From Oikopleura dioica (lineage: Eukaryota > Animalia > Chordata), in contig OU015566.1 in assembly GCA_907165135.1 (NCBI GenBank), positions 8,680,001-8,744,000 of the forward strand: a stretch of 64,000 nt of DNA, in the 5' to 3' direction. How positions within the stretch are numbered: the stretch's first letter is position 1; every line of letters starts with the position of its first letter. The notes under the pieces were generated by a model. It saw only the letters and a program-made list of their open reading frames with translations, did no database searches and was not told the DNA's origin. Made by a program: the position numbers and the translations under genes. Below are positions 1 to 64,000 of this stretch, piece by piece.

Positions 1-132
1 CGGACTACTTGTTCCTCGGACCAGGTCTTTCTCTAGAAAAGAAATTTGTTCAAGGAAGAAAAATCAACAAAACCAAACCTTTGGAATAGCGACACTAGCA
101 GCTCTTCTTGATGAAGAACAAATCTTTCGCAT
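1..132 (-). CDS. 5' end of a gene running off the window; possibly PTCD3/mS39-like mitochondrial ribosomal protein
   Basis: ATG at 132 gives MRKICSSSRRAASVAIPK, then a GT..AG intron, then RKTWSEEQVV. The N-terminus is R/S-rich like a mitochondrial presequence. VAIPKRKTW resembles the PTCD3 motif VVIPKKKTW as I recall it. Only about 28 aa are visible. Confidence 0.4.
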
Positions 133-302
133 TTCTCTACTTGCGAGTTTGATCTGGCTCATCCCTTTTTTATAAACAATCGCCCTCAAAAAAGAATTAA
201 TTTCTCGAAATGTAAATCGTCGCGCTACGCGATTGGCCAGATCGGGAAAGCGCGCAGCCAGCTATTTATTGAATTTCTCTTCACAATTTATGGGTCTTGA
301 AA
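133..302. promoter_or_regulatory. Short bidirectional promoter region
   Basis: 170 bp lie between divergent ATGs at 132(-) and 303(+). The region has a CpG-rich core (cgtcgcgctacgcg) and an ATTGG (CCAAT) box near 232. Confidence 0.4.
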
Positions 303-1889
303 ATGTACAAACTAGAGAAGAGAATCAAATTGGAAGAAGGGGATGATATTGAAAGAGCCGATAAGAAGGTAAAATAAAGCCTTACGGAAGTTTGGATGGT
401 TTTTCAATTACTCATCGAAATAATTCATTTTTCTTCAGATTGACGAGTTACATCGGACTCTTCACACATCAATCTGCCACATAAACTCTTTGCTGAACAT
501 GTCAAAACTTGGACTGGCAGACCTTGCCGAAGCTCGCGAAGAATTCAAAGTGAATTTCGAAAAAGAAGGAACCGTTACAGCCCAAATGAAAGAAGATGTT
601 GCGGAGAAAACTCAAATAAGCATTGAAGAAACTGAAGCTGAAATAACCGCAATCAGAAACGCACTCGATGTTATTCAGAACATAAGAGGTAATTTTGGTT
701 TCTTGTTTGTTTATTTCCGGGCTATTTCTTTTGTTGAGAATATTGTAATTACATCCAAAAAGGTAGGTTCTCTATTTTTTATCAATATTTCTTGTTCTTC
801 GTCTGCAGTATACGAGGGTTTGGAGTTGTCTTCTGGATAGCTTGATTCTTCATCTTTTCGATGACATCCAAGCCAGCACTCAGACTCGGGCGATAGGTCT
901 TGTGCCCCTTTACATTTTCAAGTTTTCTTCCTGCTCGACGAGTTGGTCCTTTCATTTTTTCTATCTTGTCTTATTAATAACATGGGAAGGGTTCCGTTTT
1001 TATGCATGATTTTCCCAAAAAGATGGCGCTGTTCGCGTGCCCAGGTGTCCGCCGAAACTCGGTCGCGGCATCACTTTAGTTTGACCAGGTCTCACTGGCA
1101 CCATCTAACATTTTCATGTGATTATCTTTTTAAGCTCTTCAAGAAGAAAGAAAGCTTCTGAGCAACGAGCCAAGAAATACTCGCCGAGGAGTCCTAATGG
1201 CTCAACTTCAAGAAGCCGCTAAATGCACTCCTCTTTGGATCGGCGGACCAAACGATCAAAAACCTCCTCTCTGCGGGGCACTTCCACCTGCGCCCAAGCA
1301 CGAAATCGTTGTTGGATCTAAAGTTGCAGCAAAAGTCGACGGTGCCGGAGAAAACGAGCCGCCAAACTGGATTTTGGCCAAGTTCGTGAGTTACGATTCG
1401 AACAACATGTGTACGGTTGAAGATATTGACGCAGTCGATTTGTCCAAGGCAAAAATCTCATTGCACAAGAAAAAAGTTCTTCCATTGCCTCAATGGAGGG
1501 CGAATCCTGCCGAAGATGGCGACGCTCTTCACGCTGAGGGAAGTACAGTAATGGCTCTCTATCCGCAAACGACTTGTTTCTATAAAGGTAATTCGCATTT
1601 TCGAGAGAAATTTTCATTTCAATTTTCAGGCGTTGTTGCATCAATTCCAGAAGGCCCAAGCGACAACTACATCGTTCTTTTTGAAGACGCAACTTATCCA
1701 AATGGGATGAGTCCACCAATGCAAGTCGCTCAAAAATACATCCTCCCATTCAACGACAGTAAACCAACAGCATCTTCTTCCACCACCAGCAGCTCCAAAA
1801 AAGGAAGCTCGAAAGCAGGATCCAAGGCAGGGTCAAAGGCGAAAAGCAAGAAAGACATTGCCATGTCGAAGGGAAAACGAAAGCGCTAA
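303..1889 (+). CDS. SGF29: SAGA-associated factor 29 (tandem Tudor, H3K4me reader)
   Basis: Exons are about 303-368, 440-688, 1135-1588 and 1631-1889. Motifs RRGVLMAQLQ..TPLWIG..PPLCGA, WILA, VMALYPQTTCFY and VLFEDATYPNGMSPPMQVAQKY are diagnostic of SGF29/CCDC101. Confidence 0.93.
782..955 (-). CDS. 57-aa basic ORF nested antisense in SGF29 intron 2
   Basis: aaaaaATG at 955 to TGA at 782 gives MKGPTRRAGRKLENVKGHKTYRPSLSAGLDVIEKMKNQAIQKTTPNPRILQTKNKKY. No homology recognised. Confidence 0.3.
   Translation of the reverse strand: MKGPTRRAGRKLENVKGHKTYRPSLSAGLDVIEKMKNQAIQKTTPNPRILQTKNKKY
981..1113 (+). ncRNA. Candidate intronic structured RNA (H/ACA-like)
   Basis: A TGGGAA..TTCCCA hairpin is followed by an AAAAGA (ANANNA) hinge, an AGATGGcGC..GCaCCATCT hairpin and ACA-ttt. 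It forms a GC-rich island in an AT-rich intron. Confidence 0.3.
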
Positions 1890-2005
1890 TTTTCACTGCT
1901 GCTCCTTCTCTTTACTGCCGATAGAGTATTTATTTAATAAATAATTATATGAATATTTATTCATTAATGAATAATATTCAAAAAATTTAAAGCATTAAAT
2001 TTAAG

Positions 2006-3353
2006 ATGAGCCAATTGAGTCTAGCAAATGAATTCGAAGAGCTTGATTGTACTCAAGACCACCAATTTCCACGATCCGTTGAGGCCAGCCATGAAGTTTC
2101 GACGAGTAGAAAAAGAAGTAGCAAGAGACAAAGAAGTTCGAGTTATCAGCGAACTGAACAATCTGTGGAAACAATAGACCTGACAATGGACGAATCAAGC
2201 TCAAGTGATAGCGGCACCGCCACTCCAGTAGAAGTTGCCACCCCGGAGGAACGAACATCTCCCGAAGAGCCAAAATTGATCAAGAAAATGATTGATTTCG
2301 TCGACTCCAAAGCATGGCTCGAAGATGTGTCAGCGCCAGTCGCGAAAAAAACCGAGGCGGAAAAAGAATGGGTCATCGAAGCAATCGTGAACCATCGCTA
2401 CGTAGAAAATGAAATAAAATATCTGATCAAATGGAAAAACTGGCCCAGCAGTTCGAATAGCTGGGAGCCGCTTGAGCACATGAACTGCAACATAATGATT
2501 GAAGAGTATCATCGTAGGTATTTTTGAAATTTTCGTCTACCATGATTTGGTTTTAGAGAAACACCGAGCAAAAGCAGAAGAGTTCAATAAACACTTCTCC
2601 CGTCGGCAAGAAGACACTGGATTTGGCCGGAACATGAAACCAGAACGCATTCTTGGGTTTTCCGATGAATACGCTGACTTGACGATTCTGATTAAATGGT
2701 AGGCCAACTTAATTATATGGATAACTGGTTTATCAGTACCTTTTTAGGAAATCACCTCTGAGTCAGAAGAACAATTTTGTCGACCACGTTTCTGCTGATG
2801 AAGGATAGGTTATTAATTGAAATAAGAGTCTCTTGATATTAAAGATACTTTTTGAAAGCTTATTGCAATTATGTGAACCTTTATGAGTCTATGAAAAAGC
2901 TCCACAGCTCATCTTCGACTATATGGAAGAATTCATTGACAATCAGTTTTCTGAAGACGACGAAGATAATCAAAATCATAAACCTAGGAAGCCCAACAAA
3001 AATCAGAAACAGGCGAATGAAAATGATGATGAATCGGCTCAACGCTTGAACAAAGAAGAATTGAAAGATCCGCTAATTATTGGATGCATAAGGAAAGATT
3101 ATGAGAACTACTTTGTGCTGAAAAAGTAAGCGGTTGATCAAAGCTGCTCGAGCTTATTTTTATTTTCAGAAAGTACGACACTTCAAGCGACCGATTCCTC
3201 GTAAGGACTACTGACGCTTACCAATTGTACAAGAAAGTATGTCTTATTCATTTGCTCATGTCCTCATTCCATGTTTTAATTCAGGCTGTCTTCGTCTATT
3301 TCGAACGAAACCTAGTGCGAGACTGGCCAGAAGTTCCCAAAGAAGAGGAGTAG
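2006..3353 (+). CDS. HP1/CBX-like chromodomain protein with two chromoshadow-like domains
   Basis: Chromodomain: WVIEAIVNHR..YLIKWKNWPSSSNSWEPLEHMNC. First chromoshadow: GFGRNMKPERILGFSDEYADLTILIKW..VYEKAPQLIFDYMEE. Second chromoshadow: DPLIIGC..YFVLKK..FLVRTTDAYQLYKKAVFVYFERNL. TAG at 3351-3353. Confidence 0.8.
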
Positions 3354-3501
3354 TTTTTAGTACATCAACTGCTGCCATATTTAACTTCCTTTTTTATCAC
3401 CGACTGCCATTTATACTGAATAAGACACGACACATATTCAGAATTTTTTTTTATATTTCTTGTAGTTATATATGAATAAAATTCTCACGAAGATATTTTT
3501 C

Positions 3502-5280
3502 TCATTTAGGCAGAGTTCCGATAATAACGTTTTTCTGCTCATTTTGTGCTTTTATCATTTCTTCTCTTCTTTTGTGGTCTTTTTCCTGAATGCAAATAGC
3601 GGTAGATCCGGCTAATTAGAAAGATTGGACTTACCCGTCTTCGCTGCTCCTTGTAAAATTCTGAGAAGTTGTTTACAATAATCGGAATTGGTAGTGCGAT
3701 CACCAGAACTCCTGTTATACAACAACATGCACCCACAAGCTGAATTCTTAATGATAAAAGCTCCTTTGGGAAAGGGTACCTTCCCCAACACAGTTTGAGG
3801 ATACATATCTCCGTATCCGACTGTAGTCATCGTAATTGTTGCCCACCAAAAACAAGCAGGAATAGACGAGAAAACGGTGTCTTCCTTGAAACTGGCTAAC
3901 GACAACCGATTATTTTGGATACCTCATTTTTCTCGGCAAAGTACGCCAATGAGCTAAATATCATAATCGTGATCGTCAAGAAAAGCAACAACAGTCCAAG
4001 CTCGTCGTATGATCGCTTCAGCGTGTAGCCAAGGCTTTGCAAGCCAGTACTGTGTCGTGCTAGTTTCAGAATTCGAAGAATTCGCATGATTCTAAAGACT
4101 TGAACGATGCGCCGGACGTTGTTGAATTTTAGCATCTCTTCGTTCTGAGTTGTCATCAGCACAGTTATATAATATGGAAGGATCGCTATAAGAGGCGTAA
4201 GAGTCGTATCACAGGATCATATTTTACCGAGAAGATCGATGCAATTGAGAGGGCCTTTCAAGAACTTCATTTTTGTCGGAGAAGCGATGAATCGAACGAT
4301 GTACTCCATCGTAAACCAAGCTAAACTGATTTCAATTGAAGAAAACCGAGAAAAAATGACCAATGCAAATCGACTCAATATGATTCAGCTCCGCCAAGTT
4401 CTGAAATTCCTTCATAGTGTTCATTGACAGCGCAACTGTCGACAAGACAATGAAGAGGACTGAAACGATCGCCAGAATTTTCGCTGCAAAGGAGCTTTGC
4501 GGTTGTTCCATCAGATCCCAAAGCTTCTTTCGCTGTCCAGAAAATGCGACGTTTTCGTGGCCCTCGAAAGTCTTGTCGCTTTCTTGATTTTCTACGTGGC
4601 TGACTTCTTCGCGGAGCTGCTCTTTTTTGTTATGATAGCGAGCTAGAAAGCAAAAAGTCAAAGACCGATCGAGATTTCGTTTTGAAACCTTGACAGCATC
4701 CTTCCAAATAGATATCATTAATTCCCCAAAAAGCCAGCTCATCTCTAAAATAAATTGGGCACATGTCCTCCGGCATATGAAGTTTGAAAGTTCTGTAGAA
4801 ATTGATGACAGCGTCGAAAGCGCCACAATGCCTGTCGAAGAACATTTCGTTAGTTTCTTCATTGAAGTCATCAACGAGACATTTCAGTTCTTCTATGCAC
4901 TCAGTTTCTTTCAATCTGGCAAGACGAGATGTAGGACAGTTGTCGATTATTTTCCACGGAACTTTGTAAATATACCCTACAAATGAAAATTTCTATAGCA
5001 AACAGTGTTAATGAATATTGATCTTTTACCTCCAACATTTATCTTGATCATTTCAATTCCAAGGATCTTCTGTCGTTTTCTCATCCATGCCCGCTGCTCC
5101 TCGACGACGCCATAAATCATCTGCGGCGAATCCAGCAGATAATTATCTTCTGGCTCTGCCCGTGGAGCTCGCTCTGGTCCAAAATGGTTGCTGCTGAATT
5201 CATTTTTTTAGAAAACAATTGAAAAACTACCGTGTTTTTAGTTTCTCAAAAGCCCACTGCCATTTTAGAATAAAAGTCAT
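3502..5280 (-). CDS. KCNB: Voltage-gated K+ channel, Kv2/Shab family
   Basis: T1 domain (INVGG, FFDRH..F..VINFYRT), S4 ([23 protein letters not shown]), pore [12 protein letters not shown], and S6 [18 protein letters not shown] with the Kv2-type PIP. Multi-exon; the start codon is tentative. Confidence 0.9.
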
Positions 5281-6065
5281 TATTTTCGCCCTTTTTCGTC
5301 TTCTCGTATTTGACTAGGCTTTTGGAAATCAAAAATTCTAGCTGCAATTTTCTCGTGAATAGAAAGTTCAATAGCCCACCTTTTTGCCCTTCGAGTGCGA
5401 AGGGATGATGATTTCTGAAGCAACTTGGATGCCTGAGTAAGTGGCTTTTTCAAAAGGTCAAAATGAATGAACCGCAACTGTGATCCCTTCTCAGGGGCCA
5501 TAATAAGGAAATGATCGATCCTAATTAAAATCTGTGGAAAACGACAACATATTTCGTTGGGCCGAATATATAGAGCTGGTAAAATGGTATAAAGCTGTTA
5601 ACGATAGTTCAACCTCTTTCCAATTTGTGCAATCTGAGCATACTTTTTCTCTGCTGAGTATCTGAGGGCATTTCTATGTGTAAAGTTTTTCTTTCGATCT
5701 TTTAGCTGAAAGAAATGGCTGCGTGAGGTGCAAGTTGAAAATGCGATTTTCTTTCGATTGGCAGGTGATTATTCTCCATTATGAGGAGTGGAGCACAATT
5801 ATTCCCTACTTCAGGGAGCACTAATAAATCCATGTGTCGAGTTCGGAGCGTCGGCCAGCATGCATATGAATATCAATATACAATTTTGTCACCCCTGCTG
5901 CACATATGCGTTCATTCGATTTCCGGTAGGTAAAATCGCGGTTTATTTAGAGCTTGTTTGTACAAAATTTATATAATACAAGAAATGTTTTGAGGGAGGC
6001 AGAAAGGAAAGATAGAAATTTTCTGTTTTTTTTTGTGATTGAATTTAAATATGCTGTTAGTTTAT

Positions 6066-9000
6066 TTATTCGCTGTCAGATGATTCCATCGGTTGCTGTT
6101 TTTCGCGGCGCACTCGATAAGGGCTCTAAATTGGGAGATTGAAACCCGGTTATTCAAAAAATGGACTTACTCGTTCGTGATGTAAATTTCGAACACCTCC
6201 GGTAAGCGTTTCGCGGGTTTCTTCGACTGTCCTGTGAGTTACTGTTTTGGTGATTGTTGTGATCTGAGATTTATATCAGAAAAGTAAGTTGAAGATTATT
6301 TACCTCTGTATCGCCATCTTGTCTGGTTTTGACATCAGTGTCAACATGTTCATCTTTATGAATATTCGACTGGACGTCATGTGACATGTATTCTTCCTGT
6401 CCCTTTAATTTTGTTATTGTATGCCTTGGAGATTTTTTCTTACTCTGTAATGCTCTTCAACTTCTGAGAGAACGCCTTCGTCGCTTCTGAACTGCTTCGT
6501 GACTTTCTTGGTTGTGATCTTTTTGACTTCGGGATTGACGTTCACGTCGACGACTGTTCTGAGAACCTTGTTGCCGGACATTTTCAGGTCTTCGGAGAGA
6601 ATGGTAGCTTGCTGAGGTCGACCACTGATCGTCACTTGGTTTGACTGAAATTTTCTTTTGCAAAAATAGTTATTTTAAAGTTCTTACAGAATGCTGCTGC
6701 ATAATATCAGGCGAAAAAGTGCCGATCGGCGAACCAAGATCAGACGGAAGATCGATATCCGAGTTGCCAGTATCCGTGGTGAATCCACCCTAGAGTTATA
6801 ATTAGCTTTAAAAATATTTGAGAGTCTAACCTTAGAGTGAGTTGTCCACGTCTTGTGCTTTTCGGATCTGTAGCCGGCGTCGGTGGTGTTGTCAGTTTCC
6901 TCAACCTCGATATTGTACTGTCCTTGTTCGCCTTGCCAAGTCGAGTGGGAAGCTAGGGAGCTCTCAGAGCCCATGACAACAGCTAAAACATTGATAAAAA
7001 CCACAATACTGATCAAAGTTTGAATCTTCTATATTTTTTCTACTCTAGAACGAAGGTAAATTTATTCTTGTCCTACAATGAATGAAATCTTAGAGACCTC
7101 TGATAAGAAAAACTACTGTAGTTATGTACATGTATAATTATGTAATATTTTATGTATAAAAACGATGCCGTCAATATCCATTAACTTACTTGATGGAGGT
7201 CTGGAGCCTCTACCAGCCATTGGTTTGATCCACATTCTTGCTGTTCTCATCTCACCAAGACCCCATAGGTTTTCTGCTCGAACCGTGTATCGATATTCCG
7301 TGTTCTCAACGAGATTTTCGACGAAGAGGGATCTGTGATCTGGTCCCGGAAGTGGAACGATCATCGGTGGAATTCCAGAATCTATGAAAATTTTATCACC
7401 AGAAAGAATTGATTGGTACTTACGCTCATCGATTGTATGGTATTCAACGACGTAGGATGTAATTTCGCCGTGGCAATGGGTTGGCTCACCCCAGTTGACC
7501 TGCAGAGAAGTGGGAGAGAGGAGCTGGAACGCCAATCTCGATGGTTTTGATGGCGCTAGAATCATTTAAGGCATGTAAATAGCAAGATTTCTTACGTAAT
7601 CCCGGAGTCATGATCGTGATTGTTTCCGAAGTGGCGCTGTTACCAAACTGGTTGATCGCAGCGATCATGATCTCGTACTCAGAGCAAGGATCCAAATCAA
7701 GCAAGACGACCTTAATTGTCAAAAACTTTTGCATGAAATTCTTCGCTTACATTTTCTTCATCGCCAGAAACTTTCATCAGCTTCACCGACTGCCGAGATG
7801 TCTTTGAGTAAGTAATTTGATACTCGCGGACATAGCGCTGGAAATCCCACATGACAACGCATTGCGTTGCGTGGACTTCGGTTTGAATGTTCGTCGGGGC
7901 ATCCACTAAAGTCAATGATAAAATATATAAATTGTTATAGAAGATATTAGTAAGAAGCTTTTTCGAAACAAAACATATCCTGCTGCCTGCTAACTGAATC
8001 TAAAATTTTTGAATTTCTTTATAGTAAGAGAACATACAGCGATCTTCAATGAGTTGCATCTGAGTTCTAGCGATGCTCTCCGATGTCTTAGCGTCGGAAA
8101 TATAAACCCAGCAAAGAGATCGTTTCTTTGGAATCTTGTCGATGAGTGGAACCTCGATATGAGCTTTTTGTTGGCCATCCTGAAGACAGTTTTTCATAGA
8201 AATAATAAATCGAGATAAATACCTTGAAAACAATGAATCCAGACGCCCAGTTTGGTGGCTCCTCTCCTTCATTCTCTGAAACTTGATCATCAGAATCCTC
8301 TTCGTGAATCTTTCTCGACCATCGCGTGTGCCATTTGAGTGTCGATACACCAGAGGTAAATCTTCTTTCAACTGGAATGATCGCCATCTTCTCGGATAAT
8401 CGGTAGGTCAGGTATTTTTCAGAAAACACGAATTTTTCTTCGGCAGGGAGGAGTTTGACGTAGCATTTTTGATTAGTTCCAAGCGAACACTTTCCTTGCG
8501 GCTCGATGAGGACAACCTTGAACTCGAGGAAATCGTTGGCGTCAAGTTTGGTATTTGCACAAAGTGGGACTTCTATCGTCTTTTCTTCTTCGCCATCGTC
8601 GAAGAGAACGATGCCCTGAAAATGAGTCTTTCTTGAATCCTTTCTTTTATTTACCTTTGTGTCAACATAATGGACACCAGCCTTGGCCGTGATCTCCATC
8701 GTGTTCCAGAAACAACCGACTTTGCCATCGCGTCCATTCAGTCGCTTGACATCAATCTTCGCGATCTTCTTGTCAAGATTTACTTCGATTCTGCCTTCAG
8801 AGAATGTCAAGCATCCCGGATCTAAAGGGTTGGTTATTTACTGATTTTCTCAAGAAAATCACGGCAAATCAGAAAAACACTCAGGGTGGAAAATCTGTCT
8901 CTCCTGCAGTACATCTCTGATCTGCCTTCTTTAATTTGAGATTTTCACTTACAGATGTCGTCGAGCACTTTGAAATCGACTTCAGAAATCCTAAAAAAAA

Positions 9001-12000
9001 TATTTAATTTTGTATTAATTTTGATTTTCTTACAAAGAGTTTTTATCAACAATTTGGAGTTTGACTGGAACAGACTTTGACTTGATAGATCTATCAAAGA
9101 GCGTGATTTGGACAAGCGCCGTATCCTGACCAGGCGCAAACTGCAGCTCGCCAGTTCCCCAATTCTGAGGCGGCTGAATTAAAAGTTTAATATTCAAAAT
9201 ATTTTCGCTCGAAGAATTCTACCTCAGCCATAGCAATTGCTTGCCATTTCAGTCGAAGACCATCCTGCGTTGATCGTCGTTGAATTTTAATTGTAGCGAC
9301 TCTTTCCGACATCTTGTAATCTCGGGCATCGAGAATTTCAATATCATTGAGAGTGTTGAACTCGACGAATTTGGAGTATCTACTCTTTCCACGCCTGTTG
9401 ATGGCAATAACTCGAGCTTTGTACATCGAATCAGGAGACAAGCCACCGATAACTGCTGTAAATTCATCGTTTGAAACGATCTTGGACTTTTCTCGACCAG
9501 TACGGAAGTCTCGAACAGCCACTTTGTACTCTCCCACGGGACCACCAAGTCTTGGCTTGCTCCAATTGATTCTGACTTCTCTGCTTGTGATATCGCTGAC
9601 GGAGATTTTGCTTACTCGGCCAGGGATGCCTGTATCGTTCACGATGGTTATCGATATTTCTGCAAGAATCTCTCCTCCAGGTTCGCCGATATACAGCGCA
9701 TTCTTCTCCTTCATTGTGATCATGTCAGCGTTAAGCTTGATCGGCAACGACATGCTTTTGACTCCCTTGTCGAAATTGATGACACCAGAAGAAAGAGGTT
9801 CAGGCTCGTCAGAGTTTGACAAATCAGAAGACTCATTCTTCGGCATATGGATGACTTTCCTCATCATGCGCCACGAAAGAGTCGTCTGGAACTCAGTTGT
9901 ATTTCGAGTTACTGTGATTTCAGCGCGTCCATCAGACGAGTTAAATTCGTAGTCAGATTTGTATGTCAAGGTTATTGCTGGCAAAGTTTTGATTCTCACT
10001 GGAAGTGGTGGTGCTTTGTTTCCCGCAGAATTACGCGCGATAACAGTGATGTTATACTTCTTGTCCGGCTCTAATTCGAGACAGCACGAAGTCACTGTTG
10101 ATGGTAAAACGTGCTCATTTCGCTGATTTTCTTTGCCTTCTTCCCAGTAGAGCACGACGTACTCACTTGGAGGTCCACCAGTTTCAGGCCTCTGCCATTT
10201 CACTTCTGCTTGCTGGTCGGCAACAAGGTTGGCAGATTGATGAAGCACCTGGCCAGGCGATTCAAGATGAGAGCCCACGTGAACTTCAGTAACAACGCAT
10301 GGACCAAGAGTATCTCGTCCAGTAACGCCGGATAGAGTCAAATTGAAGACAATTGGTTTTCCAGAAGGATCGTTTTCTACTGCCAACTGGATGTTTGTTT
10401 CCTTATCACCAGGGCGGAAGAAGGCTTTGCCGCCTTGAGGACGGTAGAGAGCATCAGATGGATTCACTGGCGTTCCAAACCATTCAACAACAGTTCCGAA
10501 CGCAGCTCCTTTCGATCTAATCAGTGCGATTTCGACGAGATCCTTGCTCAAGTCAACTTGGTAGGACTGTCGTTTGAATTCAATCAGACCCATTCCAATG
10601 TCGTTGAGAACCTTGAAATGGCAACCTCTTAGTTTGTTGTCAATAATAGCTTGTCCGGTCGGGTCTTCAAGAACAAGGTCGATTTCTTCGACAGGAGTGT
10701 TTGGATTCGGCTCCGAAGGCATTGGCATTTCAATGACAGATTCGTACTGTCCTTTTTCGAAGATAACTTTTCCCTTGACAGTATTCCACGGCGAATTGTG
10801 ATCAGAAGAGCTAACATGCCAGGGAACTTCGATGCGTTCTTGAGCTGTTTCTCGTCGAGCGACGTGTAGGAAGCAACGTTTGTTGCTCTGTTTGAATTCT
10901 AACTGGCCCTGTGTCGTTGGTTTCATGGAAACGATGCTTCGTTTTACATCATTGGCAATGTTAATTCTAGCTTGGCGTCGTCCAAGTGCAATCTTTTTGT
11001 CATCAAGTGAAATTTGAATATCGAAGGAGCTTTGCTCAGACATAACCGGGTCTTTTTCCAAGAAGATCTTGATTAATGCAACCCCTGAGGAGTCGGAAAA
11101 CTCGACGAAACCAGAGAGACTATCATAAGCTCTGCTACTACTGCTTGTTTTCCAGGCAACCGACATGAGGGCAGAAGTCTGGATTGATCTTCGGACAGGA
11201 ATTTCAATAACACCAGCAGATTGTTTGAAGAAAAACTCGCTTTCTCCAAGTTCTACCGTAATTGGAGCTAAAATATAGTTTAATTTAGAAAAACAAATAA
11301 ATAAAAATGTGCTGGTGCTAGCGTGCTTAAAACGTGATATATAATAATTATCGCCAGTAGCTCTAAAATAATAAAGAAAATAGTAATATTGACTTACAAA
11401 CATCATTCAAGATTTTCACAAAGCATTTGTTATTTCCCAATTTTGGTGTGACTTCTGAAGATTTTGGATTCGCCAAAGTAACTTCAAGCATTTCAACGGG
11501 CTCATCAATTTTCGGCTCTTGGCTAAGTGGAATAGGGATTTTGACATGATCCATCTGCTCTGGAATTTCGACTGTGCCAAAGTCGCCCTTGTCCGTCGAC
11601 CAGTCGCACTGCACCTTGCAGAATTCATATCCAGAGCGACGAACCATCACTTCCACAGTTTTGTCAGACTGCTTGCATTCCGCTTTTGAAGTTGGGAATT
11701 CAATCTTTGGTGGCTCCAAGTCATTCTCAATTTGCAAAATGACAGTGTTGCTGGTACCAGAGATGCAGGGCATGCATTCGGATTTGGCTGCGCCAGGGTC
11801 GCAAAGTGAAACAGTGACGATCGAATAAGGTTCAGCGAGTGGCTTTTGTGGCAGTTTTAGTAACACGACACCATCGACTTGGTCAGACTGGAAGGTAGCG
11901 ATACCGTCCGAATTGAGTCCTGCCATTTGAGGTGGACCATCGATCTTCCATTTAACCCAAGAGACAGTGTCGACTCGGCCAGTTCTTTCCAGTGGCAATG

Positions 12001-15000
12001 AAATAGAGCCTTGCGATTGCTTCGCCTTAATTTTTCCTGTTGATACTTTGAAGCCGACTTGGTTAGACGTCAGATCATTCTTTATCTTCACACTTGTTGG
12101 CTGTGGCACGTCAATTGTAGAAATTCCAGCGCCGATTGGTGCAAAGGGAACGAAATCAAAACATTCTTCTTCATCAGAAGTCTCATCGAGTGACAATGGA
12201 ATCGAAACAGATGCAGTCAAGGATCCATCAGCGAACTCTATAATTCCAGAGAGCTTGTCATATTTTTTGCTTTCCGATACTGTCTTCCAGGGAAGTTGGC
12301 AGGCGCCACCTGGAGCGGATCGAGTGTATGTGATGACCGCTTTTTTCTCAGACTGCTTGACGACAACAGCTGGCTGTGATGGCTTCATCTCGACTCCTTT
12401 GACATCCATGTCAACTTGAATAAGTGCCTTGGAGTTTCCAATCGCACAAGCTTGGCGGGAATCAGCAGTGTGGATATCTGCTTTGACGAGTTCGAAGTCG
12501 ATTCCGATCGCATCCAACGAGCTCGGACTAGATGGAAGGGCCAGATTAATGGCTTTCGAAGGCTCTGCATCTTTGAGCTCAATGATTCCTGTTTGAATAG
12601 GAAAGTCTGGTGTATCTGGTTTCGCGATCCATGCAACTTCGATTGCAGTCGGAATCGGGCTCTCTGATCGCGTAACTAGAATTGATGCACTTCCGGAGGT
12701 TTGACGCGCTTGAACGAGCGCTTTCGAAACGGAAACATCTATCTTCGGCAAAGCCAAATCGTAGGTTACTTTTAGCGGAAGAACACTTTTGTCGCCAATA
12801 TTGGAGCCTCGAACGGCTTCGATGGCAATTTCGATGACTTCTTCCTTTACGATCGACGGGAATTGAGGAAGCTCGATTTCAATGTCTTTCATCAAATCTG
12901 TCTGACCAAATTGCAACAAGCCTCGTAGATTGAATAATGGGCTCTTCGTATTAGGAGATGTTACTTTCCAGCCAACGAGACCTTCCGCCTGAATATTATT
13001 GCTTCTGATGATGGGAATGGCTATCTTTCCGGAGGATTGCTTAGCTTCGAATGACTTCGATTTGAATTCGAAGACTGGTAAGGGAACATCATTCATCACA
13101 GAGATTTCGTGAATAACTTCGTCGCCAAGTTCACTGACGCCTTCGACTCCAATGAGTGCAACTTTAATCTTTGTGACTGGCTCATCGAAGGATAACTGAT
13201 CAAGGTGAATTTCAATCAGTCCTTCAGAAACTCCATCGGGAATGATCATCGTCTTTGGTTCTTTTTGATCAACAGAATATGCAATTTTCATATCCCCAGA
13301 AAGATTTTTTGATCTTTTTACAGGAATTTCGACAACGGGGGTTGACTGGCGACTCACTGTTTGTTTCGGGAGGACGAAGTCAACCTTTGCTTTTGCGACA
13401 TCATGAGCGACGGTAACGTGACAAGAAAGGTCATCAACAGTTTGAGAAATCAGACCCTTATTTTCGGGAATATCGATGATTATATCAAAGTCTATGCTCT
13501 CTATCTTTTGGACATCTTTGGGAACATTTATGATGATTTCACATGTTCCATCTGCATTGATTTTCGCCTTTCCACTGAGTTTGTATCCAGGAACAGGCTT
13601 CTTTGCTTTCCAGGCGATTTCGCGACCAGCAGCAGATATGGGTGAGGTCAATTTTAGCTTGATATCGCCATCAGACTGGTTGAACTGTATGTTTGGACTT
13701 GTGAATTTGTAGGCCGGACAGTCGTCAACAACTTTGACTTTGCATTTGGGATTGTTGATGGAGACAAATGGCGCACCGGTAACCTCACGAATGAAGACTT
13801 CGTATTCCTTAACTTTGACCATGTCAATATCCATTGAGATAACAGCTTGGCTCTGATCTCCAGAGAAGATAATTTGTCCTTTCTGTTCATTTTTGAGTCC
13901 TTCGGAATGCCATGAAACAGTTATTTTCAATTTTGGCGTTCTATTGTTCGCGACGCATGTGACGGGAAGCTCCACTTTGCCAAGGCGTTTCGATGCAACG
14001 CAGATTGGATCAGAGAAATTTATCTTTGTCGGTTCGATATCGTACTCGATGTTTACAGTGGCCGCAGCTTGAGCAGAAACCATTTGATGCTCCTCTGTCG
14101 ATGGAAGAAGTTTGACCGTTACTTTTTCGGTTGTCACGGAAATCGGAGTAGGATCGAATTCCATCTCGATGTTGGCCTTGGAGCTGTGGGCATCGAAAGT
14201 GATAAATTCAGGCTTTCCCGTATTCCATTCGGAAATTTTAAGCGGAGAGCTCGTCTTGTATTCCAATTTGCAAGGCTTGGTCAAGTTGTTAAGTCGTCTG
14301 ACAGCAACATTGCCAACAGAATCTGACTGTTTGAAACTGAAATCATCTGACGAGAATTCAAAGAACGTCAAATTCATCTTGACATCAATCGTCGCGGTCG
14401 AATTATCGCCAAGGCAGGCATAAGTTCCTTTCGGCTCGTAAAGTTCGATTTCAGCATGAAACTTCTCTTTTTCAAACATTGTTTGAGCAATCGGAAGATC
14501 GAGAATATAAAATTCTTGCGTCTCATCAAATGCGAGTCTTCCTTCAGACATCTCGAAGGGATGAGTATCTGTTGTCAGTCTCCAACGAACTGATGCCAAT
14601 CCAGCAGAAGCAGATCGCTTGACTGGAATGCTGACATGATTTTCAGACTGAAGAACCGAGAATTCAGCCTGATCGAAGTCAAATCTTGCTGCTTTGAGAT
14701 CGTTATCGACGACGAATGAACAGGTCATTGGTATGACGACTTCTTCATCATTGATAGCTTCGAGCTCAACAGTGACTTCATCTTTTTTGTGATGACCAGG
14801 GGTTTGATCGAGTTCGACGTCAATTTTCTTCTTGAGCTCTCCATTGAGAAATTTGATTTCGTAAATTTTGTTGTAGAAGGGATTCGAACTGCATTTTTGA
14901 GAAAGCTTGAGAGTAGCACTTCCAGACGCGTTCCCGCTTCGAGTAATTGTAAGCTTTCCAGAACTGTCAGATTGAGTGAAAAATAGAGGTGATGTAACGC

Positions 15001-18000
15001 CAGCTTCGAATTGAAAATTGGCAGGTTTGATATCGTACACAAGCTGAACTGTACATTGCTTCTTTTCTCCAAGTTGAACTGGAGCATCAGGAATAAGTGT
15101 TACTGTGAGCTCATCGTCAGAGAGGTCAGGCACCGGTGATTGACTTATATTAATTTCTAGTGTTTGGAGCTCTTCATTTGGTTGGAATGAAAATGATCCA
15201 GTTAGGTTGTTATAAGGTGATTTTGCACCAAATTTCGAGGAGATTTTCCAATTGACATTAATGGCGTCAGTTTTAGCGTACATTCGGCAGACGGGCAAAA
15301 CAAGTTTCTTGTCCGATTGCACAACACTTGCTTTTTCCGTGGTAAAGGATACAGTAGGACGTTTGATGTCGTTGATAACAGTAACTTCAGCTGCGTGTAT
15401 AGCCCCCAACATCGGGTTGTTTTCACCTCGAGGGTCGTAAAGCTCCACGCAAAACGTGTCTTCATCCACATCTTGTGGAGCTTGTGGGAGGTCGAACTCG
15501 ACCTTGAAGAGACGACTATCTCCTGTGAACTTGGCATTTCCGGTGAGATTTTCGTAGAAAGATTTGGCTCGCGCGTTTGCAACTTTCCATGCGACAACAC
15601 ATTCTCCTTCGCCACCTCGGACAACGGCAACGGAAAAGACTTTTTCTGATTGACGGACGGTAATTTTCTCGACTGGCAGTGATGTCGTCGGTCTCGATAT
15701 GTCGTTGAGAAGAGTGACGGCCATAACTGGATGCTTTCCTAACTTAGGTTTTCGGCGTGCTGGTGAGTTCTGCTCCTCTTGGTCATCAAGAACTGGTACA
15801 GAAAGAACAACAGTGAAGATGACGTGTTCATCCGGACTTGGATCACGAGAGACAGGAATAACAATTGTTCTGTCAACATCACCAGCTCGGAAAGCAACTT
15901 CTCCTTTGATAGCGGCAAATTTTGGATCAAGTGATTTGACGTGGTACTTTGAGCTGACAGGGGTATTCAAAAAGCCAGATCGGTTTATATGAAGTGTGAT
16001 ATCGCCGTCAGACTGCTTTGCCATTATTTCATTCACCAAAAAGCTCAACATCTCAGCTTGGATATCGTTGTTGACGAAAACTTTGGCTGCATTCTTTGTT
16101 TTGTGACCTTCTGGATGATGATCGCCGCCAATTCCGCCAAGACGTAGCATGAGTTTGTTGCTTTCCGCCCAAATCGGAAAATTTGGAAGCTTGAATTTAA
16201 TCTCCGTTGTGCTTTCACCGTCGTCAATCATTTCTCGTCCGCCGACGCCATAGTAAGGAGAGTGCTCATTCGTCACGTCCAAATACCACGGAATAAGAAT
16301 TCTACCTCCCATAAATCTACTTCTAGTAACTGGCAATGAGACATCTCCATTTGTCTGTCTAACTTTTGTTTCAGTTAGATCAAGGGAAATTAAAGGCCTT
16401 GGAATATCATTTTCAATAGCTACTAGAGCCTCAGTTTGTGTCATTTCAGTGCATCGACCACCAACAGGGGGTTCCATAACAATCTTAGCGATGTTTGCGG
16501 AGAATTTTTGCGGAACTTGCACCAGCTTGAATTGGATTGTGGCTTCCTCAGATCCATCCTTCAGCTTTACCACGCCGCGTTGTCGTTCATAGAAGGGATC
16601 TAATGGGTTTTCATGATCGGCGTCCACAACATGCCATCCAATTGTCACATCACCAGTGAGATTTGGCGGGGATCTCACAACTTTGACATCCAAAACTTCT
16701 TCGCTCTGCTTACAAGAGAAGCTTGTCTTTGGCAAAGAAATGATTGTTGCTTTTAGATCGCTCTCAACGCTGACTTTAGCAAGAATATCATCACCGAGTT
16801 TTGGCAAACATGCGCCTTCAACAGCAACCAGAGTAAGGGTGTACTCATCGAGATCAATATTAAGAGGGGTCTTCGAGAAGTCGACTTTGATAAATTTCAA
16901 GTCTTCTCCATCATCAAAACGTTCCCACTTTTCTTCATTGATTCCACTTGTCGAACAAATCTGGCACTTTACCATAACAGGGCCATGTTGGCTAAAATCT
17001 CGCTTGATGGGAACCATGAGATGATCATCTGATTGTCGGCACGTAAAGTCGATTTTGTCGAAAGAAATAACTGGGATTTTGACATCCTGGGAGACAACGA
17101 TTTTGAAGTTAGGCTCTTCAATTTCCGTCATCAATCCACCTCGAGCCTTTTCAATTTCAATGATGTAAGTAGCTTCGAGAACTTCCGATGGTGTCATATC
17201 GATTGCGATTTCGACTTCTTTTTCATCAGCATCATCTGCGTCAAAGAAGACGACCCCTTCGATTGGTCGGAATCCGGGAAGATCAGCTGAGATTTTGTAG
17301 GGAATAGTCACACAATCTGCAGAATTTCCTGATCGAACAATCTTCATTTTGATGGGACCATCAGATTGTTTGGCAGTTTCAGGCTTGATCACGGCGATTT
17401 TGGTGGGCTTGACATCGTGAATAATGTCGATCTCAACATTTTTACATTCTAGTGTCGGACAGCTGAAACCTTCAACATTGTCCATCGAGATAACAATCTT
17501 CCCCATATCACCAGAAAGTGGAACATCAGGAAGAGGGACCTTAAAGTCCATTTCTTCTTCGCCATCTTTCATGATTATTGATCCTGTGTGTCCGTCAAGA
17601 TCACCGCCGAAAATTGAATAGTTTGCTTTGAGCTCGCCTTCGAGATTACCGAATCGTTTCATAGTAAAATCAGCATGTCCAGAAGATTGCAGTGCCTCTG
17701 CTTGCTTTGATTTGACCTCCACGTGACTTCGTGGCAAATCATTGTGCACTTGGAAAACAGCTTCTTTCTTCGGCAAGTCAAATGAATGATCGCTTATGAT
17801 ATCAGTGATGATGACTTTGTAGTTGTCAACATCGGTGTATCGAGGAATGGTTTCAACCGGAATTGAAAAGCTGGCTTCAACTTGTCCCGGAGCAAATGAC
17901 ACTTGAGTTGTGAGGATTTCTTGATTCTCTAAGACGACTTGAGCACTTATGGTCATTGGACAGTCGGCGAATCCTTTACGCAAAAGTGCAACTGGAATTG

Positions 18001-21000
18001 ATCCTGCTGATCGGACAACCATCTGCTCCAATTCGATCACTTCTACCGCGGATGGTTTGATGTCATTCTCCACTGTCATCGTCAAATCTGGCTGCGAGCC
18101 TATCTTACAAACGTCATTCTCTCGGTCAAGACAGACTTGGAAGGTAGAAAAGCTTTCACCGATCGGAATTTTTGGCAAATCAAACTCAATATATCCAAGT
18201 GATTGTCCATCGCCGAAGTTGACCTTTCCTTTGAGCGCAGAAAATGCTGGATGGTCAGATTTAACATACCAGTCAACAGAAACCTCCTCCCGCATGTTCG
18301 TTGTTCTAGCTACAGGAATACGAACGCGTTCAGCACTCTGCTTCAAGTTAAGTTCTGGGAGATCAAAGCTTGCTTTTGGGAAAAGCACGTCTTGCACAAG
18401 ATTGACTGTGCATTTGATATTGTCACCGAGAAGGAAATCTTGATCTTCATCAGCTCCAAGAAGTTGCAATTCAAGTTCAAGCGATTTCGCTGCAGAGGGT
18501 TTCTGGCAAACAGCTAGCTCAATGAATTTTTGATCTTCGCCGATTTCGAATTCCAGAGTTCCAGCATCTTTGCGCCAGTCTCCGGCAAAAAGTCGCTCGC
18601 CATTTTCTCGCCAGCTAACTTTGATTGCATTTGCGGTTCCATCTCGCTTGACTGGGATTTTAATAGTTCCATCGGTCTGTCGCGCTGTCAGCTTTGCATT
18701 AGAAAACTCGACAATTGGCCACTGAATGTCATTCTTGACAAGAATTTCTAGTCTATTTGGATCTCCGAATTCGGCATCGCCGTCAAGGCCAAGAAGCTCA
18801 AAAATATATTTCGCGTCTTTTTCTTTCATCGGATGCGTGGGAAGATCGATGACAATGTCTTGGTCGAAGTCGCCGTCTTTGAAGTTGGCTTGGTATTCTT
18901 TCATGAAACTTTCATCGCCAAGATGCGTCTCACACTGCCACCGAACAGTTGCGTCTCCGAATTGGAATCCGCTACGCTCAAGTTTCAGCTTCAACTGCTT
19001 GTCAGACTGTTTTGGTTCATCTGTTTGAACGGAGAAACCGATCTTTGCCGGTTTGATGTTGTTCTCGATTCTTATGTGGCAATTGAGAAGCTCGCCCAAC
19101 ACTGGTTGAGTGACGGGGTCAAGAATGATGTCGAACTCGGCCTCGTTAGCGCCTTTTGTGACGAGTGGCGATGTGAGGATAATTGACGCTGTGGACTCGC
19201 CAGGATTGAAGACGAGTTGTCCATGGAAATCCTAGGAATGTCACTTTCATCACATGGTGGCCAACTTACCTTGTAATCTTGTCCATTCGACTTTGGGTCA
19301 ACTTTCCAGTTCACGACAACTGGGGCGGTCATCTCCGACGATCGGAACAAGGTAATTTTATGAACACCATCTGATTGCTTGAATGTAAGAGACTTCTCAG
19401 CAAATCCGACTTTTGGCCATCCTAGAAGAGAAAATTAACTTAGCCATCTTTAGAATTGATACACAGCACCACATGCTCCTAACAAGTCAAGAAAACTCGT
19501 ACACACGTACGAGTTTTCCATATCAAATATATTTTCGAATCTTTCGTTCAATAAATTGAATATTCAGCTGGGACTCACGAGCTTTATATTCGAGAAAGAT
19601 AGAAAATAGCAGAAAAAGTCTTGATAATTTATTCTCCTTCGCGCTTGCCCTTCTTCCTGATAGAATTAGTAAAGTCACTAAAATACACCACTTCAAGAAA
19701 TTGATATTATTTTGAAACCACAAATCTTCTGCTGACAATGCTTATTTGCGTCCTTTTATCCTGCTTTTTGATCATATAATGCTACTGCTCAGTTCGAGTT
19801 TTTTGACATTTCATAAAAACTCCCGACTTATTATCATAACCGTGGTCATATCATAGTAGTAGCTAGACAGCATCAAGTTAGGAAGTGATCACCACATGCA
19901 GAATTTTCGAAAACACCACTACGAACTTACAGTGATTCCCCATTTTCATATCGTTTTGAGCCATCAATCTTCAACTTGTGTCTTCGTTGATTTCAAAACT
20001 GACCGTTCGGTGCATTTTTTGTAAAAAATCATAGTGCCCTGCTGTGTCTGCATAGTGTGATTTTTGTGCATTGTGTAAGGTTTTAGTAAAGAAAGCAAAG
20101 AATGCCGAAGTTAGAATTTTGTGAGTAGCTGGAGGAAATTTTGAATTCAAAAATTTGAAAAGATGTTGTGTCAATAACTCACTGATGTCGTTTTCGATCT
20201 TGACTTCTAAGCGCTGCTCGCCATTCTGAATTTGAAAATGGTTTCCTTCATGTTCTTTTTCGGTGCTTTACCTTCAGTCGAGCTCCTCCCTTTGGTCTAT
20301 CGAGGACAATGAAGAAAGACTCGTCTGGGAACTCTTGTGGCTCGGTCGGTAGATCAAGGTGGATCCACAGCTTTGTCTCTCCAGAAGCAAAATCAAGCTC
20401 TCCACTTATTCCCTTGTAGGCAGTATCTTAATTCGGTAAGTATGATGATTAAGTTATAAAAGAACATACGTGTGCTGGAGAAGGGTTGAAGTCTCCAAGG
20501 CTGGGTAACATCTCCATCACTGACTTGTGTTCGGACAACGCAAACGCTCAACCGTCCATTTGATTGTTGTTCAATTTTAGGAAGAGGATCGTAGAAGGCA
20601 ATTTCTCCAGCAGCTAAAACTCTTTTAAAACTGTACTTTGAATATTTTACAAACTTTTATCATTGAGAAGAGACACGGAACACTGAGTTTTGTCGCCGAG
20701 AGAAGCATTGATAGGTTGGTCGAGAGTGATTGTGAACTTTTCCTCTGAGTTGTCCTGTGGCATTTCTGGAACATTGATAGCAAGATCAAGACCTTCATCG
20801 CCACTTCTGAATTGGGCAGTTCCAACAAGACCTCGGAAATATGATCCTTCGGGAGCATCGACTCGCCATTTGACTGTCGCTTCTTCCAAGCATCTTTCAT
20901 GACGCAGAAGTCGTACAGTAATATTTCCATTTGACTGGAGCTGTTTTACAGACTCATCACTAAATTCAATGACACCAGGACCGAGATCATTGTTGAGTGT

Positions 21001-24000
21001 AACGTGACACTTTCCTCGTCGATCTTCCAAATCATAAACGACTCCAGGTTTGAGCTCAACATCGAACTCTTCCACAAGTGGCGTGCCAGAAATATACATT
21101 TGCTTAAATGGAATTCGCACCTCGTCAAATTCCTGTCCATCAGCAAAGTTGAGAACCCCACTGAGTGGCTCGGGAGAGGTGTACGCAATCCAAGGAACAG
21201 TGAGATTTTCCTTGTTCGAAATTTTTCGCTTGACAATGAGAATCAGTTCGCGAGTAGATTGATTAGCGTTGACCTTCGTCTCCATATATCCAATCGTTCG
21301 TTTAGGTGAGAGAATTGTCAACCTGTGTTGGTCGTTGTCACCAATTCTGACGCCATTATTCGACTTGAGCAGTTTGACGAGAAGACACTGAGACTGACCA
21401 GATGGGATGTAGGAGATAGGGATTTCAATAGGAATGCGTTGAAGACCAGCCGGTACTTGAATCGTGCTAACAAATGCTTCAGCGAGCTCAGCTGCGACAT
21501 TCTGATCTACAGAAACTGGGAGAAGCTGGTACTCAAGGTCAAACTCCACCCGATTTCTGCCATCAGAAAGTGCGAGAACTGTTGTCATAACGTCAGTATC
21601 GTGAACAAGAATTTCACTGGATTCGTCGTCGAAACCCACTCGACCACCTTCGAGGTCATTGTGGACTCTAACGGTCAGGCTAGGGACTGGACCAAGTTCA
21701 GCTTTTCCAACAGGTTTGTGCAGCTTGATTGTGAATTCTTCGATAGGAACATCTGATGGCTGACAGTTCAGTGGGAAGTCGATGTGAGTTTCCGATTGGC
21801 CATCATCAAACATGATTTGGCCATTATTTCTGTCATACCAATTATCAGATGAGACAGACCAGCCAACCGGTAAAGCACCGCGATTTCCTCGCGATCGAGT
21901 TAGGGGCAATTGGACAATTTTGTCAGACTGAGAGACTTCCAAGAAGTCTTGAGTAAAACTGACTTGTCCGGGATGCCCAGCTGGAGGAATTGTTATAACA
22001 CAAGAGTCCTTCAATCCAATTCGTCCTGGTCCAGTCGCGACCAGAAGTGATAGTGTGAGGGATACAGGTTCTTCAAGGGGTGCATCGAGCAGATTGAGGT
22101 TGATGACTTTACGGGACTCATTCGGTTTGAAAACGAGCTGTTCAGATTGAGTAAGATAATGTTCGCCTGGTTGAGCAGTATCTGGCTGAGTAGCGTACCT
22201 CAAGGACACGAGATCTTCGAGCTCGCCTTTTACAATAACACCGACGGCAACATCAATTGCGCCGATGTCAGTCGTGATGAAGTCGGTTTCAAATTCAAAC
22301 TCAACGTCTTCGCTCTCTTTGAGGACAGAAATATTTGCCATATTTCTAGCGCCAATAAGGCCATCAGAACATTTGAAAAGCTGAACACAGAATGACTCTG
22401 TATCGGACTTCATTTCCTTGTCGATATCAATTTTTATGATCTGCTCGTGAACTCCTTCGGCGAAAACGATTTCACCAGAGAGGCCATCGTATTTCTCGAG
22501 ATCAGATGAAGCAGACCAGTCAACCTTGACCTCTCCATCAGCACCTCCTTGACGAGCGACAGAGAGATCAATTTGGCCATCATTTTGGCGACAAACTGCT
22601 CGTGTCTTTCTGAACTCGAAGGATCCAGGTTCATGACCACTGATGACTTTGATGATGGCGTCAGGGTATTTTCCCAGCGAAACTGCTGCTTGTCCGCTAA
22701 TCGGTTCGATTTTTACGGAAAGTGACTTGTTAATAAGCAGTTCGAGCATTTCGGTAGGGATTTTCAAGAAAGAGCGATTCTTTGATGCAGCAAATTCAAT
22801 TGAACCAGAAGTTGGGAAGCCTTTTCTTCAAGCATGTCAGTGTGGTCTACAAATGACCACTTGATCTCAGCAGGCTTCTCCAGCGAGCCGATTCGAAGGA
22901 GCGGAAGACCCTGATCACCAGATTTTGCCATGAAAGAAAATTCAGGGCGAGCGAAAGAAATCGAGCAAGGAGCTTGATCAGTCAAGAGTTGAATCGAACA
23001 TGTTTCCTGACCAATTTTACCCATTCCAGAAACGGAATCAATCTTCAATTGCATCTTTCGCGAAACCATCTTTCCATGATTGCCAGGAATGAATGTGATT
23101 GGCACAGAAGCTTGGAACTGTCCGTCTTCGAAGAAAACCTTTGTTCCATCTTCGAACTCGTAGTGAACCTGATTCACTGCCGAGTCTCCGACAGAGCTAA
23201 GTTCTATCTCCAGTGGTCCGTCGGTGCCTCCGTGTCGAAGGATATGAATGTTTTGCTGAATGTCGGCGACTGGGAAGGTCACTTCTGGAACGCCGAAGCC
23301 AACAGTGCCAACGTGTCTGTCATTGATGACATTGACAACAGTTTCCGTTAGATTGCCACCAGTTGTGTTTGGACCATAATCGGAAAGAGAATGTTTTAGG
23401 AGAATTTGTTCGCAGTCCATTAATGGCAGAGGTAGAGTTAGTTCTTTTTGAGACTCGTTAGGTTCAAAGCGAACCTCAACAGGGATCAACTCACTCTCAG
23501 GAAGAATCGAGCCTTCAATTAGCTCTAGATGAATAACACAAGAGGCCTGGCGGTCTTCTTTGCCGATTCGCTTGACAGTCAAAGTATAAGTTTCTTCCGA
23601 AAGTCTGCAAAGATGCTTTTCTTGAGTGAAAGAAATCTTCGCACTATTGCGCATGGCGCCTCTGACATTTTGCTGTCGGACAGCTTCGATTGGATTCGTT
23701 ATCAAGATTTCTTGAGAGTCGCGAGTTACAATGACGGAATCAGAAATTGGAATGATTTTGCAGGTGAAGATAAGGTCATCATTAGTTTCGTCGTCGATCT
23801 CGTCGTCGACGAAAATCTTGACTTGCTGGAGAGTCTCGTTAGCATCAAAGATGACTGCCTTCTTAACAGCAGAATAGTGATGATCTTCTGCTTTAGCAGT
23901 TCCGTCGATAGTTTCAAACAGAACGACTGATGCTTGAGGAGGATCCAGGCGGATTTTTCGCTCCAAGTTTACAATTAATGGAGACATTCCAGCGCCGCGA

Positions 24001-27000
24001 AGAATTGTTGGGTTGACAACGTTTAGCTCAACTTCATCAAAATGTCCTTTTCCGTAGATTTTGACGTTTGTCGATCGTTGATGACCAAGACGAGCATTAT
24101 TCGTTGGCTGCATCAATTCGATAATAAGATTTGTATCTTCTTCTCGGTCGACATTCACATTCAGATCGATCGCGCCATCGATTTCCATGTTTTCAAATAC
24201 TAAGGTGCCCGAAGTTGTGATCTCGTCGGGAACTGAAGAGCCATCTTGTGTTCTAATGACCCATGGGAGTTTGACGGTCCCGTCGGCACCCATCGATCTC
24301 ATCACAGGAATAATGGCTGCCTCTTTGCCAGCTTTAAAGACATAATTGCTTCGCGCAAGCTCAAAACGTCCCGGGTCGTCGTCTTCGATGATCTTAATTT
24401 CACAGTTGTTGAGTTCCATCTTTGTTCCATCAGATGGCTCGTAAAGCTCGAGACCAAAAGTTCTTCCTTCTTCAATGTATCGATCGTTTTCAATAATGGA
24501 AACTTCAATGAGTTTCTCAGTTTCTCCATTCGCAAATTCTAACTCGCCCTCAACTGATTTATAGTCAACCCCAGCCCTAGCGGTAATATCTCGAGTTCTG
24601 TATCGAACTGAAGATCTGCCTTTTGTTGATCTTGTTCGGATAACTGGAACAGCTGCTTTCTGGCAATTTTCTAAGAATGGATAGGACTGTCTGAGGAATT
24701 GAACAACAGATACAGTCTCGTCATATAGAAGAGTGACCATGCATCTGTCGCAATCGAGAGTAGCACCGCCGAGAGGATCAAAGAGTTCGAGGTTGAATGC
24801 TTTTTCACGGCCATCAAAGATAGAGTCTTGGAAGAACTCGATCTCGATGACTTTTGAGGTTTCGCCGTCTTCGAAAATGATTTCACCTGATGTTTGTCTG
24901 TAGTGCTGGCCACCAATGGCGGTCATATCTCGAGACTTGTACGAAACAACAACTCGCCCGTCGATACCATTGGCACGGTGAATTGGGATGAGCGCAGAGT
25001 GGTCCGCCTCTTTGAAGACGTACGAGGGCTTGGCGAAACCGACGGAGCCAGGCTCGTCGTCTTTGATAATAATTACTTTCGTGCGCTTCTGTCCAAAGTG
25101 AACTTCCTCTGGTCGATCAATTAGCTCCACGATAAAAGCTGCCTCTCGGCCTTCAAATTGAGGGCCTTTGATGTCAATATGGATGTCTGCGAATTCTTCT
25201 CCATCTTTCCACTCGATTTGGCCCTGGCCCCAGTTTGTCTTGCTCAAGAGTCGTTCCATCTCTACGGAGTTTCCATCGCCTCTAGCGAGCGAGCTTGCCA
25301 GAGTACCACTTTCTCCTTCCCGAATCAGTCGGAAATCATCATCCGCCACGGAGACAGGGAAGGTGCGCCATTTGATAGACAGATTGCCATCAAATACAGA
25401 TCTTCTCACTGGAATTACAGCTACTGTTTGCGAGCGTTTCATGAAATATTTGGCTTTGATGAACTCGACGAGGTAGGCGATCGTTGGGAATCTAAACATT
25501 TTTTATTGTTTGTTTGTCCTTCAGAAAAATTTTATCCTCAAATTCGAGAATTTTCGGAGGCATGTTAAAATTGTCTTTAATCATAAGGATTGACAGTTGA
25601 TTTGGACAACATTAAGGACCAAATCATATAATCAACAATTATTTTATGGTGTTTCACATGATATCTGTCAAAAAATATTTTCGACCAATAAGATTGCGCG
25701 ATTTTCAAAAAAATAAAAATTTTTTTTGGTGAAATTTTTAAAATGACTTGCCTCTTTTCGCGGTCAACGCAGAAAACGCAAATTCTCCAGCAGCACAAGA
25801 ACAGTAGCCCGATCAAGAGAGCAGCCAAAACCGCCCATAGAATAATGATAAGAGAGTATTCGATTCCGCAATGAGGATCGTCTTCTGCCCAAACTTGGAT
25901 ATCGCCATTATCTTTCTCGTAATATTTGTAGTAAAACTTGCATGGTGGCTCTCCTTCTCTAGCTTGAGTCATTGCAGAGCAGAGCTGGCCAGCTTCAGAG
26001 GAGTATTTTGCCGTTTTATCATCTCCAGCTGGGACAAGCTCTGATTTACCAACGAGTGTATACGTAATCTCTGAGTTATCAGACTTCGGGCAGACATCGT
26101 CGCAGTCTTCTTTATCGTCAGAGTGGTACTTACACTCGATACAAGCAGAGAAAGTCTTACAGTTGGCGCACGGTTTTCCTCCGCAATTTCTTGTATCACA
26201 AAAAGGACCAGTCCAGTCGTCCGATTCGCAAATGCACTTTCCACACTTGCATTCTCCTCGACCGGAGCAAATTTCTGCGAAGCTATCAGCCCTGCAAGTT
26301 TCCTGAGAAGCCGGACACTCGCAGAAATCTCCCGTCCAGCCCTTATCACACATACATTTAGAAATCCCTCTGCCGTCGTATTTATCGCACACGCATTGGC
26401 CATGATCGGAGCAAATACCGGGCTTGGTTCCATCAGCTCCGTCGTTGTAGCAGTCAGTATTTGAGCACTGACACCACTTGCCAGAGATGATTCCCGACTC
26501 GATTTGATTGCACTCGCAGAAATTCTTCGGGCACTGTCCTTGGCCGGAGCAAATTTCTGTTGGCATTTCTGGATTTATACAATCAGTACAGTTTTGTCCT
26601 GGGGTAGGACAGGGCGGCCGTTCGAATTCGCACACGCTCCCAAAGAAAAGATCGTGGCAGAGACACACGCCGCAGGCAAAGTCGCCGTTTCCGGAGCATT
26701 TGATCGAGTTGGCTTCGATTTGCTCCATGCAGTCGAAATTGCATCGGATAGTTGTGTTGATGAGAAGAAAATCGTCATATCGCTGAGTTCGAACTTTCAA
26801 CTCTCCCCACTTGCTTGTAGTTCTGCAGGTATCGGAGCAGTAAGTATCAGGGTGAACCGATTGACGAATCGTATACTGAACGTTGCTATTCTTGCTCAAC
26901 CCTGTGACATCCTCGCCGTCGGTGAACTCCTTAACAACACCCTGTGCGTCAGTGAAAACAGCTTCAGTTCCAAGACAAACATCCTTCGCGTCAAGAAACT

Positions 27001-28373
27001 CTTTTGTGTTGAGCACCAAGTGTTGTTTTTGTGTAATAATGTTGTAAGCCTTTTCAATAAGGTCAAGGATATTCTTTGACTTTTCCTCCAAAATCTCAGC
27101 GGAGCCAACTTTAAAAAGCTGCTCAGTGGCGTTTTGGTAATGATGAAGCTGGCCTTTTCGAACGGCAAAGATCGGAATGATTGAGTTTTCTTCGAGAACA
27201 TCGACGACTTGCTTGATGGTCGGATAATCGCGCTGGTCACCACGGATGTATTCGTTATTTTCAAGATGACATTGATCATCAGCCGGGTCGATCAGACCTG
27301 AAAGCTTGCCCATGCCACTTCCGCCTGAATGGAACCAACTCTCGGTCGCCAGAACGAGGAGCTTGAGTGTGTTGTGCTGCCAGCCAACTTCATCTCGGCA
27401 AAGAACAGCTTGATACATTGCTTCAAGAGCGCCCTCTGGTCCATCGAGATTTCCAGAAACATGCTCGTTCTGCATATTCTCCGTATATTTGGTGATGTCG
27501 TCGGTGAGTGGGTTCACATTCTTGTACAAAAACGGGGAATCGACTTCGAAGTTGTCCCTGTACGGTTTTTCCAAATAAAAAGGTGTCATTTCCGTTTGAG
27601 GTGAGATGACTTAGATAGATGCAAAAATGTGTATTTCCCAAGATCTAAATATAATATGTAAAAAGTCTAAATTTTGCATCATTCCTTTATCCACAAAAGT
27701 ACCGAAGCCGATTCTCACCATTGCTTCTTGATTTGTGAGCTCTCTCAGCTTCTTCGCAATTTCGCCTCCCATTTTCTTCATGCGTTCCATATCATCACGC
27801 ATCGAATAAGAAACATCCATAAGATAGTAAAGTTCGGCTGGATAAATTCGCGGTTCGGTGACATTGAAGAGCAAGTCTACACTGTCGCCAACTCGGATGA
27901 TGGCGTTGGCGTCCTTAGGGAAGATGCGGTCTTTCTCGGGGTTGAAATCGGCATTTCCAGTGTAGACCTTCGATTCCACTGTCTAAAAATAACCATGGTG
28001 AACCTATTTTATTGGCAGGATAAATGATAGTGTTAATGTGCTCTTTACGAGTAGAGAAATTAATGTGCTTAAATACCTGAACATCTTGGCACTTGAGGGT
28101 TTCGAGATTAGCTGGTAGGTCGCAGCGACCGTATTGAAAAGACTCATCGGCGCACCAGCCGCAAAGTTCGTTTGCTCTGATGCAGTCGCACGGATTTTTA
28201 GCGATGTGGCATTTCGTCTTGTGATTTTCTGCACCTACCCATCCCTGAAATTTGCCGCACTCCGCCTGGCCCCGACTCGTCTTCTTACTGTTCTCTGTCT
28301 GTGACTGTAGTTGCTCGGCCGGTGCGGCAGCTGCTAGGCATCCAAGAACGATGCCCAGCCAGTGCAGGATCAT
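6066..28373 (-). CDS. ITGB4: Giant integrin beta subunit, beta4-like: PSI, vWA/betaI, EGF, TM, then about 40 or more Calx-beta and 4 FN3 domains (about 6,500 aa)
   Basis: Signal peptide at 28373, PSI domain (CGWC), MIDAS YYLMDVSYSM, and beta4-type features DKVISPQTEM, GNLDGPEG and LATES. Cys-rich EGF repeats precede a TM followed by CCWRICVFC. Phase-compatible introns join ORFs 25577-27589, 22764-25499, 20647-22767, 11363-19102, 9187-11406, 8088-8810 and 7122-7915. The last FN3 pair resembles ITGB4 FN3-1/2 (PSKPSRLAF..GEIT..VENL..YRYTVRA). One frameshift near 22823. Last exon SPYRVRREKQQPMESSDSE*. Confidence 0.8.
10260..25491 (-). repeat. Tandem array of Calx-beta (NCX CBD-like) protein domains, about 110-120 aa each
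   Basis: Recurrent pattern (V/I)xF....QS...IPVxR..G...VxW.....GxxxFxxGE..K.I.I.L......F.V.L....LG.....V.NDI over about 4,700 aa. The repeats are divergent at nucleotide level. Confidence 0.88.
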
Positions 28374-30309
28374 TCTTAATTAATCCTTTATTTCCTCAAA
28401 TACCTCGCGTTTGCTTTATTTTTCGCCGGTTTGAGATAATTGGGGAGTAAGTGGCCTTCCGCTCTGAGATAAAAATGTTCGCTGAGAATCAATCTGAGCG
28501 TTGATTGAGCAGAGATTTTTCGAAATATGATTTTGATGAGTCTTCGTTGATTGCGAATCTCTAGGTGATTGTCAAACTCTCTAATGCAAGTGAATTTTCT
28601 AAGGAATGAATGAGTAGTACGAAAAGGAAGAGAGTTCTTAAGAAAAAAGGCTCGTCATTGTCGCCATGATTAGCTCGAGAGAGTGCCCAGTTTAATGCCA
28701 AATGCACAGTACCCAAAAGTGATAACAAATGCAAGGAACCACACCGGATGGCCACATAAGGCGCGAGCCCACTAGCCACACTAGACAAATTTTTAAAAGG
28801 GAGTATATAAGCTCGACAAACTCGACTAGAATTTTCCACACGTGGCTTGGGTCAATTTGAACTAGTCCTACATAAATTTATTTCCTAGATTATAAATATT
28901 TTAGTTAATAAGAAATCCTATTGAGGAGCGATTTTTAAACATAATTTTCACCCGCTAATGGCAAAATTAATTACTGCCCGTTGTCGGCGTCTCCCTAAAA
29001 GGGTTAAAAGATCCATCCAAATTAACTTGCCATTATTTTAAACGGCGTCAATTCTACTTGGCCAGTCTCGCCCCAGTTAACACTCGAGCAGAAGTTATTT
29101 TTACATCAGAGATATTTTATGTGAGCATTTTGAAAGGATAATTATCGAAATTGAAAAACAACTTTACGGTAGTGATTTTTTCGTAAATCTATCTTCAGCC
29201 TGAGCGCGTCTGTAGTTTTTACGATCTACCGGTGGCAAGAGTCGCTCATAATCGTACCCTTTGTGAGTTGAGAAAACAATTTCACTTTTGACTTCAAGAG
29301 AGGGCCCCCTAAGACTCACCAAAAGTCAAACCGGCTTCTTCAATCTTACCTTTTTCTTCGTGAAAACAGCTTCTTCGAAATAGATCTCTGTAAATAATTA
29401 TCTGCACTGTATTTAAGAGATTGTACCCCGCGTTTTATATTTTGTTAAAGGATGAAGCAAAAAGGAACAAGGGGGTTTTCACGGAAAGGGGATTTTTTAT
29501 TGCACAAGTGTGAGAGATAGAGGGGTCAGAAAAAGTGAGGCGCATTTTTTGGAACAGCTGATAAGATGTTCAGAGCGATGCATATTCGGGCCTTGGCACC
29601 CCGCTGCGCCCGGCGGATGAAAGGAACCTCCACCTGCATTATATTTCTTCCGGAAAAGAAGAAAGAGATTTCGCAAAAAAAAACAAGCTGATAGTAACAA
29701 TCTAAATGCTTTACGATGTCATTTATTTTTGACACTCAGATTTCGTTTCTGAATATTATTAGTAGTCATAATTGCCTCGTTAAAATGCCACTATGACAAA
29801 GAGAATACGCTGAACAGGCGGCAGCGAATTTTTCAATTCTCTTCCCCGCAACAATTGACTATTGAGGTGCTGGCGTAATTACGGTGTTGGAAATAATTGA
29901 TGGGGTTTCCTTTTGTCGCTAAACGTCGCAATTTCGAACTGAGCTCATTTGAGCCCCTATAAAACTGCCTCGGCGAGGAAAGCCGTATTCACATTCACCA
30001 CTTCCCAGCCCGGGCTATAAAACGCCCTAATCGCTCAAAAGGTCCAATTTTGGGATAAGCCGACCGGTTCAGCTCAGCTTTCTTCTTTCAATAGAAACGA
30101 TAAACAGAAAACGAGCGATGCAGACTTTCTCAGCCAGAAGAAACAGAGAAATTAATTCTTCCACGCTGAGCTGGTAAAGATGGCACTAGTTAATTTACTT
30201 TGCGAAGGAGAATAAAGTAGATTATCATGTGCCGTTTTTATTAGCTCAGGAAATCGACGAGAGCAAATTTATAGAGATGAGGAATCAGTAACTTCATGCT
30301 CATTTTCAC

Positions 30310-30717
30310 TCAAGCGGTTGTTGTCTTGAAAAGATGGAGCTGCAATTTCTCAAAAGTCCAATCACCGAATTTGTATGAATCTGTCTTCTCTTCATATTTG
30401 CTTGTTTTGATCCAGTAGACATTCAAGTTGCCAACTAAAAAAATATCGAAAATTATTAAGAAAATAATATTGAGGTACCGTTTCCTTCTTTGAAACTTAT
30501 GTAATTTCTGAATGGTCGATCCCCTCGATAAGCCATGAAATGAATGCAATCATCGCCATCAGTTTTCTCTGAAAACTCAATGCCACGTTCTACTAGAAAG
30601 TTTCTTGTTTTTTCTTTGAAAGAGATAAAAATAAACCACAAATTATCTCATCCTTGCTTTATTTCACCCTCCTTTATTTTGGAAAATCGACATATCAAAC
30701 TCTCCTTCGTCTGCCAT
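30310..30717 (-). CDS. Small hypothetical protein (3 exons)
   Basis: MADEGEFDMSIFQNKG / ..RNFLVERGIEFSEKTDGDDCIHFMAYRG.. / GNLNVYWIKTSKYEEKTDSYKFGDWTFEKLQ.., joined by short introns. No family recognised. Confidence 0.45.
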
Positions 30718-30967
30718 TTTCGGTGAGACTTCAAATAATTTCAGATGGATATTCTTATTTATCAAGGAAGTTCAAATATAATACCGAAGCGTGAACGAAC
30801 TTTGTGCTGATTCTGTTTATTTTTCATACCTTTTGGCATGCATATGTGAAGGACAGCATCTTGCTCATATCTTTGACATTTCAATATTTTTTAGCAAGAG
30901 CAAGGCTTTATTCTAGAATACAGAAATACGTTCAAAATGTTGACACTGATTTTCCCAGTTTTGAAAA

Positions 30968-31928
30968 ATGTTCGGCAAGAAAAAGGATGCGCCCGCGCCA
31001 TCCGGCATGATTGCGAACCCTCAGCAAGCAGGTCAACCAGGACATCCGCATAATCCATTCATGATTGTAGGACGCATCCGATAAATGTGTTTCGATTATT
31101 TTCACACTGTTCAGGTTGACATTGATGCCTCCGTTCCAACGACAGGATTTTTTGATTTCAATGGTTGTGGACGTGCTTCTTTAGGAACCGTTGATAAATT
31201 AGAGAAGTCGTCTTTCGATAGATTTTTATTGACTCTAAAAGCTGCGCCCTTTTGGTCCTATGTCATGGATTTTCAAAGACTTGGCACAATGATTTACCTT
31301 CTTTTCAAACCAGAATTTGCAAGTGAGGGCTTCGGATTCTTCTCTTACCTTGGTCTTCATATTTTCTTGCGAATTGTTGTTATGTACTTCAAGCTCCCTG
31401 CTATCAAACTCGTCAGCTGGAAAGGTTAATTGTTCAAAAATAAAGTCTTCAAATGATATTTTAGCTGTTTCTGACAAAAACGCTCTTGTCACTGTGGATT
31501 TTCAAACCAAAGCGATGAAAGAAGCTGGTGGACGAATGCAATTTGCGGCTTATGCTAACTGGTTGCTCATGTTTATTGCTCAAGTGTGGTTCTTTATGTT
31601 CGCATACAGGGTCGGTTTTCACTGTTCATATTTGTCAACCATTGGGTGCATGTTAGACCTTTATTAAAACCGGGCTAGCAATTTCGAGGTATTTTTGACA
31701 ATCGCTGTGATCGCCATTCTTATTGACGTCTACCTCCACTTGTGCGAAGTCCGAGCTGCTGCTTTCATGAAGAACCGAGGTGCTCACTGGAGAAACAGTT
31801 GTTCAGTTTTCTTCTGCGGAATCACTAACGCCGTCGATCCCGAAACCGTTGTCCCCCTCGACGACCCTCGAATCCAAGATGCCCTTGCCGAACGAAATCA
31901 AGGAGGAGTGCAAACTTCTACTGTATAA
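30968..31928 (+). CDS. Multi-pass membrane protein, weakly PLAC8/cornifelin-like
   Basis: Spliced ORF MFGKKKDAPAPSG..PTTGFFDFNGCG.., then several hydrophobic helices, then CSVFFCG..GGVQTSTV*. The PLAC8 similarity rests only on TGFFD and a Cys motif. Confidence 0.55.
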
Positions 31929-31990
31929 TTTTATATTTTCTCTTTTTTTTATAATAAAAATATCAACAACACATTCTTTCGGTAAATTTA

Positions 31991-33401
31991 TTAATTTTGA
32001 TCTATGAACGAATTTCTTTTTCCTCCGTCAATTTGGATGTTTATGTATATATAAAGAAAAGAGGATAAAAGAACTGTAAGCCATGAAATACAAAAGAAAA
32101 TTTGACCTCGCTGCAAGAGAACAGAATCGTCATATTTTTCATACACGATCGTGTCTTCTTGAATCACTTTTCTTCGGAAAATTTTATGAACCCAACAAGG
32201 AAACTTGAAAGTTCCATGTCGATCGATCGAATATTGAATACTTATCGTCTCTAATTTAATAATTGTTGGTCTACTTATTGCGTTAAAAAATATTTACCTA
32301 GAAGCGAATGAAAGCAGCAAATTTGAACAAGTTCATAAAAATTTAGGATTCTGGGTGTTTCCCCATTTCTTGATGAGTTTGTGTTGTCCTCGATAATCGT
32401 AAGCATCAATATATTTCCAAGCTGAGTTGTAATTATGAAGCCTATACGCTCTCCACCGGTGAAGCTTATAAGAGGGGCGAGCCCTGCAAGGAGTCCAATA
32501 AAAAACAACGGGAATAGAACATTAGTTTTATCATGTGATGGCTTTCTAACGATATAAAATAAAGTGACCCATCTCGAGTCCGATTTTGAAGGACGGTCAA
32601 GAAGAAAAAGATCGCCAGAATCGATTGGAAGATAGAGCGATATGGCAGATCCATCGGCATATGTACCATTCTTGACCTTGTTTTTTTCTTGAAAATTTTT
32701 GTGCGGAAAAAGTCTCTAAATAAACTTACCTATGGTCCAACTGGCATGATTTTTATCTATGAATTTTTTCCAAATAACAACCTCTGTATTAAAAAGTCGG
32801 ACTCCAGGAGAAAAAGAGTCTACAGTAAGCATGCCTTTCCTGGGGATCATGTACCTGTATAATATATACATGAGTAGCATCACCGGTGATTTTGAATAAA
32901 GAAAAACTGTAGTTTATAATCCCTGAATTCATGATTATCGAATGGGTAGTTTTTGAAGTCCATGAAGCACCACAAGGTAACTGATGCACTGAAAATCATT
33001 CTAACAGAACCATCTGGGCTAATTCTAGCAAGTTTTGGGTTCAATTGAATATATCCTTCGTGGATATCATTTATCCGAAGATCTGGTATCCAAATTGAAT
33101 CTGATGGAACATCATAGTCATCAAGAGAATCCGAAACAAGCCTCGAGTCATTCCAAGTTATAGTAAGCATCACATTTACAGTTACTGAATCATATTTTGC
33201 CTGTTTTTAAGTCAAGAAAAGCTTGCTTTTAATGTTGCTATTATACATTGGGTCAATATTGATAAACCTTGACTCAACTGAGCTAATCCACGCAATAAAT
33301 GTATAAATTTTGACGTCTGTCTCTCTCTCTGGTGGTCGTATCCCACTCGTAAGACTGAAGACATCTTGAAATATTGACAAAATGAAAAGACTAAAAAACA
33401 T
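31991..33401 (-). CDS. Divergent pentameric ligand-gated ion channel subunit (cationic, non-alpha nAChR/5-HT3-like)
   Basis: Signal peptide, then IRPP, WNDSRL, IWIPDL, ARISPDGSV and the loop CFMDFKNYPFDNHEF. Pre-M1 VRKP..NVLFP, M2 GERIGFIIT, followed by M3 and M4. Confidence 0.8.
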
Positions 33402-34345
33402 ATCGAGTGAATGATCAGGGGAAAGAATATGTTGCGTTTAAACTTTTCTATCATGAATTAATAATTTGAGGCTTGTATTGACCATTGTGTCTATTTCTAT
33501 TTTCTAGTATTCATGATGTCTAAGACTGTAGTTATTCCAAGTTTAGGAATTTCACCATCGTATTCCGCCTCAGGCATGCTTCTGTGAAATCAGTTCTTCG
33601 AACTCGATCCGACCGGTCGAGTCACTTAGACGTCGATAACTTGACCTCCCGAAGATACCAACCTACCTTAATGCGAACATGATTGAGTTAAGAAAAGTCA
33701 AAAAAAATGTCAAGAATAAAATATGATAGCTGAAGTATTCGAGCGAATGTCGGTTCATCAGTTCTTGTACACATCTTTTGAATGGGAAAATAAAAATTTC
33801 GACCGAATGAAAGGTTGAATTTTCAAATGAAATATCTTTATTCTGCTGAGTTGTACAAAATCAGAGCGCAGGTGATGCTAATCAGTGATGGTGTGGAGTG
33901 TCTGCTTATCACTAGTGGGCGGTGGTGCTCTCTCTTGTTCCAGCGCACCTGCCTCGGAGCAATTGCATATCCTCTCAGAATAGAGGAGCACTAATTTCGG
34001 CAGGCTGCTGCTTCTACCTTCTGCTACCGCTGGCTATCTAGCAAGCCCTGCTCTCCCCCGCTCCACCACCACCAGGCGGAGCGTCGTTCACGTCGTTTTT
34101 GGCCAAAGCCAGTACCCGATAAGCGATAAGAGGTCCTCTGGCATCACCGGACAGGGCTAGAACAGAGAAAACCTGTGCGTGAATAAGTGGATGGAGTGAG
34201 CAGCTCTAGCCTCCTCCACCACCAGAATCGCACCGCACGGGGACCCACGGGCGGCGGCAACGTTCTCACTTCAGAGACACAGAGATTAACTTATACAAGA
34301 AGAATTAATAAGAGACAAAGAAAGAGACAAACGGGGCGAAGAATT

Positions 34346-37300
34346 ATGCGCCTGATAGGCCTGGCTGCGGCGGTGGCACATACTGCTGCTGGTAAGTAAC
34401 TAGAATATTCTTTGATATTTAAAAGTTGAGACAGGAAAAGCGTCGTGAACACGTGTTATAAATAGCGATGAATTAAATGAGCAGTTGGCCCTTGTGATAG
34501 AAATAAATTTAGGTTAGAACGTGAGCGTTATTTGTAGTTGTGACAAGTCTCTCACACAGAACATCAGTACTTGAAAATTTCACGGTCATTTATTAACTTC
34601 TGGCTCGTTTTTTCTTCAAAATAATCTTACGAAATTTCGGAACTGGGGAGTTTCTGGGATTTTTCACCTGACTTTTACTGTCAAATATGAAAATAAACGT
34701 TCATCTTTTCGATTTAAAATCATCTTTTTTTGACATCGTGCCTGGGCTCAAATCGTTTGATGTTTTGCGGTATCTTAGAAGCATTCTTTCTAAATTATGA
34801 CGTGAAAGTTTATGGACGCAAAGTTTGGGATTTCATTATCTCAGAGAGTTTCTTGACGTTTCTTATCGCTTATCAGTGTCTTTGGACGTGATTAACCTTC
34901 CAGAATAATTGGATGATTACCCATGACTACACGAACAGTCAACTTGATTTTTTTCTTTCAGGTAGCGAATTCGCGGTACCTGCCCAGTGGGCTGAGTGGG
35001 GAAAATGGTCTCCTTGTTCTGATTTATGTAGCGAAGACGGAACGAGATCTCGACAAAGGGCATGCGCTTTTGGTGTGATTGGTGAGGGATCTTGCATAGA
35101 AAAGTCGGGGTCTTCTTCGCGCGATGAAGAATCTTGCGGCGGCAACTGCCCATCAACTCCTTGTTCGAGCAATATTTTCAACCTAAGAAATCAACACACT
35201 GTTTCGATATCACAACCACCAGCTGAAATTTGCTTCAGGAAAAGATAAAAATATTATTATTTTTTTAAATCTCAATATTACTCAATTCTAATCATTACGT
35301 ATCCAAATTAAAGATATACGTCAAATGGCTCGTCAAGTTTTGGTCGTTTATTTGAGCATGATTCCATTATCATCGAAATTGAAGATGACGAGTTCGCCTT
35401 TAACTCCGACCAAAAAACGAAAATACAGCTCGACAACTTTATTTGCATTGATTACAGTTACACGAAATTTGGCATCAAAATCCCTAGAATCAATGTCAAT
35501 GGGCACATTATGCAAGCAAAAGCAACCCCGAGTGGAAGTACTGTGCTGACTCTTGGAGACTCATCTGCTGGTAATTTAGGCACCATTTATGAAGTGTCTG
35601 CCTCGTCAAGCGCCACAAACGAAGGAATGCTTAGAGACGCGCAGGAGGCAAATTACTTTTGCAATGGTGGTGATTTGGAGCTTACATTTGGAGGAATCGA
35701 CACAGGAGTTCTAACCGGCGATAACTCTTGGCAAGCGTGGGGAGCTTGCAGCGACAACTGTGGTGGCGGAAGGTCTTATAGATATCGACAACCTTTGAGT
35801 TTTGAAGACAGTGAAATCGTCCAAGTCTACAGAACATGTAATACTTCACTTTGCCCTGCAGGATGGGGTGATTGGTCTGAATGGACTCAATGCGACTCTT
35901 CATGTGGCGAAGGAAGAAACCACAGAACTCGTGAATGCACCGGCAATCCAGACGCCTGCATCGGCGAAAAGAACGAGTTCAGAGATTGCTCTGGCGTCGA
36001 ATGCCCAACTTGTTCATATTCCCACTGGAAGTTTCCAGAAGAACAGAGTATTACCAACTATCTCATAATGACTGATATTCTTCCTGACATGCAAAGCACG
36101 TCAATTTGCTTCGCCGTGAACTCTGGAAGTGAAGATTTGATTGGAACTGTTTTCTCCTACTCTAAGCCGTACACGCCACGTGGAAACGAGCTTCTTTTTA
36201 TTGGAAAAGACATGAATGTTGACAGCATTCGACTCTACAGAAATGACTTTAGCCTTGAGATCGACAATGGATTCCTCAATCCGGAGGGTAAAACTCAATT
36301 TTGCGTTGTTGTCCAAGGCCAGCCAGACATGACGACTTCTATCAGCATCTACGTTGATGGATTCTACAGAAACGGAGATATTGATACAACCTACACCGGT
36401 GGACGAGCCGTTCCTGGCGAAGGTGAGATGATCATCGGTCAAGACCAAGACTGCATCTTTGGCTGCTTCAACAGCACTCAAGCTTTCGTTGGAAGTCTGT
36501 ACGACTTGCAGATCTTTGATTATGCAATGTCTCCTGATGACGTCATGAATTTGCATTTTGGCGGCAGTTGCGGTGATCGTGCTCCACTCACGGATATCTC
36601 GGAATCAAAGGTCATGGTCAACGGCGACTTAGTCCACCAAGGCGAGTGGTCCGAGTGGGGTGAATTCGGCGAATGTAACTGTGCAACTGGCTCCCAGAAG
36701 AGAACTCGATGGTGCAAGGGTGGTAAGGCCAATGATGCAAGCTGCGTCGGTCCTCACGAAGAAAAACAAAGCTGCGAAACAGCAGCTTGTCCAGTAAGCG
36801 AGGAATGGTCATCTTGTTCTGTTGAATGTGGAGCGGTTGGATCTCGATCCCGACTTGTGGACGGCAACGTTGAGGTTGAAGAGTGTGGAGCTCATGCGTG
36901 CAGGGAAATTTCTGAATGGGGCGCATGGTCGAGTTGCTCAGTGACTTGCGGAGATGGATTCGAGTACAGATCGAGACGATGCTACAATGGTCCTTGCGCT
37001 GATGTTGAGCTTCAAGAATCAAGATTCTGTGACAACGGCGGTGTTTTGGGACGATGTGGAAATCACTGGGATCTTCCATGGGACTGTGGAACTGTTGCTG
37101 GCGCTCCTGGCCGTCTCAATACACAGCAAAGTCGAGTTGTCAATGGCTACCAAGCAAAGCCAAAAGAGATTCCATGGGGATGTATGCTTGAAGCCCGTGG
37201 AGAGCCTTCCTGTGGTACCTCTATCGTCGCGCCAAAATGGACCATCTGCGCTGCTCATTGTATTCAACCATACGACAAACCTGAGCAGTTCAGAATTATC

Positions 37301-39304
37301 TGTGGCGTTACAGATAGAACCAATTACGGACTGTACTCCCAGGTGAATAAGGTCAAGGCATTCTACATGCACCCTCAGTACGATCCACTTACCGTCAATT
37401 TTGATCTTTCTCTTTTCCGTAAGTAACTTTTTCTTCGATTAAAAAATAACATTCTTCCTTAAAGTCGTTGAGAAACCATGGCAATTCAACGACTACGTTC
37501 GCCCAATCTGTCTACCAGGCAAGCACATGTTTCCACCGACCGGAACTCTTTGCAAAATCTCTGGTTTTGGTTCAACAAAAGATTCCGTTCCCGGCACCTT
37601 TGTCTTCAACATTCAAATGTCAAATGTCATGAATGTCGCCGTTGTACCGATTCTAGAGCAATCTGGTTGCGCAACACGCATGGCCACGCAAATCTCCCGA
37701 AACATGTTCTGCGCTGGTTATTTTGAGGGCGGAACAGATGCCTGTCAGGTGAGCGCAGAATTTATAAATTAGAATCGAATAACGCCCGGGAGGCTCTCCC
37801 AGGAGGAATTTTACGAAATAAAAATTGATTGATTTAATTTTAAAATCATTTAGGGTGACTCTGGTGGACCAATTGCTTGTCTAGTTGGAAGTGATCAGCG
37901 ATGGCAGCTTACTGGAGTCGTCTCCTGGGGCATTGGATGTGCGCAAAAAGATCTCCCTGGCGTCTACACAAAACTTGCAATGACAATCGACTGGGTTTAC
38001 GAACACATCGGTCAAAATGCCGGACTCGACCCTGCCTGCCGCGCAGAACCGAAACGAATTGAAGGCCCACGAGGTTACGTGCGATCACCACTCTACGATG
38101 GCTCCTCTCCCTACGGATACAACCAGCACTGTCATTGGATCGTCAATTTGACCCCACAAAAGGGTCTCATGGTGATCAAATTCCAAGAATTTAACTTGGA
38201 ATATTCGAAAAATTGCCGATCTGACAGTTTGACTATTTACGATGGAAAGAATCTCGACATCAACCGGGGTAGCTGGTGCGGCGTTTCCGGACCTGCTCAG
38301 TATGTCGTCGACAGTCCAAATACGTCTGTCAAGCTTGTCTTGAAGACTAATGCTGATAACAACGGCCAGTACGTATTCAATGATTATGACTGCTTTAATC
38401 AAAATCATCTAGAAATCCAACTGGATTTGAAATGTTGTACTCCCGACCAAAAGGAAAAGCCAGCAAAGTTTGTAAGCGACCTGAAAACATATAATTTCGG
38501 TTCTCTTGACTCATTTTTAGCGAAGAAAGGAGGCTGCGGATTCCCAATGGAAGATACTGTTTCTTATGGAGTCGTTCGATCAGTTCAGTCTGTCGGCTGG
38601 CCACTCAACCCGCCAAACAAGTACGCCTATCGCGTCCCTTTCAAAGTGACATTTTGATTCAGCTATGACCCGACATGTCTCTACACAATTCGATTCAACA
38701 AAGAAAATGGTAACAAAGACCTCGACCTGCCAGCAGTCTGGTTCGAAGACCCAATCGATCCGTGGTGCCGAAAAGCTATCAAATTTGCAAAATCAACGTG
38801 AGTGCTCTATTTTTTTATGGTATTGTTAAAATGGCGTTTTTTTATGAGCTACGAATGAAGCATTCGTAGTTGTATCATTTCTTAAATGATATTTTTCAAA
38901 AATTCAAGTTTCTAAGTTCGTTTGCTAACTTAGATTTATTCAGAAAATTCACCTCTAAAACTCAAATCAAAAATAGAGAGGCTGAAGATCTTTTCGATGG
39001 CAAACCATATGTAAGCACCAAGAATGTGTTCTCAATGGCTATCGACAGAAAGCAAGGCGGAGATCGATGTAGATTCAAGCTTCATTACACTGGTTGTAAG
39101 AAGAGTGATAAGAAGGGACAAGACTGTCTGAAGATCCTCGAGAAATTCGTCGAGGCAAAACGTCAGACTCAGAAGGTAGGTGGAAAGACGCGGACTTTGA
39201 ATCCGAAGAAAACTCCAAAAAATAAAGGATCTCGAAAGAAAAGGCCAATTTCCAAACCTTGGAAATATCAAAATCAAGTGTTTCCGAGCAATATAATTGG
39301 CTAA
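34346..39304 (+). CDS. Secreted mosaic serine protease: TSP1 repeats, pentraxin domain, trypsin domain, CUB domains
   Basis: Signal [15 protein letters not shown] and WxxWxxCS TSP1 repeats. Pentraxin motifs GTVFSYS..NELL and [19 protein letters not shown]. Activation site R-VVNG, triad AAHC / NFDLSL / DACQGDSGGP, and CUB (GYVRSP..C.W..FNLE..C..DSL.IYDG). The 3' end may instead splice on to 39555-41303. Confidence 0.85.
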
Positions 39305-39554
39305 TACTTAATCTCTGGCAATAATATCATGTAGAAAATCAAGACAGTATATTATACTGTATATAGGTAGAAGTGAAATTATGAAAAACATGTGTCAATT
39401 ATTTTTCTATCCTCAAATGTACTCTGTATATATATGTTTACCTAGATAGCTTCTCTTTTGGCCTGTCTTCTGCCTGTTTCGGCAGGCCAACAAAATAGCC
39501 GTCTTTTCTGAAATAAAAACACTCAAAATTTCAAAAATGCACAATGAGTTTAGG

Positions 39555-41303
39555 TAGAAACGCGAACCTCTGGCTCTGCTCGTTCGTGCGCTCTCCGGGA
39601 CTACTCATCAAATCCTAACCAGCTCGGACTTAGGCCCGGGCTTGACACACACGTATTTTTATGTATTGCCAAATAATCGACACGATTAATTTGGTGAAAT
39701 TTGAACTTTGGGAGCTGAGTTTGGATAATCACCAGCTTGTTCGTTCGGTGTCGTGTATCAACGCGGATTACAGTTGGAAAGAGACTGTTATCTCGTTCGC
39801 GGACTTGAGATTCCCCGAAAGCGCCCGAACCAACCAGTTTGGTGAGTGTCTAGCTCAACTCGTTTTTGTTTGTCTTCCTTGATTTCAATTCATACACTCA
39901 AAAAGTGTGAAACCCGGTAACAAGTGTTTCAACTGATCCAATCAAATCTTACTCGTCCCTCGTCGCCTTGGATCTTCTTTTGCCACCAGAGCAAAATAAA
40001 TCAAACAGCAAAAGAAGAGGTCGTCGTTCTCCAAGAAAGCAAGGCAAACGACCAGGAATGTCGAAGAAACCAGCGCAACCATTCAAGCCTGGGCGAAACG
40101 ACAAGAACAAAAGTAAACCAAAGAAGATTGTCAGAAACATCTGCTCTGGAAGCTTGGTCGGTAATAACCAGTGCTTTGTTACATCGGAACAGTGTGGCAA
40201 GATGATCAACCGAATGTCCATGGGAAGAAATACTCCCACACCAGCAAGAGTCGCCGGCATTTCTTATCAAACAAGGTTTCGGCGCTCTTAGAAAATATGA
40301 TTGTTTATTTTGAACTTTTTAGCACGTGCAAACTTTCGCCAAAAATTCCGAATGGCGCTGCCATTGCTGTCTGCAAGTTTGATAACGCGGTGAATTTCAA
40401 TTCTGCTGTTGTGCCCTGTTTCAGCAGCGAGGAACCAAGCCCAAAAGAGCTTCTCGTTGCTTCTTCTCAGTCAAATATCAACTCTGCGAAAGGAAAGGGC
40501 GAGGCGATTTTCCGAACTTGGTTGCCAGCTAATCCTTCCTCTAAAGACTCTTCGTTCTCTACATCCGGTAAGTGGCCTAAAGTTCATCTTCTTAGATTGA
40601 AAAATACAAAATAGTATGAGAGGTTTCACTTCTGACTTGTTTTAAGGAGTTTCTTTCACTGCTGGCTTTGATGGTGGTAAAAGTGTCCAACTTGCAGAAT
40701 CTGGATTTCCGATTTATCGAGAAGTCGACGACGCAAGAGAGCTTCTTGGAATTCAAATTTCTGCTGGTAAAAATGACCATGATGTTGAATTCGCATCCAT
40801 TACCCGTCATGCCGAATGGATTCAATCTGCTTGTGATGAATTCGTTGATGAAGACACTGCTGCTGAATTTGATAGAGCTGAATTTGAAGATCCTTGTGGA
40901 GAAGAAATGGTGATCGAACTTGACGAGAACTGTTCGCCTCAGCCTATCAGCAGTCCAGGCTATCCAAATCCACACAGAAATGGACTCAACTGTAAATGGA
41001 CGATTGTCGGCCCTGAGGACTCAAAGGTACAGTTCATTGAAAACCATGATTTTAATTTATAACTAGGTCGTTCTTGAACTCTTCGATGCAGACATCGAAG
41101 GAAGCAAGCATTTGAAAAAGTGTACAAATGATGTTCTGGCGTGGAACCCTACTCCCGAGCGATCGCCAATTCATCTTTGCTCCTCCCAGCCGATTCAGAC
41201 GCGCTACGTGGCGACGGGCAACAGAGCGGAACTTCAGTTCAACACCGACGAGTGGCTTGGAGGTCGTGGTTTCGATGGTCAAGTCTCCTGTGTGAGGCGA
41301 TAG
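39555..41303 (+). CDS. Catalytically dead trypsin-like domain plus CUB domain (3' part of the protease gene, or a separate gene)
   Basis: CSGSLV..VTSEQC (His lost), AAIAVC (Asp lost), VVPC, AESGFP, ..HAEWIQ. CUB follows: CG..ISSPGYPNPHRNGLNCKWTI..ELQFNTD..GRGF. The 5' exon structure is unresolved. Confidence 0.7.
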
Positions 41304-41840
41304 TCATCCATGGCAACTGCTGATCACCAGCAAGCAACTGTACTAGCCAATGTAAATTCTCAAGATAAAATATGTTCGTTTGTCCACGCTTTACCTAATC
41401 TGTCCAACATTTCAATTTCCCACTCGAGCGCCACGTGATTAGCTCTAGAACTGTCTCGTTATATCTGTGTGGGGACAGAGGTAGAAGTTCTCCAGCTAGG
41501 TACGCCACGCCGAGTGTTTTTATTCTCAGACTTGTACAAAAAGCACAAAAAGCAACAAATAATCAAGCAAAAGGGGATGAATCCTTTGCGAATAAGTATT
41601 TACGCTTTTGTGAATTTTATTCAATTCACCGCCAAATATACACCAACTGGAATCAATCTGTTCTTTGTTGTTAGGTTCAATCAAGAGAGGTGGTTACTCA
41701 ACCGGTTTGTTTTTGTTGTGTCAAAAGGTTCCAAAAATTCGAAAGTGAATCCATCCATGAAAACCATCGACTCAAGAAATGGGGCGTGAAAGCACGGATA
41801 AAAAGCGACCGCCAGGGTGACTTCGATTCATTCTAGAGAG

Positions 41841-42876
41841 ATGAAAGTTATTGCTTCAATCCTTGCTCTTTCCTCTGCGACAACTTGTCCAAACGCCGCC
41901 TGGGAGTACGACAGCGTTAACAGTGTCTGTATTCCTGCCGCCGACTCGGACTTCGCATTCACTTGCAATAGCGCTGGTACAATTTCTATCGATTTTAAAC
42001 TCGAGCATCTTTACTCAAATGTGGCGAATTCTTTCCTCACGGAAGCACAGACTGCTCTGACAGATGATGGCGCTGTTGGCCCGACAAATGATGTCTATAC
42101 TTACGCGGATAAAGCGATGACTTTCAGCCAAGCTAGTGCTGATAAAATTGTTGGAACTTTTGTTCTTGCTGTAAGAAATTATTCGTTGAAATCAACTTAA
42201 AGATATCTAGGGAACACTTTATACAAGAGACGTTACAACTGAGAGTGGCGACTCAGTTACAATGGAGATTTCTGATCCGATCACGACGACACTCACGTGC
42301 GAATATTCCTCGACGATAGCGACTAGTACAGAGCTTGAAATAGTCGCACCCTGACTTATAGTAACCCGACTGCAGGAAGCTACAATTTGGCAGATCTAAT
42401 GACAGCAACACTGAGCTTCAATGGGAGCCCGCAGACCTCGTTTGCGCTTGGAGATCAAGTTGATGTTGCAATTACTGAGCCGACGGCATTTCTTGCCTCG
42501 GCGGAAGTTAAACTTGTGGCATGCACCGTCTACGAAGATATCAATACTCTGTCTCGTCCGATTGAAATAATTAAGTCCGCAAGCTGTGGAATAAGCGTTC
42601 TGTCGGCAGCAGCGACAGATGAATATAATTTTTCGTTCAGGCTAGGATTTTCAAATGCTTTACTTTTACAACTTTTGAAAAATTCATTTTGAAAAACCAT
42701 AACCAAGTGCATTCCAATACTCAACTACACCAGGCCAGAGTCTGAATCTTCAATGCTCCTACCAAATCTGTCTCACCGATGGAAGCGGGACTCTTGAATT
42801 GTCAACTTGTTTTGATTCGGTCGACGCGAAAAAGGGTGAAGCTCAAGCTGATACCGCTACCTACACATGCACATAG
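41841..42876 (+). CDS. Secreted ZP-domain-like protein (single frameshift near 42350)
   Basis: Signal MKVIASILALSSA, then CPNAAWEY..CIP..FTC and TCEY. ZP-C-like segment VKLVACTV..IIKSASC..FSFSAFQY..LQCSYQIC. No TM segment. Confidence 0.7.
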
Positions 42877-43011
42877 CCAAATTTTTTAATTCCTGCTGAA
42901 TATACATTTTAAACAAAACAAAATGCTTGTTGTTTGTCGCTTGGCAGTCTAATTTGATAATTTGACATCGCAAATATTTATTGCGCGAAAAGTAAAATAC
43001 TAACATTGAAC

Positions 43012-43453
43012 CTAGGGTCGGCATCGACCGCCCTTTTTCAATGTCGGGTCGGGTCGGGCCACTTTGAAATGGCCGAAATCATGGTCGGGTCGGGTCGGGT
43101 CGAGTCGGCCTTTTGGTCGGGTCGGTGGTCGGTTTTTTTTAACCAATGAGAATGATGAAAAAGCTTCAAAATCGAAAGATGGGGGTTATGAAACTTTCGA
43201 TTTTATAAATGTCCTAAATTCTAAATGGTTTGGCGCTAGTGACATTAAAATATGAAAAACTTCTCGAATAACCGAAGTGAATTTATGTCAGAAAACATGC
43301 CCGAGAATGAGCGAAAACCGACCACGGACCCGACAAAAACCCGACCATCGACCGACCAACGACAAATCTCAATGTCGGGTCGGGTCGGTCCGACCAAAAC
43401 CCGACCCGACACCCGACAATGTCGTTTTGGTCGATGGTCGGCGCCGACCCTAG
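43012..43453. mobile_element. Non-autonomous DNA transposon (MITE), hAT-like, 442 bp
   Basis: Terminal inverted repeats CTAGGGTCGGCatCGACC / GGTCGgcGCCGACCCTAG. Perfect 8-bp TSD CATTGAAC at 43004-43011 and 43454-43461. Subterminal (GGGTC)n/(GACCC)n repeats and no transposase. Confidence 0.92.
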
Positions 43454-43558
43454 CATTGAACAGAAAGTCCGGCTATTTCTAAGTGTCATTGAGAGAATTT
43501 TAAAAGTTTCAAGCGGTCCGCCTGTTTTTAAAATCTTTCTTATTGGCAGTACAGAACT

Positions 43559-45155
43559 ATGAGATTCTTTGATGAAGATAGTAGACGAATTCAACTTTAT
43601 ATCATCTGCGGATTATTTACCTTGGTGAGATATCATCAATTTTTATTTACAAGAGAATAACTTGGACTTAGGTTATTTTCCATTGTTCGATAAAGGAACC
43701 GGAACCGATAGAGTCGAATAATTATTATTTTGCTCAAGCAAGAAATTATTTTGGACAACAAGCTGTTCTTAAATTCAACGAAAAGATTGTCAATAAAGAA
43801 GAGGAAATTGATGATGATGATGATGATATTTGGGAATACAGAGAAAATGTCTTTATTCAAGGATGCGCAAAAGATAATTGTCAAATGATTGCGACTCTAG
43901 AAGAAGCAAAGAAACTGTGTTTGGAAGATAGAGAATGTTTTGGTGTCATATCATCAAAAAATTCCTACCAGCTCCGAGGAGGACCAGGAGTTAAACCGAG
44001 CAAGATCGAAAATTCTTGGATACGAAGAACGGTTAAATGCAGTGACGTAGATACCACTGGCGCATTCTTAGATGTTGGGTTGATGGAGGAACGGTACCCA
44101 CTGATAAAACAAGCAAAAACCATCAGAGATGGAAAATGCGAGTATTCTTTCGGGCTTAGCCACTTGAATGACCTCATTCGATTTGACAAAAATATGAAGC
44201 CAACAGTTATCCATCAGCCGGACGAATGTTCTTTTAAAAATCAAAATAAAAGCTCAATTATTTTCGGAATAAAAACCATTCCGTCAGCAAGGGATTTTCG
44301 TAAAGCAATTCGAGAGACCTGGCTGAGCAAGAAGATTTGGGATTGGCTTGGGTTCGAAATAAAGATTGTTTTTGTCGTCGGAAGACCAGGGGAAGTCGAT
44401 CTGGATGAAGAAACGCAAACATACAATGATCTGCTTATAGTCGATTTTGATGAAAGCCACTACAACTTGCCCTTCAAGGACATCGCATTCTTAAAATTCA
44501 TCAAGAACAGATGCTGCAATGTTGATTTTGTGTTCAAAGGAGACGATGATATTATGCTCATCTTAGGGCTTCTTAATTTTATTCGAATTACGCAATAAAA
44601 TACTAATATAAAAAGTTTAATTAAAAGCCCGTCTAAGTCCTCAAAATCTCGCGAAGGAAATTCAACTGATAAAAGACCGTCCCAAAATCCAAGCGATCGG
44701 ATGTCTCAAAGGGCCCGACACAGTTATCCGTGCTCCGAAATTCAAATATTTCGTACCCGAGCAACTTTACAAACCAGGATCGTACCCGGAATATTTTTCT
44801 GGAGCAGCGTACGTAACAAGTGGAGAATTCTCGTTGAAACTTGAAGAGCAGATCGATCATGCCCCGGTGATACCACTTGATGATACGTATATTGGTACTT
44901 TGATTCAATCTGCGAAGATAAGGTATAAATTCCATGTTATAAAATGATAATCATTATTTTAGTGAGCATATGAGCCGCTCTTTGACAATTTGTATGGGCG
45001 TTCGTCCAAGTTGGTTCGGAGAGGAAATCAAAAACAACGATATTTGCATCATCCGTGGACTCACAGTCGCTCACAAGTACACGGATCCTGAATTCATGAA
45101 ATACTCTTTTCACGATGTTGTTTCGGGCCAATTTGTATGCAACGGCGAAGGGTAA
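43559..45155 (+). CDS. GT31 beta-1,3-glycosyltransferase (B3GNT/B3GALT-like) with a PAN/apple-like stem module
   Basis: Type II anchor MRFFDEDSRRIQLYIICGLFTLVIF. Family motifs RKAIRETW, DFDESHYNLPFK, FVFKGDDD, YPEYFSGAAY and LDDTYIG. Confidence 0.88.
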
Positions 45156-45538
45156 GGCGAACGGGCTAGTTGAAAATTTTCTTTTTATAATTTTTTTTTC
45201 AAGGCTAAAAGAAGATTCATGGCTGGATGCTTGGAGAAGAAATTATGATAACTTTACGATTTACAGCGGATCTTTATAGTTTGTCTGTAAAGAACGAAAT
45301 GGAAAATATCAAAAATCAAATCTGTAATTGAATCCATTACGTAATGCATTATAGCGATGTTCTACTCGGAGTAGTGGCGCTCCCCGGGGCCAAGTTCCGG
45401 CTTATCATCTCTCCCAGCACCTTCTTCCTCTAGTGAATGGCCACTACAGCCGAGCATTCTTTGTATTGTTGAAAATATGATTATAGTAAATTGATAAATC
45501 GCAAGAGAAATCAAGAGTAAAAGAAGACGTTAACAAGA

Positions 45539-48500
45539 ATGCCGAAGAAGTCTAAAGGAAAGGGATTAAAAAATAAAAGAAAATTTTCATTTCGGAATAT
45601 GAAATTTTATCCCGCAATGAGGAAAAGTATCTGTTTTCTTTTCCAGGCTTTTTCGGGCATTATTCAGCAGCTCTACCAAATATGAAGTGTCGAAGAACAA
45701 CTGGAAAGATGATGAAGGACTCATCGGATCGTTGGCTGCTACTGCCGGGCATAACATGATACTAGAGAAACTCGACAAGATGCCAATTATGCCGGGCACA
45801 AAACGAGTACCAGGTTTGATAAAAATGGAGATTTGTTTTCAACTTCAATTCAGGTGCCACTGGAATTCCAAACAACGGCAACACATGCTATTTGAACGCG
45901 GTAATCCAATGCCTTTCAAATACGTCTCAGTTTTCGGATCTCATCTGTCGCGAGTTCTGTCGTGGTGGAGAAATCACAGCGCAAACTTCCGCTCTGATCC
46001 GAACTCTTTGGCTTGGTGAGCCTGCTGGTAAAGCGGCACAGAGTCTCATTGGAACTGTCGTACGACTCAATCCGCAGATTGAGTTTGACGTCCAACAAGA
46101 TGCTCAAGAATTTCTTTTGTGGATGTTGACAATGCTCCATGAGGATTTGAGAGAGGATAAGAACGGACTAAGCCGAAGAAACATGGCCCGCAATTCCTTC
46201 CGTCGCATCAAAAATCTTCGAAAGAAATACGCTCTAGCCCCATTGCCAGTTTCACCGATCGAACGATTCTTCGGCGGCAACTACTGCCAATCTATCGTTT
46301 GTCCGATTTGCAAGAAACCGAAACAGAGCTCAGATCTGTTTCTCACACTTTCGCTACCCATTCCAGTTGAAACCAAGAAGCAAGCAGTGTATCCAATCGT
46401 ACATTATTTGTCCGGCGAAATTGCCAAAATCGGAGTTCGGCCAAATATTGCCGCTTCCGTTGCTGATTTCCGCCAGTTGGTCGCAGCGGAAATGGGTATT
46501 CATCAGCGGCTACTGACCTTTACTGAAATCACCAAGAGTGGTTTTGGCCCGAGCTTTGGGGACAACGACGATGTCAACAGTCTACCTCTTCAGGGGCTGA
46601 GGGTTTTTCAAATTCCCGCTGCGCCATCAACTGGACGAAACGGACAGAATGGTAGCACAACGAGATGGGAGAGCTGTATTCTCTTGATAATTCTAAAAAG
46701 CGGATCTTACGTAAAACAGGATCCATTGATCATGAGAATGGCGCGAGATGCAACTGCGCGCGAGCTGCATACCGAAATCTTCTCTCGAATAGAACAGAAA
46801 TACTCGCCCAGGAACGCACCACGCCTGAAAGTATCCCACCACGATGGCTCTGAAGAAGCAATTGATCCTTCGTTAGAGCATCCTCTTCTCACTTCAGCTC
46901 TGACAACAGCGATGAAAACGTGTCCAACAGGCTCACCTATTCACATTCGCATCATTGCCGAATTCCCACAAGACGCTGTTCACATGATCGAAGACCTCAA
47001 TGAAAGACGAATCAAAGAAGAACCCAGCGTTCGTCTAACAGAAATATTTGATCAGCAACAGAGCGAACTCACCCTAGCCGAGTGCCTTGATCTTCACATG
47101 CAAGAAGAAGAGATTGTGAATAATGGTAAGTAAGAAGTTTTTTTCTTGAATAAACGAGCTTTCCTAGGCTGGCTGTGTCAATACTGTAAAAAGAAATCGA
47201 AAAAGTTCACAAAACGAATGCAATTTTCTTCTCTTCCAGATGTTTTAACTCTTCAATTCAAGCGTTTCAAAGCTGCCGATGGTAAACGATCAAAGGAATG
47301 CGTTTTGTCTATGAATCAAGTCAATTTATAAAATAAATTGGACAAAAAATGAAACTCAAAAAAAGCTAACAAACTATGTATCGTATCCAATTACCGGACT
47401 CGAGCTCACAAAATTCATCACCATGTCTCAAACTCGACATCCCATCATTTACGATTTGTACGGTGTCATCGGTCACCGTGGCGATCTGCACTCAGGACAC
47501 TACTATGCCGTCACGAAGAATAATTTGGATCAATGCTGGTACTTATTTGATGATGATGTCGTTCAAAAAGTGACTGTTGAAGACTGCCTAACGCCCGACG
47601 CATTTATTCTGTTTTACCAAAAAAGGTTTGCTAAAAAGAGTTCAAATCTAGTCATAACAAAAATAAGAGGAGCAGCCATTCAACCTGGTCGGCATTGGTC
47701 TTTGCGGCTGAATGGGGTCAAAACAGCTCTTGACGCTGCTCGCGATGGTACCGGAGTTGCTGAGATCGACGAGTCAATAACATCTCCTCAAAGTACTAAT
47801 GACGAGTCTAAACCGTTCAAAGAAGTCGCCGTCGACATTGGAAATCTACTTTCCCAGCATCAGCAGAAACCGTCGAGTTTCAATGCTCCTGTGCCTTCGT
47901 CTCAATGGTCGCCGTCGCAGAATTACGGCACCTTGCGCCGCCCGGTGGCGAGAAATAATTCAGCGATTGGATTAGTCAATAACGGAAGTTCAAGCCTTAC
48001 TGATAATGAATTTATCATCCCTCGTCACAAGTCAGGAGTCAATTTACGAAGCGATGAACGAGAAGACTTCAATAAAGGTACATTCAAAATTAATTGCGAG
48101 TTTTTGAGTTTCAATTCAGCTCCTTCTGCGCCAACTACTCCAAGAATGACTCGTGAGGGGTCAACAAAAACGTTGCCAAGAAATTCGAAAATCTTATGGC
48201 AGCAGCCAAGAAGCCGTCCTGAAAGCTACGCAGAGCCTGGCGATGGCGGGAAAGAAATTGAGAGTATTGCCGCTAGTCGAAGTTCTTCAAATATAAATCA
48301 AGGTATGAAGGTCTACAATAAACTTTATTCAACATTTTTTAGCGTATTTTGACAAAGTCGTCGGGCAGCAGCGCCGGCAACCAAGTCGCTATCGTCATCG
48401 AACCGAACGAGGTCGCAGAGAACGTCGAGAAAATGAGTCTCGACGCTCAGGAAGATCCCGATCACGTGGAAAAAGCGAGGAACGAGGTGATCGACCAAGA

Positions 48501-49148
48501 TCGGAATCCAGAGGAAGATCAAGAGACTACGAAACTGACCGGAGACAGTCTACAGCTTCGAGACCAAGATCAAGGTCTCGTGGTAGATCTCAGTCGCGTG
48601 GAAGGCATAGAGTTTTAATTATTCAGTGATGATTTCGTTACAAACAGTTCCTAATATTTGAATCGAGCAGCTAAACAATGCTAAAACTCTGAAATAGACA
48701 AGATTACAACAGCGAGTATGAATCGGGTCGAGAACGGCCTCGTAGCCAATCTCGTCGAAGAGAAAATTCAGAAGATGGTCGATCAAGGAGACGCAGTCGA
48801 TCACGAGGTGGGGAGGAAGAAAGACGAAGGCAGCGGTCAAAGAGTAGACAGAGGAATTCTAGCACTTCGGATTCGAATAAATTGGTAAGCACTCGTCAAA
48901 GAATTTCGGGTTGAATTATCTTTTAGGATGCAATGATTTACCACTCGAGGCAGAATTCAACGATATCTACTAAATCAGGTCCTCCGAAAGCTCCCTCAGC
49001 CATGCAAGGTAACTGACACGCACTAAAACGAAAAATAAAACGATTTTTTAAAGGTACAACTGGATACACCGTGGCACCGTCTCTTGGCAGTAGTTTCACT
49101 GGAAAGAACCCGAACTACCACAAAAAATCACTTGAATTCCTTCAGTAA
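45539..49148 (+). CDS. Ubiquitin-specific protease, USP31/USP43-like, with an RS-rich tail
   Basis: Cys box GNTCYLNAVIQCLSNT, QQDAQEFL, CPIC/CQYC zinc ribbon, FLTLSLPIP, His box YDLYGVIGHRGDLHSGHYYA and WYLFDD. The start codon is tentative. Confidence 0.9.
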
Positions 49149-49373
49149 GCCTTCCAGAATACCTCAGAAAATTCTATGGAGTACTGAAAACTGGACCAGC
49201 TTTTCCCTAAAAAATCATATTTCCGTTCTGATTTTGGTTTAATAAGCGCACAAACTTCAACAGACGTACTTTAACTTTTAAGTTCTATCTTTATCATTCC
49301 GAAGCTTGTTGAAATCGGAAACTTTTTGATGAAAATAAATATGAAAATGATGATTCAAATACAGACATAAATT

Positions 49374-51410
49374 TTATTCACAGTCGATGCAATAGCCAGA
49401 GAATGAATTGAAGATATGGTTAGATTTTGTTCTATATAACTTGTTGCTACCCATGTATGCAACGAAAAGTGTGGAAACTTCATCTCCTGGTTCCAACTAG
49501 AAAACGTAATCGCGTATGAACTTTTTGAAAATCACCTCGAGGAGCATCTCTAACGAGACCGAATGCAGAGCTCCCTCCTTCATCTTAGCAACATCGCCGC
49601 TATTCGAATAGCTTCCTGTCATTCCACGGCCATTCTTTCTCAACCATCCAGTAAAATGACTCTTTCTAGCGTTTGCTAGCCACTGGCAACCAAGCAGGCT
49701 AAATTTGTAGAGTCCTTTTACGGGCGCACGGAAAACACCAAGGCATGAATAATTTTTCGTAGCTCCACCGGGCGCGTAACAATCCTTTCCGGACGTCAAG
49801 TAAGCTCCATTCGACCGGTCAATTATCGCGACACCAAAAGGATGAGGACGAGATTCCATCTTCATTTGTGTAGGGCCTTGAAATTATTATCCATCTCGAC
49901 CAAACGATTGAATGCAAACCTATTGTATATTCAAATGCATAAGTTTGCCTTCTCGATTCTGCTTTGGTGATAATCGCGGACATATTCTTCCATAAACTTT
50001 CAGTATACGCGCGTTCGTTTATATTTTCTTTATCTAGTCCATCTAAAAGAAACTTTCTACCCCCTATCAAAATATTTTTCACTTACTTATTGAAAGCTTC
50101 AAGTTAGAGTTTGAGTACTTGAGGTCTTGAATTTCATCGTTAATTCTTCTTAGCTCCATAAGCACTCTATCATACGAGTTCTGAGCAATGTTCGATAATC
50201 CTGTTGCTTTCACTGATTTTGAAGTGTTCATTAGCTCTTCAGCTAGATTCTTTGCCTTCGACTCTAGTTCGAATACGCGCGATTCCATGTCTCGCATCTT
50301 TACTTGTCCATCGAAATTATCCTGCTCCAACTTTCTTATTCGAGGCTGTGAGTCCTGCAGAATTTTCAGCTTGCGAGAAATTTCATCCTCGTTCGGAGTG
50401 CGCCGCTGAAATGTCACTTGGCGTTGCAACTCATCGGTTCTTGAGTTGTATGTGTCGACTATGTCACGCAGTCGTCTGATCTCGTAGTTAGTATTCTGCA
50501 GCTCATTCAGTGCGTTTTGAATTCGATTCTCCAGGTAAATATTCATTTTGGAAACCTCTTCATCAACTTTATCTGTTTGAAGATAGTATTTTTTAATTCT
50601 TGAACTAACCGTATTTTCTATCAAAAGATCCGGCCGAGTACCCGGACGGCCTCTGGGGACTAGCTTTCGACGATTCCATTAAATCTTTTTTCAGTTTTAA
50701 TATTTCATCCGCATGAGTAGATACGTTTTTCTTGATCTCGCTGATTTCGCTGTGATTGATTTTGATGTAATTATCGCGAGAAGTGAGGGCTTTTGTTATA
50801 GCCGGTTTCAGTAGTTTCTGGCAGATTTGCTCCATGTTGTCATGAATGTTTTCAATCTTTTAACGGGTCAGAATGTGAACTTGGTAAGGAGGAAGTGAGA
50901 TTGTCTCTGTACTCGAGCCTTGTCTGCATTTTTATAAATCTTCTGGACGATTGGTCTTAGATCACCTCTCAGATCCGAAGGGTTAAGCCAGTCCGACGAG
51001 GATTGCTCATCCATGAGGAAGTCCTTGCGGCTCTGGCTTTTTAGAGCTATAATTTTAACCTTGGACAAGTCTGAAAAATACTTCCCCCTCTACGGCGTAG
51101 AGTCTACGCTTTTATCATCAAAGGAGCGACAAATGTGATGTCTCCCGAGCGGAATTACGAATTGTAAAGCTCGTCCTTGATCTTTTTGAAATTGGAAGGA
51201 TTCTATCAATCCGCTCAGCCTGATGGCCGAGTTTTTGGGAAAGAATCTTTTGCTCTCTAATGACTTCGGTTAATTCGGGGCTCTGATTGATTGATCTATC
51301 ACTCAGCTTTTCTTCGCATTTGGAAAGCCGACTCAGCATATTTTCTTCTGAAGCCTCCAATTTCTTGATCTTGTCTTCCATCTTTTGACAGGTTGAAAGT
51401 ACTCTTTCTG
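49374..51410 (-). CDS. Long coiled-coil protein with a C-terminal C1q domain (EMILIN/multimerin-like architecture)
   Basis: Heptad-rich exons span 50079-51410. The C1q motifs are YAF, GVFRAPVKGLYKFSL, LLELEPGDEV and FSGY. The 5' end was not identified. Confidence 0.7.
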
Positions 51411-53544
51411 GTAATGAAAATAATAAAAAATCTATTTTCAAGCTGTTTCCGAATACAGAATGATCTTCATCCTTTTTACTTCGACGGGAAGGCGTTGTTT
51501 TCTTCTGGATGAATTTGAATCAAGAATATATTTTCCTCTTGCATAAAAGATCAAATTCGCCCCTTATCATTATGATGTTGCCTTGGCCCTCTGCTCAAGC
51601 CAACGCATTCTTCGTAGTCGCAATTCAAACTGCAGGAGACGCAGATTTCTTTTTGAACTTTTGCTTCTCCGGAATTGGTACTCTCCCTGTACTTGAAGCC
51701 AACGCCACAATCTACTGAGCATTCTGACCACTAGTTTGAAGGGCTTTCGACACTGCTACGAAAATATCTTCAAAGACCTCTCACTTAGCATGAATTAAGC
51801 CCTTGACCTGGCTCCAAGTTTCATAAGCCCTGGGCTTCTCGTGACAAGCACGGCGGTCAACGATCATTGGATTTATACAGTCGCGAATGCATTTTCGTGA
51901 CCTTGACTCGCCATAAACCTCGCACTCGCCAGGGCGGCTCTCCCACGAGCTCTGTATTTAAAGTTTCTAAGCGGTTTTCTAATTACTTTGTTATTTTAAT
52001 TTAAGTTCTTTTCGTGAAAAGTGACTCTTACGTCAATTATTGAGCATTTATCGTCGCCATTAACATTAAACTTTTAGTATAATTTATGACACTTTGTGAA
52101 CTGATGCCAAAATATTGAACTAAGAAGCGGTTTTCTTCTTTTTGAATAACAGGTTTAATTTCTCAAGACTGTCTTGGATAATTTGGAAGACAACAAAGAA
52201 ACTTTTATCCCAGTATTGACCAAGGCGTGTAAACAATTCCCAGAGAAAAATGAATAAGCTGCACTTGAAGGATTCCTCTGAGGACCTTGGCAGTGTCCAT
52301 TTGAATTGGGTCGTTTCCTTCTTATTTATCTTCTCTGAATCTCTTGATGTTTTCTCAGTCCACTTTGAGCCACTGGGTCGTCGCTCGATCCGCTAATCAC
52401 TAATTGCCTTACTCGCGTTCTTAAACAAATCTTGGTACAATGATGACTATTTCCGAGCTTGAAAAAAAATTTAACAAGAGAAATAAAATAAGAAAATTTT
52501 TAGAAAAAATTTAGTCGAAATTTAAAAATTCAATTCTTACCATATTTTTTTATAATTTACTAGTTTTTTCCTCTTCTAAAACGAAAAATATAAATTTAGC
52601 TTTCTTCGCTAAGAGAACTTACTATAAGTACTCAGCCACAAGAGAGAGGGAGAGGTTTGTTTACGGTGGCACTGGGAAGGCCCCGCTAGCTTTGAAGCTC
52701 TTCTCGTAAAACACAAGACGAAGAGCAGTCGACCACCCAAGCGTTTTTCATCGAAGGATTTCGAAGAAAAAAAGAATTGAACGAGAATTTCATTTTGCAA
52801 AGTCCCTAATCGCGAAGGGGAAAATTTTAGTTGCGAAATTTCACGCGTATCAGCTTTTATTTCCGGGCGAGCAATTGATGGTAGATCATTTTAGTTCCGG
52901 AAGAAGACCAGCTCGCGCGCACGAGCTAAATGCCAGGAGCCGGAAATGAGGGAGTTAACTTTACAACATCAAGGGTGAGAAAGAAGAAAAGTATACCTTA
53001 AACTGTGGCTTTGAAATAACCGTATTGTCTTCGTTGATTTCAGAGAAGTTGAACCTCTGACAAATTGAGCCAAATTGAGTTCAGTTGTTTATTATCCGCT
53101 CTCATAAAATAAGAGCCACTCAAAATGAAAATGCACTTTATAACTGCATTTTCGTTCAGACAGATGATACTTCACAGAATCTGTACACAATTTCTATCTA
53201 AATGAGGCACTCAATATTCATGCTTTTCGAAATAGACTTTCAGGCATCGACGTCACTCAATTTAATGACGGAGTGGACATTTTTAAAATTCAATTTCGGT
53301 AAATTCCATTCGCCAGATTCTCAACTCTTGCCCAATCTAGCAACGCTGGAATTACATCCAGGTGGAAGTGATCGGGAGAATTTCCTGGATCAGATAGGGT
53401 GCAGCTGAAAATTCTGAGAAATTTTCGACGATGGCGCTCGAATCTGCGCTTGGACACACACCTGGCACTTTCACATATAAACCGATATTGTTTTTCCGAG
53501 AATCATAACAACTTTCACAAAGAACAAACAAAGCAAAAAACAAA

Positions 53545-54249
53545 ATGGCCTTCAACAGCATCAACATTGAAATCCCATCTGTCGACTTGACCGACCTCGA
53601 CTTTCTCGCAAGTCTTATTTCTCCTGAAATAGCTTCTGCATCTCCGACCGCTTCGCCAATTTCTCCTGCATCTTCCGGCTACGCTTCGGAGCTCTACGCG
53701 ACTTCATCCACTGGCTCAAGCTCGCCAACATCGACTTACTACTATCCATCCCCCGCTCAATATTCTTCTTACGATCCTTCTTCTACTCCAACTGCTACTC
53801 CTTCTTACTACCGACCAACAAGTCAATATTTCTTCCCAACAACGTTCACCCACGCCATCGCTCCACCATCAGCTCCAGCAACCTTTGACCCAGCGATTCT
53901 TCAATCAAGCATGACTTCGTTTCTCGCTCAAGATCACTCACCGGTCTACGGAGACAAACCATTGACCATCGAAAAGTCGGGCCTCAAAAATCGACGCGCT
54001 TCGCGATCAAAGTGCCCCTGTCTCAAATGCTGCCACGCTCGAGCTAACCACATTCCTTCACCAACTTATCATGGCTGCATCGTCAAAGGCTGCCAAAAAA
54101 CTTACACTCGACCAGCTCATCTTCGAAGTCACCTGAAGTCACACGACAACGATTCCCATCTGAAATGTGTTATTTGTTCTGAAAACTTCATGACTTCCGA
54201 CATGCTCATTTCCCACATGTTTGAGCATGGTCAAGGAATGAAACTGTAA
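53545..54249 (+). CDS. Divergent Sp-like zinc-finger protein, copy 1 (intronless; Btd box plus 2 C2H2)
   Basis: S/P-rich N-terminus and KCPCLKC (Btd box). Finger 1 is CIVKGCQKTYTRPAHLRSHLKSH, and finger 2 is CVIC..HMFEH. Confidence 0.8.
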   Translation: MAFNSINIEIPSVDLTDLDFLASLISPEIASASPTASPISPASSGYASELYATSSTGSSSPTSTYYYPSPAQYSSYDPSSTPTATPSYYRPTSQYFFPTTFTHAIAPPSAPATFDPAILQSSMTSFLAQDHSPVYGDKPLTIEKSGLKNRRASRSKCPCLKCCHARANHIPSPTYHGCIVKGCQKTYTRPAHLRSHLKSHDNDSHLKCVICSENFMTSDMLISHMFEHGQGMKL

Positions 54250-55161
54250 TTCGATAAATCAATTCTCTGTAAATATCTCTGTATTAATTTGAATTAAACA
54301 TGAATCAAAAAAATTTAACAACAGTTGTTTCTTTTGTATTTTTAGTATTCTTTAAAAAAATACTATTTGATAGTTTTACCCTTCAAAGTGATATTTATTA
54401 TAATACAGTCGTCAACTGATATAAAAGGCGATAATGAAAAAACTAGGAAGCAAGAAATATATAAAAAAAAAAATCAGTTTTTTATTCAAATTTTTGCTTG
54501 CATCAGAGGGATTTTCATTTATAAAATTGTTATTTTTAATGAAATAGAAAAATACTTCTTACTTGTGTAATTATTCATCCACAAGCATTCATGTTCAACA
54601 GTTCAAGCAGAGTTTTGTCTATTGTAGAAAACGCGTCGAGCCCACGAAAATCAAGTACAGATGGACAGTCTGTGAGTTAAATTTATGAAATCTATATTAA
54701 TGAACTCATAAGGTCAAGCGATATATTCCACAAAAGAACTTCCGAATGCGCAAGTATTCGGAGGAATAGATTAATAATGAAAACCCGCGATTCTGTCAGA
54801 TTAGGTGGAGAAATGAAAATACCACAATTTCCTAAATTAAGAATTAAGATATTTATTCAAGAAAAATATTGATAACGTGCCCAAAAATGTCTAATACTGC
54901 CAATAATTTCAGTTTTAATTTTGCTTGAATGTTTTCTGCAGAAAAGGTAGACTCAGACGCAACTAAAATCTCGATCATGATTCCTGATAATTTCCAACAG
55001 CATTCGCTAACAGCTTCGAGCTTCACCTGTTTCTAATCAAGACATGGCAACGCTCTTGGAGCGCTAGAACGCATAACCACCTGTCTATCGCAATAAATAT
55101 TGAGCCGTGATTCCACGAAATCATAATCACAAAATTGACAAACAAAAAACAACTCGCAAAA

Positions 55162-55902
55162 ATGACCTCTTCTTCCGACAGCTTCGAGAATATCACGTTT
55201 CAATTGCCCGTGGATGAACTTGGCAACCTGGAATTCTTGGCCGGACTTATCAGTCCCGAACTAAGCTCTCCGGATAGCCAGCAACTTCTACCAAGTCTGG
55301 AGTGTCCAAGCTCCTCTGGTTACAACTCAACATGTTCTTCTGCAGATTACTACTCTTCTAACACTTCATCTTCTAATTCCTCAACTTCTGGATCCTCTGG
55401 ACTAACTCCACCACCGATAGAAGGTTTCTACCACCATCCGTCTCCCACCCCTTATTCGCCTTATCCGGCTTACTATCCTCCAGCAAATCAGCAGTTCTTC
55501 TTTCCCGAAAACTTCTCTCCAAATCAGCCTGCTTCTTTTGATCTCCAAGCCTTCCAATCGTCTATCAACTCCTACCTCCAGTCTGCAGAAATCCCTTCTC
55601 AAAACGCTCCCAACCTTCGAATGGAAAAATCGAAACTCAAGAATCGCCGCGCTTCCCGATCAAAATGCCCCTGCTTCAAATGCTGCCACGCTCGTGCCCA
55701 TCAAATTCCGTCACCAACTTACCATGCCTGCATCGTCAAAAGTTGCCAGAAAACTTATACTCGCCCTGCTCATCTGCGCAACCACCTCAAATCACATGAC
55801 AACGATGGCAGACTTCAGTGCGAAATTTGTTCTGTAAATTTCATTTCATCTGATTTGCTTATTTCGCACATGTTTGAACATGGGCAAGAAATGAAAAACT
55901 AA
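55162..55902 (+). CDS. Divergent Sp-like zinc-finger protein, copy 2 (tandem paralog)
   Basis: The C-terminal half is nearly identical to copy 1 (LKNRRASRSKCPC.KCCHARA..YH.CIVK.CQKTYTRPAHLR.HLKSHDND). The N-terminal L.FLA.LISPE motif is shared. Confidence 0.8.
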   Translation: MTSSSDSFENITFQLPVDELGNLEFLAGLISPELSSPDSQQLLPSLECPSSSGYNSTCSSADYYSSNTSSSNSSTSGSSGLTPPPIEGFYHHPSPTPYSPYPAYYPPANQQFFFPENFSPNQPASFDLQAFQSSINSYLQSAEIPSQNAPNLRMEKSKLKNRRASRSKCPCFKCCHARAHQIPSPTYHACIVKSCQKTYTRPAHLRNHLKSHDNDGRLQCEICSVNFISSDLLISHMFEHGQEMKN

Positions 55903-56102
55903 TATTGAAATTTTTAGTTTCTGTAAATATAACATGTTACATTATAAAGATTAAAACATTTTGTCTCTTTTGATTCAGGACTCCCTCTAGCAGCGCTCTG
56001 GAGACAATTGATGCCCCTATGGGAATTCAACTTTATCTTTTTAAATAGGCAGAGCTTTCTGAAGTTCATAAATCAGAACGGCTCAAAAGAGATTTAAAAA
56101 GT

Positions 56103-56393
56103 ATGACAAGGATATGGATATTTTCGCTACTTATGTCAGCTCTAGTCAGCGCACAACACTGGAGCTACGGTTGGCATCCGGGTAAGAGTAATTCTTGAGG
56201 ATAGAGAGAAACAGTCTTTTTAGGAGGAAAAAAGAGAGACCCCGCTTTTGCTACCGGAAATGTAGATCCCGAATACAATCACAGATTCGAAGTAAACCCG
56301 AAATTTTATGGAAGAATCAGACCGAAAGGAAAATCTGCCAAATATCTTGCCTACTCAATGCCTATCTTTGACGATTTCTTCGACATGAAATAA
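56103..56393 (+). CDS. GNRH: Gonadotropin-releasing hormone precursor (82 aa)
   Basis: Signal MTRIWIFSLLMSALVSA, then QHWSYGWHPG, GKKR and a 51-aa associated peptide. A 42-nt GT-AG intron at 56182-56223 splits the Gly10 codon. TAA at 56391-56393. Confidence 0.92.
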
Positions 56394-57933
56394 CTTTTGG
56401 TAAGAAACCGACGAGCATATTTTCTTAAACAAATAAATACTGACAAAAAGATTTTAGAAAATAAGGAATTTCGCGATATTCCGCTCTGGAATATGATCTC
56501 GTTGGCAATTAGCGACGAGTATCGGCTAATCTTAGTAGCGCGGGCGCGGAAATCTCGCCAGATTTACTAAAAATAACCCTCGTTGATTCCAGCCGCCGCA
56601 ACTTTCCGCCCAAATTTCCAGCAAACTATTCACTTACTATTCCTCGATTTAGATCCAAGTCTTCTCCAACTGCAGTGCAGCTTCGACAATTTACGGCTAT
56701 TTCGACGTTTTATACCTTATTAATACCTATTTTCATCTGAAACTATACTCAATGAATAAAATATCTTAAATTTGTTCTCGGTTTACCCAATTGCCAAATT
56801 TGACCTCATTCTTGCATCAAATATTTATCCGAAAATGAGTTTAACGGAGCTTAATTTGACTCTGTCGATACATTTTCCTCAAATCATATTTTCTTTTGTG
56901 ATTGCTTTTGCGAAAATATCCGGCAAGCGCGTTATCCACCATAAAATTACTCAAAAACAAAAGCTCTATAAAGGCCCTTTGAGGACTAATCCGCTGGCCT
57001 AAGTCCGCGTTTAATCGCTCGAGGTGCAGCAAAGCCAGCAGCAGCTTTCGAGGAGGAGCAAAATCAAAGGCGAACGCGAAAATGCCGACTTAAATCGGAC
57101 ACAGCTAACCGATCGGTTTTCACTCTTCAAATGCACAGGACCTGCTCCTGGCACGCGACGAAACAATTGCTTAATCCTCTCTCACCTGAGGGTTTCGCAC
57201 ACTGCTTGATCAGTAGATTCTATCCCTGCCCACAACCAACAACACTGTTTCTTCCGTACATGTACAGAATGTAATGAACATATGAATTTTTAATCTATGC
57301 GGTTTTCTTGGGATCAGATTGGTTTTCATTCTCGGGCAATTAATTTGTGATAGTTTGAATTTCCCTTAGACGATGAATTTTCTATGATAAAAGATCTTTA
57401 AATCTGATAATAAGATGTTGATTAACTTTTGAAATTTAACTTTTATAACAAAAATGATCGATGTTCACTTGAAATTCTTATAAAACATTTTTACTGAAAA
57501 ATAGAGGCATTTCTTAATAAAAAACTTTTTCTAACAAAATGAGTTTTGTCGAAAATAAGACGAATTATATAATAATAACGTTCAATGGCGTATCCCGTGG
57601 CACCACAAATGCTGTCCGATGGTGCTCGGTCTAAGTCCGTCTGGTGGCGCTGGTGTTCGGTTACTGGATTGGGCGAAAGTGTGTGTTCTTGGTGGTGGTG
57701 TCGGGTGCATTCATCAACTCAATTTGGCTATACGACAACAATAATCATTTTACGGAAGATAGACTCGACAATCAGCTGGAAGACAATCTCGGCAGAGTAG
57801 AATCTGACCTTCACATTTGATCGGTTGATCGCGAGATTGTGCAATCCAAACCAACGCGGCCAAGAGATAAGAGGAAATTGAAGAAGCCGCAAGGAAGCTC
57901 GAGTAACGGTGTAATAGAAAGACAGAGAAAGTG

Positions 57934-59863
<1,930 letters not shown>

Positions 59864-60653
59864 TTCTTTTTACTAGTACCTGCAAAATGTACAAATAAAT
59901 ATATTCCAAATAAAAACTTTCTTTCTCCGACCTACAATTTTGATAAGAAAAAAAGAGGAGAAAACGATTGACCAGGAAAAAACGGAGTACTGATAAGAAT
60001 GATGGATGAGACACAGCGGGTGAGGAGAGCGGAACCCGATCACCCGCCGAGCGGCTTTGGTTTCAAGTGCTCGCCGTGTGCGCCGCCGAATTAATCAAAA
60101 AAAGTAAAAGGCGGTGAAAAGTCGCAGCAAAACCGATTACATAATCCGCTTGGATCAAAACTTGAAGAGTGAGGCAAGCCCGGGCAGCAGTTGAAAAATA
60201 CTGTTGGCGGGGTACAAAAGGAACCCGAGGCGGGAACCTGATAAAATTTCAATTCAATCCCTGTTGTGTAAATATATAAACGCCTTGGGCGTGTATTGCT
60301 AAAGACCCACCCTTGACAAAATTGCGCCAGGTGCTTTTCTCGATGTCTGAAGAATACAGTAAGACGAATCTGTGCTCAAGGAAGTTGGCAGAAGCTGGAG
60401 AATTTATGACATTGAGATTTGCGAAGAGGAGGAGTTTTCGGAGCACGCTTTGAAGATTTCACTAATTTATATACCCAGTCACTTCAAACGAGGAGCAGTA
60501 TTTGCGCAGCAGAAATGGCGGAATGTATCAAACGATCACCAGTTATACAAGTTTATGCTCGCTGTCAGCATCGTGAATCAAAATGAAGAAAAAACTACAA
60601 GTTTCGCTTTGAACAAAATAAACTTTATTAAAAAAGAGAGTCGAAGAGTAAAG

Positions 60654-61222
60654 TTATGACTTCTGGGACGAATGTGTTCGACGATGCTTTGCAAGATGAT
60701 CTGATCGCATGAATCTTTTACCGCAAAAGTCGCATTTGAATCGTTTCTCGCCCGTGTGAGTTCGAATATGTCTCTGCAGCTCGTCTGATCGAGTGAAGCT
60801 CTTGCTACAGTAAGGCCAAGCACAGCGGAACGGGCGCTCTCCCAAATGCCAACGAATATGCGCCTGAGGTTGATTTGAGAATAGATGGGAAAAATTATAA
60901 CTACCTTTAGATGAGAAGTTTTTCCATAGACTTTATCGCAGTCTGGAAAAGGACAGTTGTGTTCTCTTTTAGCCCCGATCGGAAGAATTCGTTTTCCGTT
61001 TCGTTCATCTGTGCAGTTTGGGCACTGGCATCTGATGCATCTTCTTATCGGGGGTTGTATCGTAGGTATGGCTGAATCGAATGAAAATCAAAAACTTTCT
61101 TCGAAATCAAGGAAGACTACTCTTCTAATACCTGTTGCCGTTGACGGAGTAAGTCCGATAGGGAAGTAGGAGGCGATCTGTCTCAAAATAGCAACTTGCT
61201 GGAGATCTGCGGAAGTGATCAT
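60654..61222 (-). CDS. Compact canonical Sp-family (Sp5/buttonhead-like) zinc-finger factor
   Basis: Btd box [10 protein letters not shown]. Three fingers: [31 protein letters not shown] and [10 protein letters not shown]. Two short introns; about 160 aa. Confidence 0.92.
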
Positions 61223-61480
61223 TTTTACGATTTTTACTTTCGAAGAATGACATTGATGCTAGGCACACTTTGCATGAGAGCGAGGGCGCCGTTGTTGACA
61301 GACTACACTCGTGTATTGTTTTTTGCCCTGCCCTAGGGCGTGATCCTCAAAAACTCTGCTATATTGGAATTTCTGTATGCTTACGAAACACGGTGTATAA
61401 ACGACTATTCTTTTTATTTTGTTTCAAAGTGAGTGTAGGTTCGTTGCAGTCAAATTTTAGTTATCAAGGAGGATTAACCT

Positions 61481-61995
61481 TCAGGCGGTCTTCCAGTAGA
61501 GAGTGTTGATCAGGAGACGCATGTGAGGCAGAGCTTTTTGGTAGTGTTCCACTGTCTGGTTATGGCTCTCAGTCATCTTTTTGATTTTGTGTTGGTAGCT
61601 TGAGACGATCTTCCTAAGTTTTTCTGAAAGAAGAATTATTTTTTAATTTGGTGGAGAAAACTTACTGATTTCTTGATCTTGGTGCTCTTCAATACTCAAA
61701 GTATCCTTCTTTCCGGACTGTTGATTGTTATTTGAATCGGATGGTGTCAACCGGATGCTCCAAGTGCGGGCATCAATGTTTCTCCGTCTAAAATGTTGAT
61801 GAAGATCTAAGAGGACTAATAAATTGTTCACCTGTGCTTTTTTCTCTCCCGTCTGAACCAGTAATCGACATATTTAAAAGTCAGCTGCAGTTCTTCAGCG
61901 AGAGCCTCTCTCTTTGCTGGTGCTGGCGAGGGATTTATCTTGAAGAAAAGACGTAGTTTTCGAAGTTGGTCCTCTGTGCATTTGTACTGGGACAT
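61481..61995 (-). CDS. Atypical homeodomain protein with a helical C-terminus
   Basis: MSQYKCTEDQLRKLRLFFKINPSPAPAKREALAEELQLTFKYVDYWFRRERKK. Two GT-AG introns lead to ..KKLRKIVSSYQHKIKKMTESH..YWKTA*. The homeobox exon is missing from the ORF track. Confidence 0.8.
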
Positions 61996-62678
61996 TTTTT
62001 CTCACTGATCTGATCATACCTTCCGGCAAGAGGCTAAATAGCACTCGCTTGTCCGAAAGAGGGCGCTCTTCGATGCATCACCTGCGGCGGGTGAGCCGCC
62101 TAACTAACGTAGTCGAAAATGCACATCTGATAAACTAAGCTAGACGAAATTTCCAAATCAAATAACTGAAACTAATTGATTCTCTTCTCAACTTTTTGAA
62201 CGGATTTTGAATCCGGGATTCCGTTGGTAGCGCTTGGCGTTCAGGGGAAATGAGTCTGATTATAAACTTTCAAAATATTTACGCCAGCGTAAAACTCTGA
62301 GAGACTCCTCTTGTGAAAGATAAGAAAAAAACAAGATTCAATGAAATACTTGCATTTAATTTTCATTTTAACATCGACCGTAGATTCTCGCAGATTTCAG
62401 AGATTTGCGTCTCGCTGCATCAGGAAGAGATTCAAAATTGAATGAAAGCGAGAATAAAGCTTTTGATGAATTTCAACAAAAAGGCGGCAAGATCATGAAC
62501 GCCAAGTTGCGTGTTTTTGCAGAACCAAAAGTTTTTATCTATCATTTTGTTCATCTGCAGAAAATCATGGATTCTTAGCCATGAAGGGCTTTCAATATCT
62601 CAAAGAAAACTAAAAGATTAGAAAAAGACCATATTCTGTAGCCCCAAAAAAGAAGCTTCAAAAGACAACGGTATTCAC

Positions 62679-63310
62679 ATGTGCACCCTTTGCAATCAAA
62701 TCGGTATTTGGAACCGACTGTATAGGTGTAAAGACTCTCATGACTGCGCTGAAATGGAAGAAATTGTCGGCAACCTTCTTACAACCTCAGCGATTGAGTC
62801 GAAAATAGTCATTCTTTCTGACAGCGCTTTTGATTCAAACAAGAATCTGCTCGAACATGTGTCGATGAAATTTATGATTCAAGGGGAACTAAAGAAGAAT
62901 CGCCCAACCAACTGCAAGGAAATCCGGCAATTGTCGATGTGGGTCAAGGAACTAGTAAACAACTTTTATCGTTCGCGGATAGAGACAGTCCTGTTTACTT
63001 TCTAAAAAAAGCATCAAAGCGCGAAAAGAATCTTGCCGAAATCTACAGTGGCTCTTGGATTGAGTACAGCCTCAGTTTCGAATGGGTTCAAAACAGCATC
63101 GCCAGAAAAAGCCTAGAAAACGCTCTTCTCAAACTTCGAAGGCGCCAAGCAAGAGCACAGCTTATTCAACTTTCGTCAACACTGATGCGAAAATGTTTCA
63201 ATCCAAATGTTAAATTTGGATCTCTTAAAAATGTTACACGGGATTTGGATTCATCGGAAGTCTACGCTGGAAAATGGCTCGATGTATTCAGGAATGGGGT
63301 CGAAATCTAG
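62679..63310 (+). CDS. Hypothetical protein (two overlapping ORFs, probably one gene with a 1-nt deletion near 63000)
   Basis: ORFs 62679-63005 and 62939-63310 join as ..LFTFLKKASKREK.. if one T is added. No family recognised. Confidence 0.4.
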
Positions 63311-63497
63311 CCTAAAAGTTTTAGACTCTAAAACTACTTACGACGAAAACGACCCTGAGTGAGTGAGATTGACTACAGTAAGCTTGATTTTATTATGTAA
63401 TCGAATTCATAATAAACCGAATTCCGTCAAATAAACTTTATTAACAGGAAATTATTGAGAAGGTAATCATATCGTGATATAAAAGCAAGTGTTGCCA

Positions 63498-63780
63498 CTA
63501 AACCCAGTGAGCACCAAAAACATTTCCGTGGTCACTATTTTGATCGACATACGAGGAGAAGTCCCCCATGCTTTTGATCCAGTCTGCAACCACGTATTTG
63601 TCAAGATCGTCAGCTAAATAATAATTAAAATCATAACTAATCTCCCTCTATACTTAGCTTATCAATGACACCACTATCATCTTCAACATCTCTTTTGAAA
63701 GCAAAAGTGGGCGCTGTAAAAACAAGAAATGCATTTGAAAATTGAAGCAAATAGAATAAAACAAAATACTTATTCAGCAT
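63498..63780 (-). CDS. Small secreted protein, candidate peptide precursor (83 aa)
   Basis: Signal-like MLNKYFVLFYLLQFSNA, then FLVFTAPTFAF, KR and an acidic tail. The model needs a 31-nt GA-AG intron at 63614-63644. Confidence 0.45.
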
Positions 63781-64000
63781 TGTATATCTGAAAGGTGGTA
63801 ACTCGGTAACTAAGGGGGAAACGACATAAGCCGCTATCCTGCTATTGAATATAGTGTCGATAACCATTCGAGTTGTTAATTTATTTTCAATATTGCTAAT
63901 GACGATAAAACAGAAATTTTTTCTCATTTATTGAAGCCTTAAAAATTATACTTACAATAAACTTTATGGCTACTTATTGTATGCTGCTTGGTTAAATTCA

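What the first reader, a model, noticed from the sequence alone, without database searches (positions are those of the whole stretch)
6066..28373. Giant integrin beta4-like receptor with a cytoplasmic tail of about 5,800 aa made of about 40 or more Calx-beta domains
Seen: a complete integrin beta ectodomain and TM splice through a GC-AG intron (25751-25492; DREKR|FPTIAYLVEF, phase 2) into Calx-beta ORFs. I could chain these with phase-compatible junctions down to FN3 domains and a stop at 6066. Known: most beta tails are about 50 aa, and vertebrate ITGB4 has about 1,000 aa with ONE Calx-beta and four FN3. Beta4 hallmarks are present here: DKVISPQTEM, TES, a juxtamembrane Cys cluster and an FN3-2-like PSKPSRLAF..ENL..YRYTVRA. 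Inference: the single Calx-beta was amplified about 40-fold into an intracellular rod, possibly over 100 nm long. This would hold the cytolinker-binding FN3 pair far from the membrane, as a hemidesmosome-like spacer or spring in an invertebrate chordate. I know of no described integrin with this architecture.
Basis: partly seen in the sequence, partly recalled or inferred. Interest (0 to 1): 0.95.

Follow-up and report, generated by a model that had tools for sequence, protein, structure and literature searches.

The report
Splice-tunable giant integrin beta4 tail
A planktonic tunicate's version of the cell-anchoring receptor integrin beta4 carries a chain of 15 to as many as 46 repeated domains inside the cell, where vertebrates have two or three, and alternative splicing changes the chain's length, so it may set how far the cytoskeleton is held from the membrane.

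Summary
The gene is real: 25 minus-strand exons (28373-6066, up to 6,614 aa) encode an integrin beta ectodomain, one membrane helix, 46 Calx-beta repeats and 4 FN3 domains. The ectodomain groups with vertebrate beta4 (100/99). Relatives lacking the intron read from the helix straight into repeat 1.

- The break at 22823 is a 1-nt homopolymer slip, not a splice.
- Repeats 16-46 lie in three phase-1 cassettes. RNA shows them skipped: tails of about 2,170 aa (15 repeats) and 2,410 aa (17 repeats). The 5,800-aa form was not seen in RNA, although its exons are conserved repeat for repeat in two other species.
- The terminal FN3 pair corresponds to beta4 FnIII-1,2, with both plectin-binding arginines; FnIII-3,4 is absent.
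- Lamprey and fish beta4 hide a second, split Calx-beta with an SEA-like insert, so the seed was already a tandem.

Best reading (inferred): a beta4 orthologue whose splice-adjustable Calx-beta chain (about 60-190 nm) spaces a plakin-binding end from the membrane. Only repeat 3 keeps calcium ligands. No paper describing it was found. The scan had noted only this same stretch before.

The parts
28077..28373 (-). Exon 1: ATG, signal-peptide-like N-terminus, PSI domain
27685..27982 (-). Exon 2: start of hybrid and betaI domains with intact MIDAS (D-x-S-x-S) and ADMIDAS aspartates; followed by a GA-AG intron (27684-27610)
25752..27609 (-). Exon 3: rest of betaI (TES motif), hybrid, I-EGF repeats, beta-tail, the single TM helix and the juxtamembrane Cys cluster
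25492..25751 (-). GC-AG phase-2 intron between the TM exon and repeat 1; absent in relatives; the joint itself was not listed in RNA reads (too few reads)
20655..25491 (-). Exon 4: Calx-beta repeats 1-14. Repeat 1 is split by an insert, repeat 2 corresponds to the canonical vertebrate beta4 Calx-beta, repeat 3 alone keeps a near-complete acidic Ca2+-ligand set
22820..22826 (-). 1-nt deletion in an A-run inside repeat 8 (probable assembly error); read through in frame in transcript L025 and in relatives
20183..20613 (-). Exons 5-7: repeat 15, ending at the conserved phase-1 alternative donor 20183
11398..19421 (-). Cassette 1 (exons 8-9, including a 7,834-nt exon): repeats 16-39; skipped in the RNA seen; open and under purifying selection in two other species
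8953..11267 (-). Cassette 2 (exons 10-12): repeats 40-42, FN3-a, repeat 43, FN3-b, repeat 44; skipped in the RNA seen
8038..8821 (-). Cassette 3 (exons 13-15): repeats 45-46; joined directly to 20183 in most reads of run X5
7190..7905 (-). Exons 16-19: FN3-c and FN3-d, corresponding to beta4 FnIII-1,2; both disease-mutated arginine positions kept in FN3-d; joined directly to 20183 in run X6 and in transcript L025
6066..6982 (-). Exons 20-25: connecting-segment-like and Thr/Val-rich C-terminal tail, stop at 6066; no further FN3 pair

Best explanation
This is the larvacean orthologue of integrin beta4. Shown: one gene; a type I membrane protein with an intact metal-binding betaI domain outside and a single TM helix; inside, a tandem array of folded Calx-beta sandwiches followed by the FnIII-1,2 pair and a beta4-like tail. 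Shown: a conserved phase-1 donor after repeat 15 is spliced to at least two different downstream acceptors, giving 15- and 17-repeat tails. Inferred: the other two phase-1 acceptors are used in some tissue or stage, up to 46 repeats plus two extra FN3. Inferred mechanism: the ectodomain, paired with a laminin-type alpha chain, grips the basement membrane. The terminal FN3 pair binds the actin-binding domain of a plectin-type plakin, as in vertebrate hemidesmosomes. The Calx-beta chain is a semi-rigid, mostly calcium-independent spacer of about 4 nm per domain (about 60 nm short, 70 nm middle, 190 nm full), so splicing sets reach and compliance much as in titin isoforms. Repeat 3 may act as a Ca2+-sensitive hinge near the membrane.
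For: Tree 100/99 with vertebrate beta4 under a site-mixture model. TES motif is almost confined to that clade. Continuous ectodomain-TM-Calx ORFs of 1,875-2,180 aa in relatives. No second TM-like segment in the large tail exons. AF2 model of repeats 17-19 has pLDDT 88 and its best matches are NCX1/CALX CBD12. Same-position orthologues are 35-86% identical against 24% between paralogous repeats, so number and order are old and fixed. The giant exon is 55% identical with saturated fourfold sites and no stops. Splice borders are conserved in three species. Isoforms are seen in RNA. FN3-d best matches FnIII-2 and keeps arginines at the positions of R1225 and R1281, which are needed for plectin binding (PMC4452579). 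An open CBD12 tandem spans about 80 A (PMC13370880).
Against: No RNA with exons 8-12 included was found. There are no localisation or binding data. FnIII-3,4, where BP180 binds in vertebrates, is missing. A plectin-type partner in this genome rests on an unchecked scan note. pTM of the three-repeat model is only 0.61, so a straight rod is not shown. Some distal repeats are 70-83% conserved, more than a passive spacer needs.
Confidence: 0.6

Rival explanations
1. Scaffold rather than spacer: the repeats are individually specialised docking sites, and splicing adds or removes binding sites (including FN3-a and FN3-b). The chain may lie along the membrane or fold back, so its length is incidental.
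For: Repeats are not homogenised and differ widely in conservation (repeat 24 at 83%, repeat 26 at 76%, others 35-45%). Cassette 2 adds two FN3 domains.
Against: Large blocks of 24 and 5 similar domains are switched together. Conservation of inter-domain contacts in a rod could also explain the variation.
Confidence: 0.22
2. Exons 8-12 are never joined to the integrin. They form a nested soluble Calx-beta/FN3 protein made from an internal promoter or by trans-splicing, and the receptor's tail never exceeds about 2,400 aa.
For: All spliced molecules seen skip this block. The intron before it is the longest in the gene (761 nt; about 2.6 kb in L014).
Against: The block starts at a conserved phase-1 acceptor in frame with the donor, at the first strand of a repeat. 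The first in-frame Met in the window (codon ~31) is absent in L014. It ends at phase-1 donors, not at a stop. X5 loose ends are mixed (agreement 0.74), so further acceptors may be in use.
Confidence: 0.13
3. Calcium sensor or buffer: the array binds Ca2+ along its length, as NCX CBD1 does, and stiffens or signals in response.
For: Calx-beta fold with best structural matches to NCX/CALX CBD12.
Against: Only repeat 3 has acidic residues at 9 of 10 scored ligand positions; the other scored repeats have 0-5, mostly 1-3. The vertebrate beta4 domain is described as cation-independent (title of PMID 19622870, cited).
Confidence: 0.04
4. Artefact: two adjacent genes, or an assembly chimera, joined by the reader.
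For: The TM-to-repeat-1 joint was not listed in RNA, and the assembly has a frameshift.
Against: Several independent metagenome assemblies encode TM and Calx-beta in one ORF. A spliced transcript joins repeats 6-15 to the FN3 pair and the stop.
Confidence: 0.01

Closest known systems
Vertebrate integrin beta4 (ITGB4) of hemidesmosomes
   Same: Same clade by ectodomain tree; TES motif; Cys cluster after the TM; cytoplasmic Calx-beta (repeat 2 aligns with the canonical one); FnIII-1,2 with both arginines; Thr/Val-rich C-tail; no membrane-proximal NPxY.
   Different: 15-46 Calx-beta repeats instead of 2-3 (one in the literature); tail of 2,170-5,810 aa instead of about 1,000; no FnIII-3,4 after the connecting segment; two extra FN3 inside the array; length set by cassette splicing.
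Ciona Ci_beta5 (Ewan et al. 2005, PMC1145181)
   Same: Tunicate beta4 orthologue; short Calx-beta-like ORFs were noticed within 10 kb downstream of the predicted gene end.
   Different: Its tail was never resolved. I did not recover an ascidian beta4, so whether ascidians share the expansion is open.
ADGRV1/VLGR1 (35 Calx-beta repeats, about 6,300 aa, PMC13729602)
   Same: Giant membrane receptor built on a long Calx-beta array with splice isoforms of different length.
   Different: Its array is extracellular and belongs to an adhesion GPCR; here it lies behind the single TM helix, in the cytoplasm.
NCX1/CALX CBD12 tandem
   Same: Cytoplasmic tandem Calx-beta; best structural matches; repeat 3 keeps the acidic ligand pattern.
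   Different: Two domains in an exchanger loop; most repeats here lack the ligands.
Titin I-band (functional analogy, from my own knowledge)
   Same: Tandem beta-sandwich chain with conserved position-specific domains, and length changed by exon skipping.
   Different: Different domain family, soluble sarcomeric protein, no homology.

Membership tests
Integrin beta subunits | Signal peptide, PSI, betaI/vWA with MIDAS, hybrid, I-EGF, beta-tail, single TM | tested here: met
Integrin beta4 clade (orthology) | Ectodomain groups with vertebrate ITGB4 to the exclusion of the beta1/2/7 and beta5/6/8 groups and invertebrate betas | tested here: met
   FastTree SH 99 on 137 rows; IQ-TREE LG+C20 100/99 on 36 rows. 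Exon 3 only, no AU test, no named beta3 or ascidian row.
Integrin beta4 clade (orthology) | Glu in the betaI TES motif instead of the usual Asp | tested here: met
   Of 93 scored hits, 81 have Asp and 12 Glu; most of the 12 are beta4-clade rows
Integrin beta4 clade (orthology) | Cytoplasmic Calx-beta domain | tested here: met
   Repeat 2 aligns with the lamprey and fish canonical domain
Canonical vertebrate ITGB4 architecture | FnIII-1,2 pair with the plectin-binding arginines in FnIII-2 | tested here: met
   FN3-d best matches FnIII-2 of lamprey and fish, arginines aligned. The mapping to human numbers 1225/1281 and the FN3-c = FnIII-1 assignment (position and motif, no BLAST hit) are from my own knowledge.
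Canonical vertebrate ITGB4 architecture | Second pair FnIII-3,4 after the connecting segment | tested here: not met
   No FN3 hit downstream of 7190; the spliced transcript ends without it
Canonical vertebrate ITGB4 architecture | Tail of about 1,000 aa with five globular domains | tested here: not met
Canonical vertebrate ITGB4 architecture | Pairs with alpha6, binds laminin-332 and plectin, nucleates hemidesmosomes | not testable with these tools
   needs localisation and binding assays
Calx-beta domain | Seven-stranded beta-sandwich matching NCX CBD structures, also in the distal repeats Pfam misses | tested here: met
   repeats 17-19: pLDDT 88, top Foldseek hits NCX1/CALX CBD12
Ca2+-binding NCX CBD1-type Calx-beta | Acidic ligand cluster (A-strand Glu, EF-loop and terminal Asp runs) | tested here: not met
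   near-complete in repeat 3 only; ligand positions taken from the CALX alignment and my own knowledge
ADGRV1/FRAS1-type extracellular Calx-beta arrays | Array lies on the extracellular side of the membrane helix | tested here: not met
   the array follows the only TM-like segment

The most novel reading that the evidence does not exclude
Larvaceans make an integrin of about 6,600 aa whose cytoplasmic Calx-beta chain acts as a splice-programmed molecular ruler of about 60 to 190 nm, holding a plakin/intermediate-filament anchor at tissue-specific depths. This would be a titin-like element built into an adhesion receptor, grown from a Calx-beta tandem that is still present but unrecognised (split by an SEA-like domain) in vertebrate beta4.
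Probability: 0.4. Interest if true: 0.9.

Novelty: new variant of a known kind. Interest (0 to 1): 0.76.

Why it matters
Most integrin beta tails are about 50 residues, and beta4's 1,000-residue tail is treated as the exception, with its Calx-beta domain of unclear use. Here the same lineage carries a tail two to six times longer, conserved repeat by repeat across species and cut to length by splicing. That gives a natural length series in a tractable animal for asking what the beta4 Calx-beta region does and how membrane-to-filament distance is set in an adhesion junction. It also bears on the point left open by Ewan et al. 2005: tunicate beta4 does have a Calx-beta/FN3 tail, so the fusion predates vertebrates, while FnIII-3,4 is either a vertebrate addition or a larvacean loss. 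A by-product concerns vertebrate beta4 itself: the roughly 250 residues between the membrane and the known Calx-beta domain appear to be a second Calx-beta domain with an inserted SEA-like domain (shown for lamprey and fish by HMM, and for lamprey by a model).

Tried and rejected
- Splice at 22823: rejected. No intron restores the frame without deleting a conserved strand, and a transcript of another lineage has one more A and reads through.
- Donor at 20651: rejected, because it breaks the phase of all later exons. RNA gives 20655.
- Two adjacent genes: rejected.
- Recent tandem amplification or homogenisation: rejected. There are no DNA tandem repeats in the gene and paralogue identity is 24%.
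- Extracellular array: rejected.
- Search for spliced protein fragments that include cassette 1: blank. Only proteins of 220-700 aa were candidates, so this says little.
- No indexed RNA run held the stretch; the reads used come from a lineage under 90% identical, at low depth.
- No ascidian or named O. dioica beta4 was recovered; the length limits of the tool may explain this.
- Literature searches for Oikopleura or appendicularian with integrin, Calx-beta, hemidesmosome or oikoplastic terms found no description. The library lacks most subscription papers.
Full report
Setting. The window is a compact animal genome with introns of about 40 nt and non-canonical GA-AG and GC-AG introns. Earlier scan notes name it Oikopleura dioica; I did not verify the species independently. 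RNA reads filed under the same species label are all under 90% identical, so they come from another lineage.

Observation. Pfam places PSI, integrin beta vWA and I-EGF domains in 28379-25580, Calx-beta in the ORFs from 25502 to 8091, and fn3 in 11406-9190 and 7746-7125. A 25-exon model from 28373 to 6066 is open exon by exon with consistent phases and totals 6,614 aa, of which about 5,810 lie behind the membrane helix. The only strongly hydrophobic segments in the large exons are the N-terminus and the helix at the end of exon 3. One defect remains, a 1-nt frameshift at about 22823 in a run of A. A spliced contig of another lineage (L025) has one more A there and reads through, as does L014, so this is most likely an assembly slip. 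An iterated HMM built from the repeats finds 45 Calx-beta units plus one domain-sized gap. The order is TM, 42 repeats, FN3-a, one repeat, FN3-b, three repeats, FN3-c, FN3-d, tail. An AlphaFold2 model of repeats 17-19, which Pfam misses, has pLDDT 88, and its best structural matches are NCX1 and CALX CBD12.

One protein. The TM-to-repeat-1 joint was not listed in the reads, which are thin there. Relatives from marine metagenomes settle it. P0006 runs from the helix into repeat 1 without an intron. L022, L016 and L019 also have ectodomain-TM-Calx ORFs, and L030 and L032 lack that intron. These contigs are unnamed; that they are larvaceans is inferred from the tree and their gene style.

Orthology. 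The best full-length hits of exon 3 among 1.84 billion representatives include fish, sturgeon and lamprey beta4. The window and its relatives form a clade sister to vertebrate beta4: SH 99 on 137 rows and 100/99 on 36 rows under LG+C20. The branches are long and no AU test was run, but independent characters agree: the TES motif, repeat 2 aligning with the canonical beta4 Calx-beta, and FN3 matches to beta4 in the PDB. Ewan et al. found a Ciona beta4 orthologue and noticed Calx-like ORFs downstream but could not resolve the tail (PMC1145181).

The donor at 20183 and the acceptors at 19421, 11267, 8821 and 7905 are all phase 1, and so are the donors that close each block. In run X6, seven reads leave the stretch at 20183 and continue into the exon starting at 7905. 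In run X5, ten reads continue mostly into the exon starting at 8821, with agreement 0.74, so they are mixed. Both continuations map uniquely in the window, exactly at those acceptors. The fully spliced contig L025 independently shows 20183 joined to 7905 and all later introns as modelled, down to the stop. Shown isoforms are therefore about 2,977 aa (15 repeats, tail about 2,170) and about 3,211 aa (17 repeats, tail about 2,410). Forms of 3,952 and 6,614 aa are possible but were not seen.

The case for the longer forms is comparative. The 2,611-aa exon is 55% identical to L014 with fourfold sites saturated and no stops. Every repeat that L014 covers has a same-position orthologue at 35-86% against 24% between paralogues. 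A third species keeps all 24 repeats of cassette 1 in order, with the same donor and acceptor. No conserved start codon opens the cassette. The more distant L019 also has phase-1 introns at repeat ends and at least 20 repeats.

The FN3 end. FN3-d best matches FnIII-2 of lamprey and fish beta4 and keeps arginine at both positions that I map to human R1225 and R1281; mutations there abolish plectin binding (PMC4452579). No FN3 pair follows, so FnIII-3,4 is absent. FN3-a and FN3-b lie inside cassette 2 and match beta4 FN3 domains only weakly (25-29%). The C-terminal exons resemble the Thr/Val-rich end of lamprey and fish beta4 by eye. The only NPxY-like motif in the large tail exons lies inside a repeat.

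Calcium. Repeat 3 has acidic residues at 9 of 10 ligand positions and is the best-conserved repeat (86%); the others have 0-5. In NCX/CALX, Ca2+ bound near the CBD1-CBD2 linker stiffens an open tandem about 80 A long (PMC13370880). That gives about 4 nm per domain and suggests a hinge at repeats 3-4. Both points are inferences.

Origin. Fish beta4 has two full Calx-beta domains in tandem. In lamprey and fish, the two halves of a further Calx-beta flank a 130-residue insert just behind the membrane, and window repeat 1 aligns with them. A model of lamprey residues 760-1122 (pLDDT 77, shallow alignment) aligns over its whole length with the CBD12 tandem, and the insert matches MUC16 SEA domains (Z 8.6; weak Pfam SEA hit). 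The ancestral chordate beta4 thus probably already had a two- or three-unit tandem, which larvaceans extended long ago and then froze. The two ITGB4 papers I checked list one Calx-beta only; I could not search further.

Mechanism and verdict. Shown: gene, orthology, fold, repeat number, conservation and two splice forms. Inferred: use of the long cassettes, rod geometry, plakin binding and a hemidesmosome-like site. The best reading is a splice-adjustable spacer between a basement-membrane anchor and a plakin (0.6), ahead of a multi-site scaffold (0.22) and a nested separate product of exons 8-12 (0.13). It is a beta4 orthologue but not a canonical ITGB4, since FnIII-3,4 is missing and the tail is rebuilt. 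I found no description in the literature searched. I file it as a new variant of a known kind, interest 0.76.

Noticed in passing
P0004:760-1000 (lamprey beta4); P0002 and P0167 (fish beta4): Vertebrate beta4 appears to hold a cryptic split Calx-beta domain with an inserted SEA-like domain directly behind the TM helix; the fish proteins also have a second full Calx-beta after the canonical one.
   Followed up: partly
L016:6449-7459: A same-strand tetraspanin ORF lies between two blocks of the Calx-beta array of a distant beta4 relative, apparently nested in an intron. From my own knowledge, vertebrate alpha6beta4 partners the tetraspanin CD151; orthology was not tested.
   Followed up: no
L019:11584-13320 (minus strand): An opposite-strand 578-aa ORF without a Pfam hit is nested inside the beta4 gene of another distant relative.
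   Followed up: no
L015:10001-20205: A beta4-clade relative (P0178) whose TM is followed by about 600 low-complexity residues and a 1,245-aa ORF without domain hits before Calx-beta ORFs appear; possibly a paralogue with a different tail.
   Followed up: no
window:27610-27684: GA-AG intron in the betaI domain, required by the reading frame.
   Followed up: partly
P0121 (Branchiostoma, 2,761 aa): An amphioxus gene model that fuses integrin alpha-type repeats, a betaI domain, FN3, EGF and VWC domains; real fusion or annotation merge not checked.
   Followed up: no
window:1134-1886, 1991-2524, 35312-37423, 45823-47130: Neighbouring plus-strand ORFs: SGF29 tudor, chromodomain, a TSP1-pentraxin-trypsin mosaic protease and a UCH deubiquitinase.
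   Followed up: no
window:15368-16402: Repeats 24 and 26 of the giant exon are unusually conserved (83% and 76% to L014) among neighbours at 42-69%, and are candidates for specific binding sites.
   Followed up: no

Follow-up and report, generated by a model that had tools for sequence, protein, structure and literature searches.

Does the 64,000-nucleotide stretch of Oikopleura dioica DNA analysed here (hereafter the window) hold a GnRH gene, and is that gene likely to be functional? The original prediction described a signal peptide, the decapeptide QHWSYGWHPG, a G-KKR site and a 51-residue GnRH-associated peptide, with a reading frame broken by a 42-nt intron that splits the Gly10 codon. 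Translation found all of these elements in place (Table 1), and the unspliced frame runs into a stop five codons past Gly10. The precursor coding sequence totals 249 nt, i.e. 82 amino acids and the stop. The length of the intron keeps the frame, yet it contains stop codons; its size is ordinary, since the median O. dioica intron measures 49 bp (PMC8008620, which reports 19 scaffolds for OKI2018_I69_1.0). The signal peptide, called from hydropathy and conservation, shows zero to three amino acid changes in other lineages.

Table 1. Features of the GnRH gene and its downstream neighbour, in positions of the window
Feature	Position	Strand	Remark
Start codon ATG	56103	+	GnRH gene
Exon 1	56103-56181	+	79 nt
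Signal peptide, 17 aa, V-S-A end abutting Gln	56103..56153	+	mean Kyte-Doolittle 1.94, residues 5-16
QHWSYGWHP, GnRH codons 1-9, and first base of Gly10	56154..56181	+	third-position changes only, 9 sequences
Intron, 42 nt, GTAAG...TTTTAG, phase 1, codon 10 = G/GA	56182..56223	+	RNA joints in X1, X5, X6
Exon 2	56224-56393	+	170 nt
Remainder of Gly10, Gly11 (amide donor), Lys-Lys-Arg cleavage site	56224..56237	+	predicted processing
GnRH-associated peptide, 51 aa, and stop	56238..56393	+	length kept in other lineages, 4-18 aa changes
Probable 3' UTR	56394..56760	+	AATAAA at 56432 and 56755
Six1/2 homeobox gene, direct downstream neighbour	58496..59863 (approximate ends)	+	linkage in two other species

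The motif is short and its Pfam GnRH match barely exceeds the cut-off (19.6 bits against 18.5), which leaves room for a chance match, a pseudogene or vertebrate contamination. However, Q-H-W-S-Y-G-W-x-P is expected by chance only 1.5e-7 times per window and 1.5e-4 times per genome. The pattern Q-H-W-S-x4-P has exactly two matches in the genome searched (O. dioica, Okinawa; 64,281,565 bases, 19 contigs) and its reversed control none. The neighbouring DNA is collinear over ~9 kb in another lineage (L058), and a fish GnRH3 recovered by the same scan (L064) has no intron at that position. Spliced RNA and purifying selection, both described below, contradict this explanation and already refute it; we give it a vanishingly small probability. 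Other matches were indeed fortuitous. A third Pfam GnRH match in the genome (L003) runs antisense to another gene and has neither a signal peptide nor a cleavage site, and 11 of the 16 metagenome pattern matches lack both signal and cleavage sites. The broad Q-H-W-S pattern gave 363 uninformative matches.

The original prediction stood or fell with a spliced transcript, and RNA of two studies shows the exons spliced precisely at the 42-nt intron. Reads on 55000-57200 carry a joint that skips 42 nt between GT and AG in three of the four runs (X1, X5, X6), the fourth, a single-cell run (X2), having zero reads. In detail, a single study on a diverged lineage supplies 14 and 4 raw reads across the joint from two poly(A) libraries; these connect the exons at the same ends, and their changes in the peptide codons (56156, 56171) are silent only. 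The joint is also spanned by a marine metatranscriptome contig, 99% identical, with a depth of 3.1 and 21 bases on its short side. This RNA support is modest, coming from two studies with unstranded libraries and raw reads of a diverged lineage. An apparent skip between 56323 and 56653 was rejected as an intron, the reads there running on into a diverged tail of the L058 type. A block near 56653-56679, in the probable 3' UTR, is conserved between lineages and present on exon 2 reads of the diverged lineage. Splicing across codon 10 restores Pro-Gly-Gly-Lys-Lys-Arg. That the gene is real and expressed seems to us close to certain.

Orthologues on marine metagenome contigs from near and more distant O. 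dioica-like lineages (L006-L010, L056, L058) encode the same peptide and cleavage site, with a 46-nt intron in the same place. Their tails have 4 to 18 changes in 51 residues relative to the gene in the window, and the peptide is invariant where the tail differs at 14-18 of them; O. dioica lineages diverged ~25 million years ago (PMC11067885). Similarity searches were run for each exon separately, unjoined. A word-index search with exon 1 returned zero candidates (no vertebrate precursors), and an exhaustive search with the same exon recovered the same nine residues in two further species (L068-L071 and L075; L072-L073). Among nine sequences compared, six positions vary within the peptide, every one a silent third codon position. 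Judged from this invariant peptide, its silent-only changes and the variable tail, the hormone is under purifying selection. The shared intron, short introns and a shared neighbour suggest that the two further species are probably other oikopleurids. Their contigs (L068-L073, L075) show a second intron, in the precursor tail.

The original prediction called the precursor single-copy. This is correct in that each precursor carries one peptide, but the genome contains a second GnRH gene on the minus strand (G000:C5:1135207-1135233; L044:4772-5275), which encodes a decapeptide with Ser10 and corresponds to GenBank model CAG5109654.1, carrying no gene name. The phase-1 intron position is identical in all orthologues and in this paralogue. 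Ser10 is retained through a different codon in L062, which has Tyr5 rather than Phe5. The two O. dioica precursors show weak similarity in their tails, at 36% across 45 residues (E 0.002). On the minus strand of a 1.2-kb marine contig (L061:543-571) we observed a further GnRH-like peptide that has Phe5, Trp7 and His8 and runs into a lone Gly before Lys-Arg. Its signal peptide may be broken by a GC-AG intron that contains a palindromic repeat.

Both other species have the intron at the same position, and the sole acceptor that restores the cleavage site leads to Pro-Gly-Lys-Arg or Pro-Gly-Lys-Lys-Arg, with one Gly; their predicted product is a nonapeptide with a Pro-amide end. Across the group, the genes encode Gly, Ser or nothing at position 10, the very codon that the intron divides. 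We take the intron to be an appendicularian gain whose acceptor bases decide how the peptide ends, which would account for Gly10 in this gene, Ser10 in its paralogue and the absence of a tenth residue in the two relatives. Could the main product of the O. dioica gene itself be the nonapeptide pQHWSYGWHP-amide? A second possible acceptor, TAG-GAG, is formed by the first three bases of exon 2; its use would drop one Gly and yield an in-frame P-G-K-K-R, as in the related species with one Gly only, and a Pro-amide nonapeptide GnRH exists in amphioxus (PMC10321317). However, the joints listed for RNA on 55000-57200 are of the 42-nt type only, none skipping 45 nt to the acceptor three bases downstream, and the orthologues L006-L009 have no second AG (G/GC), which makes the two-Gly form their sole option. 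We consider the nonapeptide very improbable as the main product and retain the decapeptide.

How does the decapeptide compare with known GnRH systems? The encoded peptide would conform to the chordate consensus, with pGlu1-His2-Trp3-Ser4, Gly6 and a Pro9-Gly10-amide end (PMC7697785). Its precursor has the chordate order of signal peptide, peptide, Gly with a dibasic site and associated peptide; as expected of a chordate GnRH gene, it is transcribed and spliced to an open frame, with a receptor-type gene in the same genome. Ten residues and one peptide per precursor, directly behind the signal peptide, are common to it and the vertebrate GnRHs. Nine of ten residues are shared with teleost GnRH3 (salmon GnRH), the single difference being His8, as the original prediction stated; the likeness lies in the peptide alone, and no GnRH3 orthology is assigned. 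GnRH1 and GnRH2 each share eight of ten, and His8 appears in no chordate form tabulated (PMC5592718).

Gene structure sets O. dioica apart. In vertebrates one exon encodes the signal, the peptide and the start of the tail (PMC5732264), whereas here the intron lies in codon 10; the intron within the decapeptide, claimed to be unlike vertebrate genes, thus departs from the known deuterostome structure, in which the peptide occupies one exon and the first of two coding introns is in phase 0 (PMC5732264, PMC10321317). Amphioxus GnRH (YSYSYGFAP-amide), like that of O. dioica, is a single peptide behind a signal peptide, and its Pro-amide end resembles that of the nonapeptides predicted from the two relatives, but it lacks pGlu-His-Trp, and of the two introns in its gene the first falls in phase 0 (PMC10321317). 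Since Oikopleura shows intron turnover, such an atypical exon pattern is in itself little surprise.

Ascidian tGnRH-1 to -11 (Ciona, Halocynthia) share the decapeptide consensus with O. dioica, and Halocynthia tGnRH-10 and -11 have eight of ten residues in common with the new peptide. Trp7, present in O. dioica, occurs in none of the 11 listed ascidian decapeptides. Ascidian precursors, including that of Styela (XP_039266993), carry several peptides each, whereas both O. dioica genes encode one copy per precursor and thus lack the tandem copies of ascidians. The original prediction was right about several ascidian peptides per precursor, but its description of them as more divergent does not hold generally, Halocynthia tGnRH-11 being one residue from GnRH3. 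Ciona and O. dioica have two GnRH genes each. Among the proteins gathered, P0005 (L076) and P0006 are tandem precursors with seven and four GnRH copies, with Phe7-Ala8, and the one of these two that comes from Styela clava is annotated merely as an uncharacterized protein. Others were set aside: P0001-P0004 and P0007-P0010 are prokaryote-style miscalls from unspliced eukaryotic DNA, and P0013 is an unrelated antiporter, wrongly clustered.

The cephalopod 'oct-GnRH' (pQNYHFSNGWHPG-amide) ends in the same five residues, G-W-H-P-G-amide, as the O. dioica peptide, but has twelve residues and a different N-terminus. It is regarded as corazonin-type, and the corazonin system was reportedly lost in tunicates and vertebrates. 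The match probably reflects an old G-W-x-P-G motif together with convergence at His.

Maturation of the O. dioica hormone would follow the known pathway. The signal peptide would be removed ahead of Gln, a convertase would cleave after Lys-Lys-Arg and a carboxypeptidase would trim the basic residues; Gly11 would then be converted to the amide by an amidating enzyme and Gln1 would cyclise, giving pQHWSYGWHPG-amide. The genome contains a PAM/PHM-like amidating-enzyme gene and ~8 convertase P-domain loci. A search for GnRH receptors, suggested in the original prediction, yielded one GnRH-receptor-like GPCR gene as the sole candidate from the motif search (G000:C2:2983413-2984937, minus strand). 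Judged on similarity, exon by exon, its TM2-3 and TM6-7 exons have GnRH receptors as their best PDB matches (E 3e-10 and 2.5e-4). No close paralogues were found in the genome with either exon, these counts being lower bounds. The receptor gene (L043:1914-3933, minus strand) has many short introns, a long second extracellular loop and a divergent-looking TM4, and lies on a 12.96-Mb contig that we take to be possibly an X-specific region.

Two ligand genes face one receptor candidate in O. dioica, whereas Ciona has four receptors for six peptides. It might be argued that the peptide is made but uses another receptor, the GnRH-receptor-like gene serving the Ser10 paralogue or being an orphan, all the more as Ciona receptors are ligand-selective and one Ciona peptide is an antagonist (PMC7697785). 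QHWSYGWHPG, however, is nearer to the chordate consensus than the Ser10 peptide, and no second receptor candidate turned up in the genome, where the counts are lower bounds; we hold such a division to be most unlikely. We favour release of the decapeptide from neurons and action through the single GnRH-receptor-like GPCR. The target would be nerve, muscle or gonad directly, because tunicates have no pituitary gonadotropins (PMC3969558). Taken as a whole, the locus is very likely a functional GnRH neuropeptide gene with a predicted decapeptide-amide product and a candidate receptor.

Six1/2 follows the GnRH gene in the same orientation at a distance of ~2 kb, and this arrangement is kept in both other species (L068, L069, L071, L072). 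The outer neighbours differ: in the species with longer contigs an EGF/spherulin-like gene lies upstream and an arrestin-like gene (so labelled from its translation) downstream, as against zinc-finger genes in the window. GnRH and Six1/2 have stayed together through a change of neighbours on either side, in a lineage whose gene order is known to be scrambled (PMC11067885). O. dioica lineages resemble one another in the intergenic DNA, and the two other species share long conserved non-coding blocks there; no conservation was detectable from one group to the other. Elsewhere in the window, two divergent Sp-like C2H2 zinc-finger genes precede the GnRH gene (53545-54249 and 55135-55902, plus strand), one of which is seen in L058; an Sp-type gene and a homeobox-like exon lie beyond Six1/2 (60657-61087 and 61831-62001, both minus), and a very large integrin beta-4-like gene with an integrin beta head, many Calx-beta repeats and fibronectin III domains occupies 8088-27589 on the minus strand.

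In O. dioica the primordium of the ventral organ, a proposed homologue of the olfactory placode, expresses Six1/2 (PMC7776563). GnRH and Six1/2 might be co-regulated, but it is just as possible that the GnRH gene sits in the Six1/2 regulatory region as a mere bystander. A broader scenario, which we offer tentatively and think rather doubtful, would have the larvacean gene keep the ancestral tunicate-vertebrate state (one peptide, Gly6-Trp7) that ascidians changed, regulatory DNA shared with Six1/2 drive both genes in placode-like sensory-secretory cells such as those of the ventral organ, and the lineage-specific intron let acceptor shifts reset the C-terminal residue from species to species.

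GnRH is already known from every tunicate examined and was to be expected in this one, so that the O. dioica gene is expected in kind but new in sequence and gene structure. Also new are the predicted single-Gly form of two other species, which makes residue 10 Gly, Ser or none according to the acceptor, and the Six1/2 linkage in both of these species. In keeping with the claimed novelty, QHWSYGWHPG was absent, in any of the spellings tried, from the literature searched, which lay outside subscription journals; within the same scope, the publications consulted among those naming both Oikopleura and GnRH yielded no report of the gene and no description of a single-peptide gene, an intron within the hormone or Six1/2 adjacency. 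The precursor was also absent among database proteins of 30-96 residues, a range that excludes longer, fused models. Reviews draw tunicate GnRHs from ascidians only, with tandem copies as their hallmark, and two GnRH reviews leave Oikopleura unmentioned.

The larvacean single-peptide form with Trp7 implies that tandem copies are not universal in tunicates. If larvaceans branch first among tunicates, a position that is debated, it would support a common ancestor whose precursor was already vertebrate-like. Residue 10 has been termed essential for vertebrate receptors, and its variation here constitutes a natural experiment on the co-evolution of ligand and receptor. The GnRH-Six1/2 pair offers a direct way to test whether GnRH cells originate in the ventral organ, which is Six1/2-positive. 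O. dioica, with its two ligands and what appears to be a single receptor, provides a simple system for studying the role of GnRH in a pituitary-less chordate, and the gene described here is an entry to the function and origin of GnRH in a minimal chordate.
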